Shown: piece by piece, positions 1 through 64,000 of the stretch
Layout: each line of letters opens with the position of its first letter
Position numbering within the stretch: position 1 is the stretch's first letter
DNA from: Verrucomicrobiia bacterium
Lineage (GTDB): Bacteria; Verrucomicrobiota; Verrucomicrobiia; Palsa-1439
Length of the DNA stretch: 64,000 nucleotides
Direction: 5' to 3'
Assembly: GCA_049510215.1 (NCBI GenBank)
Contig: JBEKZD010000002.1
Span: 30,167 to 94,166, forward strand
Notes under the pieces: model-generated
Database searches by the model: none
The model's input: only the letters and a program-made list of their open reading frames with translations
Told to the model about the DNA's origin: nothing
Program-made: the position numbers and the translations under genes

Positions 1-501
1 CCAGAAGCCGCCCTCGCGGGTGCGCGGCTGGGTGTCGAGTTGCTTGCGCAAGAGGTCGGCGGCCTTCCGATAGCGCTCCTCCTTCGTCAATTGGCAAAGC
101 GCCAGCACGGTCTTGCCCGGATTGATGTTGTCGAGGCTGTAATCCTCGGCCTTGTAGCCCCGGACCCTGCCGTCCGGAGTGATGAACGAACCGATGGCGG
201 TCTTGGCGAACTCGACGTAGCGCGGATTGTTCACGCGCTCGTTGAGTTTGAGGAGTGAGAGAGTGAACAGGCCGGAGGTGTAATCCCATTTGGCGCGACC
301 GCCTTCCTTCCAGGCCAGGCTGTCACCACGGCGGGCCATCTCGGAATCGGCCATGCGAACCGACCACTGTAACGGGGTGGCGCCTCCGAACCTGGCGGAC
401 GGCGCCGCCACGTTGGTTTGCGCCGGGCAATGCAACTGGAGCACGCCCAACAGGAGAACTGAGGCGACTGTGAAACGCGGAAACATGCGCAGTGGTTTCA
501 T
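1..501 (-). CDS. Glycoside hydrolase family 105/88-like (unsaturated rhamnogalacturonyl/glucuronyl hydrolase), N-terminal 167 codons; gene runs off the left edge
   Basis: Own translation of the minus strand from ATG at 501: MKPLRMFPRFTVASVLLLGVLQL (signal peptide)...AKWDYTSGLFTLSLLKLNERVNNPRYVEF...PRTREGGFW. It stays open to position 1, so it is absent from the ORF track. The WDYxxG and EGGFW blocks are typical of YteR/GH105. Confidence 0.6.
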   Translation of the reverse strand, partial: MKPLRMFPRFTVASVLLLGVLQLHCPAQTNVAAPSARFGGATPLQWSVRMADSEMARRGDSLAWKEGGRAKWDYTSGLFTLSLLKLNERVNNPRYVEFAKTAIGSFITPDGRVRGYKAEDYSLDNINPGKTVLALCQLTKEERYRKAADLLRKQLDTQPRTREGGFW

Positions 502-675
502 TGTGGTTGACTCGAAAAGCTAACGTTGCTGTTTGGTGACCGATACGGCGCAATCGTCATCAGATTGTCGCAAAACCGATTCCGCATCAATTCCATTCTA
601 AAGCGCGAGTGGGTGACCCCCTGCTCAGGCGGCGGCGGTGAACGTGGCGGACTGCCCCGGTAAAACCGTCTGGCT

Positions 676-1551
676 CTACGGCTGCTTGCGAATCGAGGGA
701 GGCGTTGAAGCCGGTGCCACCTCAACCTTCACCTCGTTGAGGGTGATCTTCGATGCCGAAGAGCCGGCGCCCGACGGACGGAGGGCGATCCCATCAAAGT
801 TGAAATTGGTTGCCACATTGTCCGTCACGGATGTCGCAAGGGCCGCGCCGCTCGCAATATTCGACCAAGTCGCGCTGATTACGAGCGCATTCGTTCCCGT
901 CCGCTGAAGCGCCAACTGCAGGATGTATCGAGCGCCGTTTGCAAACCCGGCAAATGCGTTGAAGTTGCCAGGGCCGGTGCCCAGTGATGTCCAATCCCCG
1001 CTCGTTCCCAGAAGCGAAGCGCCCATAGTCGTGCGCTTACGAATGTCCATCGGCGCGGACTTGGCGAACGTTGCTCCCATGTTCTGGAACAGCGCGTATC
1101 CTTGAACCCCGTTCCCCTGCGAGCTGCTGCCAAACCGGTCCGCGCTCAATCGCTTGGGTGGAAGGTTTGAATCGGCAAAATCGAACAGCCCCAACCTGAA
1201 CCCCTGCGACCCGTTCGCCGCTGCCACGCCGTTCAAGGTTAGTCGGAACGTGGCTCTGAGCGTATCCCCGATGCTCAACTGCACGGGACTCGCGGCATTG
1301 GTGGTAAAGTAAGTGATCGCCATGGCCGAGCCGCTGCCGAGCGAAAGGGTCATGGAATGGGCCGCGGCGGTAAGTGATGGGCCACTTGAGGCGTACCAAG
1401 CCGACTGCGTGGGCGGGTTCTGGTTGGTGCGCGTGCCATCGGCCCAAGTATCATCGAGCAGCACAGCGGCGTGGCCGGGCAAGACCTGCCCGAACACGAC
1501 CGTGAAAAGGAGAATGCTCTGGCGCGCCAGCTTTACATGAGTTTTGGTCAT
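676..1551 (-). CDS. Secreted hypothetical protein (beta-rich, jelly-roll-like), downstream of the GH28 gene on the same strand
   Basis: 291-aa ORF with N-terminal signal peptide (ILLFTVVFGQVLPGHAAV). Only 27 nt separate it from the GH28 stop. No catalytic motif recognised. Confidence 0.55.
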   Translation of the reverse strand: MTKTHVKLARQSILLFTVVFGQVLPGHAAVLLDDTWADGTRTNQNPPTQSAWYASSGPSLTAAAHSMTLSLGSGSAMAITYFTTNAASPVQLSIGDTLRATFRLTLNGVAAANGSQGFRLGLFDFADSNLPPKRLSADRFGSSSQGNGVQGYALFQNMGATFAKSAPMDIRKRTTMGASLLGTSGDWTSLGTGPGNFNAFAGFANGARYILQLALQRTGTNALVISATWSNIASGAALATSVTDNVATNFNFDGIALRPSGAGSSASKITLNEVKVEVAPASTPPSIRKQP

Positions 1552-1578
1552 GGATACAGTCTCCCATTGGTTTGGTTT

Positions 1579-4401
1579 TTAGGGTACCACGCGCACGCGG
1601 TAGTAACGCGCCGGGGCGTTCGTCGCGCCGCCGCTATCCACATAGTTGGTTGTCGCGTCTCCGCTGCCGGGGATGGCGATCAACCCGCTGAGGTCGGTGA
1701 AGTTGGTGGTGTAGCCGCCGCTGCCGTCCCCGGCCGCTGCTTGCACCGCGTTGGTGTGGCCGCCCGCTGTCGTCCAAGTGATTACCACGTCGTTGCTTTG
1801 TTGCACTACGGAAATGATCCGCAGCGCCGACAAGCTGTTGGTCGGATTGGTCCCGGCCAGGAACTCGTTCGTGTTGCTCATCCCGTCGCCGTCAGGATCC
1901 GCACCCGCTGCCGCCAATGGATTGGTGGTCGAGCCAAAGTAATTGATCTGCCATTGCTCAAATGCAGTCAGCAACGATGTGACCACCAGGTTCACTTGCC
2001 CTGCCGTGTTGGTGCTGATCGTGTAGGTGTAGCCTGCTGGCGCGGTGCCGATGCTGACGCTGGTGTAGGTCAGCGCGCCGCCGTAGCTGAACAGCATGTA
2101 CGTGGTGTTGGTGAAGCCACCGGCATCGGTGACGTTGAGTATGCCGCCCAAGGTCAGATTGCCGCTCACCACCGTCAGATCGCTGTTGGTGCCCAAGGCG
2201 TATTGCAGTGCCGCGCCGCCGGTGACCACCACGTTGTTGTTGATCGTCAGCGTGCCGACACCGTTGTTGCCGGGCGAGAGCGTCCCATTCACGGTCACCG
2301 GTCCGCCGATGACGCCGCTGCCGCCGAGCGTCGCGCTGCTGACCACTGTGACCGAACCGGTACCCGTGCCGCTGCCCGCGGTGTTGTTGACCAGCAGCAT
2401 CCCGTTGCTCACGGTCGTCCCACCGCCGTAGCTGTTCGTGCCGGAGAGCGTGAATGTGCCGTTGCCGATCTTGGTCAAGGCCACGGTGTGGGGTGTGCCG
2501 CCGCTTGTGCCATTGGTGATCGTCCCGGCAAATGTCGTGTTGGAGTTCAGGGTGCCAATCACGTACGTGTCCACGCCGGGGCCGGCCTGATCGCTGCCGC
2601 GCAGTGTCGATGCAGAGCCACCGGACAGCGCGCCTAGGAAGATCGTGATGTTGTTTGTCGAGCGGTTGTTGATAGTTCCCAACGAACCGTCGTCGAACGC
2701 AGCATTCGCATCGCCCCAGGTATTTGTACCCTGATTAAACTGCAGCGTGCCGCTGTTGGTAACGGCGAGCGTCCCGGTAAAGCCCGAGGCGTCGCCTTGC
2801 AGTGTCAGCAGGCTGTTCGCCGGCAGATTGAGTGTCAGTGGGCCGGAGCCGCTCAGCGCGCCGCTGAACGTGTTGCTGCCGCTGGTAAAGGCGAGCGTGC
2901 TGGCCCCGCTCGGAGCGGGGCTGGCCGAGACGACGCTGAGGTTGTTGGAGAAACTGACCGCGCCCTGGTTGAACGTGAGCGTGCTGCCGCCCAGGGTGAT
3001 GGAACCGGCGCCGAGCATGTTGGTGTCGGTGATGGCAGCCTTCGCGTTGAAGAAGGCCAGCACGATGTTGGTCGGCGGCATGGCCAATCCACCCAGCGTC
3101 ACCAGATTGGTGTTGACCGCGCTGTTGGTGACGGTGACCTGCGCGTTGTAGAGGTTCAACGTGTTGGTCGTGCCGGGCACGGTGATTTGCGAGTCAGTCA
3201 GTTGGATGCCCTGCGCGTTATAGATGTCGAAGGTCGAGGGGGCCGAAATGTTGACGTGACTCAGCACGGCATTGGTGATGGGCACCTCCTTGCGCCCCCA
3301 AATAATGCCCGCAATGCCCCCGCTGGCCACCGTCGCGGTCACGTTGCTGATCGTGATGTTCCGCCAGATCGGGAAGAGAATCGAACCAACTGCCTGCGTC
3401 GAGGCTCCATACGGAGTGACGGTGGTGGGCGTGCCGTATATGCCGCCGCTGCCGTAGTAGCTGTAAATGACAATCGCTCCATGCACGATGTTGGTCATCG
3501 TGATGTTGGAATAGAAGAGATTCTGCGCCACGCTGCTAGTGGTGTTACTGGCCTTCATGCGAATACCGTAGTCGGTGCCGTTGAACGAGCAGCTTGTCAC
3601 CGTCACGTTCGATACTCCGCCCGAAATATTGCTGCCGATCGATACGCCGTGCCCGACACCAAAAGTGCAATTGGTAATCAGAATGTCGGTAGAAACCCCG
3701 CCGCTGCTTCCGATGGCGATGTTGTCGTCTCCGGCATTGATCGTGCAGTTCGACACCAGACAGGTTGTTCCGATCAAATCAATCCCATCGGTATTGGCCG
3801 CGTTTGATGCCGTGGTATTGATGGTGATCCCTTGAATGGTTATGTTGTCATCGGCACCCTTGAACACGATGTGCATCTTCGGCGGGTTTTGTAACGTTAT
3901 GTCCTGAATCAGTACCCGGTGGCAGTTGCCGTTGAAATAAACCATGTATGGCCGCGGGTCGCCGCCCGGCCACCAACCCGAGCCTTGTCCGTCAATCGTG
4001 CCCGACCCGCTGATCTCGACATCACTCACACCAGTGGCTAAGATAAAGTGGTCCGTACTTGTGAAGTTCGCCTTCGGAAGCATCTTCAGTGTCGCGCCGC
4101 TGTCGATCTGCAAATTGATCTGACTGGCCAGCGTGAGCGGGCCGCTCAGATACGTGCCTGCCGGTATTTCGACCGTGCCGCCGCCCGCGTTACTGGCCGC
4201 ATTGATGGTAGCCTGAATCGCGGTGGTGTTATCATTCGTCCCGCTCACCGCGCCATAGCTCGTAATATTAAAGTTCGTCGCGGGGATGGTCGGCAACTGC
4301 GGCGTGCCGGCGCGTGCCAGTGTGGCCATCCCCAGCAAAGCCAAGCCGAGCATCACCACTCTTTTCATGCGTGACAACCCTGAGAACCCAAGCCCGTCCA
4401 T
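1579..4401 (-). CDS. Secreted GH28 polygalacturonase-like domain fused to autotransporter-associated beta-strand repeats and a ~125-aa C-terminal module
   Basis: GH28 signature blocks are present in order: NTDGIDL, GDDNIAIGS, GHGVSIGS, GIRMKA. Later comes the repeat TKIGNGTFTLSGTNSYGGGTTVSNGMLLVNN. The C-terminus has DPDGDGMSNTNEFLAGTNPTN...ARYYRVRVVP. Signal peptide present; the true start may be M12 at 4368. Confidence 0.8.
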   Translation of the reverse strand: MDGLGFSGLSRMKRVVMLGLALLGMATLARAGTPQLPTIPATNFNITSYGAVSGTNDNTTAIQATINAASNAGGGTVEIPAGTYLSGPLTLASQINLQIDSGATLKMLPKANFTSTDHFILATGVSDVEISGSGTIDGQGSGWWPGGDPRPYMVYFNGNCHRVLIQDITLQNPPKMHIVFKGADDNITIQGITINTTASNAANTDGIDLIGTTCLVSNCTINAGDDNIAIGSSGGVSTDILITNCTFGVGHGVSIGSNISGGVSNVTVTSCSFNGTDYGIRMKASNTTSSVAQNLFYSNITMTNIVHGAIVIYSYYGSGGIYGTPTTVTPYGASTQAVGSILFPIWRNITISNVTATVASGGIAGIIWGRKEVPITNAVLSHVNISAPSTFDIYNAQGIQLTDSQITVPGTTNTLNLYNAQVTVTNSAVNTNLVTLGGLAMPPTNIVLAFFNAKAAITDTNMLGAGSITLGGSTLTFNQGAVSFSNNLSVVSASPAPSGASTLAFTSGSNTFSGALSGSGPLTLNLPANSLLTLQGDASGFTGTLAVTNSGTLQFNQGTNTWGDANAAFDDGSLGTINNRSTNNITIFLGALSGGSASTLRGSDQAGPGVDTYVIGTLNSNTTFAGTITNGTSGGTPHTVALTKIGNGTFTLSGTNSYGGGTTVSNGMLLVNNTAGSGTGTGSVTVVSSATLGGSGVIGGPVTVNGTLSPGNNGVGTLTINNNVVVTGGAALQYALGTNSDLTVVSGNLTLGGILNVTDAGGFTNTTYMLFSYGGALTYTSVSIGTAPAGYTYTISTNTAGQVNLVVTSLLTAFEQWQINYFGSTTNPLAAAGADPDGDGMSNTNEFLAGTNPTNSLSALRIISVVQQSNDVVITWTTAGGHTNAVQAAAGDGSGGYTTNFTDLSGLIAIPGSGDATTNYVDSGGATNAPARYYRVRVVP

Positions 4402-4618
4402 GTTCAGTCCTTCTACACGAGAATCATATCCTTTAGCGGGTCCTTTGGCAAGTTCGTGGGGGCCTTTCTTTCATTTCAGTTTCTACTTTCGCTTTCATTT
4501 CTTTGTTTCAAACGGTTTACCCCGGCGACTGCGGGGTCTGTGTTGGAAATCTTTCAAGGCAACTGCGCAAGCCATCCAACTCCGTTTGTTTCCATGGTCG
4601 TCGGCGCTGGTTTTGCCC

Positions 4619-4795
4619 TCAGGGCAATTGCAGGCGATAGAACCTCCCGCCCGCGTTCGGGGCAGCGGGATAAGCGAAAATGAAATTGCCGCTGCCGTCA
4701 AACGTGTTCGTCATCAGCCGCGTCCGGTTGCTCTGCGGCAGCGCGACATCCGCCGAGGTCAGCACGCAACAGATGCCGTTAGGCCAACCCGCAAC
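4619..4795 (-). pseudogene. Relic of a C-terminal beta-sandwich tail (ends ...GGRFYRLQLP) resembling the tails of the GH28 and PKD proteins
   Basis: The last 58 codons of ORF 4619..4945 read VAGWPNGICCVLTSADVALPQSNRTRLMTNTFDGSGNFIFAYPAAPNAGGRFYRLQLP. The upstream part of the ORF is Arg/Ser/Pro-rich nonsense with no signal peptide. Confidence 0.3.
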
Positions 4796-4970
4796 GGTCG
4801 CACGCCATCGTCTGGCTGGCCCCGAATTGGATTCGGGGCTGGCAGGTCTTTTCTGGATCATCCGCTTTCGGTCGCTGCGCGGATCCGCGCAGCCCCGCGA
4901 CTGCGGAGTCGAGGACGCTTTGTGACGCTGGGGCGAAGCTGCCACCGTTGCCGCGTCGGCTCAAGCGTCA

Positions 4971-5714
4971 CTAATTCAGTTGGAACCACATGTTTTGGGC
5001 AATGGGGATTGCGTCCTGCGCAGCAAGCTTCGAATACGGGACGAACTCCACATGGAAATCTCCAAACAGGCAATTCACCCCGCCGCCATGCCGATCGATG
5101 GCCCTCATCCCAGTCGGGTCATTCTTTGGCACCCCTGTCGCGGTCGTTACCAACCCGCCGACGTGCAAGGAGCTTTGGCTACCACCTGAGTCCATGAGCA
5201 ACAAGTAGTCAGCCGGCTTAGATACCAGGTTCATATTAATAAAAATGTTTCCAGACGCGTCTGGTTGCAATGTTTGCCATGCACTACGGCCGAACGGTTC
5301 AGAGGGTAGGGACAATGAGTAGGTGTGGACCGAATTATTCCCAGTTGCCTGACCGATTTGAGCGTCAGTCATCCTCTTCCTGACTGCCGGACAGATCCTC
5401 ATCGTGGACAGCCTCTGCACTGCGTTCCCTCCACCGAGACCGGGCAGGTACGCGTTGGTCCAACTTCCATTTGCAGTATCATCCCAATTATTCCCTCCCT
5501 GCTCATAGAAGAGCTTACCGCCGTAGTCATTGGAGTACATCTGGAAGGCCGCTCCCCATTGCTTCATGTTTGCCACACACTGGACAGTATAAGCCTTCTT
5601 GCGGGCCGAGTTCAATGCAGGCAACAACAAAGCCGCCAGAATACCGATGATCGCGACTACCACCAATAGCTCAATCAGTGTGAACGCTTTGCTCTCGGTG
5701 TGATTGTTTTTCAT
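4971..5714 (-). CDS. Prepilin-type N-terminal cleavage/methylation domain protein, DUF1559 (H-X9-DG) class
   Basis: N-terminus KAFTLIELLVVVAIIGILAALLLPAL. C-terminal HGGGVNCLFGDFHVEFV is an H-X9-DF variant of H-X9-DG. Confidence 0.85.
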   Translation of the reverse strand: MKNNHTESKAFTLIELLVVVAIIGILAALLLPALNSARKKAYTVQCVANMKQWGAAFQMYSNDYGGKLFYEQGGNNWDDTANGSWTNAYLPGLGGGNAVQRLSTMRICPAVRKRMTDAQIGQATGNNSVHTYSLSLPSEPFGRSAWQTLQPDASGNIFINMNLVSKPADYLLLMDSGGSQSSLHVGGLVTTATGVPKNDPTGMRAIDRHGGGVNCLFGDFHVEFVPYSKLAAQDAIPIAQNMWFQLN

Positions 5715-6068
5715 TTTATCACCTATGCCTCCGTTTTTCAGGCGATCGGCGCGAGTTTGCCCCCGGTCTTCGCCTCATCTTTGGCCGCTTTTTTGCTGGA
5801 CGCCGAACGTTGCAGCACACCTCTTATTAAGATGCGTTTTTTTTGCCAGGTTTGCAAGAACTTTCTGACTTTCCAACGACCGCTTTTTGTGATTGACATT
5901 GGGGTAGTGCATACGGTAGTATGTGACGGGTTGTCGGAATATTCGGCTTTATTTCATGATGCGAAGAGGCGTTAGGGTGGGGCGAGCGTCCTCGGCGTAG
6001 GAGTGAGTGGAACGGTGGTAGCGTACCTTAAACAAAACAAGGGGAGAGTATCGTAAAATGGAGAGGTC

Positions 6069-9000
6069 ATGAATACGATGAATCATTTGCGAGCAGCCAT
6101 CCACATATTTCATAAACCGATGGGTTCCAGAGCCACCATCTTCTCCCGTACTGCGCTGGCGCTCGTGCTGGGATTGTTCGCGGGCGCTGGCAAAAGCTAT
6201 GCGCAAACGTCGTTCACTTGGACAAATGGCAACGACGTCTGGGAGAGCTCCACCGCCTGGGTGCAGACCTCCCCCCCCGGCGGCACGGGCAGTTGGCCAG
6301 ACGAAAGTATCGACGGTCTCGACACCGCGTGGTTCACCAACGCCGCCACCCCCTACTACGTGACGCTCAACTGCGGTAGCGAGTATCCCTATGTTGCTAT
6401 CGCGAGCAACATCTTCGCCAACGCTTCTAACACTGCTGCCACCGTCACTTTAGACATGGGCGCGTATCAAATGTACCTCCTCGATGATGGTGCAGCCGCG
6501 GCTCCACGCTTTACGGTTGGCAGCAACCCAGGCAGCACGGCGACCGTTTACCTCGCCTCCAACTCCTTGACCAACTCATATACTACCTACGTTGGGGGGC
6601 TTGTTTGTAACCAAAAGTCTGGAGTCGTCCAGATCGGAAACACTGGTGTCGGGACACTGTTCGTCACCAATGGGACCGTCAATGTGAGCGCAGTATACGT
6701 GGGCATCGGTAGCAGTGGACGAGGAACCCTTGTGATCAGCGGCCCCAATACGGTTTTTGAATTTGGCAACGCTTCGGGCGGGTTCTCGGTCGGCAGCGAC
6801 TCGAACAGCTTCGGGAACTCGGTGATAGTCTCGAATGGAGCAACACTGCGCAATGACGCAGCCGGCACGTTTAGGCTCGGCAGTTCGGCCGGCGGCCTCG
6901 GCTCGAGCAACAACACGTTGGTGTTGACCAATAATGCCAGGTTGATCCTTGGCACGGGAACCGCCACCGTCGGCAACTATTCGACCGCTACCTTCCCCGG
7001 GTCGTACAATAATACCCTGATAGTTCATAGCAACTGCTGGATCGATATGGCCGGTGCTACGACCCAGGCCCACAGCTTTGTCGTCGGCCAGGTCTACGGG
7101 TCGATCCCCGCCACGGGCAATGTGCTCAGGATCATGGCCGGTGGCGGCGCCACCAATATCTCGCGGCTCTGGATCACCGCCTCCAACACGGTGGAACTGC
7201 TGGGCGGGGTGATAGGGGGGGCGGAGACCAACCCTCCAGTGATCGACGGTGGAGACACGACCAACAGCGGCGCGTTCCAAGGCTGGGGCACTTATCTGGG
7301 CACCCTGGCCATCGCCAGTAACGGCTTGTTGGCCACAAGCAATTCGGTCGGCTCGCTGGTCATTTCCAATGCCTTGACACTGCAAAGCGGTTCATCCTGG
7401 AGTTTCCAATTGGGCACAAATACTTTCCCTTTGATCACGAGCAATGTGACTGTCCAGGCCACCACTTGGAACATCAGTGCCGCGCCCGGGTTTAGCACGA
7501 ATACCCCCGGCGTGTACACCAATCTCATCTGGAGCGGTGGCACTCTGACGTTCGTTGGGCCGGTCACGATCGGGAACGCGCCGACGCTTTCGCCCGGGCT
7601 GGCTTACATTATAGATCTGCGAACGCCGGTGGGTCTGGTGGATGTAGTGACGAATTCAGGGGCCGCACCAGTGGCAAGCTTCACCCTCAGTGCGACGAAT
7701 GGCTATCAATACTTCAGTCCGACTTTCACCAACACCTCGAGCGGGTATTATACCAATCAGACTTGGGCCTGGGGTGACGGCGGCACGAACAGCTTCCCCA
7801 TGGTACTGGTCAATCCGACGCATATTTTTACCAACACGGGGAGTTACACCGTCTCGCTCACAATGGCCGGCACATCGGGGAGCAGTAGCACGACCATGCC
7901 GTTTGTGGTCACGGTCAACCCCGTTGTGGTAAACTTCAGCGCCACCACGCTGTGCGACGTTGGCACTCTGTCCGTGCTCTTCAGCAATATGTCACACAGT
8001 AGTAACGGTGCGCTCACGAACCGGCACTGGTACTTCGGGGGTGGGACGCCCGGCACCACCAACATATACGGGACGACCGATGGCGGTACCTTCACGAATA
8101 CTTACCCGGCCAGCGGTGTATATACGGTGACGCTGGTCCGGTGCGGCATCCCCAGCGTTATAGGTTGCGTCACGAACACGCAGATCATCACGGTGCCGTT
8201 ACCGTCACCGACGGCCAGCTTCACGGCCAATCCGACGAATGGTACGGCGCCGTTGACAGTGACGTTCACCAATACCTCAAGCGGCACGGTCGGCGGCGCC
8301 TCTTGGAGCTTCGGGGATGGCGGCACGACGAACTTCACCGGAACCAACAATGTGTCGCATACGTACACCACGTTTGGCACCTATACGGCGATGCTGGTCG
8401 AGACTGGTGGGTGCTTCGGTGTTGCTAGCACGAACACGCAGACGATCACGGCGATGTCGTCGGGGTGCACGCCGCCGTGGGCCAGCTTCTCGGCCAACAC
8501 GACGAGTGGCTCGCCGAATCTGCAGGTGATCTTTACCGACAACTCGACCGGGACGGCCAACAACGTCTATTGGACGTTCGGTGATGGCAACTCGGCGACC
8601 AACGCCGCACCGACAATACCGTACAGCGTGACGAATACGTACACCACGGGCGGCCACTATTCGGTCACTCAGATCGTTGACAGTGGTTCTTGTGGTGTTA
8701 GCACGAACGGACAGCCGAATCTGATCTGGGTGTACTCGGCGTGGGAAGCCTGGCAGAAGCAGTACTTCGGCTGCATCGGCTGTTCGCAGGCAGCGGGTAA
8801 CGCGGATTTCGACGGCGATGGAATTAGCAATACCAACGAGTTCCTGGCAGGCACCGATCCGACCAACCCCCTGTCGGCGCTGCGGATTATCTCCGTGGTT
8901 CGCCAGGCTAGTACCAACATCGTGATCACGTGGACCGCTGTCGGGGGCAAGAGTTACGTGGTACAAACCAACGCGCCGGCTGCCAACGGCAGCTACATCA

Positions 9001-9128
9001 ACAACTTCACTGACCTCAGCTCCGTGATCAATGTCACGGGCATCGGCCCTACGACCGCCGTTTACACGAATTGGGCGGGGGCGACCAACGTGCCGGCGCT
9101 GTACTATCGTATCCGGCTGGGGCCGTAA
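6069..9128 (+). CDS. Large secreted protein with four PKD repeats and the shared C-terminal module
   Basis: Signal-like N-terminus. PKD units such as ASFTANPTNGTAPLTVTFTNTSSGTVGGASWSFGDGGTT...HTYTTFGTYTAMLV. C-terminus DFDGDGISNTNEFLAGTDPTN...ALYYRIRLGP. Confidence 0.8.
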   Translation: MNTMNHLRAAIHIFHKPMGSRATIFSRTALALVLGLFAGAGKSYAQTSFTWTNGNDVWESSTAWVQTSPPGGTGSWPDESIDGLDTAWFTNAATPYYVTLNCGSEYPYVAIASNIFANASNTAATVTLDMGAYQMYLLDDGAAAAPRFTVGSNPGSTATVYLASNSLTNSYTTYVGGLVCNQKSGVVQIGNTGVGTLFVTNGTVNVSAVYVGIGSSGRGTLVISGPNTVFEFGNASGGFSVGSDSNSFGNSVIVSNGATLRNDAAGTFRLGSSAGGLGSSNNTLVLTNNARLILGTGTATVGNYSTATFPGSYNNTLIVHSNCWIDMAGATTQAHSFVVGQVYGSIPATGNVLRIMAGGGATNISRLWITASNTVELLGGVIGGAETNPPVIDGGDTTNSGAFQGWGTYLGTLAIASNGLLATSNSVGSLVISNALTLQSGSSWSFQLGTNTFPLITSNVTVQATTWNISAAPGFSTNTPGVYTNLIWSGGTLTFVGPVTIGNAPTLSPGLAYIIDLRTPVGLVDVVTNSGAAPVASFTLSATNGYQYFSPTFTNTSSGYYTNQTWAWGDGGTNSFPMVLVNPTHIFTNTGSYTVSLTMAGTSGSSSTTMPFVVTVNPVVVNFSATTLCDVGTLSVLFSNMSHSSNGALTNRHWYFGGGTPGTTNIYGTTDGGTFTNTYPASGVYTVTLVRCGIPSVIGCVTNTQIITVPLPSPTASFTANPTNGTAPLTVTFTNTSSGTVGGASWSFGDGGTTNFTGTNNVSHTYTTFGTYTAMLVETGGCFGVASTNTQTITAMSSGCTPPWASFSANTTSGSPNLQVIFTDNSTGTANNVYWTFGDGNSATNAAPTIPYSVTNTYTTGGHYSVTQIVDSGSCGVSTNGQPNLIWVYSAWEAWQKQYFGCIGCSQAAGNADFDGDGISNTNEFLAGTDPTNPLSALRIISVVRQASTNIVITWTAVGGKSYVVQTNAPAANGSYINNFTDLSSVINVTGIGPTTAVYTNWAGATNVPALYYRIRLGP

Positions 9129-9384
9129 TGACAGGAGCATAAGATCGATGAGCGCAGCCGTAACGGGAGCAGGCAGACTAACTAAAAACAGTTATCTGTG
9201 TCCACAACTAGATGAACTCACCGGCGGCTGCGCTCACGACTTCCCAGTCTGAGCATGAAGCGCACAGTTCGGTTTTTTGTCGATTTTGCGCTTGACAGGA
9301 CGAGGGGGGTGCTGGTAGGTTAGACGGTGGTAGGTTCATAGGGTATCGTAAACAAGGCGAGGATAAGCTGGAGAGGGAAAAATC

Positions 9385-10266
9385 ATGAATGCGAGAAATC
9401 AATTGCGAGTAATTACACACGGAACGAAGCGTCTGGCGTTGATGGGCGTTGCGCTGGTTGCAGGTGCCACCTGCTTGTTCGTCCAGAGCGCTCACGCCAC
9501 TCTATTGTACTCAGAAGGTTTCAACTACACGCCTGGGACCTATCTAGGCAATGTTGGCAATGGGTGGATGGGCGGGTCAAAGACCAATCTGCAGATTGGC
9601 ACCTCTGATCTGACTTATCCGGGTCTGTTCGATCAAGGCGGTAACTCCCTCGTTGTGAGCAACGGTACGAGCACCTTAAACTCGAATGTCTTCTCGGGCG
9701 GTCCGGTTACCAGCGGGAACCTCTATTACTCCTTCGTGATTAATGGCACCACCGCTGCCACTAACAACTCGTACATAACGGGGTTGGATCCCGTTGGCGG
9801 CAGCTTGACCGGCAGCTCTGACGCGCTGGCGGTTTATTACGGGACCAGCACCGCTGGCAATTATAGAATCGGAGTCCGGACTACGTCTGGCGGCACTGGT
9901 GCCGCTTATGCCAGCACAACGTTAGCGTTGGGCACCACTTACTTCCTCGTAACAGAATTCACGTTCAACGCCAATAATTTAGATACCATTAACCTTTTTA
10001 TCGATCCAGCTCCAGGCGGCACCCAACCCGGCACGCCTGATGCGACGCAGACTATGCTAACAGCGGATCCGACCATCAATATAGGCGACGTCGCCTTCAA
10101 GGCCCAAGGCGTTGCGTATGGCCAATGGACCGTCAATGATCTCAATATCGGCACGACGTGGGCGGATGTGACCCCTGTTGCTACTGTTGTGCCCGAACCC
10201 TCTACGCTCGCGTTGTTTGGCTTGGGTGTGCTCGGTTTGGTTTTCGCGCGTCGGATGCGCCGTTAA
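9385..10266 (+). CDS. PEP-CTERM sorting-domain protein
   Basis: Signal peptide (LALMGVALVAGATCLFVQSAHA). C-terminal VPEPSTLALFGLGVLGLVFARRMRR is a PEP motif, TM helix and basic tail. Confidence 0.85.
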   Translation: MNARNQLRVITHGTKRLALMGVALVAGATCLFVQSAHATLLYSEGFNYTPGTYLGNVGNGWMGGSKTNLQIGTSDLTYPGLFDQGGNSLVVSNGTSTLNSNVFSGGPVTSGNLYYSFVINGTTAATNNSYITGLDPVGGSLTGSSDALAVYYGTSTAGNYRIGVRTTSGGTGAAYASTTLALGTTYFLVTEFTFNANNLDTINLFIDPAPGGTQPGTPDATQTMLTADPTINIGDVAFKAQGVAYGQWTVNDLNIGTTWADVTPVATVVPEPSTLALFGLGVLGLVFARRMRR

Positions 10267-10289
10267 CCTCGGTTGCCGTTTTCTTCACG

Positions 10290-10325
10290 ACAGGCGCTGG
10301 CGGTTTCCCAGCGCCTGTTTGTTTT
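10290..10325 (+). terminator. Rho-independent terminator after the PEP-CTERM gene
   Basis: ACAGGCGCTGG-cggtttc-CCAGCGCCTGT followed by TTGTTTT. Confidence 0.6.
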
Positions 10326-10445
10326 CCAGCGCTGACTTCGCTGGAGCGTTTGGAATTCCGCCTTGAGGCGGCCAGACCGTGACTTTCTCACCAACCGCCT
10401 AAAAAGCGGAACTTCAAACAAATCCGTCGCGAGAACCGAAAAAAG

Positions 10446-12995
10446 ATGGAATCTGCAAGCACACCCGGACAGAATCGCCCGAAAAGCATGGCTGCACGCC
10501 AATCAGAGAAACGCTTCGCAGTGTCGGACGGCAAGGGCACGGTTCTGGGTGTGTGCGTCCTGTTGGCAGTGGCTGTATTCTTGGTCTTCGGCCAGACTCT
10601 CCGGCACAAGTTTATCAACTACGATGACGACGCTTACGTATGGAACAACCCGAAGGTCGTCAAGGGGTTGACATTCCAAGGAATCACATGGGCGTTCACC
10701 CACAGCCATTGCAATAACTGGCATCCCCTGACTTGGATGTCTCACATGCTGGACTGCCAGCTCTACGGACTGAATGCCGGAGGCCATCATTTTGCCAATG
10801 TCCTGCTCCATGCCGCAACAGCCATCCTGCTCTTTCTGGTGCTGCGACAGATGACCGGCGCTCTATGGCCCGGCGCCTTCGTGGCGGCGGTGTTTGCGAT
10901 CCACCCGCTACGGGTGGAATCAGTAGTCTGGGTGTCTGAGCGCAAGGACGTGCTCAGCGGATTGTTTTTCATGCTGACCCTTTTGATGTATGCGCGGCAC
11001 GCGCGGAGAAAGTCGGTCCTGGACTCTCGATTCTGGCCTCTCGATTACGGCCTGGCGTTGCTTTTTTTTGCGCTGGGTTTGATGAGCAAGCCGATGCTGG
11101 TGACGCTGCCGTTCGTGCTGTTGCTGTTGGATTACTGGCCGCTTCAACGATTCACGATTCGCAGTTCACGAAATGTAATTCTTCGTTTGGTCGTGGAGAA
11201 GCTGCCGTTCCTTTTGTTGAGCGCCGCCTCGTGTGCGGTGACTGTTCTGGTGCAAGGGGAAGCCGTCAAGTCAATGGTGGCGTTGCCTCTCGCCAGCCGG
11301 CTCGGCAACGCGTTGGTTTCCTATGTCACCTACCTCGTGCAGATGGTCTGGCCGGAGAATCTGGCCGTGTTTTATCCGTACCGACCTGACGTGCCGGTCT
11401 GGCAGGTGGCATGTTCCGGTGCGCTATTGTTGTCGGTAACCACGGTGGCGCTCCTGGCGGTGCGGCGACTTCCCTGTTTCTTGGTCGGCTGGCTTTGGTA
11501 TCTGGGGATGCTGGTGCCGGTGATCGGGCTGGTGCAGGTGGGTGACCAATCGCACGCGGATCGCTACACCTATTTGCCACAGATTGGGTTGTATCTCATT
11601 ATCGCCTGGATTGTGAGGGATTTGACGGTTTCGTGGCGTCATCGCCGTCAGATATTGGGCGCGGCGGCGTTCACTGTGATTGCGGCTTTGATGGTCTGCG
11701 CCCGGAAACAGACTTCGTATTGGCGGAACAGTGAATCGCTGTGGAACCACACCATCGCCTGCACCGCCGGAAATTACGTCGCCTATACTAACCTGGGCGC
11801 TACCATCGCTAATCGAGGCCGATTCCCCGAGGCCATCGAGTATTTTCAGAAGGCTCTTGAAATCAACCCTGATTCCGCCGAGACCCATAACGATTGGGGC
11901 AAAGTGCTTCTCGAGCAAGGCCGAACTGCTGAAGCTATCGAGCATTTTCAAAAGGCCGTTGAGATCGATCCTGACTGCGCAGAAGCGCATAACAACTTGG
12001 GCATCCTGCTTGCCGCACAAGGTCAAACCGCCCAGGCCATCAAGCATTACCAGATAGCAATTAAGCTCAACCCTGACCGCGCAGAGGTGTACAATAACTT
12101 GGGCAACGTGCTTGCCACGCAAGGCCGAACCGCCGAGGCCATCGAGCATTTTCAGAAAGCCCTTGAGATTGAGCCTTATTATGCCAAGGCCCATCACAAC
12201 TTGGCCAATGTACTCGCCGCGCAAGGCCGGCTGGATGAGGCCATCGCGCATTTTCAAAATGCTGTTGAACTCAGGCCCGATTACTCAGAGGCGCAGAATG
12301 ATTGGGGCACAATACTTCTTGAGCAGGGCAGGTTCGCAGAGGCCATGGAGCATTTCCAAAAGGCGGTTCAACTCAACCCCGACTTCGCTGGGGCGCACGA
12401 TAATTTGGCGGCCACGCTTGCCTTGCAGGGACGGCCCGCCGAGGCCATCGAGCATTACCAGAGATCCCTTCAAATCAAACCCGACAATGCCAAGGCCCGC
12501 TACAATCTGGCCAATATACTTGCCGCCCAAGGACGGTTGGACGAAGCCACCGAGCACTACCAGCGGGCGCTGGAATTGATGCCGAACTTCACTCACGCTC
12601 TCTATCAACTCGGCCTTGTGCTGCAAAGCCAGGGAAAGTTTGCGGCAGCGATCGCGCAGTTTCAGAAAATCCTTGAACTTGATCCCCGTCACGTGTCGGC
12701 TCAAAACAATCTGGCCTGGCTGCTGGCGACCTGTCCGGAAGCGTCGCTGCGGAATGGCAACAGGGCGACTGCACTGGCGCGGCAAGCGGAGCAACTTTCC
12801 GGGGGTGGGTCACCGCAAATTCTGGATACGTTGGCCGCGGCCTATGCCGAGGCCGGGCATTACCCGGAAGCGATTGAAACAGCCGACCGAGCCCTACAAT
12901 TGGCGGGCGCCCAGCACAATGCCGTTCTGGCCGCCGCCATCCGGATGCGGCTCAAGCTTTATGCAACGCATTCTCCATACCGCGAAAAACCGTAG
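10446..12995 (+). CDS. Polytopic membrane domain (TMTC/PMT-like glycosyltransferase fold) fused to a long TPR array
   Basis: N-terminal FINYDDDAYVWNNPKVVKGL...WHPLTWMSHMLD followed by about 10 TM segments. The C-terminal half is regular 34-aa TPR units (AIEHFQKALEI.PD.AEAHNNLG). The start could be the internal Met near 10488. Confidence 0.7.
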   Translation: MESASTPGQNRPKSMAARQSEKRFAVSDGKGTVLGVCVLLAVAVFLVFGQTLRHKFINYDDDAYVWNNPKVVKGLTFQGITWAFTHSHCNNWHPLTWMSHMLDCQLYGLNAGGHHFANVLLHAATAILLFLVLRQMTGALWPGAFVAAVFAIHPLRVESVVWVSERKDVLSGLFFMLTLLMYARHARRKSVLDSRFWPLDYGLALLFFALGLMSKPMLVTLPFVLLLLDYWPLQRFTIRSSRNVILRLVVEKLPFLLLSAASCAVTVLVQGEAVKSMVALPLASRLGNALVSYVTYLVQMVWPENLAVFYPYRPDVPVWQVACSGALLLSVTTVALLAVRRLPCFLVGWLWYLGMLVPVIGLVQVGDQSHADRYTYLPQIGLYLIIAWIVRDLTVSWRHRRQILGAAAFTVIAALMVCARKQTSYWRNSESLWNHTIACTAGNYVAYTNLGATIANRGRFPEAIEYFQKALEINPDSAETHNDWGKVLLEQGRTAEAIEHFQKAVEIDPDCAEAHNNLGILLAAQGQTAQAIKHYQIAIKLNPDRAEVYNNLGNVLATQGRTAEAIEHFQKALEIEPYYAKAHHNLANVLAAQGRLDEAIAHFQNAVELRPDYSEAQNDWGTILLEQGRFAEAMEHFQKAVQLNPDFAGAHDNLAATLALQGRPAEAIEHYQRSLQIKPDNAKARYNLANILAAQGRLDEATEHYQRALELMPNFTHALYQLGLVLQSQGKFAAAIAQFQKILELDPRHVSAQNNLAWLLATCPEASLRNGNRATALARQAEQLSGGGSPQILDTLAAAYAEAGHYPEAIETADRALQLAGAQHNAVLAAAIRMRLKLYATHSPYREKP
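11790..12640 (+). repeat. Coding tandem repeats with 102-bp period (TPR units)
   Basis: gaggccatcgagcattttcagaa-like blocks recur near 11832, 11932, 12034, 12136, 12238, 12340, 12442 and 12544. Confidence 0.8.
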
Positions 12996-13157
12996 CGTTC
13001 TGTGCATCGCTCACTTGGTTGGTCGGCCTGCAAAGATGCACGTCACCCATCGGCTACCGATAGAGCAAGCGCGGCGAGGCGCGGTCATCTTCGTTGCCTC
13101 TCAACAGCGGAGATAAAATCTTTCCAAGCCGACAGAAAATCGCTACAAAACTCCGGC

Positions 13158-14903
13158 ATGACAGCGCAAGCACTGCTGTTCGGTAACAAACCTGTGGACA
13201 GATTTCTTCGCTGGTTTGCGGTCAGGCCGGGACTGACGCTGACCTTGGCGGTGTTGGCCGCTCTAGGCCCGTTCATCACCAAGCCGTTCAACATTGACGA
13301 CCCGATGTCTATCTGGGTAGCTCGGCAAATACAAGCCCACCCAGCCAACCCCTATGGGTATGAGGTGAACTGGTTTGGGTTTGTATCGCCGATGTCAGAG
13401 GTCTCTACGAACCCGCCGCTGTCCTGTTATTACCTGGCGATGGCGGCGGCGATCCTTGGTTGGAGTGAACCCGCGCTGCACTTCGCGTTCCTGCTGCCTG
13501 CGGTGGCGGCGATTCTGGGCACGTACCGGTTGGCGCGTCACTTCTGCGGCCGACCCCTGCTCGCCGCGTGCGCAACCCTTTTCACACCTGCCTTTCTGGT
13601 CTGCGGCACCACGCTGATGTGCGACACGTTGACGTCGGCGTTTTGGGTGTGGGCGATCGTGCTATGGGTCGAAGGGATGGAGCGCGACGACTTTTGGCGG
13701 CTGGCGGGTTCAGGGTTATTAATGGCGCTGGCCGCGCTCACAAAATACTTTGGTGCCTGTCTCATTCCGTTGCTGGCCACTTACAGCCTTACCGGCCAAC
13801 GCCGAATAGGGCGCTGCGCGGGATGTCTCCTCATTCCGATCGCTGCGCTGGCCGCCTATCAATGGGCCACATACGCCCTCTATGGAAAAGGCCTGTTGTC
13901 CTCCGCCGTGGATTGGACCATGACCACCAAGGCGGCTAGCGGGGTCTCGGTCGCGGCCAGCGGCCTGACCGCGCTGGCCTTCACGGGCGGTTGCTTGGCG
14001 GTGGCGACGTTTCTCGCGCCCCTACTGTGGCGGACGCGGGTCTTGGTTGGATTCGCCACTGGTGTGGTTTTGTTTGCCGCCGTGCTCTTCATCGAAAACA
14101 CGATGTTGAAAAAATACGATTCGTTGTCAGGCATTTCCCGGACGGACCTAGAAGTTCAAATCGTTTTCTGGGCCGTCGGCGGAGTGAGTGTGCTGGGACT
14201 GGCGGTTGCGGATGTGTGGCATTGGCGCGACCCCCGGTCGTGCTTGTTGGCGTTGTGGGTGTTCGGCGCATTCCTGTTTACCGCGTTTGTCAACTGGGCT
14301 GTAAATGGCCGTTCGATACTGCCGATGGCACCGGCGGTGGGAATTCTGCTTGCACGGCGGTTGGAACAAGGTGCGCTGACGGGCAAAAACCCCCGACAGT
14401 GGGACGTATTGATTTGCCTTGTGGTGGGCGCCGCGCTCGCCCTATTGGTGGCCCGCGCGGATTTCCTTTTTGCCACCGCTGTCCGCCAGAGCGCGGAACG
14501 AACCCACGCCAAATATGGGCGAGGACGGGAGACACTATGGTTTGAGGGCCACTGGGGGTTTCAGTACTATATGGAAAAACTCGGTTCGAAGGCGGTGGCA
14601 ACAAGGCAATCTGTGGCCAAACAAGGCGATTTTCTGGCCATTCCTTTGAACAACACCAACGTATATCCGCCCGATCGCAAATACGCACTCTTGCTAGAGG
14701 TTTTGTCGATCCACGGGCCGCGCTGGCTTACGACGACCAGCGACCAAGTTGGAGCCGGCTTTCATTCTTCAGTTTGGGGACCGTTGCCTTTTGTCTTTGG
14801 CCGTGTCCCGCCGGAAAGAGTGTTTATGTACGTCATCGGGCCAACGCCTCCGATATCCCAAGCTGTGGGTCTCCGAGACACGAACGTCAACGCGTCACAA
14901 TGA
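13158..14903 (+). CDS. Polytopic membrane protein, glycosyltransferase family 39/83-like (ArnT/PMT-like)
   Basis: Many TM helices with an early loop FNIDDPMSIWVARQIQAHPANPY. ATG at 13158 is preferred over the track start at 13002, because the extension is Arg-rich and non-membrane. Confidence 0.5.
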   Translation: MTAQALLFGNKPVDRFLRWFAVRPGLTLTLAVLAALGPFITKPFNIDDPMSIWVARQIQAHPANPYGYEVNWFGFVSPMSEVSTNPPLSCYYLAMAAAILGWSEPALHFAFLLPAVAAILGTYRLARHFCGRPLLAACATLFTPAFLVCGTTLMCDTLTSAFWVWAIVLWVEGMERDDFWRLAGSGLLMALAALTKYFGACLIPLLATYSLTGQRRIGRCAGCLLIPIAALAAYQWATYALYGKGLLSSAVDWTMTTKAASGVSVAASGLTALAFTGGCLAVATFLAPLLWRTRVLVGFATGVVLFAAVLFIENTMLKKYDSLSGISRTDLEVQIVFWAVGGVSVLGLAVADVWHWRDPRSCLLALWVFGAFLFTAFVNWAVNGRSILPMAPAVGILLARRLEQGALTGKNPRQWDVLICLVVGAALALLVARADFLFATAVRQSAERTHAKYGRGRETLWFEGHWGFQYYMEKLGSKAVATRQSVAKQGDFLAIPLNNTNVYPPDRKYALLLEVLSIHGPRWLTTTSDQVGAGFHSSVWGPLPFVFGRVPPERVFMYVIGPTPPISQAVGLRDTNVNASQ

Positions 14904-15617
14904 CCGACGCCGTTCGTAGCCGCCATGTAGCTCTTGGTTGGGTTTCGCTTGCACGACAGCGAGGATTCGTTGCGGAAGTAAGTAAGAAACAATGGAACCT
15001 GGTCGTCACCGTGATCCCATCGAGCGTTGTGCTAACGACGGGACCTCTGGTTTGCTACCGGGTCGTATAGCGTGTCAGGCACGGGAAGCAAAGAACAGCC
15101 ACACCCGTGCTGCTCGCCGACGGTGACCGGCTGCATTTTACACACGTCTCGGACGATTGACCCCGGTCCCGCGAAGGGCGATCGGGTGATGAGCGATCAG
15201 AGGGAAGTGACGGTTAGGACGTTGTCTGTCGCGGCACAGGATCGGCAGTCCTGCTCCAGAGTCTCCCCTAGATGCCCATCCGCGGCATCCCCTGCGAAAT
15301 GTCTCGATCACCGCTCGGAGCGGCACGGCTTGGGTCAGCGTGATATTGAATGGGCTGGTTCGAGGCATGAGCGCGTCCTGCCACGATCCGGCCAAAAAGA
15401 CAAGTCATATTACGTTGGTGTATTTATGAAAATGGGCACTAAGGATCGCTGGTTTACCGAGGGGCTGCGCAGTCGTTGCTGTAAGTCGCCGGGCGGGGTT
15501 GTCGAGCAAGGCGACCATCTACGGGCAAGCGATGGTGCTCAGGTCAGTAATAGCCGTCGCAAGCGACAGCCAGACGATGAAACCGCCTTGCTCTCGCCTG
15601 CTTCCGATGTATGATGA

Positions 15618-17213
15618 GTGGCGTCTCGATCATTGGTCATGCACGAAACCCAACTGCCGCAGAACCCACTGCGTGAGGGGCTCATCAGCCGACGGACACC
15701 AGAGCCGTGCGTGCTGGTGATTTTCGGCGCGACGGGCGACCTCACACATCGCAAGCTCGTCCCGGCGTTGTACAATCTCGCCCACGAAGGACAGCTTCCG
15801 TCGTCGCTCGGCATTGTCGGATTTGCCCGCCGCCCGAAGACCAACGAAGAGTTCCGCGTGGAACTCCAGCAAGGCGTTCAACAATTCTCGCGCTTCAGCC
15901 CGATCAATCCCGCTGGAAGCGGGATCAATCCGGCCGTGTGGGAGGCGTTCGCGCAAGGCATCTACTATCATCGTTCCGAGTTTGCCGACGATAAGGGCTA
16001 CGACTCGTTGGGCAAGGTTCTGGAGCAAATCGATCGCACGCACGGCACGGCGGGCAATCGCCTGTTCTATCTGGCGACCGCGCCGACGGATTTTGCACAG
16101 ATCATCCGGCAACTCGGCGCTCACAGGCTCGTCGAACGAGGTCACCGCCATCATGCAGCCCAACGCATCATCGTCGAGAAACCTTTTGGCAGCAGCCTCG
16201 ACACAGCGCGCGAACTCAATCACGTGTTGGCGGGCGCGTTCGACGAGCAGCAAATCTTCCGCATCGACCATTACCTCGGCAAGGAGACCGTCCAGAACAT
16301 CCTGGCGATGCGGTTCGCCAACGAGATCTTCGAGCCGCTGTGGAATCAGAAATACATCGACCACGTTCAGATCACCGTGGCCGAATCCATCGGCGTCGAG
16401 GGGCGCGGCGCGTATTACGACAACTCGGGCGCGCTGCGCGACATGGTGCAGAACCACATGATGCAGTTGCTCTCGCTGGTGGCGATGGAGCCGCCCATCG
16501 CGCTGGAAGCAGAGGATATCCGCGACGAGAAGGTGAAAGTGCTGCGCTCGATTCGTCCGATTGCGCCCGCGCAGGTCCAGCAATCCACCTTGCGCGGCCA
16601 GTACGACCGCGGCTCGATCGCGGGGAAACAGGTTGTCGCCTACCACGACGAACCGAAAGTCGCTCCCGACTCGCGCACCGAGACGTTCGTCGCGCTGAAA
16701 CTGTTTCTCGACAACTGGCGCTGGGCGGGCGTGCCCTTTTACCTGCGCCACGGCAAACGCCTGCCCAAACAGGTCGCGGAGATCGCGATCCAGTTCAAAG
16801 CGCCACCGGCGGTGCTCTTTGCGGCCGAACAAGCCGCGCCGTTGCAGCCCAACGTGCTCGTGCTCCGCATTCAGCCCGACGAAGGCATCGCCATCCGCAT
16901 GAACGCGAAAGTCCCCGGCACGGCACTGAACATTCAGCCGGTGAAAATGGATTTTCGTTACGGCGGCAGCTTCGGCGCGCTGTCGCCAGACGCGTACGAA
17001 CGGCTGTTGCATGACGCGATCGTCGGCGACTCCACGTTGTTCACACGCCGCGATGAGGTGGAGTGCTCGTGGTCGATCATGGACGCGATCCTCGAAGGCT
17101 GGTCCCGCAGTCGCGGGACGCCACCACCCGTCGCGTACGAAGCGGGCACTTGGGGGCCAGCCGAAGCGGACAAGTTCATCGAACGCGATGGGCGTCAGTG
17201 GAGAAGACCGTGA
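15618..17213 (+). CDS. zwf: Glucose-6-phosphate 1-dehydrogenase
   Basis: VIFGATGDLTHRKLVPALYNL (NADP site) and RIDHYLGKE active-site block. GTG at 15618 or ATG at 15639. Confidence 0.95.
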   Translation: MASRSLVMHETQLPQNPLREGLISRRTPEPCVLVIFGATGDLTHRKLVPALYNLAHEGQLPSSLGIVGFARRPKTNEEFRVELQQGVQQFSRFSPINPAGSGINPAVWEAFAQGIYYHRSEFADDKGYDSLGKVLEQIDRTHGTAGNRLFYLATAPTDFAQIIRQLGAHRLVERGHRHHAAQRIIVEKPFGSSLDTARELNHVLAGAFDEQQIFRIDHYLGKETVQNILAMRFANEIFEPLWNQKYIDHVQITVAESIGVEGRGAYYDNSGALRDMVQNHMMQLLSLVAMEPPIALEAEDIRDEKVKVLRSIRPIAPAQVQQSTLRGQYDRGSIAGKQVVAYHDEPKVAPDSRTETFVALKLFLDNWRWAGVPFYLRHGKRLPKQVAEIAIQFKAPPAVLFAAEQAAPLQPNVLVLRIQPDEGIAIRMNAKVPGTALNIQPVKMDFRYGGSFGALSPDAYERLLHDAIVGDSTLFTRRDEVECSWSIMDAILEGWSRSRGTPPPVAYEAGTWGPAEADKFIERDGRQWRRP

Positions 17214-17222
17214 GACCAGATT

Positions 17223-17310
17223 CAACTCTCAACGCACAACGCACAACGCACAACGTTCAACGAACTCTCCGGTCAGATGTTGGATGTTGGACGTTGGATG
17301 TTGGATGTTC
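17223..17310 (+). repeat. Two opposed blocks of heptanucleotide tandem repeats in the zwf-opcA spacer
   Basis: Block 1 is six CAACnnn heptads: CAACTCT, CAACGCA x3, CAACGTT, CAACGAA. An 11-nt spacer follows. Block 2 is five heptads: GATGTTG x2, GACGTTG, GATGTTG, GATGTTC. Confidence 0.85.
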
Positions 17311-17332
17311 ACGCCGTTAGGCGGTTGCAACC

Positions 17333-18448
17333 ATGCCCAATCCTGCCCAACTCGAAACTTTCACCGCTGGCGCCGAGACAGCCGTCGACGTCGCGCACAT
17401 TGAGCGGCAGCTCCACGAGTTGTGGCAGTTCGCCGCCGAATCTGAGACAGATCCGGCGCGGCGCGCCATCACGCGCGCCAGTCTGTTCAATCTCGTGGCG
17501 TTATGCGAAACGGATGCCGACCGCGATCATGCCACCGAGACGATCAGCGCGTTGACCAGCCGCCATCCGTGCCGCGCGATTGTTGTACTCGCCAACCCGA
17601 ACGAACCGCGCGCTGAACTGTCGGCGTCGATCACCGCGCATTGTCATCTCGCGGGCGGCGGTCAGAAACAGGTCTGCTGCGAACAGATCTCGATCTATGC
17701 GTCGGGAGAAAGCACGGGGCAGCTTGCCTCGGCCGTGCTGCCGCTGCTGGAGTCCGATCTGCCGACCGTGATCTGGTGGCAGGGAATTTTCATGGCGAGA
17801 CCCGGATTATTCCGTCGCCTGATCGCCGTCACTGACAAGTTGATTTACGACACGTCAACGTGGGAGGCATCCGAACTGTTTCTTGGCGCCTTGTCGCAAG
17901 TCTCAGTCGATCAACCGCGCTGGAGCCCCGCTCTGAGCGGGACAAGCTTTGCGGACCTGAGTTGGACGCGGCTGGGGTTCTGGCGCAAACTCACGGCCGA
18001 ATGTTTTGATGATCCGCAATGTCGCGCGGCGCTGGATCGGATTCGGTCAGTCGAAATCGCGCACGGCAGCAGGCCCGGGGCGCGGTTGCGCGCGTTGCTG
18101 TACGGCAGTTGGTTGGCAGCGCAACTCCGCTGGACGCCACGCGATGCCGCTGCGAAGGTACGCCTCAGCAGCCGAAAAGATGCGGACGCGACGGCCGCCG
18201 GGTTGCTGTCCGTCGAACTGAAGACCGACGACGCCACGATTTGCATCCGCAAGAATTACGGCGAACTTACCGCCAGCGCGCAGGTCACGATGTCCAATGT
18301 CTGCGGTCTGCCGCGCAAACGGGCATTCTGGCCGACGGACGATGCTTCGCTGTTATCGCAGGAACTCGATCGCTTCGCGCCCGATTCCGTGTACAAGGAC
18401 GTGCTGGCGATGGCCGCCGCGCTGGTTCCGCTCCTGCCCGAAAGGTAG
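17333..18448 (+). CDS. opcA: OpcA-like glucose-6-phosphate dehydrogenase assembly/effector protein
   Basis: Lies directly downstream of zwf. Blocks RASLFNLVA, SRHPCRAIVV, CCEQISI and LPLLESDLPTVIWWQG match my memory of OpcA family conservation. Confidence 0.7.
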   Translation: MPNPAQLETFTAGAETAVDVAHIERQLHELWQFAAESETDPARRAITRASLFNLVALCETDADRDHATETISALTSRHPCRAIVVLANPNEPRAELSASITAHCHLAGGGQKQVCCEQISIYASGESTGQLASAVLPLLESDLPTVIWWQGIFMARPGLFRRLIAVTDKLIYDTSTWEASELFLGALSQVSVDQPRWSPALSGTSFADLSWTRLGFWRKLTAECFDDPQCRAALDRIRSVEIAHGSRPGARLRALLYGSWLAAQLRWTPRDAAAKVRLSSRKDADATAAGLLSVELKTDDATICIRKNYGELTASAQVTMSNVCGLPRKRAFWPTDDASLLSQELDRFAPDSVYKDVLAMAAALVPLLPER

Positions 18449-18465
18449 CGGGAGTTTTTCGATCG

Positions 18466-18531
18466 GTGGCACAGGCGTCTCTGCCTGTGCCAAGATGTCC
18501 GCCTGCCGCAGGCAGGGACGCCTGCGCCACC
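18466..18531. repeat. 66-bp palindromic REP-like element
   Basis: GGTGGCACAGGCGTCTCTGCCTGTGCC...CCGCAGGCAGGGACGCCTGCGCCACC. The two halves are reverse complements apart from 3 positions, and each half is itself a hairpin. Confidence 0.75.
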
Positions 18532-18660
18532 AAGACAAGAGTCATAGTGGATGCGCGGATTGCCTTGTTGATTTTCTGGCTGAAATGCGCTTGAGTTGAC
18601 GGCGGGCGGCGGACGGTGCCCCGTCGAAGCCCGCCTTGCGCCCAGGCACGGGGGAGGTCA

Positions 18661-19464
18661 ATGACCGAAAATCGCGTTCATTGCGAGCGGTTGGTGGCCC
18701 TGATAAAACCGAACACTTCCAGAGCGTTTCGCGCCGTGATCATCATCGCGCTGATGGTCACCGCCCAAGCGGTCTGTGCCGGGCCACCGTTCACCACGGA
18801 CGACCCCGAGCCGGTCGAATATAAACACTGGGAAGTCTATCTGGCGTCGCAACTCGCTCACGACGCGAGCGGCTGGTCGGGCACGTCGCCGCAAGTGGAA
18901 GTCAACTACGGAGTGATTACAAATCTCCAACTGCACCTCATCGCCCCCATCGCGTTCGTGGCGCCGGCGCATGGCAGCACCCGGTTTGGCTACGGCGACA
19001 CGGAGTTGGGGGCGAAGTATCGCTTCATCGAGGAAACGCCGCGCTGCCCGCAGATTGGAACGTTCCCCCTCGTCGAGGTGCCGAGCGGTGACCGCGAGCG
19101 CAGGCTGGGCAGCGGGCATGTCCAGGCATTTCTTCCGTTATGGCTCCAGAAGACTGCGGGTTCGTGGACGACTTACGGCGGTGGCGGGTATTGGATTAAT
19201 CCCGGCGCGGAAAACCGCAATTGGTGGTTCGTCGGCTGGCTGCTGCAGCGCCAAGTGACCGCCAAACTGGCGCTGGGCGCGGAGGTCTTTCACGAGACTG
19301 CCCAAGAAAAGGGCGGCGAGTCCGATACGCAGTTCAATCTCGGTGGCGTTTTCGATTTCAGCGAGACGTATCATCTGCTGGCTTCCGCGGGGCACACCAT
19401 CCAAGGATCGAGCGGCTACCAAGGTTACATCGCGTTGCAGTTCACCTTCGGTCCGGGCAAGTGA
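18661..19464 (+). CDS. Outer-membrane channel of the MetA-pathway/transporter-like family
   Basis: Signal peptide, then PPFTTDDPEPVEYKHWEVYL, GYGDTELGAKYRF and a C-terminal LQFTF. ATG at 18661 is preferred. Confidence 0.55.
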   Translation: MTENRVHCERLVALIKPNTSRAFRAVIIIALMVTAQAVCAGPPFTTDDPEPVEYKHWEVYLASQLAHDASGWSGTSPQVEVNYGVITNLQLHLIAPIAFVAPAHGSTRFGYGDTELGAKYRFIEETPRCPQIGTFPLVEVPSGDRERRLGSGHVQAFLPLWLQKTAGSWTTYGGGGYWINPGAENRNWWFVGWLLQRQVTAKLALGAEVFHETAQEKGGESDTQFNLGGVFDFSETYHLLASAGHTIQGSSGYQGYIALQFTFGPGK

Positions 19465-19851
19465 TCTGATGAATTGGCATGAGTGACACCTAGGAATCTG
19501 CCGGGAAACGGCTGCAGGAGATGGCGCTGGTGTTTCTGCGGCTCGGCAGCGCATGTCGCGATGATTGCGTCGTTGATGTGCTTGCTGATGAGCATAGTGC
19601 CCACAACTTGAAACGCTTTCCGCCATAATTCAGATCAAATCACCGACCCGAATCGCCGGTCCTGATACGATCCATCACTCACCACGAAGCACACGAAGCT
19701 CACCAAGGCGTCCCGTAGGAGCGGCATTCTTGCCGCGATCGACCTTACCCCGCCATCAAAGCGTTTGTGCTTGCGAGACCCGATGCCGTGCATTAACGTG
19801 CCCTCCGTGAAAGGAGTGCAGGCAACGCGGACTCCTAAGGTTAGCGGAAAT

Positions 19852-19876
19852 AGACGCCGATGTGGCGTCTTTTTTT
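19852..19876 (+). terminator. Terminator-like hairpin plus T-run immediately upstream of the first cassette
   Basis: AGACGCC-gatgt-GGCGTCT followed by TTTTTT. Confidence 0.45.
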
Positions 19877-19909
19877 ACGCCATTATGGTGTCTACTTCAT
19901 GTTAGACTG

Positions 19910-20215
19910 ATGAAGATCTATTTCGGTAAAGACATTCCGGAGTTTGAGGGGTTGTCCGTGGAAGTACGGCGCGAGGTTTGGTCAGCATGCTTGCCGTTTG
20001 CCTTCAAACACTGGCAGACTTGGATTGCTCTTTCGGTGCTGACGATTTCTGTGATTCTCACCGGATTTGTTTGGCTGTCGCTATCATCTTCGTCACTCCT
20101 TCCTCACTTATTTGCTATGTTTATAGTCGTCCCCTGTGCTGTTGTCTTTCATTCTGTGGAGATCGAGATACTTCGTCCTTACTTTCGGGAGTATTTACGA
20201 AGACGAAAAGTCTAA
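19910..20215 (+). CDS. Cassette ORF 1: small membrane protein (2 TM), no recognised family
   Basis: MKIYFGKDIPEFEGL...WIALSVLTISVILTGFVWLSL. The TAA stop lies inside the attC1 inverse core. Confidence 0.5.
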   Translation: MKIYFGKDIPEFEGLSVEVRREVWSACLPFAFKHWQTWIALSVLTISVILTGFVWLSLSSSSLLPHLFAMFIVVPCAVVFHSVEIEILRPYFREYLRRRKV

Positions 20216-20279
20216 CCATCCGCTTCAGCCAACCGCGACCCGCTGCGCGGCTCGCGGTGGCTGAGCTTTATCGTTAGGC
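20210..20279 (+). repeat. attC-like site 1 (70 bp)
   Basis: GTCTAAC (RYYYAAC) ... GCTTCAGCCAACCGCGA / CTCGCGGTGGCTGAGC ... GTTAGGC (GTTRRRY). The arms pair with one unpaired T. Confidence 0.65.
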
Positions 20280-20283
20280 ATCT

Positions 20284-20562
20284 ATGACACACCAACCAAA
20301 TAGAGACCGTTTCGCTCGGTGGCTTGGCTTGATGTATGCCACCGGCGCTCTGTTGATTGTGTGCGGGATACCGGCGACCGTTTTGCTCGTTTTGATGTTC
20401 ATGCACGTGCATGACAAGTCGGAGCGTTTGGATGGGTCGGAAGCATTGCTTTTCGGCGGTAGCATGGTTGCGGCGGAAGCTATTATTGCAGGCATTTTGC
20501 TATATGTTGCCGAGAGGATTACCAAGCGCAGACATACTAAAAATGACGATGCTGATGCCTAA
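20284..20562 (+). CDS. Cassette ORF 2: small membrane protein, no recognised family
   Basis: 92 aa with hydrophobic segments LGLMYATGALLIVCGIPATVLLVLMF and LLFGGSMVAAEAIIAGILLYV. The ATG is 5 nt after attC1. Confidence 0.5.
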   Translation: MTHQPNRDRFARWLGLMYATGALLIVCGIPATVLLVLMFMHVHDKSERLDGSEALLFGGSMVAAEAIIAGILLYVAERITKRRHTKNDDADA

Positions 20563-20655
20563 CAAGTCGCCGGAGCCAACGCCGGTTGGCGCGTGCCGTT
20601 CCGCTTCGCGGTTCACGGTTTTTGGTCCGGCGTGGCTCAGCTTTTTTCGTTAGGG
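20557..20655 (+). repeat. attC-like site 2 (99 bp)
   Basis: GCCTAAC ... GGAGCCAACGCCGG / CCGGCGTGGCTC ... GTTAGGG. The stop TAA of ORF 2 lies inside the first box. Confidence 0.65.
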
Positions 20656-20662
20656 TGCGAAA

Positions 20663-21247
20663 GTGGAAGAGCGTACAACACAAGAGCTCATTGAAAAATT
20701 GGGGGACGACGTTGATCGATGCCATGCTGGTCTAGTCCAATGCATTGATGACGGCGAAGCGGCTGGTGACGGCAGCGTCACGGTTGACTACGAGTACCAC
20801 GCGCGACAGTTGATTCGATCGATTCTTGCCTACGTGGAAGGGGTCACGTTTTCTGTCAAGGTTTCAGCTGTGGCGCGGTGCCTCGATTCAGGCATTGAGG
20901 TATCAGACCACGAGCGTTATCTGGCGGTGGAGATAGATGGCCAACTCAACGACAAAGGCGAGGTAATCGAGCGCCCCGCGAAGTTGCGTCTTGCTGAGAA
21001 TGTTCGATTCGCATTCCGCCTCTTAGAGAAAGCAACACAGGGTGCGTTTCGCTTTGATCCCTCTGTCGAGTGGTGGGCTTCGCTTCGCGGGACCATTGCT
21101 GTCAGAGATCGTCTCACACATCCTCGATATCCGCAGGATATTGATGTTTCGGGTGAAGAAATCGTAAATGCTTTAAAAGCAAAGGTGGGCTTTGAAACGG
21201 CCCTAACTAGCTATAAGCAGCGAAAGCCTAAGCTAAGGAATCCCTAA
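20663..21247 (+). CDS. Cassette ORF 3: soluble 194-aa protein with an R-D-x3-H (HEPN-like) motif
   Basis: GTG start 8 nt after attC2. C-terminal half reads ...WWASLRGTIAVRDRLTHPRYPQDI... No other family recognised. Confidence 0.55.
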   Translation: MEERTTQELIEKLGDDVDRCHAGLVQCIDDGEAAGDGSVTVDYEYHARQLIRSILAYVEGVTFSVKVSAVARCLDSGIEVSDHERYLAVEIDGQLNDKGEVIERPAKLRLAENVRFAFRLLEKATQGAFRFDPSVEWWASLRGTIAVRDRLTHPRYPQDIDVSGEEIVNALKAKVGFETALTSYKQRKPKLRNP

Positions 21248-21302
21248 CCATGCGCTTCAGCCAACGCCGCTGGCGCGGCATGGCTGAGCTTGGACGATAG
21301 TT
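21242..21302 (+). repeat. attC-like site 3 (about 61 bp, degenerate 3' core)
   Basis: CCCTAAC CATGC GCTTCAGCCAACGCCGC TGGC GCGGCATGGCTGAGC TTGGAC GATAGTT. The 5' half is nearly identical to attC1, but the 3' box is GATAGTT rather than GTTRRRY. Confidence 0.5.
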
Positions 21303-21307
21303 CACAA

Positions 21308-21787
21308 ATGATACTGGCCAACGTAATCTTCCCTGCTCCGTCGGCTGCATACTTCGTAAACTTCTTTTTCCCGCTTTCAGCGGTGTTGGCATTGGCTACC
21401 GAGTTCGCGGTGTTCGCCTACTTCCAGCATGGCGTTATTTCCAAGTCGCGTCTTCTTGGCGTGGTTGTTGGCGTCAATCTGTTCTCTTGGTTTGTGGGTA
21501 TCGTGTTGTCATCCTTCCTGCCGAGTGGTCTTGTTCCAAAGTTGGTTGGTGAGGGTGAGCATCAGGCTCATATCATCACGCAAGGCCCCCACTGGGGCAC
21601 TATCGCCATTCTCAGCTTCTTCTGGGCGTGCTTGCTGAGTTTCGGACTTGAGTACGGGGCATTGCGGTTGTTTCGCAGACGACTGCCGTTTCAGAGGCTC
21701 GCTCTTTGCGTTGGTACTGCGAACGTCGCGAGCTACTGCGTCATTGCTGTGGTTGTGGCCGTGCACCTTCATTTCAACCTTTTCTGA
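21308..21787 (+). CDS. Small polytopic membrane protein (4-5 TM), last ORF of the low-GC block; no attC follows
   Basis: MILANVIFPAPSAAYFVNFFFPLSAVLALATEFAVFAYF... ATG at 21308 is preferred to TTG at 21290. Confidence 0.5.
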   Translation: MILANVIFPAPSAAYFVNFFFPLSAVLALATEFAVFAYFQHGVISKSRLLGVVVGVNLFSWFVGIVLSSFLPSGLVPKLVGEGEHQAHIITQGPHWGTIAILSFFWACLLSFGLEYGALRLFRRRLPFQRLALCVGTANVASYCVIAVVVAVHLHFNLF

Positions 21788-21856
21788 TGAAGAGCGATGA
21801 GCTATCAATCGGGTCTGAGGCAGTCCGCAAAAACGAACTGGGGCAATCCGAGCGGT

Positions 21857-22801
21857 TCAGTCCAGCGCCTTCCCAGCAAGCCATTTCACCGTGCGCTCCA
21901 TCGTTGGGGCCGACATCAGGGCGCTGATGTGGCCTTGCCGCGTCCGCCAGATCGTCGGCTTGTTCCACGCGAGCCAAAGTTCCTCGATCGTTTCCACCGG
22001 CGCGAACAGATCGTGTTCAGAAGCGACCAGCAAAATGTTTTCCGGCGGCAGCTTCGGGCGATGCGAGATGAGGTTCAGCCGATCCAGCCGGACCTCGACG
22101 CCTTCCAGTCGTTTCCGAATCGGACGACAGAAATCCAGTTCGTCGATGACGCGGTCGATTCTCGACACGGGAGTGGTCAGCACCGCGCTGCCGATCCGCG
22201 GTTCGGTGCAGGCTAACAATCCGCTCAGCCATGCGCCGAGCGAGAAACCCCACAGCCCAACAAACGGCGAGCCTTGTTCTCTCAGCCAGGCGACGAGGGC
22301 GCGCGTGTCGGCCAGCGCCTGTCGCGTTGCGCCGGCGACTTGGAGCAGATCGTCGGAAAGAAAGTTCTTCACCGCGCCGCGACCACGCGGTTTCCGGTGC
22401 GAGTGATAGGGCAGTTCGATCATCGCGGCGTTAAGACCAGCGCGGTTGAGCCGCCACGCGAGGTAGGGGAACAACACGCGATAACCCGACTCGGCGTTCC
22501 AACCGTGCAACAGGATGACTGTCGGATGCCGCCGCCAGTTTTCCGCACACGCAAACAATTTGCCGTGCACGATGTTGTTCTCAGCCCACGGCGTCTGAAT
22601 CGGCGAGGTGAACCGAAACTTCTTGTCGTTGGTGAACGTCAGGTCGCCCGGAACCTGGACGAAGTCGCAGAAGAAATCAGGATCATCCAGCAACTTCTCG
22701 GCGGCGGTGGCCTGACTGCCTTCGCCGTTGCCGTTGTGGACGCTGAACCGGGCAAGCTGGATGGAGAGCCAATCCATCGGCTTTGCCAGAACTGCATGCA
22801 T
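21857..22801 (-). CDS. alpha/beta hydrolase
   Basis: ILLHGWNAESGY and nucleophile elbow GFSLGAW. ATG at 22801 avoids overlap with trpD. Confidence 0.7.
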   Translation of the reverse strand: MHAVLAKPMDWLSIQLARFSVHNGNGEGSQATAAEKLLDDPDFFCDFVQVPGDLTFTNDKKFRFTSPIQTPWAENNIVHGKLFACAENWRRHPTVILLHGWNAESGYRVLFPYLAWRLNRAGLNAAMIELPYHSHRKPRGRGAVKNFLSDDLLQVAGATRQALADTRALVAWLREQGSPFVGLWGFSLGAWLSGLLACTEPRIGSAVLTTPVSRIDRVIDELDFCRPIRKRLEGVEVRLDRLNLISHRPKLPPENILLVASEHDLFAPVETIEELWLAWNKPTIWRTRQGHISALMSAPTMERTVKWLAGKALD

Positions 22802-22809
22802 GACGAAAC

Positions 22810-23862
22810 CTACACGCGATTTGTCGCCGCGACAAATCGCTCCAACTTTTCCAACGCTGCGCCGCTGTCGATCAACTCGACCGCGCGTTTCCAACCTTGG
22901 TCAAAATCATCCACCACGTCTGAGACAACCAACGCTGCCGCCGTGTTCAGCAGCACGATGTCGCGGCGCGCACCGCGGTCCTTGCCGCTGAGCACCTCGC
23001 GCGCGATGCGGGCATTGGTGGCGGGATCGGCACCAGCCAGTTCCTCCGGTTTCACCACGACGCCGCGCCAGAGCGTGTGTGGCACGCGAAAATCGCGTTC
23101 GGTCTGCTCAATGCGCCCGGCCCACAACTCCGCGACGGTGTTGACGCCCATCGTGGACAATTCGTCCAGGCCGTCGCCGTGCACGACCATCGCGTGTTTC
23201 AATCCCAGCAACCGCAACACCTCCGCATACTTCCCGACCAACCCGCGGTCGAAAACTCCGATGAGTTGGTGCGTGGGCCGCACCGGGTTCACGAGCGGGC
23301 CGAGGATGTTGAATACCGTCCGCTGTTTGCGTTCCGCCAGTTTCTTGCGAATTGGCGCGATCGCCTTGAACGTGGGATGGTACAGCGGCGCGAGGAAAAA
23401 GGTGACTCCCACCGTCTCCAAACAACGCCGCGCAGCTTCGGGTGGCAACTCAATCTTCGCGCCCAGCGCCGCCAGCACGTCCGCGCTGCCGCAACGGCTG
23501 GTGATCGCGCGATTGCCGTGTTTGGTCACCGCGACGCCTGCCGCCGCCGCCACGAACATCGTGCACGAGGAAATGTTGAACGTGTGCGCCAAGTCCGCGC
23601 CCGTGCCGACCACGTCGAGCAACACGCCGCCGTAACGGGCCGGATCAATTTGCGGATCGACCGCGCGCGCGCGCAACTCCAGCGCAAATGCGGCAATCTC
23701 TTCCGCCGTCTCGCCTTTGCGTGCCAGCGCCGTCAGGAATTCCGCTTTCGCGTCCTCCGCCACCGCTTCGTCGAGCAGCGCGCACACGGCCGCGCTGACG
23801 TCCTCGCGCGAAAGGTCGGTTCGTGCAGCGGCTTTCTCGGTTAGCTTGGCCAGACTGATCAT
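22810..23862 (-). CDS. trpD: Anthranilate phosphoribosyltransferase
   Basis: DVVGTGADLAHTFNISS and VTKHGNRAITSRCGSADVLAALG. Confidence 0.9.
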   Translation of the reverse strand: MISLAKLTEKAAARTDLSREDVSAAVCALLDEAVAEDAKAEFLTALARKGETAEEIAAFALELRARAVDPQIDPARYGGVLLDVVGTGADLAHTFNISSCTMFVAAAAGVAVTKHGNRAITSRCGSADVLAALGAKIELPPEAARRCLETVGVTFFLAPLYHPTFKAIAPIRKKLAERKQRTVFNILGPLVNPVRPTHQLIGVFDRGLVGKYAEVLRLLGLKHAMVVHGDGLDELSTMGVNTVAELWAGRIEQTERDFRVPHTLWRGVVVKPEELAGADPATNARIAREVLSGKDRGARRDIVLLNTAAALVVSDVVDDFDQGWKRAVELIDSGAALEKLERFVAATNRV

Positions 23863-23918
23863 CTGACCAAAATCCTACCATAAAACCAGCGGTGGCGTTA
23901 CAATTTCACAGATAAGCC

Positions 23919-25262
23919 ATGACAAATGCACCGCGACATTTCTCCGCACTGGCAAAGCGCTCCAGCGAGCCGCCGATTAGTTGGCTGATGAAGCTGGCGC
24001 TCGATCGGCCCGACCTCATTTCATTGGCGGTCGGCTTTACCGACAACGAAACGCTGCCCGTCGAAGAGGTGGGCGCGCTCACGCGCGCGATTCTGCAGCG
24101 TCCGAAGACCGCCCGCGCCGCGCTGCAATACGGCACGACCATCGGCCTGCTGCAATTGCGCCGCGAACTGCTGCGCCGCTGGCAAAAGCAGGACGGCATT
24201 TCCAAATCCAGGATCACTACTGACGACATCGTCGTTACCGATGGCTCGCAGCAATTGCTGTATCTCGTCTCTGAAGTTCTCTGCGATCCCGGCGACATCG
24301 TCATCGTCGAAGACCCGACCTACTTCGTCTATCTCGGCATCGTCGAGGCAATGGGCATTCGGGCTGTGGGATTCGATTCAATTTCATACCTAAAATCCAA
24401 ACTGGATGACTTGAAACGCCGCCGCCTTCTCTCGCGCCTGAAGATGCTTTACCTCGTCACGTACTTCCAGAACCCGACAGGCCGCACGTGGTCGCTGGAA
24501 ATGAGACGCGAACTGCTCGCCATCGTAAAACATTACGAGCGCGCCGCAGGCCATCCTGTTTACATCGTCGAGGACGCTGCCTACCGCGACCTGCGTTTCG
24601 AGGGCGATCCCGCCGTGGCGGGATTCAAGTCGCTCGACCTGCGCAACGAGCGCGTCATCTACACGAACACGCTCACGAAGCCGTTCGCCACCGGGTTCCG
24701 CATCGGCTACGGCATCCTGCCGCCGTCGCTGGGTCGCGCCGTGCTGCGCAGCAAAGGTAACCACGACTTCGGCACCTCAAACTTTCTCCAAACCATCCTC
24801 GCCCGCGCGCTGGCCGAGGGCGTGTACGACCGCCATCTGCCGATCATCGCCGACGGTTATCGACGGAAACGGGATGTGATGATGGAGGAGTTGGAGAGAG
24901 CCTTTGGTTGTAGCGGCGCTTCTGCGAAGCGCCGAAACTCGGACGCGATGCTGACAATCTGCGCTTCGCAGAAGCGCGGCTACACCAACACAGAAGAAGG
25001 GGTGCATAAGGCGCTATTCAACAAACCGCACGGCGGCATGTACGTCTGGGTCGAACTCGATCCGGGCGTGAACACAGGCGTGAAAAGCCGCCTGTTTAAG
25101 CGCGCGCTCGACGCCGGAGTGTTGTACGTCCCCGGCGAGATGTGCTACTGCAACGACCCGTCTCGCCCGATCCCGCAAAACTGCATGCGCCTCAGCTTCG
25201 GCGCGCCGACGATTCAGCAAATACAAAAGGGCATCCGCCTCCTGGCGAATGCCCTTGGTTGA
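23919..25262 (+). CDS. PLP-dependent aminotransferase (class I/II, aminoadipate/MocR-type catalytic domain)
   Basis: ISLAVGFTDNETLP, YQNPTGRTW and the PLP-lysine context NTLTKPFATGFRIGYG. Carries an embedded palindromic element at 24909-24984. Confidence 0.8.
   Translation: MTNAPRHFSALAKRSSEPPISWLMKLALDRPDLISLAVGFTDNETLPVEEVGALTRAILQRPKTARAALQYGTTIGLLQLRRELLRRWQKQDGISKSRITTDDIVVTDGSQQLLYLVSEVLCDPGDIVIVEDPTYFVYLGIVEAMGIRAVGFDSISYLKSKLDDLKRRRLLSRLKMLYLVTYFQNPTGRTWSLEMRRELLAIVKHYERAAGHPVYIVEDAAYRDLRFEGDPAVAGFKSLDLRNERVIYTNTLTKPFATGFRIGYGILPPSLGRAVLRSKGNHDFGTSNFLQTILARALAEGVYDRHLPIIADGYRRKRDVMMEELERAFGCSGASAKRRNSDAMLTICASQKRGYTNTEEGVHKALFNKPHGGMYVWVELDPGVNTGVKSRLFKRALDAGVLYVPGEMCYCNDPSRPIPQNCMRLSFGAPTIQQIQKGIRLLANALG
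24909..24984. repeat. REP/MITE-like palindromic element (TGTAGCGGCGC family) inside the aminotransferase CDS
   Basis: TGTAGCGGCGCTTCTGCGAAGCGCC...GCGCTTCGCAGAAGCGCGGCTACA. The termini are reverse complements with one mismatch. Confidence 0.7.
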
Positions 25263-25282
25263 ATTCAGCGAGTGATCTGCGA

Positions 25283-25546
25283 CTACGATACACTGGCAAC
25301 TGGGACGAGGTCGATGTTGACTCGGCGGCCGTTCTTGTCGAACCGAACTTTGCCCTCGGCCAAAGCGAAGAGCGTCCAATCGCGGCCGGTGCCGACGTTG
25401 TTGCCGGCGACAAAGCGCGCGCCGCGCTGGCGAATGATGATGCTGCCGGCGCTGACCAACTCGCCGCCAAATCGTTTCACGCCGAGCCGCTTGCTGACCG
25501 AGTCGCGTCCGTTGCGGCTGCTGCCTTGTCCTTTTTTATGGGCCAT
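25283..25546 (-). CDS. rpmA: 50S ribosomal protein L27
   Basis: [28 protein letters not shown]. Confidence 0.95.
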
Positions 25547-25586
25547 GATTGAGTCTCCTGACTGCTGAAAGCTGAATGCTGACGGC

Positions 25587-25904
25587 TTACTTCGCGACGA
25601 TTTCCTTGATTCTCAACACCGTGTGGTGCGCCCGAATGCCGCGCTTGCGGTGGTAGCCTTCGCGGCGACGAAACTTGAAGGCGATGACCTTCTTGCCCTT
25701 CTTGTCAGGCTCGACAACCTCGGCGGTCACGCGCGCGCCCTTGACTGTGGGCTTGCCGACCTGAATGTTATCGCCGTCCGCCACCAGCAACACGTCTTCC
25801 AGCGCGATTTCCTTGCCCTTCTCGCCGTCGAGCAGTTCGACTTCGAGCACGTCGCCGGGCTGGACGCGGTATTGTTTTGCACCTGTTCGGATGACTGCGT
25901 ACAT
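25587..25904 (-). CDS. rplU: 50S ribosomal protein L21
   Basis: [26 protein letters not shown] at 25904; the track ORF is extended upstream. Confidence 0.95.
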
Positions 25905-26414
25905 AAAATTGTCTTTCACCACCTCTTGCGAAGGCGGGGAAAAATAACGGAACAAACCGCCCACGTCAACGCCTATCTTTCGCCGCGATTCCCAGGGTGA
26001 AAAGCCGACCACACCCCAGTCCATACGCCCACTCTGCCCGCAGCCCGAGCCGAATCAAGTACGCCGCCATCGCTCACTGCCGGATCTGCCGTTTTACAGT
26101 GATCAGTTGCAGTTTCCACGATTAGGCGTATGTTCCATTAGAGAGTCGGGCAAAGGGTAGGGCAAGGGTTTTCCAGCTCGACTCTCCTTTTGTTGCTCTG
26201 ATTAGCGGGCCTCCTGAATTCGCCGCCGGAGTGTTGGACTTCTGGATGAGAACAGTTCGGTCTGCTCTCCGGGTTGCCTACGGCGTCAGCCGCGCGCGGT
26301 AGAAGCGTTGGGGCTGTGCGGCGGCACTGTGTCGGTGATTTGGACGATGCCGCCGCGGCCATCGCAACGTTGGAGCGTGCTGCCGCTGTTGGGCGTGCCT
26401 TCCAGGCTTCTGAG

Positions 26415-27494
<1,080 letters not shown>

Positions 27495-27620
27495 TCAAGG
27501 CGCACCAGACTCGCTACGCCTCGTGCATCCTAAGCGAGGGTCGCATATCCGTCAAACGGAAAACTCTTTTTCATGGTTGCGGCGCGCGTTAGCGTCGGTC
27601 GAACTTTCAGGAGACTTCCA

Positions 27621-28082
27621 ATGCGAACCAAAGCCATCGTCGTCCCTTTGCTGACCGGTCTCGCCGTCGCTCTCGCCGCGTATGCGCAATAGTTGAAGAG
27701 CGCGGACGGGACCTTCAATTTCTCCACTTCCAAGACGACCAGCTACAAAACCTGGTCAGGCGATATCGTCCAGACCATGAATATGTTTGGCAGCGAGGTC
27801 ACCACGAAAGGATCGATTACGCGGAAGCAACCGCGCAAGATGCGAATGCAGATGGACATGCCGATGATCGGGGCAGGCGCTGCCGGTGGACGTCCGTCTC
27901 AACCTGCAATTCCGCCGCCGCCCCCAATACCTCCCCGCCAATGTCCAACCCAGCGGCTGACAACCTTCGGGTCACATTGTCGCAAGGTTGTAGCATCCAG
28001 AATTCATTTGATCTCGGAGAGGTTTCTGGCATGTTGTCACCTGTTGGGGGTGACCTCGGGTAATCTATCAACTGTGGAGTGA
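27621..28082 (+). pseudogene. Decayed secreted/lipoprotein-like gene with in-frame TAG after the signal peptide
   Basis: ATG at 27621 gives MRTKAIVVPLLTGLAVALAAYAQ, then TAG at 27690. The same frame continues LKSADGTFNFSTSKTTSYKTW...MRMQMDMPM and then turns into Pro/Arg-rich low-complexity text. Confidence 0.35.
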
Positions 28083-28088
28083 TGCTCC

Positions 28089-29162
28089 ATGCAATCGCAC
28101 CTTAAACCGAACGAAAAGCAAGTTATAACAAGAGAAGAGATTGACCGGTGGCCAGTGGCAGGCTCCGGACTCAGTGCCCGCGTCGTGCACTGCCTTGAAA
28201 AGGCTGGCGTGTATACGATTAGGGAATTACGAAAGTGGAACGACAAAAAGCTTCTGAGTCTGCGGAGCTTCGGTTCAACCTCACTCAGGAATGTTCATTG
28301 GTACTTCCACTGGACAAACCGGCTGGAATGCGGCACTGGCAAATCGCCCAACTTCCGGATGCTGCTGGAGGAGTTCCTGAATCGCCAGGAGGTTTTTGTC
28401 GTCGAGCAGCGTTTCGGCCTGACTGACCCGCTTTTCCGGCCGCAAATGAGACGGCGCACCTTGCAGGAAATCGCGGACATGCGCGGCAGGATCACCCGGG
28501 AACGCGTGCGTCAGGTGGAACAAGCGGCGATCGCCACAGTGCGGTCGAAGCTATGCCGTGCCGTTGCTGAGCCGCAGGAGATTTACTGGGCGAATCGAAT
28601 CCAAGCACAAGGCTGCGTTGTGACTTCCGCCGAACTGGCCGGGTGGGTGGACGACCCGATGCTGGGAGGTTATCAGCCATGGGGAGTCCTCCTGTTACTA
28701 AGCGAGGCGCTGACACGGATTCATTTCCGCTACGATTATTTTTCCGCCTTGCCGCCGCAGGCTCTGAATCAGGTCGAGAAGCGGATTCTGCAACTGCTAC
28801 AGGAAGCCCGCGAACCTCTGCCTTTCGAGGAAATCCTCGCAACAGTTTCCGACCAGCTCGGTTTTCTCGACGGCCAGCGACCGCGGTTGGTGACCGTGCT
28901 GCTCGATCATCATCCCGAGATTTGCGGAACGGTCGATCGTCGTTACTTCCTACCCGCGGTCGGCGCGCCGCTGGTCATCGCGGACATCATGCGCAGCCGT
29001 TCCGAGCCGCTGCATTTCCATGAACTGACCCGGCTCTACAATGAGCGGATGCAACCGCACAGCCACAAGGGCACGGGCTACATTCTTCGCGTTCTGAAAC
29101 GGATGGACAACGCGCAGCGCGTGTCTCGAGCGGTGTATCAGCTCAAGACCGCGTGCCGCTGA
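28089..29162 (+). CDS. DNA-binding protein combining an RNA polymerase alpha-CTD-like HhH domain, a sigma-70 region-4 HTH and two winged-helix (HARE-HTH-like) modules
   Basis: LSARVVHCLEKAGVYTIRELRKWNDKKLLSLRSFGSTSLRNV (alpha-CTD pattern). RTLQEIADMRGRITRERVRQVEQAAIATVRSKL (sigma region 4). PLPFEEILATV...RRYFL and PLHFHELTRLYN...RVSRAVYQLK (wHTH). Confidence 0.6.
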   Translation: MQSHLKPNEKQVITREEIDRWPVAGSGLSARVVHCLEKAGVYTIRELRKWNDKKLLSLRSFGSTSLRNVHWYFHWTNRLECGTGKSPNFRMLLEEFLNRQEVFVVEQRFGLTDPLFRPQMRRRTLQEIADMRGRITRERVRQVEQAAIATVRSKLCRAVAEPQEIYWANRIQAQGCVVTSAELAGWVDDPMLGGYQPWGVLLLLSEALTRIHFRYDYFSALPPQALNQVEKRILQLLQEAREPLPFEEILATVSDQLGFLDGQRPRLVTVLLDHHPEICGTVDRRYFLPAVGAPLVIADIMRSRSEPLHFHELTRLYNERMQPHSHKGTGYILRVLKRMDNAQRVSRAVYQLKTACR

Positions 29163-29221
29163 AGCGCCTGGGCGGAATATTTTTCTGGCCTCGCACCGCT
29201 TCGTCTGCCTACTCTCGTGCC

Positions 29222-30298
29222 GTGCGAATCCTGGATAGATATCTCTTGCGCGAGTTCGCGTTGCCGTTGCTGTATTGCTTTGACGCGTTCCTGATGCTCT
29301 GGATCGTGCAGGATCTGCTAGGCAATCTTTCTGACTTCATCCAGTTTCACGCGCGGCTGGGACAGATTCTCCATTACTACTTGATCGTCTTGCCCGAAGC
29401 GTTCGTGCTCATCATTCCCATGTCCCTGTTGCTGGCTGTGCTGTTCTGCCTGGCCACTCTGGGGAAACACAATGAACTGATCGCCCTCCGCGCAAGCGGC
29501 ATCAGCGTACTCAGGCTGGCCATGCCGTTGCTGGCCATGGGCGTGTTGGCCTCACTGCTGGTCTTCGGCGTCAACGAAGCGTTCGTGCCCAAATCGCAGG
29601 AGCGCGCCGACGCGTTCATGAACGAGCTTCGGGGCAAAGGCGAGAGAAATGTCCTCGAGAACTTTTTTTTCTCCAACTCTGTCGAACATCGCGACTGGTA
29701 CGCCCGCCGCTTCAACACGCGTATTGGTGTGCTGGAAAACGTCGAAATTCACGAGCAAAGACCTGACGGCACGCCCCAACTGGACATCTTCGCGGAGCGA
29801 GCCCGATGGACAAGCGGCGCATGGGCTTTCTACCAGGTCGACATTTATGATTACAGACAGACGCTGGCTTCTGTCGCCCACGTCGCCGAGACCAATTTTC
29901 CCGCAATCAAAGACGCGCCCGATCGATTGGCACTGGAAGGCAGAAGACCCGACGAGTTGAGTTCCAGCGAGTTGCGCCGCTACATCCGCGCCTTGAAACG
30001 CTCGGGGCGCACCGCGCGCATCGCGCAGTACCAGGTGACGCTCCACTATCGCTACGCCTTTCCGCTGACTTGTTTCATCGTCATCTGGCTGGGCATTCCG
30101 TTGGGCATGCGCGTCAGCCGCAGCGGACCGATGCTCAGCGTCGGCATCGCGCTGCTGCTGGTGGTGACGTTTTATTTCATGACCAGCATCACGCTGGCGA
30201 TGGGCAGAGGCGACCGCATCCCGCCCGCGCTGGCGGCGTGGCTGACCAACGCGATCTTCGCGGCGGTGGGCGCGGTGCTATTCGTGCGCGTCCGTTGA
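29222..30298 (+). CDS. LptF/LptG family LPS export permease
   Basis: VRILDRYLLREFALPLLYCFDAFLMLWIVQDLLGNLSDF, 6 TM plus a periplasmic loop. GTG at 29222 is preferred. Confidence 0.8.
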   Translation: MRILDRYLLREFALPLLYCFDAFLMLWIVQDLLGNLSDFIQFHARLGQILHYYLIVLPEAFVLIIPMSLLLAVLFCLATLGKHNELIALRASGISVLRLAMPLLAMGVLASLLVFGVNEAFVPKSQERADAFMNELRGKGERNVLENFFFSNSVEHRDWYARRFNTRIGVLENVEIHEQRPDGTPQLDIFAERARWTSGAWAFYQVDIYDYRQTLASVAHVAETNFPAIKDAPDRLALEGRRPDELSSSELRRYIRALKRSGRTARIAQYQVTLHYRYAFPLTCFIVIWLGIPLGMRVSRSGPMLSVGIALLLVVTFYFMTSITLAMGRGDRIPPALAAWLTNAIFAAVGAVLFVRVR

Positions 30299-30691
30299 CC
30301 GCCCAACAATCACGGCGTGCGCGGCAGCGTATTCCCTGCAATGGGACAAGCTGACGAACATTTCCACGACGCCGCGTGCGCGGGCCAATTCTTCGCCCTT
30401 GCTGTGCAACACGGCATACGGTTCGCCGCTTTTCCGCTTGCGAATCTCCGTGTCTTTCCAGCCTAACTGCTTGCCGATCCCTGTGCCGAATGCCTTTGAG
30501 ATCGCTTCCTTCGCCGCAAAACGCGCTGCGAAATGCAGGGCGGGGAATTTCATGCTCTGGCAGTAAGCAACCTCGTCGGGCCAGAAGCAGCGGTTCAAGA
30601 ACCGCTCGCCAAATTTGTCCAGTGCGTCCTGAATCCGCGCAGTTTCAACAATGTCAATGCCAGTTCCGAGGATGCGAAGAGCAGTGCTCAT
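30278..30691 (-). CDS. acpS: Holo-[acyl-carrier-protein] synthase
   Basis: GTGIDIVETARI, FAAKEAISKAFGTG and SLSHCREYA. Confidence 0.9.
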   Translation of the reverse strand: MSTALRILGTGIDIVETARIQDALDKFGERFLNRCFWPDEVAYCQSMKFPALHFAARFAAKEAISKAFGTGIGKQLGWKDTEIRKRKSGEPYAVLHSKGEELARARGVVEMFVSLSHCREYAAAHAVIVGRSTDAHE

Positions 30692-30766
30692 AAAGGATGC
30701 GTGATGAGGGATGAGGGATGAAGGAACGGCCAGAAAGCCGCGACAAGGTCGATCATCCTTCCGCCT

Positions 30767-31549
30767 TCATTTTTTATAGGGCACCATCACGGCCAGCATC
30801 TCACGGACGGCTTGCCGTAAACCGACAAACACCGCCCGCGAGATGATCGAATGGCCCGTATTGAGCGTTTCAAGATGCGGCACAACAAGGATGCCAGGTG
30901 TGTTCTGGTAGTTTAGGCCGTGGCCCGCGTTAACATGCAAGCCGAGATCGTGTGCCAACTGCGCTGCAGCGATTAGCTTCTTAAGTTCCGCCGCGGTGTG
31001 GCCTTCGCTCCGGCTGTGGGCGTAGGCGCCCGTGTGAAGCTCGACGAAATTACCACCGGCATCGGCTGCCGCGCGCACCTGCTTCGGATCGGGGTCGACG
31101 AAAAGGCTGACAACGATCCCCGCTTTTTTCAATCGGGCGATGGTGCGCGACAATGATTTGGGGGCACGCGCAACATTGAGGCCTCCCTCAGTCGTCACCT
31201 CCTGCCGGTTCTCCGGCACGATACAGACTTCATCAGGCCGGACTTCTTCGGCAACCGCGACGATCTCCGGCACGTCAGCCATCTCCAAGTTCAACCGCGT
31301 GCGAATGATCTGGCGCACCATCCGCACGTCGCGCTCCTGAATATGCCGACGATCCTCCCGCAAATGCATGGTGATCCCGTGCGCGCCCGCCAGTTCCACC
31401 TCGACGGCGGCCCAGACGGGGTCCGGTTCGGGAATTGGACCAGAAGCTTCGAGCGAAGCCGGGTGCGTGGCCGTTTTGTAGCGCACCTGCCTCAGTGTGG
31501 CCACATGGTCAATATTGACTCCAAGCTTGATCACGCGGGCAGGGTACAC
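30767..31549 (-). CDS. pdxJ: Pyridoxine 5'-phosphate synthase
   Basis: [26 protein letters not shown] and NAGHGLNY. Confidence 0.9.
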
Positions 31550-31603
31550 ATTTCTTCCCCTGGCCGCAATCTCAACCGGTCACCAAGGGTTGGGCCTCGG
31601 GAG

Positions 31604-31849
31604 TTAGTTCAGGCCGTTGGCGCTTGAAGAATTGCTGATCTCTTGGCGCAACGCGTCTCGGATGGCGCGTTCCCATCGATGCCGTTTCCACTCGGGGAAA
31701 TACTTCTGCATCCATTCCCGAGCTGCGCGGTCCCACCCGATGTCTTGACCAACCTTCTCGCTTTCGATCCACTTATATTTTCCAATCTCCTCCTGCTGGG
31801 ATCGAACAATTTCAGCCAGAGGATCTGATTTTCGTGTCCTTTCAGTCAT
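31604..31849 (-). CDS. Small conserved-looking hypothetical protein (81 aa)
   Basis: EEIGKYKWIESEKVGQDIGWDRAAREWMQKYFPEW. I cannot name the family. Confidence 0.45.
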   Translation of the reverse strand: MTERTRKSDPLAEIVRSQQEEIGKYKWIESEKVGQDIGWDRAAREWMQKYFPEWKRHRWERAIRDALRQEISNSSSANGLN

Positions 31850-32021
31850 TTCTGTCCCCCTCCTTCAGGGGCGGAACATGCCAAGATAATAACTCAAAAA
31901 AGTGCAAAATCAAGTTGGTGAAGGAAACATTCTTGTGTCGTTGCACGAGCTTGGCCGCCAATTGCTTGCGCAGGGTGTTTCCAACTTGCGGCCCGCAGGA
32001 TTGTCCCGTATCGTGTGCCGC

Positions 32022-34793
32022 ATGACGCAGCCGCGCTACTTGGAGAAAGTCCGCAGGCACGCCGCCGAGCGGCTCGTTTTGAAGTCCGGATCGAAACCCT
32101 CCGAGATCCTCAATCTCTACAAGAAATTCCTCAAGGTCGAGGAACACAGGCTGCGGATGGCGCATCGCGCAGGCGCTGATGGCCGCGAAATCGCTTCGGG
32201 ACGCGCCCAGGTCATGGACATCGTTCTGCGGCACATCTTCGAGGCGGCTGCCGAGCATTTCCACCAGAATCATTCTGCCGAGACAGTGCCAATGTCTCTG
32301 GTAGCGATTGGCGGGTACGGCCGCGGCGAATTGAGTCCATATTCGGACATCGACATCATGTTTCTGCACAACACGAGCCGACGCGGTCCGAAGCAGCATC
32401 CGTACATCGAGGCGACTGTCCGGCGAGTGCTTTACATGCTGTGGGACATCAATCTGAAAGTCGGCCACTCGACCCGCTCCATCAGCGACGCGGTCACACA
32501 AGCAAACAAGGATATGCATTCCAAGACTTCGCTGATCGAATCCCGGCTGCTGGTTGGCGACAAGCAACTCTACGAAACCTTTCGCAAGGCGCTCGTCAAA
32601 GAGTGCGTGCGCGGACACGAAGACGAATACATCGCCGCCCGAATGGAGGACCAAAAGGCGCGTCACGAAAAGTTTGGCGACACGATTTACCTGCAAGAGC
32701 CCAACGTCAAGAGCGGTTGCGGCGGACTGCGTGACCTTCAAAATCTGATCTGGATGGCGTTTTTCAAGTATGACACGCTGAAATTGTCGGACTTGCGCAA
32801 ACAAGGCTTCCTCGAGGCGTCGGAGCAACGTCAGCTCGAACTGGCTTACGATTTCATTTTGCGCGTACGCAATTCCATGCACTACATGACCAATCGCGCC
32901 TGCGACGTCATCGGCATTGGGTTGCAGCCGCAGATCGCCACGGAGTTTGGTTGCCGACATCACGACTTGCTTCGGCGCATCGAGGCGTTCATGCGCGATT
33001 ACTACACCCACTCGCGGAACATCTTTTTGCTGGCCAATGCGCTGGCGGAGCGCATGGCGCTGAAACCACCGAAGATCTCGCGCTTGGTTGCCTTGTTTGG
33101 CCGCCGCGGGCACAAAGAGGAGACGCTTGACGGCTTCGTTTTCCGCGACGGATTGATCTCAGCGGTTACACCCACAGTGTTGAAGGAAGATCCGCAGCGA
33201 TTGCTCCGTGTGTTCTTGTATGCCCAGCAGCGCGGAGCGGAATTGAGTCCCGAACTGCGCAGCGTGATCCGCCAGAACCTGCGGCTCTTTGATCGCTCGT
33301 TTCAATTGTCGCCGCAGACGCGGGACACGTTCCTGGCAATACTGCAGCGGAAAGGCCAGGTCGCCCGCATTCTGCGGTTGATGCACGAAGTGGAGTTTCT
33401 CGGCAAACTGATTCCCGAGTTTGGCCGTTTGACTTGTCTGGTCCAACACGAGTTCTACCATCGCTACACGGCGGACGAACACACGTTGCAGGTGATTGAG
33501 CATCTGGATCGCATCATTGACGCCACCGAGCCGCCGCACGCCAGCTACAAGAAGATTTTCCAGCAATTGGAGCGTCCACACGTCCTTTATCTCGCCGTGC
33601 TGCTGCACGATGCCGGCAAAGCCGCCAATGTGGAGCATCACGCCGAGGCAAGCAGCGAGTTGGCGCGCAAAGTGGCGCAACGGCTGCGCTTGAGCGCCGA
33701 CGAAACGGCGCAATTGCTGTTCCTCGTCCGCGACCACCTCAAGCTCAGCATGCTGTCCCAGCGCCGCGACATCGACGATGATGCCACCATCGAGGCCGCG
33801 GCGCGCATCACGAAAAACGAGGCGTATCTCGACAGCCTGCTCCTGCTGACGTTTGCCGACGCGGCAGGCACGAGCATTAAGGTGTGGACCGAATGGAAAG
33901 AAGCGTTGCTGTGGGAACTTTATCGTCGCACCAGGCAATTGCTGGCGGGCCAGGAGCGCGCCAAGGATATTCTCTCGCGCCGCACCGAGCGACTTTACAC
34001 GGAAGTCAGTGCGAAGCTGAAGGGGCAACTGGCACTGGAGGAAATCTACTCCCACTTCGAACTGATGCCCGCCAGCTACTACGTCAGTACCGGCGCCAGG
34101 GAGATTTCGCGCCACCTCCTGCTCATCCATCGTTTTCTCATGCGCCAGTTGGAGGTCGAAGCGCCCGCGGACGCGCTTGTCCCCGTCGTCGAGTGGCAAC
34201 CATTCCCAGCGCAAGGTTACTCGCAGGTCTCTATCTGCACCTGGGATCGGCTGGGATTGTTTTCCAAGATCTGCGGATCGCTGGCTGAACTGAACATCCT
34301 CAGCGCGCACATCTACACCCGCAGCGACCACGTGGTTCTGGACACCTTCGAGGTGTGCGACAGACATTTTGCTGCCGTCACCGATCCGCGCACGATCCAG
34401 ACCGCCGAATCGATGTTGCAGCGCACGTTAACCGACACGGAGGAGATCGATTTTACCCAGTTCCTGGCCAGGATGCGTGCCTCTCGCGGGAAAGTGCCCC
34501 GAATCCGCGAGGTCAGCATCCCCACGCTCATTGAATTCGATAACGACATCAGCAAGACACGCACAATCATTGAAATCCAGACCGAAGATCGTCCCGGCTT
34601 GCTCTACACAATCACCAAAACCATGAGCGACCTCGGTTTGGACATCAGCTTCGCCAAGATTGCGACCGAAAAGGGCGCGGCCATCGACTCGTTCTACGTT
34701 CAGGACCAGCTCGGCAACAAGATTACCGATCCCGACCGTCTGGCGAGCATCGAGGACCGGTTACAATCAGCCATCAACCTTCTCGCAAGTTGA
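32022..34793 (+). CDS. glnD: [Protein-PII] uridylyltransferase/uridylyl-removing enzyme
   Basis: Nucleotidyltransferase block VAIGGYGRGELSPYSDIDIMFL, HD block YTADEHTLQV...LLHDAGK, and two C-terminal ACT-like segments. ATG at 32022 is preferred. Confidence 0.9.
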   Translation: MTQPRYLEKVRRHAAERLVLKSGSKPSEILNLYKKFLKVEEHRLRMAHRAGADGREIASGRAQVMDIVLRHIFEAAAEHFHQNHSAETVPMSLVAIGGYGRGELSPYSDIDIMFLHNTSRRGPKQHPYIEATVRRVLYMLWDINLKVGHSTRSISDAVTQANKDMHSKTSLIESRLLVGDKQLYETFRKALVKECVRGHEDEYIAARMEDQKARHEKFGDTIYLQEPNVKSGCGGLRDLQNLIWMAFFKYDTLKLSDLRKQGFLEASEQRQLELAYDFILRVRNSMHYMTNRACDVIGIGLQPQIATEFGCRHHDLLRRIEAFMRDYYTHSRNIFLLANALAERMALKPPKISRLVALFGRRGHKEETLDGFVFRDGLISAVTPTVLKEDPQRLLRVFLYAQQRGAELSPELRSVIRQNLRLFDRSFQLSPQTRDTFLAILQRKGQVARILRLMHEVEFLGKLIPEFGRLTCLVQHEFYHRYTADEHTLQVIEHLDRIIDATEPPHASYKKIFQQLERPHVLYLAVLLHDAGKAANVEHHAEASSELARKVAQRLRLSADETAQLLFLVRDHLKLSMLSQRRDIDDDATIEAAARITKNEAYLDSLLLLTFADAAGTSIKVWTEWKEALLWELYRRTRQLLAGQERAKDILSRRTERLYTEVSAKLKGQLALEEIYSHFELMPASYYVSTGAREISRHLLLIHRFLMRQLEVEAPADALVPVVEWQPFPAQGYSQVSICTWDRLGLFSKICGSLAELNILSAHIYTRSDHVVLDTFEVCDRHFAAVTDPRTIQTAESMLQRTLTDTEEIDFTQFLARMRASRGKVPRIREVSIPTLIEFDNDISKTRTIIEIQTEDRPGLLYTITKTMSDLGLDISFAKIATEKGAAIDSFYVQDQLGNKITDPDRLASIEDRLQSAINLLAS

Positions 34794-34953
34794 CCATGTT
34801 TCGCCCGAAACACAGGCGCGTGTGTCCGGCCGATTTCCCGTAGCGATGTCTCTCTCAGGCGGAACCGGCCCATCGTATCCATTCTTGACCGATTGCACCT
34901 GATTGTCGAAGCTGTTACGGAATTGGGAACACAATCAACACAGGAGGCTGGCA

Positions 34954-35550
34954 ATGAAACTTATCAGACAGGCAATCGTCGCGTTAGGAATGATTCTATC
35001 CGTGGGTTCTTCTATTGCGGCGGACACTTATCAGGTTGATCCTGCCCACACGACGGTCGGATTCTCCATTGCCCATCTGGTGATCAACACCGTGCACGGA
35101 CGATTCAAGGATCTCACCGGCACGGTTGTGATCGATCCGGACAAGAGCAACGCCGTTGTCGAAGCAAAGTCGACCATCCAAGTCAAGAGCATCGACACCG
35201 GCGTCACCCAGCGCGACAATCACTTGAGTAGCGCGGACTTCTTTGACGTCGAGAAATTCCCGACAATCAAGTTTGCCAGCAAGCGCGTCGAAAATCAGGC
35301 CGGCCAGCAAACGATTGTCGGCGATTTCACGATGCACGGCGTGACGAAGGAATTGGCGTTGTCGATCAAGGTGAAAGGGCCGATCAAGGATCCGATGAGC
35401 GGCAAACCGCGCATCGGCATCGAAGCCAGGGGATCGCTCAACCGCAAGGATTACGGCCTCACGTGGAATCGCGCCATCGAAGCCGGCGGTGTGATGGTGG
35501 GTGAAGAAGTCCAGATCGAAATCAACGCCGAAGCAGTCAAAGCGCAATGA
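34954..35550 (+). CDS. YceI family periplasmic protein
   Basis: AGGAGG RBS. YQVDPAHTTVGFSIAHLVINTVHGRFKDLTG and HGVTKEL. Confidence 0.85.
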   Translation: MKLIRQAIVALGMILSVGSSIAADTYQVDPAHTTVGFSIAHLVINTVHGRFKDLTGTVVIDPDKSNAVVEAKSTIQVKSIDTGVTQRDNHLSSADFFDVEKFPTIKFASKRVENQAGQQTIVGDFTMHGVTKELALSIKVKGPIKDPMSGKPRIGIEARGSLNRKDYGLTWNRAIEAGGVMVGEEVQIEINAEAVKAQ

Positions 35551-35751
35551 TCTGATCGCAGGAGCGGCCACGCAGAGCGTGGTAAACCTCCCGGCGGCGA
35601 GTCAATCGCTCCTATTTGCCGTACTTCTTGTGGGGTTTCTCGCGGACGGTTGCTGCGTCCTGCGCGATCGGAATCTCACGTTTCTCGGCGATCGCCTCGT
35701 TGACAACGGCCAGTTTCCCGTCGTCTTCCGCCCCCAACTGACGGTCCGACT

Positions 35752-36324
35752 TTATTCGAGAATAAATCGCAGCCGCTTGCGGAGAGTCTGCTTGGCGCGG
35801 TACAAGCGGGCCTCAACGGACTTTTCCGAACAGCGCATGACCTGCGCGATCTCGCCGTACGACAGCCCGTTGTACTCCGCGAGAATGAGGGCCGTCTTCT
35901 GGTCTTCCGGCAACGTCGCGACGGCGGCAGCAATGTGTTCGCCGATCTCACGGGTCGAGACCTGCTCGGCTACGCCGGCTTCGGTCGATGCGGCGGAGCG
36001 TTCAACCGGCTCCAACGATTCCGTTGGATGGCGCTTGCGCCAGCGGAAATGATCGATGACGGCGTGCTTGGCCAAAGTGAACAGCCAGGTGGAAAGTTTG
36101 GCGCCGGTCTTCCGCGCCTGAAACGCGCCGATGTGCTGGTAGGCGCTGACAAAAACCTCCTGCGCAATGTCATCGGCCTCGGCGGCGTCGCCGAGCATTC
36201 GATAGACGAAGTTCAGCACAGGCCGCTTGTAGCGCCGCATCAACTCCGCAAATGCGGCTTCATCACCCGCGCGGGCTTGCTCGATCAGCGTTGCCTCTGG
36301 TTGGTCGTCCACTGGCAGCAGCAT
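35752..36324 (-). CDS. ECF (sigma-70 family) RNA polymerase sigma factor
   Basis: Region 2 AEADDIAQEVFVSAYQHIGAF...TWLFTLAKHAVIDHFR. Region 4 LSYGEIAQVMRCSEKSVEARLYRAKQTLRKRL. Confidence 0.85.
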   Translation of the reverse strand: MLLPVDDQPEATLIEQARAGDEAAFAELMRRYKRPVLNFVYRMLGDAAEADDIAQEVFVSAYQHIGAFQARKTGAKLSTWLFTLAKHAVIDHFRWRKRHPTESLEPVERSAASTEAGVAEQVSTREIGEHIAAAVATLPEDQKTALILAEYNGLSYGEIAQVMRCSEKSVEARLYRAKQTLRKRLRFILE

Positions 36325-36380
36325 CGTCGGCGCAGGGCGGATGGTTGTCAAGCTGCGGCTCCCGTGGTAATGGTTGCGGC

Positions 36381-38123
36381 ATGGAACCGCGACCGCGCAT
36401 GGCGACAACTGGTGGGGCGATCTTCCGTGGCCTCGCGTTGCTCATGATGCTTGCGGCAGTCGCGTGCTTCCCGCGAACGGCGTGCGCCGAGGACCAAGTG
36501 CGCGCCGAAGTGTTGCTGTCGGTGGACAAACTCGCACCCGGCACGCCGTTCCGTCTCGCTGTGGTGATCAACGTCGCCGCGCCCTGGCACATCAACGCCA
36601 ACCCCGTGAGCGCAGAAGGTCTCATTCCGACGACGCTAACCGTGCAAGCTCCCGTGTCGGTCGTCATCGACCGAATCGTTTACCCGACCGGCAAGAAGAC
36701 AACCGTTTCCTGGGCCGATCAACCCGTCGCACTCTACACCGGCCGCGCGATCATCCTTGTTGAGGCGCACGTGCGCCCGGATGCCACGCCGACGAAGCTC
36801 ACGCTCGAAGCCAACCTGCGCCACCAAGCCTGCAACGACAAGATCTGTGTCGCGCCCGTCACAATTCCGCTCGCGCTCGAAACCGAAATCGTTGCTCCCG
36901 GCGAGAAGCCGCAGCCGATTCACCCCGAGATTTTCGGTTCTGCTGCCCCGCTTGTGAGCCCAACGTCAGCATCCGCTGCGCAGGAAAACTCCATCGCCCG
37001 CATGATGCGCGAACGCGGCCTGCTGACGACGCTGGTGTTTGTTTTCGTCAGCGGCCTGCTGCTGAACCTCACGCCGTGCGTCTATCCGATGATTGCCATC
37101 ACGGTGAGTTACTTCGGCGGCAAGGGAGAAAAGAAATCGGCCACGGCGTTCGCCGGTGCACTGGCGTATTTCTTCGGGATCGTCATCACCTATTCCGCGC
37201 TTGGTCTCGCTGCGGCCCTGACCGGAGGACTTTTCGGAGCGTTGCTCCAGAATCCAGTCGTGCTGGGTGCGATTGGCCTTTTGCTGGTGGCGATGGCACT
37301 GAGCATGTTCGGGCTGTTCGAACTCCAGCCGCCGCAGTTCCTGATGCAAAGAGCTTCCAATCTCTCGTCGGAAGCCGGCTACCTGGGATTGTTCTTCCTC
37401 GGTGCAACAGTAGGAGTCATTGCGGCTCCCTGTCTCGCGCCGATTGTGGTCGTCGTGCTCGCGTTCGCCGGCTCGAGTGGCAACCCGTGGATCGGCTGGT
37501 GGTTGTTCTTCGCGCTGGGCGCAGGCTTGGGGCTGCCGTACATCGTGCTCGGCACGTTTTCGAGCCTGCTGACGCGGTTGCCGAAATCGGGAATGTGGAT
37601 GGTCTGGGTCAAACGCGTCTTCGGCGTCGCGCTGATCGCCGTGGCGTTGTGGATCACCAACCCGCTGTGGTTGCGCGCCGCGCCGACCAAGAATGGCGGC
37701 ATCGCGTGGCAGCCTTATTCCCCCGCCGCGCTTCAACAGGCCGCCACCTACAAACGTCCCGTGTTGATCGACTTCTACGCCGACTGGTGCATCCCGTGCA
37801 AGGAAATGGACAAGAAGACTTATTCAAACCAGCAGGTGATCGAGAAATCTCGCCAGTTCCTGATGCTCAAGGCGGACCTGACCCACACGGGTTCCTCTGA
37901 AGTCGAACAATTGATCAAGGATTACCAAATCTTCGGCGTGCCGACGACCGTATTCGTCGGCGCAGAAGGCCGGGAACGGGCTGAGTTGCGCAAGGTCGGC
38001 TTCGTCCCACCGCAAGAACTCCTCGACGCAATGGACAAGACGCTTGCGCCGCCGACCGCGTCAACGAATGCTACCACAGCCTCAGTGCCGGGCCTTCCTC
38101 CACAACTCCTCCATCCGTTTTAG
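36381..38123 (+). CDS. dsbD: DsbD/ScsB-like thiol:disulfide interchange protein (N-terminal periplasmic domain, CcdA-type membrane core, C-terminal thioredoxin)
   Basis: [29 protein letters not shown] and [14 protein letters not shown]. Confidence 0.8.
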
Positions 38124-40348
38124 AGTTTAAGCTCGCGCAACCGCAGCGCGTTGCTGACGACCGACACGGAACTGAAACTCATCGCCGCCGCCGCGATCAT
38201 CGGATTGAGCAACAGCCCAAACGCCGGATACAACACGCCTGCCGCAATCGGAACGCCGAGCGCGTTGTAAATGAACGCAAAGAAAAGATTCTGGCGGATG
38301 TTGCGCATCGTAGCGCGACTGAGCCGGCGCGCTTTTGCGATTCCCCGCAGGTCACCTTTCACGAGCGTGATGCCCGCGCTTTCCATCGCCACGTCCGTGC
38401 CGGTGCCCATCGCGATGCCGACGTGTGCCTGCGCGAGCGCGGGAGCGTCGTTAATGCCGTCGCCCGCCATGGCGACGATGCAACCTTGTTGTTGTAGCCG
38501 CTTGACGACCTCGACTTTGCGTTCCGGAAGCACTTCGGCTTCCACTTGATCAATCCCGAGTTTCCGCGCGACCGCTTCCGCCGTGGCGCGACTGTCACCG
38601 GTGACCATCACGATCCGTATGCCTTCCGCGTGCAACATACGAATCGCCTCGGGCGTGGATTCTTTGATCGGATCGGCGACACCAAGCAGTCCCGCTGGCT
38701 TGCCGTCCACGGCAATGAACACCACGGTCTGACCGTCACCGCGCAGGTTCTCCGCCTGCGCAATCAGGCTGCTGAAATCGATGCCGAGTTGTTGGTTGCC
38801 GACGGCTACCACATGGCCATCAACTGTGCCGATCACGCCTTTGCCGGTGAACGAGCGGAAATCTGAAGCGCCTGAGAGTTTCACCGCGCGCGCCTCAGCA
38901 CCCGCCACGATGGCGCCGGCAAGCGGATGCTCGCTGGCGCGCTCCAGACTTGCAGCCAGACGCAGCAGTTCGGTTTCGTTCTCGGCAACAATCGAAACCA
39001 GGCGCGGCTTGCCTTCGGTGAGCGTGCCGGTCTTGTCCACCACGAGCGTGTCCACTTTTTCCAGAATTTCCAGTGCCTCGGCGTTCTTGATGAGCACGCC
39101 GGCGGTCGCCCCGCGACCGGTGCCGACCATGATGGACATCGGCGTAGCCAGCCCCAGCGCGCAAGGGCAAGCGATGATCAGAACCGCGACGGCGCTCACA
39201 ATCGCATAAACCATCCTCGGTTCCGGGCCGAACAGCCCCCATGCGATGAACGTGATTACGGCCGCGACAACGACGGCGGGCACAAAGTACCCGGAAACGA
39301 CATCGGCAAGCCGCTGAATTGGCGCGCGGCTGCGCTGCGCTTCGCTGACCATGCGGACGATCTGCGCCAGCAATCCCGCCGCGGCGGGACGTTCGGCGCG
39401 CATCAAGAAACCGCCCGTGGCGTTGACCGTACCGCCGGTTACACGGTTGCCCGCCGTCTTTTCCACGGGAATCGGTTCACCCGTCACCATCGACTCATCC
39501 ACGGCGCTCGTTCCTTCGAGCACGACGCCGTCCACCGGCACCTTTTCACCGGGCCGCACACGAATGCGGTCACCCACTTCGACTTCCTGCAAAGGCACAT
39601 CGTCCTCCGACCCGTCGTCCCGCACGACGCGGGCCGTCTTCGGCGCAAGGCCGAGCAACGCCTTGATCGCGCTGGATGTCCGGCGGCGCGCCCGCAACTC
39701 CAGCACCTGTCCCATCAGCACCAAGGTCGTGATCGCCGCCGCGGCTTCGAAATAAACCGGGACCGCGCCGCCATGACCGCGAAACGACTCTGGAAATATG
39801 TCGGGCGCGAGCGCCGCCACGACGCTGTAACAGTATGCGACGCCGGTGCCGGTGGCGATCAGCGTGAACATATTGGGGCTGCGATGTACGATCGACGCCC
39901 AGCCGCGCTGGAAGAACGGCCAGCCACCCCACAACACCACGGGTGTCGCCAGCGCCAACTGCAGCCAGCTCAACCCGTGCATTTCTCCCATCGCGATCAC
40001 CAACAACGGTATTGTCAGACAGAGGCAGACCCAAAATCGCCGGGTCATGTCGCGCAGTTCGGGGCTTTCTTCTTCGGCGCTGACCGTCTCAGGCTCCAGA
40101 TCCATTCCGCACTTCGGGCACGAACCCGGTCCCTGCTGCCGCACTTCAGGATGCATCGGACAGGTGTAGACGCGACCGGGGTGTTGGAGCGGCGGAGTGC
40201 GGGAGTGCTGCTGCAGATATTTCTCAGGCGCGACCTTAAACTTCTCCAGACAGTGCGTGCTGCAGAAATAATACGTCACGCCGTCGTGCACGCACGACCC
40301 AGCCGCATTCTCCGGCCCGACATCCATGCCGCAAATCGGATCTTTCAT
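38120..40348 (-). CDS. copA: Copper-translocating P-type ATPase with N-terminal TRASH/YHS-type and YTCPMHP-type metal-binding motifs
   Basis: [10 protein letters not shown]...[17 protein letters not shown]...[23 protein letters not shown] and [10 protein letters not shown]. Confidence 0.9.
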
Positions 40349-40405
40349 GATCGCGCAGTGTCCGATGGCGACCGAGAACTGAGACCAGTCAGCGGCGCTC
40401 GATCA

Positions 40406-40951
40406 TCACTCTTTGGCAATGCCGATCGCGCCGCAGGCAACACGCGCGCCTGCATTGCCCGTGGGCTGCGATTTCAGGTCGTCAACCTTCTCGTGAACGA
40501 TCACGCTGCGACCGATGATCGAGTGGCGCCCCTCAAGCGCAAGACCCGCATCGACTCGATCATAGTGCGCCTTGCCGCTGGCGTCGGCGGTGATATTGCC
40601 GAGATCGCCTGTGTGACGGTTCTCCGCGTCGGGGCCCGCGTGCTGGTGGCCATCTGGATTGAAGTGACCGCCCGCCGACATCGCGTCGGGCGCGCTGCAA
40701 TCGCCGATGGCGTGAACGTGGAACCCGTGTTCTCCGGGCGTCAGCCCCTCGACATCGGCGACGACGCGGATGCCATTGTCGACTTTTGTGAAGGTAACGG
40801 TGCCGCTAACGCTGCTGCCCTTCGTCGGGTACAGCACCGCGACGGCTTTTGTAACCGCGCCGTCGTCGGCCTGCGCGTTGGCCGCGAGCGCCAGCGCCAA
40901 CGCTGCTATCAATGCGCACATCGCTGCGAAACGTCTGTTCTTCATGGCCAC
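40406..40951 (-). CDS. sodC: Periplasmic Cu,Zn superoxide dismutase
   Basis: HGFHVHAIGDCS, GGHFNP, HTGDLGNITAD and GNAGARVACGAIG. Confidence 0.9.
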   Translation of the reverse strand: MAMKNRRFAAMCALIAALALALAANAQADDGAVTKAVAVLYPTKGSSVSGTVTFTKVDNGIRVVADVEGLTPGEHGFHVHAIGDCSAPDAMSAGGHFNPDGHQHAGPDAENRHTGDLGNITADASGKAHYDRVDAGLALEGRHSIIGRSVIVHEKVDDLKSQPTGNAGARVACGAIGIAKE

Positions 40952-41024
40952 TCCTCCAAGTTCTGATTCCCCAATCGTGTGAAAGATTCCACAGTGGGCA
41001 GCTTAGCATGGCGCCGGACAAGTC

Positions 41025-42164
41025 TCAAACAGAAACGGCCGCCCGCTTCCGGGCGATCTTGGCGATAGCTTCCTCCAGCACCAGACGCGCGTCGAGTTGC
41101 GTGGAAACCAGTTGGCGGTTGGCTTCCAAAAGCAAATCCATCGCGCCAACCAATTCCTCAATGGAAAAATTCCGCGCCGCCAGCGCGCACCGATACAATC
41201 GCCACGGGCTGGGCAGACCACCCTCCTTCGTCTTCGGAAAATGTGCGATCTGACTTTCGGGCAACCGCTCGAACGCCTTGACGAATTGAAACCCCGCGCC
41301 CGAGCCGTCGCTGACGCCGATCGCCTTGCGCGCCATCAAATCCTTCATCAACAGCATCAGCCGAAACTGCCCCACCAGCATCATCAACACGCCAATCGGC
41401 TGCTCGCCCGTCGCCAGCAGGTTCTCCAGCGCGGCGACGGCCTTGACCACTTGCCGCGCGCCGAGCCCATCGGTCAATTCCCAGATGACGGCCTGACGCG
41501 ATGCGGAACAAATCGCCCGCACATCCGCCTCCGTGATCTCGGCGCGCTTCCCCACGTACAGACAAAGTTTCTCCAACTCGTTCGCCATCTCGCGCAGATC
41601 GGCCGCCACCAGCCCGCGAAACGCCTCAAACGCGCCCCCCGTCATCGTCTTCCGCTCCCCGCGCAGCCGCCCCTGGATAAACGCCGAGATCTCCTCGTCG
41701 CCGTGTCCCCGTCCCTCCTCCAGCGCTTCGAAAAACTGCGCCTCCCCGAATTTCTCGACCGTTCTGCAAATCGTCTTGCGGCGGTCGCAGCCGACCGCGC
41801 TGATCAGCAACCGCACGCCGTCTGGCAGACCGCGTTTGAGTTGATCAGCAAGATCAGCCAGAGCCTCTTTGACCGCCTCGGCCCGTGTCGTCGGATTATC
41901 CGCCAGCAACCCCGTGCTCTTCAACCACACCAGCTTTTCCCCGCCAAAAAAACCGACCGTCTGCAGCGCCTCCTTCACCCGACCGAGAACCTTCAGCGCC
42001 CCGTCCTGATTCTGCGCGTCGCCCTCGATGACCTCGACGCCGAACTCGCCGGCGTCTTTCGGCGCCAGCTCCTCGGCGAGCCTGGCTGCGGCCTCCTTGA
42101 TCGAAAACTCGTCGTCGCCGCCGATGAGGTAAACTGCTCTGGCTTGAGTCTTGGTCGCGGGCAT
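41025..42164 (-). CDS. holA: DNA polymerase III delta subunit
   Basis: AVYLIGGDDEFSIKEAAARL, with size and helical C-terminal half typical of HolA. Confidence 0.75.
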   Translation of the reverse strand: MPATKTQARAVYLIGGDDEFSIKEAAARLAEELAPKDAGEFGVEVIEGDAQNQDGALKVLGRVKEALQTVGFFGGEKLVWLKSTGLLADNPTTRAEAVKEALADLADQLKRGLPDGVRLLISAVGCDRRKTICRTVEKFGEAQFFEALEEGRGHGDEEISAFIQGRLRGERKTMTGGAFEAFRGLVAADLREMANELEKLCLYVGKRAEITEADVRAICSASRQAVIWELTDGLGARQVVKAVAALENLLATGEQPIGVLMMLVGQFRLMLLMKDLMARKAIGVSDGSGAGFQFVKAFERLPESQIAHFPKTKEGGLPSPWRLYRCALAARNFSIEELVGAMDLLLEANRQLVSTQLDARLVLEEAIAKIARKRAAVSV

Positions 42165-42216
42165 CGCCGTTCTTGTAGTGCGGCGCGCGCGACGGTGTCA
42201 AGGCTCCTCATCGAAA

Positions 42217-42316
42217 GGTAGTGTCCTGATTTGCAGTTTGGAGGGACGCGCTCCGTCGCGTCCGTTCGCGAAATGCGGCCACGACAGAGCGTGGCCCTCC
42301 AGATTAGGACACTACC
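42217..42316. mobile_element. 100-bp MITE-like element with terminal inverted repeats, flanked by 8-bp direct repeats
   Basis: GGTAGTGTCCTGATTTGCAGTTTGGAGGG...CCCTCCAGATTAGGACACTACC. CATCGAAA sits on both sides, at 42209-42216 and 42317-42324. Confidence 0.6.
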
Positions 42317-42453
42317 CATCGAAAAGCTCAAGAAGACAAAGTCCAACGCCGAGTTCCTGCTCTCGATGAAGTTTTAACCGGGCGTTCTGAGACCGCGGGA
42401 GCCCCGAAAACATTCGGGGCGACCGGCGATTCCGATGATTTCCGCCGCCTCGA

Positions 42454-42535
42454 TGTAGCGGCGCTCCGAAAGCTTTCGGAGCGCCGAATTTCCTCGGAAA
42501 ATCAACGGCCCGCGCTTCATAGAAGCGCAGCTACA
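42454..42535. repeat. REP/MITE-like element, TGTAGCGGCGC family (intergenic copy)
   Basis: TGTAGCGGCGCTCCGAAAGCTTTCGGAGCGCCGAA...CGCGCTTCATAGAAGCGCAGCTACA. Confidence 0.65.
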
Positions 42536-42590
42536 ACAACAAGAATTATTAGGGCAACTTCAATCCCTTGCATTTCTCCGCCCGTTTGCC

Positions 42591-43688
42591 ATGATGCTCG
42601 GCGTGAAAAACGCACGGGCAATCGCCGCGTTCATCGCTGCTGCATTGGCACTGAACGCCGCCGTGGTTTGGGGCGAGGCGACGAACTCCGACACAAGCGT
42701 CGGAACCGGCGGCAGTATCTCCAAGAGCCGCGTGGTGTTGGTGCGCGATCCGAGCGCCGTGAGCGGGTTCACTGCGAACGTTGCCAAAGTCCGCGCAATG
42801 GTGACGGCGGGAATGAAGACGCTGACCGGCCAAGCCGACGATGCCGCCGCATGGCGAATGTTTGCCTCCAGCAACGATGTCGTCGGTATCAAAATCAACA
42901 CGCAGGGCGCATCGTTGCAGGCGACGCGGCCCGCCGTCGTGGACGCCATCGTGGACGGCCTGCGCAGCGCGGGTGTCGCGCCCACCAACATCGTGGTCTG
43001 GGATCGCGACGCGACGAAAATGCGGGCCGCAGGTTATGGCCCCGGCGTGCAGGACTCCGGCGTCCGCGTCGTCTCGGTGATCCCCGACACCGGCTTGCCC
43101 CGCTCTGAGCGGGGCTGGGACCCGGAAACCTTTTACGAAAGCAAGCTGGTCGGGAAACTGATCTGGGGTGATCTGTTGTTCGGCAAGGAAGACACGGCGT
43201 TGAGCACACGTTCGCATTTGCCGAAGCTGCTCACGCAGACGGTCACCAAGCTCATCAACGTGCCTGTGTTGCAGGACAACGACGCTTGCGGGCTGGCCGG
43301 TTGCCTCTACAACATCACGGTCAACGCGGTGGACAACAATCGGCGCTTCGAGATGTTCGGTCAGAAAGGTGATCCATCGATTCCGGCCATTTGCGCCATG
43401 CCCGTAATCCGCCGCAAACTGGTGCTCAACATTTGCGATGCGCTTATTGGCGGATACGCCGGCGGGCCGAATTTCAAACCGCAATACTCATGGCCGTACG
43501 GCGGGCTATACTTCAGCCGCGATCCCGTTGCCATCGATGCGACCTGCCTGAAACTTCTCGAAACCAAACGTAGCGAAGCAAAGGTCACGGCCATCGGCCC
43601 GCTCGCCAGTCACATCGCCACCGCCGGCGAGGTCGGTTTGGGACAAGCCAAACCCGACCGCATCGACCTGATCGAAACCGCGCCGTGA
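42591..43688 (+). CDS. DUF362 domain protein with signal peptide
   Basis: VVLVRD, VVGIKINTQG and RDPVAIDATCLKLL, laid out as I remember for DUF362. Confidence 0.65.
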   Translation: MMLGVKNARAIAAFIAAALALNAAVVWGEATNSDTSVGTGGSISKSRVVLVRDPSAVSGFTANVAKVRAMVTAGMKTLTGQADDAAAWRMFASSNDVVGIKINTQGASLQATRPAVVDAIVDGLRSAGVAPTNIVVWDRDATKMRAAGYGPGVQDSGVRVVSVIPDTGLPRSERGWDPETFYESKLVGKLIWGDLLFGKEDTALSTRSHLPKLLTQTVTKLINVPVLQDNDACGLAGCLYNITVNAVDNNRRFEMFGQKGDPSIPAICAMPVIRRKLVLNICDALIGGYAGGPNFKPQYSWPYGGLYFSRDPVAIDATCLKLLETKRSEAKVTAIGPLASHIATAGEVGLGQAKPDRIDLIETAP

Positions 43689-43726
43689 CCAACCGCACAA
43701 TCTGGTGAAACTGGGAGGATGACGAC

Positions 43727-44206
43727 ATGACACCAGAGCAACCGCCTCAGCCGGGACAACCCACACCCGCCATGTTTCGACAACGTCTGACGATGGTGGC
43801 TATCGCATTCATCGTGGCGCAGGTGATGTACCTCCTACTGGCTGCGGCCATGTTGCAGGGCCACTTCAAAGCCACCGCAAGCGGGCAATCGAGAGGGCCG
43901 TTCACCGCCGTTGTTTTCCTCGTCGGCATCCTTGCCGCAGTCGTTTCGTTTCTGGTCGTCAGGGCGATGGCGAGTCGGCAGCCAACCGATGGGGATTTTG
44001 CCACTGTCGCTCCGGCAATTCAGAAACAGTTCTTCGTCGGATTCGCACTTTCAGAGGTGGCCTCGCTGGCCGGTCTGCTGATCTTCTTTCTCTATGCCGA
44101 CCTGGAGACCCTGTTCACTCTCGTCTGCGCGGCGTCCGTGTCCATCGCCGCCCACTTCCTGCGCGTGAAGAAAATCCTAGAAGACATCGAACGAACGCAA
44201 CGCTAA
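43727..44206 (+). CDS. Hypothetical membrane protein (4 TM)
   Basis: 159-aa ORF with four hydrophobic helices. No family recognised. Confidence 0.5.
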   Translation: MTPEQPPQPGQPTPAMFRQRLTMVAIAFIVAQVMYLLLAAAMLQGHFKATASGQSRGPFTAVVFLVGILAAVVSFLVVRAMASRQPTDGDFATVAPAIQKQFFVGFALSEVASLAGLLIFFLYADLETLFTLVCAASVSIAAHFLRVKKILEDIERTQR

Positions 44207-44317
44207 TCTGCGGGCCTTCTCAGAAACGGAATGTGCAACGTTATCCATGAGTTCGCTTCCTTTTATAAAATGGGGCGAGTAGCACAAGCTCGGAATGAGC
44301 ACAAGACGCGGCGCGTG

Positions 44318-44827
44318 TCACACCACGCGCGCATACACGAGCAGGAACAGCAGGGCGAAGCCGCAGAGCAGGACGGCGAGGTTGAGTTGGACGCTCAACC
44401 GATGCAGCGATTTCCACTCGTCTTCGAGCGCCGGATCGGGTTGTTTGCCCGACTCCACGATGGCGGCGCGACGCTCGCGTAGATCGTTCATGTGCGGGAC
44501 GACCGTTTGCCGCAACCACAAATCCGTCGCGCCCACACCCGCCAGCAGCAATAGACTGAATACGCCCGGCCATTTGCCGAATGCGGCGTCAGCCAGCAGA
44601 AGCCCGACGCAGACGATTCCCAGCGTGGCGCATATCATGCCGACGAGGTAATACTTCGGAAACAACGCGCGCTGCAATCTTGCAGCATCCTCCTGCTTTA
44701 GGACTTTGAACACGGTCGGCGCGACGACAAAACTGAAGAAGATGATGCTGCCAATCCACACCGCCAGCGTCAGCAGGTAAAACCACTTCGTCATCTGCGT
44801 CATGCCCGCGCAGACTAACAGCGCCAA
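44318..44827 (-). CDS. DUF4149 (TMEM205-like) membrane protein
   Basis: MTKWFYLLTLAVWIGSIIFFSFVVAPTVFKVL. The true start is probably an internal Met near 44803. Confidence 0.6.
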   Translation of the reverse strand: MALLVCAGMTQMTKWFYLLTLAVWIGSIIFFSFVVAPTVFKVLKQEDAARLQRALFPKYYLVGMICATLGIVCVGLLLADAAFGKWPGVFSLLLLAGVGATDLWLRQTVVPHMNDLRERRAAIVESGKQPDPALEDEWKSLHRLSVQLNLAVLLCGFALLFLLVYARVV

Positions 44828-44859
44828 CGGGAAGCGGAAAGCGGAAAATAACGCGCTAT

Positions 44860-44989
44860 GGAGTGCGGTGGCTCGACGCCGCCTTCCACCGCCGAGGCTC
44901 GACTCGGCGAGGGTCGTGCTGGGCGTCGGGCCGCCTCACGGCAAGGCTGCGTCAATCCCGCTCTGAGCGGGATCAAGCCGCAGCACTCC
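44860..44989. repeat. 130-bp palindromic element with GGAGTGCGGTGGCT / AGCCGCAGCACTCC termini
   Basis: The termini are imperfect reverse complements. Internal hairpin CCCGCTCTGAGCGGG. Confidence 0.5.
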
Positions 44990-45072
44990 AAGGTGCCAAC
45001 CCCACCAAGGCATCCCGCACTCGGACGGCTTGCGGCAGATGTGATATACTGCGCCTGCTTGGAGAGAGAACA

Positions 45073-45432
45073 ATGAATGGGAAAACCTTGTGGCTCGTTG
45101 CTTTGATCGTTCTGGTGGTGTTCGTAGTGCGCGCCGCGACCCCGCCGGTGTCGGATACTGAGAAGACTGCGGCGAAGGAGAAAATCCGCAAGGGCGCACG
45201 GGTGGTGGACGTGCGAACGCCCACCGAATACGCCGCCGGTCATTACACCGGCGCCACGAACATTCCGTTGCAGGAACTCCAGAAACGGCTGAACGATGTC
45301 GGCCCAACGAACCAGCCGGTCGTCGTTTACTGCCGGTCCGGTGCCCGCAGCGCCAAGGCCAAACAGATCCTGCTCGATGCCGGGTTCAGCGACGTGACCA
45401 ACGCCGGCGGCCTTTCCGATTTGCAGAAGTGA
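45073..45432 (+). CDS. Rhodanese-domain sulfurtransferase with N-terminal membrane anchor
   Basis: VVDVRTPTEYAAGHYTGATNIP and active-site loop VVYCRSGARSAKA. Confidence 0.85.
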   Translation: MNGKTLWLVALIVLVVFVVRAATPPVSDTEKTAAKEKIRKGARVVDVRTPTEYAAGHYTGATNIPLQELQKRLNDVGPTNQPVVVYCRSGARSAKAKQILLDAGFSDVTNAGGLSDLQK

Positions 45433-46469
45433 GCAAGACCCCGACATTACGCTGCGGTATCCTCGGCACGGGCAAAGTCCTTGCCAAGCTCACGCAGGGA
45501 TTTCGTCTGGCCCGCGGGGCGACGCTCACCGCGATTGCCAGCCGTGACCTCCAACGCGCCCGCTCGCGAGCCGCTGAGTTTGGCATTCCCAAGGCACACG
45601 GCAGTTACGAAGCACTCGTTGAAGATCCTGAAGTGGATGTCGTCTTCAACGCGCTCCACAACGGTTTGCACTGCGAATGGACAGTCCGCGCGTTGCAGGC
45701 CGGCAAACATGTGCTTTGCGAAAAACCGCTCGCCTGTTCCAGCGCCGAAGTCGAATGGATGTTCGCTGCCGCCCACGCCAACCAGCGCCGGCTCATGGAA
45801 GGGTTCATGTACCGGTTCCAACCTCAGATCGCCGAATCCGCCCGGTGCATTGCCGGAGGAGACATCGGTCGTGTCGTCCATGTCCGCGCCAGCTACGCCG
45901 TCCGCGGACGCGAATCCAACAACCCCCGTTACCGGCGCGACGCGGGCGGCGGGGCGCTGTTGGATGTCGGCTGCTATTGCGTGAACGCGTCCCGGCTGTT
46001 TGCCGGCGACGAGCCAACAAGCGCGCTGGCGCAAGCGCACTTTGCCCCGCCGCAGCAGGGCGACGGTGTGGACCTGACCTTGACCGGCACGCTGGAGTTT
46101 GCGGACGGCCTGACGGCGCACATCTTGTGCAGCTTTGAATCAGAAAGCGTTTTCGGTGTCGAGATCATCGGCACCGAGGGCAAACTCGTCGTTCCCAACC
46201 CGTGGCTGCCGCCAACCAACTTCGGCGAATTCATTGTGACCCGCGGCGGCACGGCGAAGACGATCCGCATTGAGACGCCGCACCAGTTGGGGCATTTCAC
46301 GTCGGAGATCGATCATTTCAGCGATTGCGTCCGCGAGGATCGTCCGCCGCAGTTTCCGACCGACTGCGACGCCGAGCGGGACTCACGTGGCAACGCGCGC
46401 GTGCTCGACGCGCTGGCCGCCTCCGCCCGAAGCGGCCAACCCGTCGAGATCAAACCGTTTCCCACGTAG
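45429..46469 (+). CDS. Gfo/Idh/MocA family oxidoreductase
   Basis: LRCGILGTGKV, EKPLACSSAE. The GTG start overlaps the rhodanese stop. Confidence 0.85.
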   Translation: MSKTPTLRCGILGTGKVLAKLTQGFRLARGATLTAIASRDLQRARSRAAEFGIPKAHGSYEALVEDPEVDVVFNALHNGLHCEWTVRALQAGKHVLCEKPLACSSAEVEWMFAAAHANQRRLMEGFMYRFQPQIAESARCIAGGDIGRVVHVRASYAVRGRESNNPRYRRDAGGGALLDVGCYCVNASRLFAGDEPTSALAQAHFAPPQQGDGVDLTLTGTLEFADGLTAHILCSFESESVFGVEIIGTEGKLVVPNPWLPPTNFGEFIVTRGGTAKTIRIETPHQLGHFTSEIDHFSDCVREDRPPQFPTDCDAERDSRGNARVLDALAASARSGQPVEIKPFPT

Positions 46470-46569
46470 AAATCGTGAAGAAGGTTTTTGCACTCTTGTT
46501 ATTTTCTTGTGGCTGTGGTCTCTCGGAGGGGGCCTCTTGATACCACCACCACGAAACCATCAGTTTCGG

Positions 46570-46668
46570 TGTAGCGGCGCTTCTGTGAAGCGCCGAGTCG
46601 TTGGTTTCTTGGCGATTTCGGCGGCTCGTTCACCCCGAAAGCTTTCGGGGCAGGGAGCCGCCGCTACA
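46570..46668. repeat. REP/MITE-like element, TGTAGCGGCGC family (intergenic copy)
   Basis: TGTAGCGGCGCTTCTGTGAAGCGCCGA...CCCCGAAAGCTTTCGGGG...GCCGCCGCTACA. Confidence 0.65.
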
Positions 46669-46686
46669 AGGACGGCGGACGGTTTC

Positions 46687-48708
46687 ATGCGAATGAAATT
46701 CCGTGTTTTTTGGGTGGTGCTTGTGTTCGCTGTTCTGAGCGGTGTCGCGTGGGCCGAGGAAGCTCAACGCGCTCCGAGCGCCGACTTGAATGCGGGTGCG
46801 ATCCGATTGGCAGAGAACGATCAACCATCGGCCGACAGAAAACTTCCGCAAGCTGGTCCGAGCGATTCCAGCAATTCGATGGCCTACACACGATCGGGCT
46901 GGAGCCGATACAGGTCACAGCAATACCAGGAGGCATTGCGAGATTTCCAAGAAGCCATTCTGCTCAATTCAACCAATGCCAGCGCCTGGTTCGGTTTGGG
47001 CAATTGTCGCTATGGATTGGAGGAGTACGAACAAGCAGCCGAATCATTCCGCCAGTATGTCATTCTAAGGTCCAGTGCTGAAGGACACTACTGGCTTGGC
47101 AATTCGCTCTTGAAACTGCTTCGTTTCCGTGACGCTGAAACGGAATTTCGCAAAGCCATCGATTTGGATCGAACCAAGCCGCTCTACTACGACGGTCTGG
47201 CCTGGTCGCTCTTCAAGCTTGAGCGCTATCCCGAAGCCATTCCGGTCTACGAAAAGGCCGTGTCGCTCGGAGGCGACAGCGTACATCGGTGTCTCTGCCT
47301 GAGCTTCTGCTATTATCGGACAAAGAATTATTCCCAAGCCCGGGATTTGTGCCGGAAGTGCATTTCTCTGGATCCGAACAACTCGGATGCTTACTTTGGG
47401 CTCGGGACGTCCCTGTACGGCCTCGAGGCTTATGGATCGGCCATCGAAGCGTTCCGCAAGGCCATTCAAATCAAGCCGGATGATCCCGATGCTCACGTGT
47501 GGCTGGGAGACGGCTTGTATCAGGTGAAGTCTTATCGGCAGGCGGAGCGTGAATATCGGGAAGTGATCCGGTTGGTGCCGACAAATTCCTATGCCCACCT
47601 GCGGTTGGGAGACTGCTTTTATCAGTCGCGTTCTTACCAGCAGGCGGAGAGCGAATATCGGCAGGCAGTCAAACTCGCCCCGCGAGATTTCCCTGCCCAC
47701 TCTTACCTCGGAGATGCGCTGTTCCAGCAAAGACGATTTGCGCAGGCAGCGGATGCATATCAGGAAGCCATCCGGATGAAACCGGAGGATTTTGAGGGTC
47801 GCTATTGGCGGGGAGTCTCTTTGATGGGGTCCATGCAATTTGCCGAAGCGGTTCCCGATCTCGAAAAAGCGCACGAACTCAAGCCGGAGGATCGAACGGC
47901 GGAGTACGACCTTTTTTTCGCATACCTCATCACGAGCCAGTACAAGAAAGCGTCCGAGATTTATCCTGTCGGCTTTGGTATTGGCTGTGCCGCGCTCCTC
48001 ATTTCGTTTGGGTTGGGAGCGGCCCTGCTGCTCAAGAAGAGTTTTCAGGTGTCTGCGGCCGAGACACCGGGCCTCGGCTTCACCATCGGGTGGATCTTGA
48101 TATTCTTCGAGGGACAGTTTGCGTGCACGTTTGTAGCCGGTTTGTTTGGCCTGACCTTTGCGTCCGGAAGCCTCGTGGCCGGAATGGCGGCCGCACCGGT
48201 TCCCCTGCTGATCGCCGCTCTGACTGCGTTTCCCAAACAAACCTGGGGGAAGCCATTCGCGCGACCGCGCACATTGCCATGGAAATCGGCCGGAGCCGCC
48301 TGTTTGGCCCTGTTTTTTGTTTGGTTGGGGAACTCGGGATACGTCAAGCTGATGGCAGTTATTACGCACAGGCCAGCCCCGCTTCCACACAATCTCCCCT
48401 TCATCGAGGAAACGATAAAAGGTCGTCCTGCGCTGGCGATTGTGGCGGTCGCGATGCTGATGCCGATGGCAGAAGAGGTGTTATTTCGCGGTCTCCTGTT
48501 CGGCGCGCTGCAGAAGCGGTTGGGTGGCGGTTGGACGATCCTGACAACTGCCATCGTCTTTGGGGCGTCTCATGGCGACTTTTTCTACTTTGTTCCGCTG
48601 ACTGCGATCGGTGTGGTCCTTGGCTGGGCGCGGAACAGAACCGGATCGGTTTGGGTTTCCGCACTTGTTCACATCCTCAATAACGCGCTGGCACTCGCGG
48701 TCACCTAG
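46687..48708 (+). CDS. Signal peptide + TPR array + C-terminal CPBP (CAAX-type) intramembrane protease domain
   Basis: MRMKFRVFWVVLVFAVLSGVAWA, then about 10 TPR units. The CPBP motifs are MAEEVLFRGLLFG, FGASHG and HILNNAL. Confidence 0.75.
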   Translation: MRMKFRVFWVVLVFAVLSGVAWAEEAQRAPSADLNAGAIRLAENDQPSADRKLPQAGPSDSSNSMAYTRSGWSRYRSQQYQEALRDFQEAILLNSTNASAWFGLGNCRYGLEEYEQAAESFRQYVILRSSAEGHYWLGNSLLKLLRFRDAETEFRKAIDLDRTKPLYYDGLAWSLFKLERYPEAIPVYEKAVSLGGDSVHRCLCLSFCYYRTKNYSQARDLCRKCISLDPNNSDAYFGLGTSLYGLEAYGSAIEAFRKAIQIKPDDPDAHVWLGDGLYQVKSYRQAEREYREVIRLVPTNSYAHLRLGDCFYQSRSYQQAESEYRQAVKLAPRDFPAHSYLGDALFQQRRFAQAADAYQEAIRMKPEDFEGRYWRGVSLMGSMQFAEAVPDLEKAHELKPEDRTAEYDLFFAYLITSQYKKASEIYPVGFGIGCAALLISFGLGAALLLKKSFQVSAAETPGLGFTIGWILIFFEGQFACTFVAGLFGLTFASGSLVAGMAAAPVPLLIAALTAFPKQTWGKPFARPRTLPWKSAGAACLALFFVWLGNSGYVKLMAVITHRPAPLPHNLPFIEETIKGRPALAIVAVAMLMPMAEEVLFRGLLFGALQKRLGGGWTILTTAIVFGASHGDFFYFVPLTAIGVVLGWARNRTGSVWVSALVHILNNALALAVT

Positions 48709-48768
48709 CCTCGCCCCAAGCCGGACGGGCATTCGCGATCCGGATGCGTATGCGGTCCGTTTAATTCC

Positions 48769-50098
<1,330 letters not shown>

Positions 50099-50101
50099 TC
50101 G

Positions 50102-50422
50102 ATGAGCTGGCAGAATCTCTGGGCGCGATTGCAGTCGTTGGGCTTCCTCGTTTTTGCAGGCATTGTGGGCCTTGGCGTGGTCATGATGTTCGTGCCGATA
50201 CTGCGGCATCGACACGCCATGCTGCTGGAAATATCGCGTTTGGACAGTGAGATCACTCGTCAGGAATCGCTGGAAAAACAGCAGAAGATGGAAATCGAGG
50301 CGCTCAAGACCGACTCCGCTTACGTGGAACGGATAGCGCGCAACAAGTTGAACCTGGTGCGTCCGAACGAGACCATTTTCCGATTCGAACCGACGCGGTC
50401 TACCGCCGCCGCACCGCGCTAA
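50102..50422 (+). CDS. ftsB: FtsB/DivIC family septum formation initiator
   Basis: One TM helix plus a coiled coil, then AYVERIARNKLNLVRPNE. The eno-ftsB order is classic. Confidence 0.8.
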   Translation: MSWQNLWARLQSLGFLVFAGIVGLGVVMMFVPILRHRHAMLLEISRLDSEITRQESLEKQQKMEIEALKTDSAYVERIARNKLNLVRPNETIFRFEPTRSTAAAPR

Positions 50423-50551
50423 ACGGGGCTTGACGAACCCACCCGCCTTCTCTAAGGTGTAGCAGGCCTTTGACTGCGAGGCTCATAATCGCGCCACGGT
50501 GGGATCGGGGTTTATCTGCCACCGATGCGTTGCTTGAAAATGGATTTTGAC

Positions 50552-50628
<77 letters not shown>

Positions 50629-50632
50629 ATTA

Positions 50633-50667
50633 CAAGGCCCGGAACAAGCGTTCTGGGCCTTGTTTTT
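50633..50667 (+). terminator. Rho-independent terminator after tRNA-Met
   Basis: CAAGGCCCGGAAC-aagc-GTTCTGGGCCTTG followed by TTTTT. Confidence 0.7.
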
Positions 50668-50981
50668 CAAGGTTTTTTTCACTTCTCGCCGATCTGACTC
50701 CCTTTGATGAAACATGGCGGGCATTCTGAAACTCGGCGGACAAAAACCAACAAAACCACCAACCGGAACCAACAGGGAGCTTCAGGCGAATTGCCTGAAG
50801 GTGGTCTGTTTGCCAAGTCTCACAGCGCCGGACAGATTCGAGGAAGGAAATTTCTTGGGGACGGGCAGGCTGGATTTGCCGGTTTTCAGCGTGCGGCAAT
50901 CCCGGAGAAAGCCAAGGCGGAGCGAATTACCCGTTGGGACAATCAGCCAATTGTAGGTTAAGATTAGCCCGGAGGCAGACC

Positions 50982-51230
50982 ATGAATGACGCAGAGATCA
51001 AACCAGTTGCCAAGGCAGAGAGCAACTCAGCAGACAAGGCAGAAGGCAAACCAGTTGCCAAGGCAGAGACTAAACTAGTTGATAAGACGGAGACCAAACC
51101 AGTGGGCAAGGCGGAGACCAGACAGGCAGGCAAGGGCTCAAAACGTCGTCCATTCAACGCGAAACAATTTGCTGTGAATTATGGGTCGATACGCTGGGGT
51201 AAGGGGCAATCCCAGAGACCTAAGCATTAA
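50982..51230 (+). CDS. Small Lys/Ala/Glu-rich repeat protein (82 aa)
   Basis: GGAGG RBS. The repeats are KPVAKAES, KPVAKAET, KLVDKTET, KPVGKAET. The 22-nt block aaaccagttgccaaggcagaga occurs twice exactly. Confidence 0.5.
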   Translation: MNDAEIKPVAKAESNSADKAEGKPVAKAETKLVDKTETKPVGKAETRQAGKGSKRRPFNAKQFAVNYGSIRWGKGQSQRPKH

Positions 51231-51442
51231 GGGCCCGGTTTTCTTTCTCGTACACGCCCGCCCTGCCGCAATTCCGCCGCCGTTCCTAATCCGCCTGATC
51301 TCGCTCGACATGCGGCCGCCCAAGATGAGTAGCAGGCGGGATGCGAATGCGTCATCGGAGAGGCATCGGGATTGCAGACTGGTTTGCGCGAGATTGACCT
51401 GTTGTTGAGAGCTGCTATTGTGAGGCATGGAAGGGAGGGAAA

Positions 51443-51643
51443 ATGACAAACCAAATTGAGATTTCTGAAGTCATGGCGAACGCCAAGAACGTTGCTCGAA
51501 AGGAGTTCGGCGAGGAAGTTGTCGCCACGCATCCTGAAATCGTTGCGACACTGTTTCAGGGAATCGCCGTGCTTGAACAGGCGAAAGCGATGGAGAAATT
51601 GGGCAAGGACATTTGCGCCGCCGCCCACGCTCGCGGAGAATGA
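51443..51643 (+). CDS. Small hypothetical protein (66 aa)
   Basis: Strong RBS GGGAGGG 6 nt upstream. Candidate promoter TTGACC-16-TATTGT upstream. Helical composition. Confidence 0.5.
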   Translation: MTNQIEISEVMANAKNVARKEFGEEVVATHPEIVATLFQGIAVLEQAKAMEKLGKDICAAAHARGE

Positions 51644-51783
51644 TGAATTGCCCCGACAATATTCTCTCGTCAACGCAATAGCGGCTCGCTGCTGATTTAC
51701 GCGAGCCTCCCGCTATTACCCACCGCATTCCGCCCGCAGTCCCCGTCGCCCGTTTCGACCGCTGATCCTGCCGCCCAGGACTA

Positions 51784-52074
51784 TCACCGTCCGCCGCTGC
51801 CAGCGGAACTACCGGGGGGGCGTTCAACACGGGGTCTGGCTTCGCTGACTTTCAGTGCCCGACCATCCAGTTCCTTGCCATTGCAATCAGCAATCGCTTT
51901 GGTGGCTTCTGCTTGCGAGCCCATCTCCACGAAGGCAAATCCTTTGGACTTGCTGGTGACCTTGTCCATGATGAGTTGGCAACTGAGAACGTTGCCCGCC
52001 TGCTTGAATAGGTCGAGAATCTGGCCCTCCGTCGTGTTGGATGAGAGGTTACCCACGTATAGTTTCGTTGCCAT
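51784..52074 (-). CDS. RRM-type RNA-binding protein
   Basis: RNP2 LYVGNL and RNP1 KGFAFVEM, with a Gly/Ser/Arg tail. Confidence 0.9.
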   Translation of the reverse strand: MATKLYVGNLSSNTTEGQILDLFKQAGNVLSCQLIMDKVTSKSKGFAFVEMGSQAEATKAIADCNGKELDGRALKVSEARPRVERPPGSSAGSGGR

Positions 52075-52392
52075 TATCTCTTTCTGCTGCGATAGGAGGT
52101 CTCAGTGGAGTTCCCGATGGTTCGAGTTTCAGATTGTCACCGAGCAAACATGCTCGCCTGACAATCTACCAGACACACTGCGAGTGGCTTCTATCTGCAA
52201 GCTGGATTGACAATATACCATGCAACTATAAGAGCAATGATAAAATGGACGATGTCCGCCGCCGTTCCCAAACCGCCAGTTCCCGCTCGACTGGCGACCG
52301 CACTGTATGAGAGCCGTGCTGGCCGAGACACAAGCGGCTGCCTGCCCTCTCTCAAGATGAGACGGTTGCGTGACCACCGCGATACTGCTGTG

Positions 52393-52566
52393 TTAGGGTG
52401 CTTCTTCCCCATTCGGGGACGGGTTAAGCATCCGCTCCATTTGCTCCAACTCCTGTCCTCGCTCAGAGTTAGGTCCATAGTCCGGATTGCTACGGACCGA
52501 CGCGCAGGCTTGCGCAAAGGCGGCCAGCATGATTGTGATTATGAACCGAACTACAATCTGTTTCAT
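52393..52566 (-). CDS. Small lipoprotein (57 aa) ending the DUF3300/DUF2950 operon
   Basis: MKQIVVRFIITIMLAAFAQAC lipobox. It starts 41 nt after the DUF2950 stop. Confidence 0.45.
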   Translation of the reverse strand: MKQIVVRFIITIMLAAFAQACASVRSNPDYGPNSERGQELEQMERMLNPSPNGEEAP

Positions 52567-52607
52567 TGGTCCGTCTCCTTCCAGGGGCCCGGACGGAATC
52601 GCCGTAA

Positions 52608-53612
52608 TCAATTCTCCTTGACCGGTGTCCAACTGGCGTCCGGATCGTAGGTCGTCATTCTTGGGGCGATCGCGGAGGTCTTGGCTCCCAGGTTTCTCTG
52701 ATAAACCTTGCCTTGCTGGTTCACGATGAAGGTCATCACGCCCGAGTTGCCCCATTCCGCCGGCCACGCCACGAGGGCGAACCCGGCGATCATGTGGCCG
52801 TTGATGATGCAATTGTAGTTGCCGCCCGGCGCGTGTCTGCCCTGGCGCGTCAGAATCTTGAAGTAATAACCTCGGTACGGCGATTGTGCCTCGGTCATGA
52901 TTTTCGTCTGCCGCCGGTAACCCTCGCCGTGCGCCTGAGCGATGAGCGGACCTAACGGGCTGAGTTCCCCGTCCGCTCCCACGGGCCAATATAGGCCGTT
53001 GTGCGTGCCGGGCGCGCTGCGAAGATGCTGGGCGTACTCCAGCACGCCGTCGCTGCTGCGCGGTTGGCTGGCATACTCGCGTTGGGCATCCACGTACGCG
53101 CGGCAAACGCGAATGGCGCCAAGTTCATTCCGGCCGACGCGCCGGTTCAAAATCTCCTCTTTGCCCGCCAGCGTGTCGAACAACCATTTCCCATCCGGCT
53201 GCTTCACCAGCGGAATGGGAAATGGCCAGCCGTCGGCGCCAAGTTGAAGCACGGCGTTCGTGTCGGATTGGCGAACGAGCGCGGCCTTCTCCGTGAGACA
53301 ACGCAGGAAAGTTTCTGACTCGTTGCTGGTCTGTACGATGTCGGGAGAGACCAGCTCGTGCGCCGCCGGTCCAAAAATCGCATGCAGCGTGTTGGTGTCT
53401 CTGGCCTTGGCGGCGGCCACCAGCGCGTTCACCGCCTCGTCCGGTGACGCGAATTGCTGCTGACCAGCAGCATCCAGACGCAACGACGCGACGAAGATCA
53501 AAGCGAGCGAGGCGAAGCCTCGCACCCAAGCAGTCCGCTTGAGTTCCACCGGGAGATCGCACGCCTTCATTATCTGGTTGTTTCTGGTGACGGGATCAGT
53601 CCGCGGAATCAT
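52608..53612 (-). CDS. DUF2950 family secreted protein
   Basis: FASPDEAVNALVAAAKARDTNTLHAIFGP opening typical of DUF2950. ATGA overlap with the upstream gene. Confidence 0.65.
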   Translation of the reverse strand: MIPRTDPVTRNNQIMKACDLPVELKRTAWVRGFASLALIFVASLRLDAAGQQQFASPDEAVNALVAAAKARDTNTLHAIFGPAAHELVSPDIVQTSNESETFLRCLTEKAALVRQSDTNAVLQLGADGWPFPIPLVKQPDGKWLFDTLAGKEEILNRRVGRNELGAIRVCRAYVDAQREYASQPRSSDGVLEYAQHLRSAPGTHNGLYWPVGADGELSPLGPLIAQAHGEGYRRQTKIMTEAQSPYRGYYFKILTRQGRHAPGGNYNCIINGHMIAGFALVAWPAEWGNSGVMTFIVNQQGKVYQRNLGAKTSAIAPRMTTYDPDASWTPVKEN

Positions 53613-54760
53613 CGCTGCCTCCTCTGACCAGCGTCACCCGACCCCTGAAACTCGGTTGGAGCAGACGGATGCGCGGCCGGCACGGCGGTCGTGATCGTTT
53701 GGCGGCTTTCCACGCCGCGACTGCTGAATTCGCGCGTCTCCCGGGCGCTCTGAACGCCGATCAGCGCTCCGGCGGCGGGCCGTTCCCGCGGCACCGGTGC
53801 CACGCGCTGCACCGGCACTGCGGGCCGGATAATCGGAATGGGAGTCCCGCGCGACTCAACCGGCGCGGGTGCTGGCCGGATGACCTTGGGAACGGTCGCG
53901 CGAGTTTCGGGAACGTTCCAACCGCGGTCGCTGCGGTTCGCGGTCGTACTGACAGGACGATTTCGAGGATGCCAGACCGTGGCACCTGCGCTACCGGCGT
54001 CGCGATGGCCGGGAGCAGTGACGGTGCCGACGCCGGGACGACCACGCTGGCCGGGCGGACGATGCCACCAATCACGCGGTCGCGGATGATCGTGAGGCCA
54101 GACGATGACATGGTGGTTGTGCCAATCGCAATCGTGGTTCAACCACGCGCCAATGGCAAAACCGGCGCCGAACGACAGGCAAAAGCCTGGACCCAGACAA
54201 CGCTGCACGAAGATCGCGTCGGGCTGATAGACCGGCACGTAAATCACGTCAGGATTCGCCGGAACGATGTCAATGTCTCCATCGTCGGCAACGACTTCCT
54301 GCTGCGGCGTGCTTCCCAGATTGCCGAGCGCCTGAGCCTGCGCGCGGAGACGTTGGATGGAATCCATCACGCCCGCCGGCTGGTTGGCGAATGCCTGGCC
54401 CAACGCGGTCGTCCATTCGAGGTTGTCGTCCATCATTTTGAGCACGTCGGGATAACGCGCCAGCGCCTTGACGCTGTCGTCCAACTGTTGCTGATCAATC
54501 TGATTCACGTCCACGCCGCTGCTCACGTAGCGATCCACCAGCACGATTGTGGAAGGCACCGTGGCGGCGGGCAGGATTTGCGCAATCAACGGATCGGGAT
54601 ACAGCGCAATCGGCTCGAGCAACTGATCCAGTTCGGCGCTGGACAATAGCGGCACATCGGGGCCGGGCGGCGGAACCGGCATCTGGGCCAGAGCTTCCGC
54701 CGAAAGAACCGCGCCCACAAGAACCGCCACGCCGATCCTGAAAAGTGTTGTCAGCTTCAT
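53609..54760 (-). CDS. DUF3300 family secreted protein
   Basis: Signal peptide, then LLEPIALYPDPLIAQILPAATVPSTIV and a Pro/Arg-rich C-terminal half. Confidence 0.7.
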   Translation of the reverse strand: MKLTTLFRIGVAVLVGAVLSAEALAQMPVPPPGPDVPLLSSAELDQLLEPIALYPDPLIAQILPAATVPSTIVLVDRYVSSGVDVNQIDQQQLDDSVKALARYPDVLKMMDDNLEWTTALGQAFANQPAGVMDSIQRLRAQAQALGNLGSTPQQEVVADDGDIDIVPANPDVIYVPVYQPDAIFVQRCLGPGFCLSFGAGFAIGAWLNHDCDWHNHHVIVWPHDHPRPRDWWHRPPGQRGRPGVGTVTAPGHRDAGSAGATVWHPRNRPVSTTANRSDRGWNVPETRATVPKVIRPAPAPVESRGTPIPIIRPAVPVQRVAPVPRERPAAGALIGVQSARETREFSSRGVESRQTITTAVPAAHPSAPTEFQGSGDAGQRRQR

Positions 54761-54829
54761 AACGTCACCAATTGCCCAAAGCTAGTCCGCAGCAGCGGGC
54801 ATGTCCAGAATCTTTCGCACGCGGTGCCA

Positions 54830-55597
54830 TTATTGTTCGGCAGTGCCCCAACGGCGGTGCAGGAAACGCTCCCACGGCGAGAACAAAATCTTGTCGGCCA
54901 GCAGGCCGATGACGATAATCACCAGCATCACGCCGATCACTTGGTCCATCGCGTTGAGTTCACGCCCATAATGCAGCAGGTGGCCGAGGCCGAAACCCGT
55001 CAAAATCGTTACGAAAATCTCCGCCGCCATCAGCGAGCGCCACGCGAAGGCCCAGCCTTGTTTCATGCCGCTGACGATGAACGGCAGCGACGCCGGCACG
55101 ATGACCGTGACCCAGGTGTGGAACTGGCTCGATCCCATCGTGCGGGCGGCACGGGCGTATATGGGCGGCACCGTGCGCACGCCGTTGTCGGTCGCGATCA
55201 CCACCGACCACAACGTGCCCATGATGACGACGAACAGCATCGCCGCTTCGGTCTGGCCAAACCACAGCAAGGCCAGCGGCACCCAGCAAACACTCGGCAA
55301 CGTCTGGAGTCCCAGCGCGACGATGCCCAGCGTGTCTTCCATGAATTTGAATCGGGCGGTCAGCAATCCCAGTGGCAGTCCACAGGCAATCCCCAGAAAG
55401 TAACCGAATAACAATCGCCGCATGGTGACAATCGTAGCATGCCACAGTGTACCGTCACAGATTGCCCCTTCGAGGTATTGGGCGACGCTCACCGGCCCTG
55501 GAACCAGCACAGGCGACCAGATTTTCGCGCGAAACAGTCCTTCCCAAATCAGGATCAAGACAACGAAGAAAACGAGGATCACCAATGCACGTTTCAT
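54830..55597 (-). CDS. ABC transporter permease (sulfonate/nitrate/taurine family)
   Basis: Six TM helices with an EAA-type loop ARTMGSSQFHTWVTVIVPASLP. Confidence 0.85.
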   Translation of the reverse strand: MKRALVILVFFVVLILIWEGLFRAKIWSPVLVPGPVSVAQYLEGAICDGTLWHATIVTMRRLLFGYFLGIACGLPLGLLTARFKFMEDTLGIVALGLQTLPSVCWVPLALLWFGQTEAAMLFVVIMGTLWSVVIATDNGVRTVPPIYARAARTMGSSQFHTWVTVIVPASLPFIVSGMKQGWAFAWRSLMAAEIFVTILTGFGLGHLLHYGRELNAMDQVIGVMLVIIVIGLLADKILFSPWERFLHRRWGTAEQ

Positions 55598-56409
55598 TCA
55601 GCCACCTCAGCAGTCTCGCGATGCAAATGCCGTTTCAAGGAACGTGTGATCTCGGTTGAGTATTTGGCAAGATCAACACTGTTGATGTCGCGCGGGCGCG
55701 GGAGATCGACACTGAAGCTCTCCTGGATGTGGCCGGGATGCGGCGAGAACAACAGCACCCGGTCACCCAAGCACGCGGCCTCGCGCACGTTGTGCGTCAC
55801 AAACACGATCGTCTTGCGTCGTTCCTGCCAGATGCGCTGGATGTCGCCGTAGAGCTGCTCGCGCGTCATCGCGTCGAGGGTTGCGAACGGTTCATCCATC
55901 AGCAGCACCCGCGGATTCGGCGCCAGCGCGCGCGCCAGCGCCACCCGCTGTTTCATGCCCCCGGACAGTTCATGAATATTGGCGTGCACGAAACTTTCCA
56001 ACCCTACCAGGTGCAAATAGTACTCTGCCACCTCGCGGCGTTCCTTGTTGGTCAGGTTCGGTTTCAACTTCAGCCCAAACATGAGGTTGCCCATCACATC
56101 CAGCCACGGGAACAGGGCGGATTCCTGGAACATGACCATGCGGTCACGGCCCGGCCTAGTCACGGGCTTGCCGTCCGCCAAGACCCGACCACTGTCGGGT
56201 TCCTCCAGCCCCGCGATGATGTTGAGCAGCGTCGACTTGCCGCAGCCCGACGGGCCGACGAGGCAAACAAACTCGCCTTCGCGCACCTGAAGGCTCACGT
56301 CATCGAGTGCATGAACGGCGGCTCGCCGCGTGCGAAACGTTTTCGAGACATGCTCCACGAGCAGCTTCTCAGGCGCGACGTTTTGGAGTTCTTCGTGGAC
56401 CGCCATCAC
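55594..56409 (-). CDS. ABC transporter ATP-binding protein (sulfonate/nitrate/taurine family)
   Basis: GPSGCGKSTLLN, LSGGMKQRVALARAL and LLMDEPF. Confidence 0.9.
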   Translation of the reverse strand: MMAVHEELQNVAPEKLLVEHVSKTFRTRRAAVHALDDVSLQVREGEFVCLVGPSGCGKSTLLNIIAGLEEPDSGRVLADGKPVTRPGRDRMVMFQESALFPWLDVMGNLMFGLKLKPNLTNKERREVAEYYLHLVGLESFVHANIHELSGGMKQRVALARALAPNPRVLLMDEPFATLDAMTREQLYGDIQRIWQERRKTIVFVTHNVREAACLGDRVLLFSPHPGHIQESFSVDLPRPRDINSVDLAKYSTEITRSLKRHLHRETAEVAE

Positions 56410-57440
56410 TTGATTTCGGCCAATCCCTTCTCGCGCAGCACGCCGTTCAGAAGCTTGAGGTCATAGATGCGCGAAAGATCGGGCTTCTCCTTCAAGAATC
56501 CGATGCGATACGCGTCCTCGGCGGACTTCAACAGCGAAGCGGCGACCGGGTCGTAAGTGATTTCCAGCCGCTTCCAGGCGCTGTCGAGCGTTTCCTGGGG
56601 CAACGCCTTCGTCGTCTCGGCCTTGATCTCCGCATTGAGGATTCGCTTCGCCTCGTCGGGATGCTCGTTGATCCACTTTGTCAACTCGACGTGAGCGGCG
56701 ATCCATTTCTTGAGCAAATCAGGACGCTCCTTGAGGAATTTCACACTGCTCACCAGATGCGTCGTGACGTACTTGCCGCCCGTCTGTTTCCAGAGCGAGC
56801 TTTCATCGAGATAAACCTGCCCCTTCGCCTCCAGCACAAGCCGGCTCACCCAAGGCTCGACCGTCCACACCGCGTCAATTTCCTTGCGCACGAACAAGGA
56901 CAACTGGTCTGGATTCGCCGTCGGGATGACGAAGGCGTCGCCACCGGTCATCGTGATCTGAAGCCCTTTCGACTGCAGCCATGCGCGCGCGGCCACGTCC
57001 TGCGTATTGCCGAACTGCGGTGTGGCGATTTTCTTGCCCTTGAAATCGGCGTCTGTCTTGATGCGTCCGTCAGGCTGCACGACCAGCGCCGCGCCGCCGC
57101 TGCATGCGCCGGCCACAATGCGGATTTCATCGCCTTGCGATTTCAGGTGCGCGTTGATTGCCGGATTCGGCCCGACGTACGTGATATCGAGCGCGCGCGC
57201 GAAGATCGCCTCCATCGCGCTGGGACCGGCATTGTACGTAAACCACTGGATCTCGACGTCCGGGCCGAGCCGTTCCTCGAACCAGCCTTTTCCTTCGCGG
57301 CTCAATCCGTGGGCAATCACGCCTTGCGCGTGCGTCACGTTGGGGAAATGTCCCACCCGCAGCACAATTTTCTCCGCCCGGCTCGCCGAGGCGAAACCGA
57401 GGACAATAACAACCATAAGGAACGTGCGAATGATTTTCAT
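56406..57440 (-). CDS. ABC transporter substrate-binding protein (SsuA/NMT1-like)
   Basis: MKIIRTFLMVVIVLGFASASRA, then LRVGHFPNVTHAQ. ATG at 57440 overlaps the Rrf2 stop. Confidence 0.8.
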   Translation of the reverse strand: MKIIRTFLMVVIVLGFASASRAEKIVLRVGHFPNVTHAQGVIAHGLSREGKGWFEERLGPDVEIQWFTYNAGPSAMEAIFARALDITYVGPNPAINAHLKSQGDEIRIVAGACSGGAALVVQPDGRIKTDADFKGKKIATPQFGNTQDVAARAWLQSKGLQITMTGGDAFVIPTANPDQLSLFVRKEIDAVWTVEPWVSRLVLEAKGQVYLDESSLWKQTGGKYVTTHLVSSVKFLKERPDLLKKWIAAHVELTKWINEHPDEAKRILNAEIKAETTKALPQETLDSAWKRLEITYDPVAASLLKSAEDAYRIGFLKEKPDLSRIYDLKLLNGVLREKGLAEIK

Positions 57441-57916
57441 CGTTTCTTGCCCTCCATGAATGGTAATGGCGCTTTGTCGCGCCGGTATTTCCGCAAGGTC
57501 ACTTCCACCGTGTCGGCCAAGGTGTAATTGTCGAGGATGTTCGCGATGGCGTTGCGCACGTCCACCATCAGCATCCGCAGCCCACAATGCGCTTCGTCGG
57601 GGCAGGAGCATGGTTCGTAGGCGGTTACGCTTGCGCAGGAAATCGGCGCCAACGGTCCGTCGATCAACCGCACCACGTCGCCGATCTTGATCTTGTTCAT
57701 CGGCTTCTTGATGAAATAGCCGCCGTTCTTGCCGCGCTTGCTGTCGAGATAACGCGCCTTCTTCAGTTGCAGAAGGATTTGCTCCAGGAACTTGATCGGG
57801 ATGTCCTCTTTCCTCGCCAACTCGCTAATGCGCAGCAATGGCAGACCCACTTCCTGGGCGATACCGAGGTTGATCAACGACCGCAACGCGTACTCGCCTC
57901 GCTTGGATATCCGCAT
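57437..57916 (-). CDS. Rrf2 family transcriptional regulator with Cys cluster
   Basis: MRISKRGEYALRSLINLG...IPIKFLEQILLQLKKARYLDSKRGKNGGY and CASVTAYEPCSCPDEAHC. Confidence 0.9.
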   Translation of the reverse strand: MRISKRGEYALRSLINLGIAQEVGLPLLRISELARKEDIPIKFLEQILLQLKKARYLDSKRGKNGGYFIKKPMNKIKIGDVVRLIDGPLAPISCASVTAYEPCSCPDEAHCGLRMLMVDVRNAIANILDNYTLADTVEVTLRKYRRDKAPLPFMEGKKR

Positions 57917-57926
57917 GACGATCCAA

Positions 57927-57945
57927 GTCTACTATAGCAGTAGAC
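57927..57945. promoter_or_regulatory. Perfect 7-5-7 palindrome just upstream of the Rrf2 gene; candidate operator overlapping a TATAGT -10-like hexamer
   Basis: GTCTACT-ATAGC-AGTAGAC, 11 to 29 nt upstream of the Rrf2 ATG. Confidence 0.4.
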
Positions 57946-58000
57946 AATGGCAAGCGGTTTTTTGCTTGCGGCATCAAAAAATCAAGGATGAGAACCGTTG

Positions 58001-59827
58001 TCAGCCCCGGCTGATAACGAAGATCCCCAAATCGGCGTTCAAGTTCGGATCGTCAGTGACCTCGGTTCCGTTTTCAGTGTCGAGGGTGATGCGCCGGTGA
58101 ATGCTGATGTTCTTTTCGCGGCAGAACTCCTCAAAATCGATGATGCTCAGGAACCGGCGGTTCGGCGAGTTGTACCATTCGTAGCGCAGCAATCCCGCAC
58201 TCTTGGGCGACCGCCCATCCTCGGCCAGCATCCGCCGCAACTTGTGAAAGGCGAAGTTGGGAAAGCTGACGATGCCCAGCCGGCCGACACGCAACATGTC
58301 GTCAATCACCCGCGCGACATTTTCGACGGTCTGCAGCGTCTGCGAAAGCACAACGTAATCAAATTGCTTGTCCGCAAACGGCGTCAGGCCGGCATTGAGG
58401 TCCGCCTGAATCACATCAAGACCGCGCTGCACGCAGGCGATCACGGCCTGTTCGTCCAGTTCCACCCCGAGCACGCGGTGATGGTCCGTGCGCCGAACCC
58501 GCGCCAGCAGGCCGCCACGACCGCAGCCGAGATCCAACACGGTGGCCTGTTGCGGGATCAACTCCACGATCCGGTCGAAGTCGAGCCGTCGTGGATGAAA
58601 AATACTGGTCGGGCTTTGACGATGCAACTCTTCTTCGCCCTGGTCGGGCGCCGCCGTGCCGGTCAGGTTTCCAAGAAACGCGCGGACCAGTTCGCCGTAA
58701 CGAGGCAGATCATTAGGCAACAGAAAGGCGTCGTGGCCACAGTCGGTCTGCACGTCGCAGTAACTGACCGGCGCGTCGTTGGCAATGAGCGCGTTGACGA
58801 TATCGCGGGATTGGTCGGGCGGAAACAACCAGTCGCTGCTGAAGCTGACGATCAACCAGCGGGAGCGGGCGCGCCCGAGCCGGGCGGTCAACTCGGCTTC
58901 GGTATCGCCGAGGTCGAACAAATCCATCGCCGTCGAGAGCACCATGTAACTGTTGGCATCAAAGCGTTCGACAAACTTCGTTCCCTGGTAGCCGAGGTAC
59001 GAGCCGACCGAGAACATTTTCTCGAATTCGGTGGCGACATCGCGCGGTTGGAGCCGGTTGGTTCCGAACTTTTGTTTCATCGCCTCGCGCGAGAGATAGG
59101 TGATGTGCCCGATCATCCGCGCGATAGCCAGGCCAACCTCCGGCCCGTGTTTTTCCCCGTAGTACTGGCCACCATGGTAATGGGGATCGCGGCGGATGGC
59201 GTTGCGTCCGACAACGTCGAACGCCAGCGCCTGACTCGTCAATCGCGCCGAGGTGGCAAGCGCCACCACGCCGCGCACGCGCTCGGGAAACTGCGTCGCC
59301 CACGTCAGCGCCTGGTGCCCGCCCACCGATCCGCCGACCACCGCAAGCAGTGTGTCGATGCCGAGATGATCGAGAAGGCGGCGCTGCACTTCAACCATGT
59401 CGCCGACGGTGATCGTCGGGAAATCGCGACCGTACGGTTTGCCGGTGGCGGGATTGACGCTGCCGGGACCGGTCGTGCCGCGGCAGCCGCCGAGCAGGTT
59501 CGGGCAGATCACGAAGTACCGATTGGTGTCAATCGGTTTGCCCGGGCCGACAACGATGTCCCACCAACCGGGGTCATCGGCATCATTGTGCTTCGCGACG
59601 TGCGAGTCCCCGCTGATCGCGTGACCGATGAGCACGGCGTTGTCTTTTGCGGCGTTGAGTTGGCCGTAGGTCTCATAGACGACCGTCACCGACGGCAACT
59701 TGTCTCCGAGTTCCAGCTTCAGCGGCGTGTCAAACGTCACCGTCTGCGCGTGCTTCAACTGGCGAGCGCTGCGGACGCTGTCGCTGCTATCGAGGATGTT
59801 CTCGCCCATCGGTTTTCTCGGCGTCAA
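58001..59827 (-). CDS. metX: Homoserine O-acetyltransferase MetX fused to a MetW methyltransferase-fold domain
   Basis: N-terminal [28 protein letters not shown] and [11 protein letters not shown]-terminal [15 protein letters not shown]...[11 protein letters not shown]. Confidence 0.85.
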
Positions 59828-61137
59828 GTTTGAGAGGCTTTCAACGCCTGGTCAAGATCGGCGATGATGTCGCGCACGTCCTCAATGCCGATCGACAACC
59901 GGACGTACTCCGGCGTCACGCCCGTTTGCTTCTGTTCCTCGGGCGTGAGTTGCGAATGCGTCGTAGAGGCGGGGTGAATGACCAGCGATTTCGCGTCACC
60001 GATGTTCGCCAAATGACTGAACAGTTTGACGTTGTTGATCAGTTTGATGCCGGCTTTCTGGCCGCCTTTGATGCCAAAACCAATGATCGCGCCCGCCCCA
60101 TCGGGCAGGTACTTACGGGCGCTGGCATGGTGCGGATGATCCGGCAGCCCCGGATAATTCACCCACTGGACGGCGGGATGCTTCTTGAGAAACTCCGCGA
60201 CCTTTTGCGCGTTCTCGCAGTGACGTTCCATGCGCAGGTGCAGAGTCTCCAGCCCGAGCAGGAACAGAAACGCTGCAAACGGACTCATGCAGGCGCCGGT
60301 GTCCCGCAACCAGTGCGTGCGAATGTGAAGGATGTAGGCGATGTTGCCGATCGGCTTGAGCGCCTCGGTGAACACGACGCCGTGATATGCCGGGTCGGGC
60401 GCGCAGAATTCCGGCCACTTCTTTGGGTTATCCGCCCACGAAAATCTGGCGCCATCCACAATCGCGCCGCCGATGTGCACGCCGTGGCCGCCGATGAACT
60501 TGGTGGTCGAATACACCACGATATCCATGCCGTGCTCAATGGGGCGGAGCAACGCCGGGGTCATCACCGTGTTGTCGATGATGGTCGGCAAACCGTGCCG
60601 GTGCGCGATGTCGGCGATCTTCTTGAAGTCCGGCACGTCGTTCTTCGGATTGCCGAGTGACTCCAGATAAACGCAGCGCGTGTTCTCGTCCGCCAGTTTA
60701 CTGATCTCCTCCGGTTTGTTCGGATCGAAAAACCGCACTTCGATGCCGAGTTTCGAGAAGGTCTGCGTAAACAGCGTCCATGTCCCGCCATACAGGCTGT
60801 TGGCGGAAATGAAGTTCTGCCCCGCATGCACGATCGTCAGGATTGCTGCCGTGATCGCCGCCTGCCCGCTGGCGAACGCCAGCCCCGCCGCGCCGCCATC
60901 CAACGCCGCCAACCGTTTCTCAAGCACGTCGTTGGTCGGATTCATCAAGCGGCTGTAGATGTTGCCGAATTCCTTGAGAGCAAAAAGATTCGCGGCGTGG
61001 TCCGTGTCGTGGAACACGAAGCTGGTCGTTGCGTAGATCGGCACCGCCCGCGCCGTGGTCGTCGGATCCGGCACCTGCCCGGCATGCAGGGCCAGCGTGC
61101 CGAGGTGATGACTTGGTTTGTTGTCTGACATTTCCAA
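59824..61137 (-). CDS. metY: O-acetylhomoserine aminocarboxypropyltransferase (sulfhydrylase)
   Basis: [26 protein letters not shown] and PLP-lysine block [13 protein letters not shown]. Confidence 0.9.
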
Positions 61138-61180
61138 TCTCCTTTTATTCTTAGTCGTCTTTACCAGATTTCGTTACTTT

Positions 61181-62137
61181 TTACACCCAATCTTGAAACA
61201 GCACGGTGGACAGATACCGTTCGCCTGCATCAGGCAGGACGGTGACAATGGTCTTGCCGGCGAACTCCGGCTGCTGCGCGAGCCGAACAGCCACCGCCGC
61301 CGCCGCGCCCGACGAGATACCGGCCAGGATGCCCTCCTCGCGGATCAATCGCCGCGTGAACGCCACCGCCTCGGCACTGTCCACCAGTTCAACGCGATCC
61401 ACAAGCGAGAGATCGAGCGTGTCGGGGATGAAGCCGGCTCCGATTCCCTGAATCTTGTGCGGACCGGGTTTGAGTTCCTGGCCTGCGAGCTTCTGCGTGA
61501 TAACCGGACTCTCCCTCGGCTCGACGGCGACCGAGCGGATTTTCTTTTTCTTGGTGTTCTTGATGTAGCGCGACACGCCGGTGATCGTTCCGCCCGTGCC
61601 GACACCGGACACGAGCACGTCAATCGCGCCGTCGGTTTGTTCCCAGATCTCCGGGCCGGTTGTCTTCTCGTGAATAGCAGGGTTCGCGGGATTCTTGAAC
61701 TGCTGGGGGATGAAGTACCGCGACGGGTCGGAGGCAGCGATTTCCTCCGCCTTGGCCACCGCGCCCTTCATTCCTTTCGCGCCCTCGGTCAGGATCAGTT
61801 CCGCGCCGAACGCCGCCAGCACGCGGCGACGCTCCAGGCTCATCGTTTCAGGCATCGTCAAGATCACCTTGTATCCGCGCGCCGCGCCGACAAAGGCCAG
61901 CGCGATACCGGTGTTGCCGCTCGTCGGCTCGACGATCGTCCCGCCGGGCTTGAGCAGTCCCTTTTCTTCGGCGTCCCAAATCATCGCGGTGCCAATGCGG
62001 CACTTGACGGAATAGGACGGATTGCGCCCCTCAATCTTGGCCAGGACGGTGGCCTTGGCCCCGTCGGTGACCCGGTTCAGTCGCACTAGCGGTGTTCGCC
62101 CGATGGACTGTGAATTGTCTTCAAAATACTTTGGCAT
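61181..62137 (-). CDS. cysK: Cysteine synthase A
   Basis: [35 protein letters not shown] and [13 protein letters not shown] at 62137 is preferred. Confidence 0.9.
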
Positions 62138-62217
62138 GGTCAAATCTCCTTCCCGCGAGGGGGGAGGGATTGTCCTCCCCCCCTGCGAATTGATGTGGTT
62201 GTGCTTGATGACGATGG

Positions 62218-63195
62218 TTAGAACTCCCATTTCGTAGTGACGCCCCAGACGCCGTTGGCTTCGTGATTCAGCACTTTGCCGAAGTGTCCGTAGCCTGCCG
62301 CCAACGTTAGGTGGTTGTTCACCACGTACGCGGCGTCCAGCGTCCACCAGTCCCCTTCAGCCTGCACCAAACTGCCGATGGGTTTGTACTCGTTGGGCTG
62401 CTGCCGGTATTCGGCTGCCAGCGCGAAATTGCCGGTGACGAACACCACCACGTTGCCCTCGAACAGGAAGTCGTAGCGCGACGTAAACCCGCCGAGGCCG
62501 TTCCAGACGCCCGTGGTGGCGCGTCCGCCGAGTTCCACCAGAACCGGCCGTGGCAACTGGGTGAACAATTTGGAGGCGTACAGCGTGAAGTCCTCGCCGA
62601 CATCGTGGGCGATCCCGGCGCTGGTCAGCGCGCCGCCGAGATCGTTGTCAATCTGACGGATGCCGTCGTTGTACTTGAAGTGGGCGCCAAACGTCAGGGC
62701 CGGGATCCACTTTTGATCGAACTCGCCCTCCTTGAGCAATTGCAGCCGCGCATTGAAGTTGTGCAATTGGACTTCCTTGGGGTTGATGTTCACCGTGGTC
62801 GCGTTCTGGATCGCCTGCGGAAGGTCGCCCAACCCGAGGCGGTCCCAACCGTAGCCGAGTTCGAGCCGCTTCCACGGCGTTTCGGTCAATGTCAGCGCCT
62901 GCAGGTTCTGTCCGTGCCCGATATTGACGTAAGCGAAACCGACGCTCGGCCGGCCGACCGGCTCGCCGTCTCGCGGTGGGTTGACGAGATAGGCGGACAA
63001 CGTCGAGAAAATCCCGCCATTCCCTTCGATTTGATGCAACGGCAACGGCGGCCCTTTTTCCGACGGGGTGGCTTTTGCTGGCGCGGTATTTGTGGTTTCT
63101 TCCGCGTGCGCCGTGAGTTGACCGTTGAACAATAGCACGGCGGCGATTGCCACAACGAACAGCATACGATTCTGGATTTTACGGTTCTGGTTCAT
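62218..63195 (-). CDS. Outer-membrane beta-barrel (porin-like) protein, family not recognised
   Basis: Signal peptide [21 protein letters not shown], alternating beta pattern, and a terminal ...GVTTKWEF aromatic end. Confidence 0.6.
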
Positions 63196-63296
63196 GACAA
63201 TAACTGATCCTTTCCTGGCAACACTTCCAGTCGTCTGGTCAGTCTCGCAGTTTCGCTGTTTGTGGTTGGCCTCCATTTGTGTGGTCGGCGTCAAAT

Positions 63297-63491
63297 TCAT
63301 ATTTCCCAATCACTGTTCGCGTTCAGACGCAGTTTCTCGGTGCGCTCGATTTGCGTTACGCGGCCGTTATGCACGACAATCTGCACGACACCGTAGCGCA
63401 TGGACGCGACGTGGCGTTGGACGATGGCCAGCCAGTCCGGTTCGCGGCGTCGCGGTTCCCCGCTGCTATGTGCCTGCTTCTGTTCCATCAT
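63297..63491 (-). CDS. YezD-like (DUF2292) small protein
   Basis: MRYGVVQIVVHNGRVTQIERTEKLRL matches the YezD core as I remember it. Confidence 0.55.
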   Translation of the reverse strand: MMEQKQAHSSGEPRRREPDWLAIVQRHVASMRYGVVQIVVHNGRVTQIERTEKLRLNANSDWEI

Positions 63492-63575
63492 TGACTTCCA
63501 ATCAATACTACATTAGTCAACTTAGTCATGTAATTGTCCAATCTACAAGAATTCAAAGAAGTTGCAAGAACTATT

Positions 63576-63851
63576 TTAATCGACGAGACAGTAGCCCGGT
63601 TCACCTAGAACTGGCTGCGCGGCAGTTTGTTGCGTCGAATCCCTGCCGCCGGCCAACTGGTACAGAAGTCGGTCGCGCTTGCGCCGGGCCTCGTCGATCC
63701 GCTTGGTGCCGAGAGAAAAGCGGAGCCTTTGCTTGGTCAGAGGCGTTGGATGAACGGTGTAATGGACAAACCACGTCCCGTTGTTGTTCCAAAGGTGATG
63801 TCGCGGATTCGCGGGGTTCACCCGAACTGCTACTATTGTTGTCCGACTCAT
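63576..63851 (-). pseudogene. Possible N-terminal remnant of a tyrosine recombinase/integrase (91 codons, no catalytic domain)
   Basis: RVNPANPRHHLWNNNGTWFVHYTVHPTP...RLRFSLGTKRIDEARRKRDRLL resembles integrase arm-type N-termini. A stop follows after 91 codons and only about 80 nt remain before the next gene. Confidence 0.3.
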
Positions 63852-64000
63852 GACACGTAATTCCTTTCACGGTTACGCATCAGAGATGGGGAAAACGTCT
63901 CGCCGCCATCACTGAGCTGTTGTTTGCTCACTCTGGCGGCTGGCAGGCTCACCAGAATTTTGTTTCGGAAGCCTACGGCTCCCGCACATCGATCGCCGTC

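Follow-up and report, generated by a model that had tools for sequence, protein, structure and literature searches.

Within the window, by which we mean the whole 64-kb stretch of DNA that was analysed, the GC content falls to 0.50-0.56 across approximately 19.6-21.8 kb, compared to 0.60-0.65 in the flanks, so that the dip claimed in the original prediction for 19.5-21.8 kb is borne out, and the four short same-direction ORFs listed there are present. All sequences quoted earlier were found at their given coordinates; the start proposed for ORF4, position 21290, is a TTG codon, and the ATG is at 21308. The flanks had been described as an OM-channel gene and a hydrolase/trpD block, which holds on the hydrolase side, whereas on the left side the remnant of a ferritin gene intervenes. 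The features of the locus, with the cassettes and the attI region assigned as argued below, are the following.

19562..19598, minus strand: 5' remnant of a ferritin/rubrerythrin-like gene, 37 bp, ~12 codons (MLISKHINDAI)
19757..19900, plus strand: putative attI region remnant, with attI-proximal conserved DNA at 19757-19844 and a 60-bp attI block at 19845-19904
19852..19877, plus strand: terminator-like hairpin and T-run, AGACGCC-GATGT-GGCGTCT-TTTTTTT, inside the attI block; conserved in contigs L209 and L214 (terminator scan, three-way alignment)
19901..19907, plus strand: putative attI/cassette-1 junction core GTTAGAC, with G from attI and TTAGAC from cassette 1
19902..20273, plus strand: putative cassette 1, 372 bp, with ORF1 at 19910-20215; boundaries set by the core rule
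20210..20279, plus strand: attC1, 70 nt; R'' GTCTAAC, R' GTTAGGC; arms L'' GCT[T]CAGCC[A]AC and L' GTGGCTGAGC; model R1 61 bits, E 7.7e-13
20274..20649, plus strand: putative cassette 2, 376 bp, with ORF2 at 20284-20562; the preceding core GTTAGGC is the reverse complement of its own R'' GCCTAAC, 7/7
20557..20655, plus strand: attC2, 99 nt, with a long variable centre; R'' GCCTAAC, R' GTTAGGG; 45.8 bits, E 4.7e-9
20650..21296, plus strand: putative cassette 3, 647 bp, with ORF3 at 20663-21247; core rule 7/7
21242..21302, plus strand: attC3, 61 nt; R'' CCCTAAC, hybrid R' G/ATAGTT (the slash marks the crossover); 42.3 bits, E 3.5e-8
21297..21811, plus strand: putative cassette 4, 3'-truncated, with ORF4 at 21308-21787; attC remnant with R'' AGCTATC at 21800-21806 and spacer AATCG
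21857..22801, minus strand: alpha/beta hydrolase (ABHD18-like), with Pfam and NCBIfam matches

Three palindromes of the array had been claimed to be attC sites. We trained a covariance model, R1, on 44 attC sites taken from other loci, linked to IntI or arrayed, the sites of the window being excluded; in its alignment 92% of the cells are paired, compared to 24-39% with slid partners, and compensatory changes are seen at free positions. This model of our own (not that of IntegronFinder) recovers exactly the coordinates proposed earlier, on the plus strand and with significant scores at all three sites, and finds nothing else in the 64 kb (next best E 0.94), these E-values being rough, as obtained with a shortened calibration, and the training sites having been gathered by a pattern based in part on locus L017 and on the sites of the window. 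Of the three, attC1 alone is an exact fit to the collection pattern; good scores are obtained for attC2 and attC3 even though they do not fit it. Exact matches to the inner-arm motifs GCYKSAGCCAAC and TGGCTSAGCTT occur in the 64 kb at these three sites only. As described earlier, the stop codons of ORF1, ORF2 and ORF3 lie in the RYYYAAC inverse core, and attC1 and attC2 end in GTTRRRY-type cores (GTTAGGC and GTTAGGG). When the bottom strands were folded, the z-scores were -6.4 for attC1, -2.2 for attC2 and -3.1 for attC3, and extrahelical bases were present: the attC1 bottom strand has two single-base bulges on the 3' arm, and the bulges of attC1 and attC3 occupy model positions 16 and 23 (the bracketed bases of the L'' arm above), as in the 44 reference sites. 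An Rfam scan of the window returned one tRNA only, with no match at the attC sites. At the level of sequence and predicted folding, we regard the three palindromes as genuine attC sites. A weaker attC-like stretch proposed at 19791-19846 has no model match and folds like shuffled sequences (z = -0.17); we rejected it as an attC site and assign it to the attI-proximal conserved DNA.

The likeness to the 59-base elements of class 1 integrons (aadA type) noted in the original prediction also stands, with an identical layout in which RYYYAAC is followed by 5 nt of spacer, an L'' whose two extra bases are equally placed, the variable central part, L', a spacer of 5-8 nt and GTTRRRY. The difference is that one bulged base on the bottom strand of attC1 and attC3 is an A instead of the G usual in the class 1 paradigm; in addition, the cargo of the window is not antibiotic resistance, and the context is the chromosome of a member of Verrucomicrobiia.

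A search with the attC grammar yielded at least 120 genomic stretches, versus approximately 2 expected by our own uniform-composition estimate, and also retrieved an aadA-type site (L137). IntI homologues were found in approximately 24 of the 120 pattern-derived loci, within a locus of at most 8 kb and mostly divergent and upstream; four of them, tested on TIGR02249, scored 384-499 bits (cutoff 265). One site (L083) adjoins an integrase that, over its first 105 residues, does not differ from the probe that we take to be IntI1. At L190 (Ga0247727_10016978), the attC sites beside an integron integrase (283 and 72 bits in two pieces; the gene has one in-frame stop) have arms near-identical to those of attC1 and attC3. 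As tested at other loci, the attC type of the window is associated with integron integrases.

The absence of an adjacent integrase gene, claimed earlier, was confirmed for the whole window, which contains no IntI gene or pseudogene: a tblastn search with the IntI1 probe and six HMM-validated IntI proteins gave a best E of 0.3 over the 64 kb, with no convincing match within +/-10 kb of the array. The 91-codon relic at 63.6 kb, mentioned in the original prediction as an integrase-like trace, matches a phage-type Arm DNA-binding domain, below the Pfam threshold, and not an integron integrase. The ~250 bp between the attI region and the ferritin remnant have no IntI coding capacity. For a 52-codon reverse ORF at 19635-19793 (minus strand), weighed as a candidate 5' remnant of intI, the protein similarity to the start of the L209 intI is marginal, as 8 of 500 shuffles reach the score, the nucleotide similarity is not significant, and there is no NCBIfam match.

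A CALIN is defined as two or more attC sites that share a strand and are spaced by less than 4 kb, with intI absent from the vicinity (Cury et al. 2016, PMC4889954). With the integrase distance set at 4 kb and re-tested at 10 kb, the window has its three model-positive attC sites on the plus strand, in a span of 1.1 kb, and no intI at either distance. As no integron-integrase gene or pseudogene is found in the window, the locus is a CALIN, which supports the CALIN-like array proposed earlier; a complete integron would have intI adjoining attI and the array, and here it does not. An intI may be situated elsewhere in the genome, the search having covered the 64-kb window. The array is short, and its small orphan-ORF cassettes have no database families, both of which are typical of CALINs as described with IntegronFinder (Cury et al. 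2016).

The DNA upstream of the first cassette was compared with loci that carry an integrase. Positions 19845-19904 of the window are identical at 54 of 60 positions (90%) to positions 272-331 of L209 (Ga0335085_10443162), with a score of 90 versus a null of 17.8 +/- 2.1, and in L209 this block sits between a divergent IntI N-terminus (TIGR02249, 73.8 bits, running off the contig end) and the first cassette. The 60-bp block is also present in L214, and positions 19757-19835 of the window resemble positions 546-624 of L214 (score 46 versus 20.4 +/- 3.2), the attI assignment being made by homology to these two short metagenome contigs (L209, 1.5 kb; L214, 2 kb), of which L209 only has the IntI fragment. 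The likeness between the window and L209 stops at the same crossover G, and a weaker likeness extends ~90 bp further upstream; the homologous junctions are CATG/ATAGGC in L209 and CATG/ATAGAC in L214. The GTTAGAC at 19901, noted earlier before the first ORF, is a 7/7 reverse complement of the cassette 1 R'' GTCTAAC and would be the crossover core of this site. We conclude that attI appears to be retained ahead of the first cassette. No attI likeness was observed between the window and L190 (score 15 versus a null of 16.9), and L190 and L209 therefore have different attI regions despite their similar attC sites.

The cassettes of the window follow the rule that the core preceding a cassette is the reverse complement of its own R'': the match is 7/7, 7/7 and 7/7 for cassettes 1-3, and 6/7 for cassette 4, where the preceding GATAGTT is compared with GATAGCT, the reverse complement of its own R''. 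The core of site 3, previously called degenerate, is not a product of decay but the 5' end of cassette 4: the last six bases of the attC3 R' are those of cassette 4, and attC3 ends in GATAGTT because this cassette uses G/AT and not G/TT. Model R1 has no match downstream of ORF4. Positions 21293-21810 of the window are 78% identical to positions 5335-5852 of L143, where an 83%-identical ORF4 homologue closes another cassette array, and the homology begins at the GATAG core. The possibility that ORF4 is resident DNA, and GATAGTT a hybrid with a genomic secondary target, was rejected, since the window and L143 share the flanks GATAG..ORF4..CTATC and since GAT and ATC covary. All four ORFs appear to be discrete cassettes.

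For 107 cassettes elsewhere, the rule holds in 35/35 of those preceded by GAT (with an ATC R'') and in 59/72 of those preceded by GTT (Fisher p ~1e-17), and no association is observed between the R'' and the R' of the same attC. Each cassette would bear its own core type at both ends, with R'' CTATC and ATAG.. at the 5' end. GAT-core cassettes recur in related arrays, mixed with GTT-core ones. Whether the window belongs to an environmental integron lineage, probably from soil bacteria, in which G/AT is a regular natural alternative to G/TT, at both attC and attI-cassette junctions, is to us an evenly balanced question. To our knowledge, the G/TT crossover triplet is supposedly invariant; in the laboratory, the T2->A change was reportedly found by Frumerie and colleagues in 2010 to be tolerated or even favoured by IntI1. 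If the alternative is true, the GAT cores are the natural counterpart of this laboratory tolerance, and PCR primers for attC ending in GTT, as well as consensus definitions, miss a class of cassettes. Natural GAT-core attC and attI junctions bear on how tightly the crossover triplet is constrained in nature, and on how complete surveys of cassettes are. It was the seemingly degenerate GATAGTT core that led to the set of natural GAT junctions and their cassette-wise covariation.

As to the surroundings of the array, in the relatives L011, L012 and L014 the hydrolase gene is followed by a ferritin gene, and the ferritin remnant of the window matches the beginning of that gene at 89% identity over 36-37 bp. 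This remnant appears to mark the ancestral neighbour of the array. As the truncated ferritin gene is now joined to the zwf-opcA-OM channel block, a rearrangement has clearly taken place beside the array, by which the ferritin gene was cut and fused to this block. On the other side, the C-terminal tails of 92-99% identical hydrolase homologues part right past ...KALD (comparison of protein C-termini), and among strains conservation ends exactly at the hydrolase stop codon. In relatives whose hydrolases are 66-87% identical, the position of the array is occupied by other DNA, without attC; likewise, those sharing the trpD-hydrolase block, the interval singled out earlier for comparison, have neither the four ORFs nor the repeats. 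Judging by the comparison of C-termini, the array locus is strain-variable. The cassettes could also have been ancestral in the relatives L011-L014; this was rejected, as no attC was found in their hydrolase-ferritin spacers, either by eye or by the model. An identical array is carried by at least 23 assemblies obtained from different samples.

Since positions 19845-19904 are 90% identical to an attI region adjacent to intI, a decayed integron is preferred to an off-site insertion: the locus is most probably the remnant of a chromosomal integron in a soil member of Verrucomicrobiia, in which attI and four cassettes were kept and intI was lost. The intI gene would once have been divergent (minus strand), just left of attI. 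The cassettes would have been captured singly, IntI joining the folded bottom-strand attC of a circular cassette to attI with a cut that separates the G of the 7-bp core from the two bases following it, if the established integron mechanism operated here. One-by-one capture fits the observation that the complement of its own R'' stands before every cassette; the order of events is what we infer from these traces. The cassettes lie on the plus strand and are probably promoterless, with a conserved terminator-like hairpin inside attI and no sigma-70-like promoter in 19300-22000 by a scan whose consensus does not cover the host phylum. At present the array would be immobile by itself, and cassettes 1-3 could still be excised or reshuffled by an IntI acting in trans, encoded elsewhere in the genome or by an incoming element; cassette 4 would be fixed, as its attC is broken.

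If a surviving intI indeed serves the array in trans, the locus would be a piece of a still-active integron, with attI and the cassettes split from intI by a rearrangement. This is possible but rather doubtful. Half of the CALINs are in genomes encoding IntI (Cury et al. 2016, PMC4889954), attC1, attC2 and attC3 are structurally intact, and a rearrangement beside the array is evident from the fusion of the truncated ferritin gene to the zwf-opcA-OM channel block; on the other hand, there is no resemblance to IntI in the 64 kb, and the identity of the array in the assemblies mentioned above argues against frequent shuffling. This alternative and the integron remnant differ in present activity only, not in the identity of the element.

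If the cassettes had been inserted by a trans-acting integrase at a secondary site (attG, with a GWT triplet), no integron platform would ever have existed here. Such insertions have been demonstrated, and proposed as the origin of small CALINs, by Loot et al. (bioRxiv 10.1101/2022.09.11.507474), and the locus shares with these SALINs and small CALINs the location of cassettes outside a functional integron and a GWT triplet (GAT in cassette 4); it is also small and strain-variable, and no intI pseudogene is detectable at it. However, the sequence at the left junction shows homology to an attI region and is not ordinary, unrelated genomic DNA: the 60 bp before the first crossover G match the L209 block between intI and the first cassette and end at the same G, with a weaker likeness further upstream, none of which a random GWT target would share. 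Besides, the GAT core is the cassette's own (R'' CTATC), and not that of a genomic target. We consider this origin improbable. Finally, although GC-rich hairpins follow the ORFs, a T-run stands behind attC2 and a terminator scan flags attC1, ordinary repetitive extragenic palindromes or intrinsic terminators resembling attC can practically be dismissed, as there are three copies only in the 64 kb, in one array and on one strand, and not scattered without relation to ORF ends, they have conserved R''/R' cores, bulges at canonical positions and significant model scores, sites of the same type adjoin validated integron integrases, and the cassette-wise core complementarity would be left without explanation.

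The integron remnant is closest, among the systems found, to sedentary chromosomal integrons of environmental bacteria, namely L190, L209 and an array of ~35 sites, L177. These have the same attC subfamily (a CAATYC spacer, GCTTCAGCCAAC/GTGGCTGAGC arms and a CTTTATC spacer), and GTT- and GAT-core cassettes are mixed in them as in the window; L209 also has the same attI block. Compared to them, the window has no integrase and only four cassettes, the last with a truncated attC. From other CALINs the locus differs in that its attI is recognisable by homology to a complete integron, and therefore an origin by loss of intI is proposed for it. The origin of a CALIN is usually unreadable, because 95% of CALINs have no intI pseudogene nearby and for most integrons the attI site is not known (Cury et al. 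2016, PMC4889954). With attI kept and intI gone, the window would be a CALIN of readable origin, an example of how CALINs arise by loss of the integrase, just as direct attG insertion is being proposed for small ones (Loot et al., bioRxiv 10.1101/2022.09.11.507474).

The integron remnant itself is an element of a textbook type. CALINs are known by the thousand, and the list of integron-bearing phyla already includes Verrucomicrobia; hence, taken alone, the remnant is an annotation rather than a discovery.

The cargo consists of four proteins without a Pfam or NCBIfam family, for which PADLOC and PHROGs gave nothing usable. ORF1 (101 aa) and ORF2 (92 aa) are small predicted membrane proteins, the former with a family of 87 representative clusters aligned over the full length; ORF4 (159 aa) is a predicted membrane protein, and ORF3 (194 aa) is helical and belongs to a widespread unannotated family with more than 120 homologues. 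ORF3 homologues with their own attC or with cassette-boundary cores, and with different neighbours, are found in L017, L015/L016 and L018. Judging by such homologues in other arrays, the ORF3 and ORF4 families appear to travel as cassettes. The families of ORF1, ORF3 and ORF4, being widespread, unannotated and mobile as cassettes, are candidates for functional study. The AlphaFold2 model of ORF3 (pLDDT 88.8) has no significant match in PDB, and the idea of a HEPN protein has no support from sequence; the family has an invariant R-x4-H, and the TM of ~0.5 to HepT toxins makes a HEPN protein a lead only.

The locus is composed of an attI remnant, three intact attC sites, one truncated attC site and four cassette units, and it is an element of a well-known kind, a CALIN, that is, a decayed chromosomal integron. 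The original prediction of an integrase-less cassette array is confirmed as an observation and, with corrections, supported as an interpretation; the value of the locus rests on its readable origin, with attI retained and intI gone, and on natural GAT-core cassettes. The low-GC stretch is present (0.50-0.56 GC at ~19.6-21.8 kb vs 0.60-0.65 in both flanks), and the attC sequences were found at the predicted coordinates. The four ORFs are indeed co-oriented on the + strand, the only change being the start of ORF4, as position 21290 is a TTG codon and the ATG lies at 21308.

Features of the locus (scores are those of our covariance model, whose E-values are rough due to a shortened calibration).
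19562-19598, - strand, 37-bp 5' remnant of a ferritin/rubrerythrin gene, similar to the ferritin gene of relatives
19852-19877, + (cassette-coding) strand, terminator-like hairpin with a T-run, within the attI block
19910-20215, + strand, ORF1, 101 aa
20210-20279, + strand, attC1, 61 bits, E = 7.7e-13
20284-20562, + strand, ORF2, 92 aa
20557-20655, + strand, attC2, 45.8 bits, E = 4.7e-9
20663-21247, + strand, ORF3, 194 aa
21242-21302, + strand, attC3, 42.3 bits, E = 3.5e-8
21308-21787, + strand, ORF4, 159 aa
21800-21811, + strand, attC remnant of cassette 4, R'' box and spacer only

Both conserved inner-arm motifs occur in the 64 kb exactly three times, only at the three claimed sites. The bottom strand of attC1, folded as ssDNA, is far more stable than its shuffles (z = -6.4) and has two one-nucleotide bulges in the 3' arm; for attC2 and attC3, z = -2.2 and z = -3.1, respectively. 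Since the Rfam scan of the window gave no match at the three sites, we built an independent attC test. Metagenome contig L017 contains an ORF3 homologue (69% identity) in a series of short orphan ORFs; the four palindromes that lie between these ORFs share their grammar and extra-base positions with the window sites. The search pattern CTAAC-N4-CGNTNNAGCNNAC-N15-45-GCTNANC-N5-8-GTTAG, derived from the window and L017 sites, matched at least 120 stretches in 596 Gb of species-representative genomes, while ~2 are expected by chance by our own estimate under uniform base composition. Among the matches listed, many form tandem arrays in Betaproteobacteria, Xanthomonadales-type Gammaproteobacteria, Cyanobacteria, Acidobacteriota and Planctomycetota, and one is in the verrucomicrobial Udaeobacter. 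The matches include an aadA-type 59-base element (L137) and a site in L083 that adjoins an integrase agreeing with our IntI1 probe at each of its first 105 residues. An IntI homologue was found in ~24 of the 120 loci listed (each up to 8 kb), mostly upstream of the attC top strand and divergent; the four tested examples score 384-499 bits against TIGR02249, the curated integron-integrase model (cutoff 265). In L142, L133, L129, L113 and L200/L213, intI and the attC top strand are co-oriented, an inverted-integrase arrangement.

From these loci we aligned 44 non-redundant attC sites, excluding those of the window. The canonical R''/R' (outer core boxes) and L''/L' (inner arms) pairing is realized in 91.9% of cases, compared to 24-39% with slid partners, and compensatory changes are abundant at the positions left free by the pattern. 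The covariance model built from this alignment, applied unfiltered to the entire window, yielded significant matches at exactly the three predicted sites, on the + strand, the next best having E = 0.94. The training sites were collected with a pattern partly derived from the window, yet attC2 and attC3, which fall outside the pattern, do score.

The claim that no integrase adjoins the array also holds: tblastn with the IntI1 probe gave no match in the window at E <= 1e-3, and for six HMM-validated IntI proteins the best match in the 64 kb had E = 0.3, with nothing convincing within +/-10 kb. By the published definition, a CALIN is a set of two or more same-strand attC sites spaced by under 4 kb, with no intI nearby (PMC4889954); with three same-strand attC sites and no intI nearby, the locus is a CALIN, as had been proposed. 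The 91-codon relic at 63.6 kb, considered integrase-like, gave a sub-threshold Pfam match to a phage-type Arm DNA-binding domain and does not match the integron-integrase model. This fragment (63576-63851, - strand), a weak match to a phage-type integrase N-terminus at the window edge, lies 13 kb from a tRNA gene (50552-50625, + strand), and both may have been left by an unrelated integrated element.

The crossover point of integron recombination lies 3' of the G in the 7-bp core. Hence the next six bases belong to the following cassette and complement its own R''. All four window units follow this rule.

Core preceding each cassette and the cassette's own R''.
Cassette 1, preceding core GTTAGAC, own R'' GTCTAAC, match 7/7
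Cassette 2, preceding core GTTAGGC, own R'' GCCTAAC, match 7/7
Cassette 3, preceding core GTTAGGG, own R'' CCCTAAC, match 7/7
Cassette 4, preceding core GATAGTT, own R'' AGCTATC, match 6/7

Judging by their sequences, the four ORFs are discrete mobile cassette units. The same core signature accompanies ORF3 homologues in three further settings, where the neighbours differ (L017, L015/L016 and L018); in L017 and L015/L016 a model-positive attC directly follows the stop codon of the homologue, and L018 and L015 also contain integron-integrase fragments. In the L015 island (1-10700), an ORF3-homologue cassette (79% identity) that has its own attC is accompanied by Thoeris genes (ThsA/ThsB) and an AcrVA2-like gene; 5.8 kb from this cassette lies a C-terminal integron-integrase fragment of 128 aa. 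Pfam and NCBIfam searches gave no family match for any of the four cassette ORFs; ORF1, ORF3 and ORF4 each belong to a widespread family with matching lengths. ORF1, ORF2 and ORF4 are predicted small membrane proteins, and ORF3 is a predicted helical protein (confident model, pLDDT 88.8) of a ~190-aa family with more than 120 homologues, one of them in Gallionella, and an invariant R-x4-H motif (RDRLTHP). The ORF3 model had no significant structural match; its predicted fold faintly resembles HepT/HEPN toxins, and a search for sequence-level support of a HEPN relationship found none.

The covariance model found no attC after ORF4 in the window. In L143 an ORF4 homologue (83% identity) terminates another cassette array, and the two regions share 78% nucleotide identity over 518 nt. 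The GATAG core that precedes ORF4 marks the start of the homology, which ends ~23 nt beyond the stop codon, reaching AGCTATC-AATC, where AGCTATC is the reverse complement of GATAGCT. Thus, ORF4 is a G|AT-core cassette whose attC is cut short, and GATAGTT (21296-21302), initially considered a degenerate end of attC3, is rather the 5' boundary of this cassette.

A scan of the metagenome collection for the full attC grammar with CTATC as R'' yielded 69 stretches with 75 sites, R' being GATAG in 19 and GTTAG in 56; many have arms nearly identical to those of attC1 and attC3. In these loci the covariance model detected 202 attC sites, including a ~35-site array in L177. An ATC R'' is present in all 35 cassettes that follow GAT, and an AAC R'' in 59 of the 72 that follow GTT (Fisher p ~1e-17, GAT vs GTT), while R'' and R' within the same attC are not associated. 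Such a pattern would result if each cassette carried its own core type at both ends. GAT- and GTT-core cassettes are mixed within the same arrays (the whole L177 locus, L190 2290-2664, L147-L215). At these natural attC sites and attI-cassette junctions, G|AT takes the place of the canonical G|TT. According to Frumerie et al. (PMC2811028), the GTT triplet was absolutely conserved in the integrons characterised until then, T2->A was tolerated or even raised attC x attI1 recombination, and GAT is cited as a preferred secondary site. A non-exhaustive literature search turned up no description of GAT-core attC sites in nature.

Direct insertion at a genomic attG site, proposed by Loot et al. for some small CALINs, is ruled against by the attI-homologous left flank. 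A 60-bp block that runs up to the first core (19845-19904) is identical at 54 of 60 positions to L209 272-331 (score 90 vs null 17.8 +/- 2.1), where the block sits between the first cassette and a divergent IntI N-terminus (72% identical to a validated IntI, 73.8 bits on TIGR02249). The block ends with CATG|ATAGGC in L209 and CATG|TTAGAC in the window, and is also found in L214. As it is homologous to an intI-adjacent block, the array appears to be the remnant of a complete integron that has lost intI. A further 80 bp upstream (19757-19835) are significantly similar to L214, and the stretch at 19791-19846, suggested as a weaker attC, has no fold signal (z = -0.17) and belongs to this attI-proximal DNA.

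The reverse 52-codon ORF at 19635-19793 (- strand), called as a gene in all assemblies, occupies the expected intI start; its resemblance to an IntI N-terminus is marginal (the score is reached by 8 of 500 shuffles), and the ORF may represent the 5' end of a decayed intI or be meaningless. In L190 an integron integrase (2810-4195, + strand) in two pieces (283 and 72 bits) with one in-frame stop (3608-3610), which may reflect pseudogenization or misassembly, adjoins four attC sites of the window's subfamily, the first cassette starting with G|ATAGGT and having ACCTATC as its own R''. Covariation is suggested between the putative attI L box and the R box of the first cassette (GTCTAC...TAGAC in the window, 19888-19907, and L214, ~743-765; GCCTAC...TAGGC in L209, ~312-334), although with n = 3 this could be chance.

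By the established integron mechanism, the cassettes would have been captured by IntI-catalysed attI x attC recombination involving the attC bottom strand; cassettes 1-3 would still be substrates for an integrase given in trans, and cassette 4 would be fixed in place. No sigma-70-like promoter was found in 19300-22000 by a scan that does not cover the promoter consensus of this phylum. The attI hairpin with its T-run is conserved in three loci (the window, L209 278-302 and L214 ~711-735) and, if active, would keep transcripts started at any Pc promoter from reaching the cassettes.

The host is a Verrucomicrobiia bacterium, the name under which NCBI lists proteins at least 90% identical to its own. 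At least 23 metagenome assemblies of this population carry the same array. Relatives whose hydrolases are 66-87% identical retain all or part of the rplU-rpmA-aminotransferase-trpD-hydrolase block, followed by different DNA and, in three of them, a ferritin/rubrerythrin gene; the attC model found no attC in their hydrolase-ferritin spacers. Thus the array is an insertion, as predicted. Given the ferritin remnant in the window, the ancestral order was trpD, hydrolase, spacer, ferritin; a later rearrangement removed the body of the ferritin gene and introduced the zwf-opcA-OM channel block. The remnant follows on the 3' side of the Phenol_MetA_deg-like OM-channel gene (18616-19464, + strand), a junction indicating a deletion or rearrangement beside the array in which this block replaced the ancestral ferritin neighbourhood. 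Hydrolases 92-99% identical between strains (P0001, P0362, P0364, P0367 and P0369, compared with window 21857-21875, - strand) are conserved to ...KALD and then have unrelated C-terminal tails of 0-17 residues. Hence conservation stops exactly at the stop codon of the window hydrolase (21857), and the DNA abutting the hydrolase 3' end varies between strains, which suggests a hot spot.
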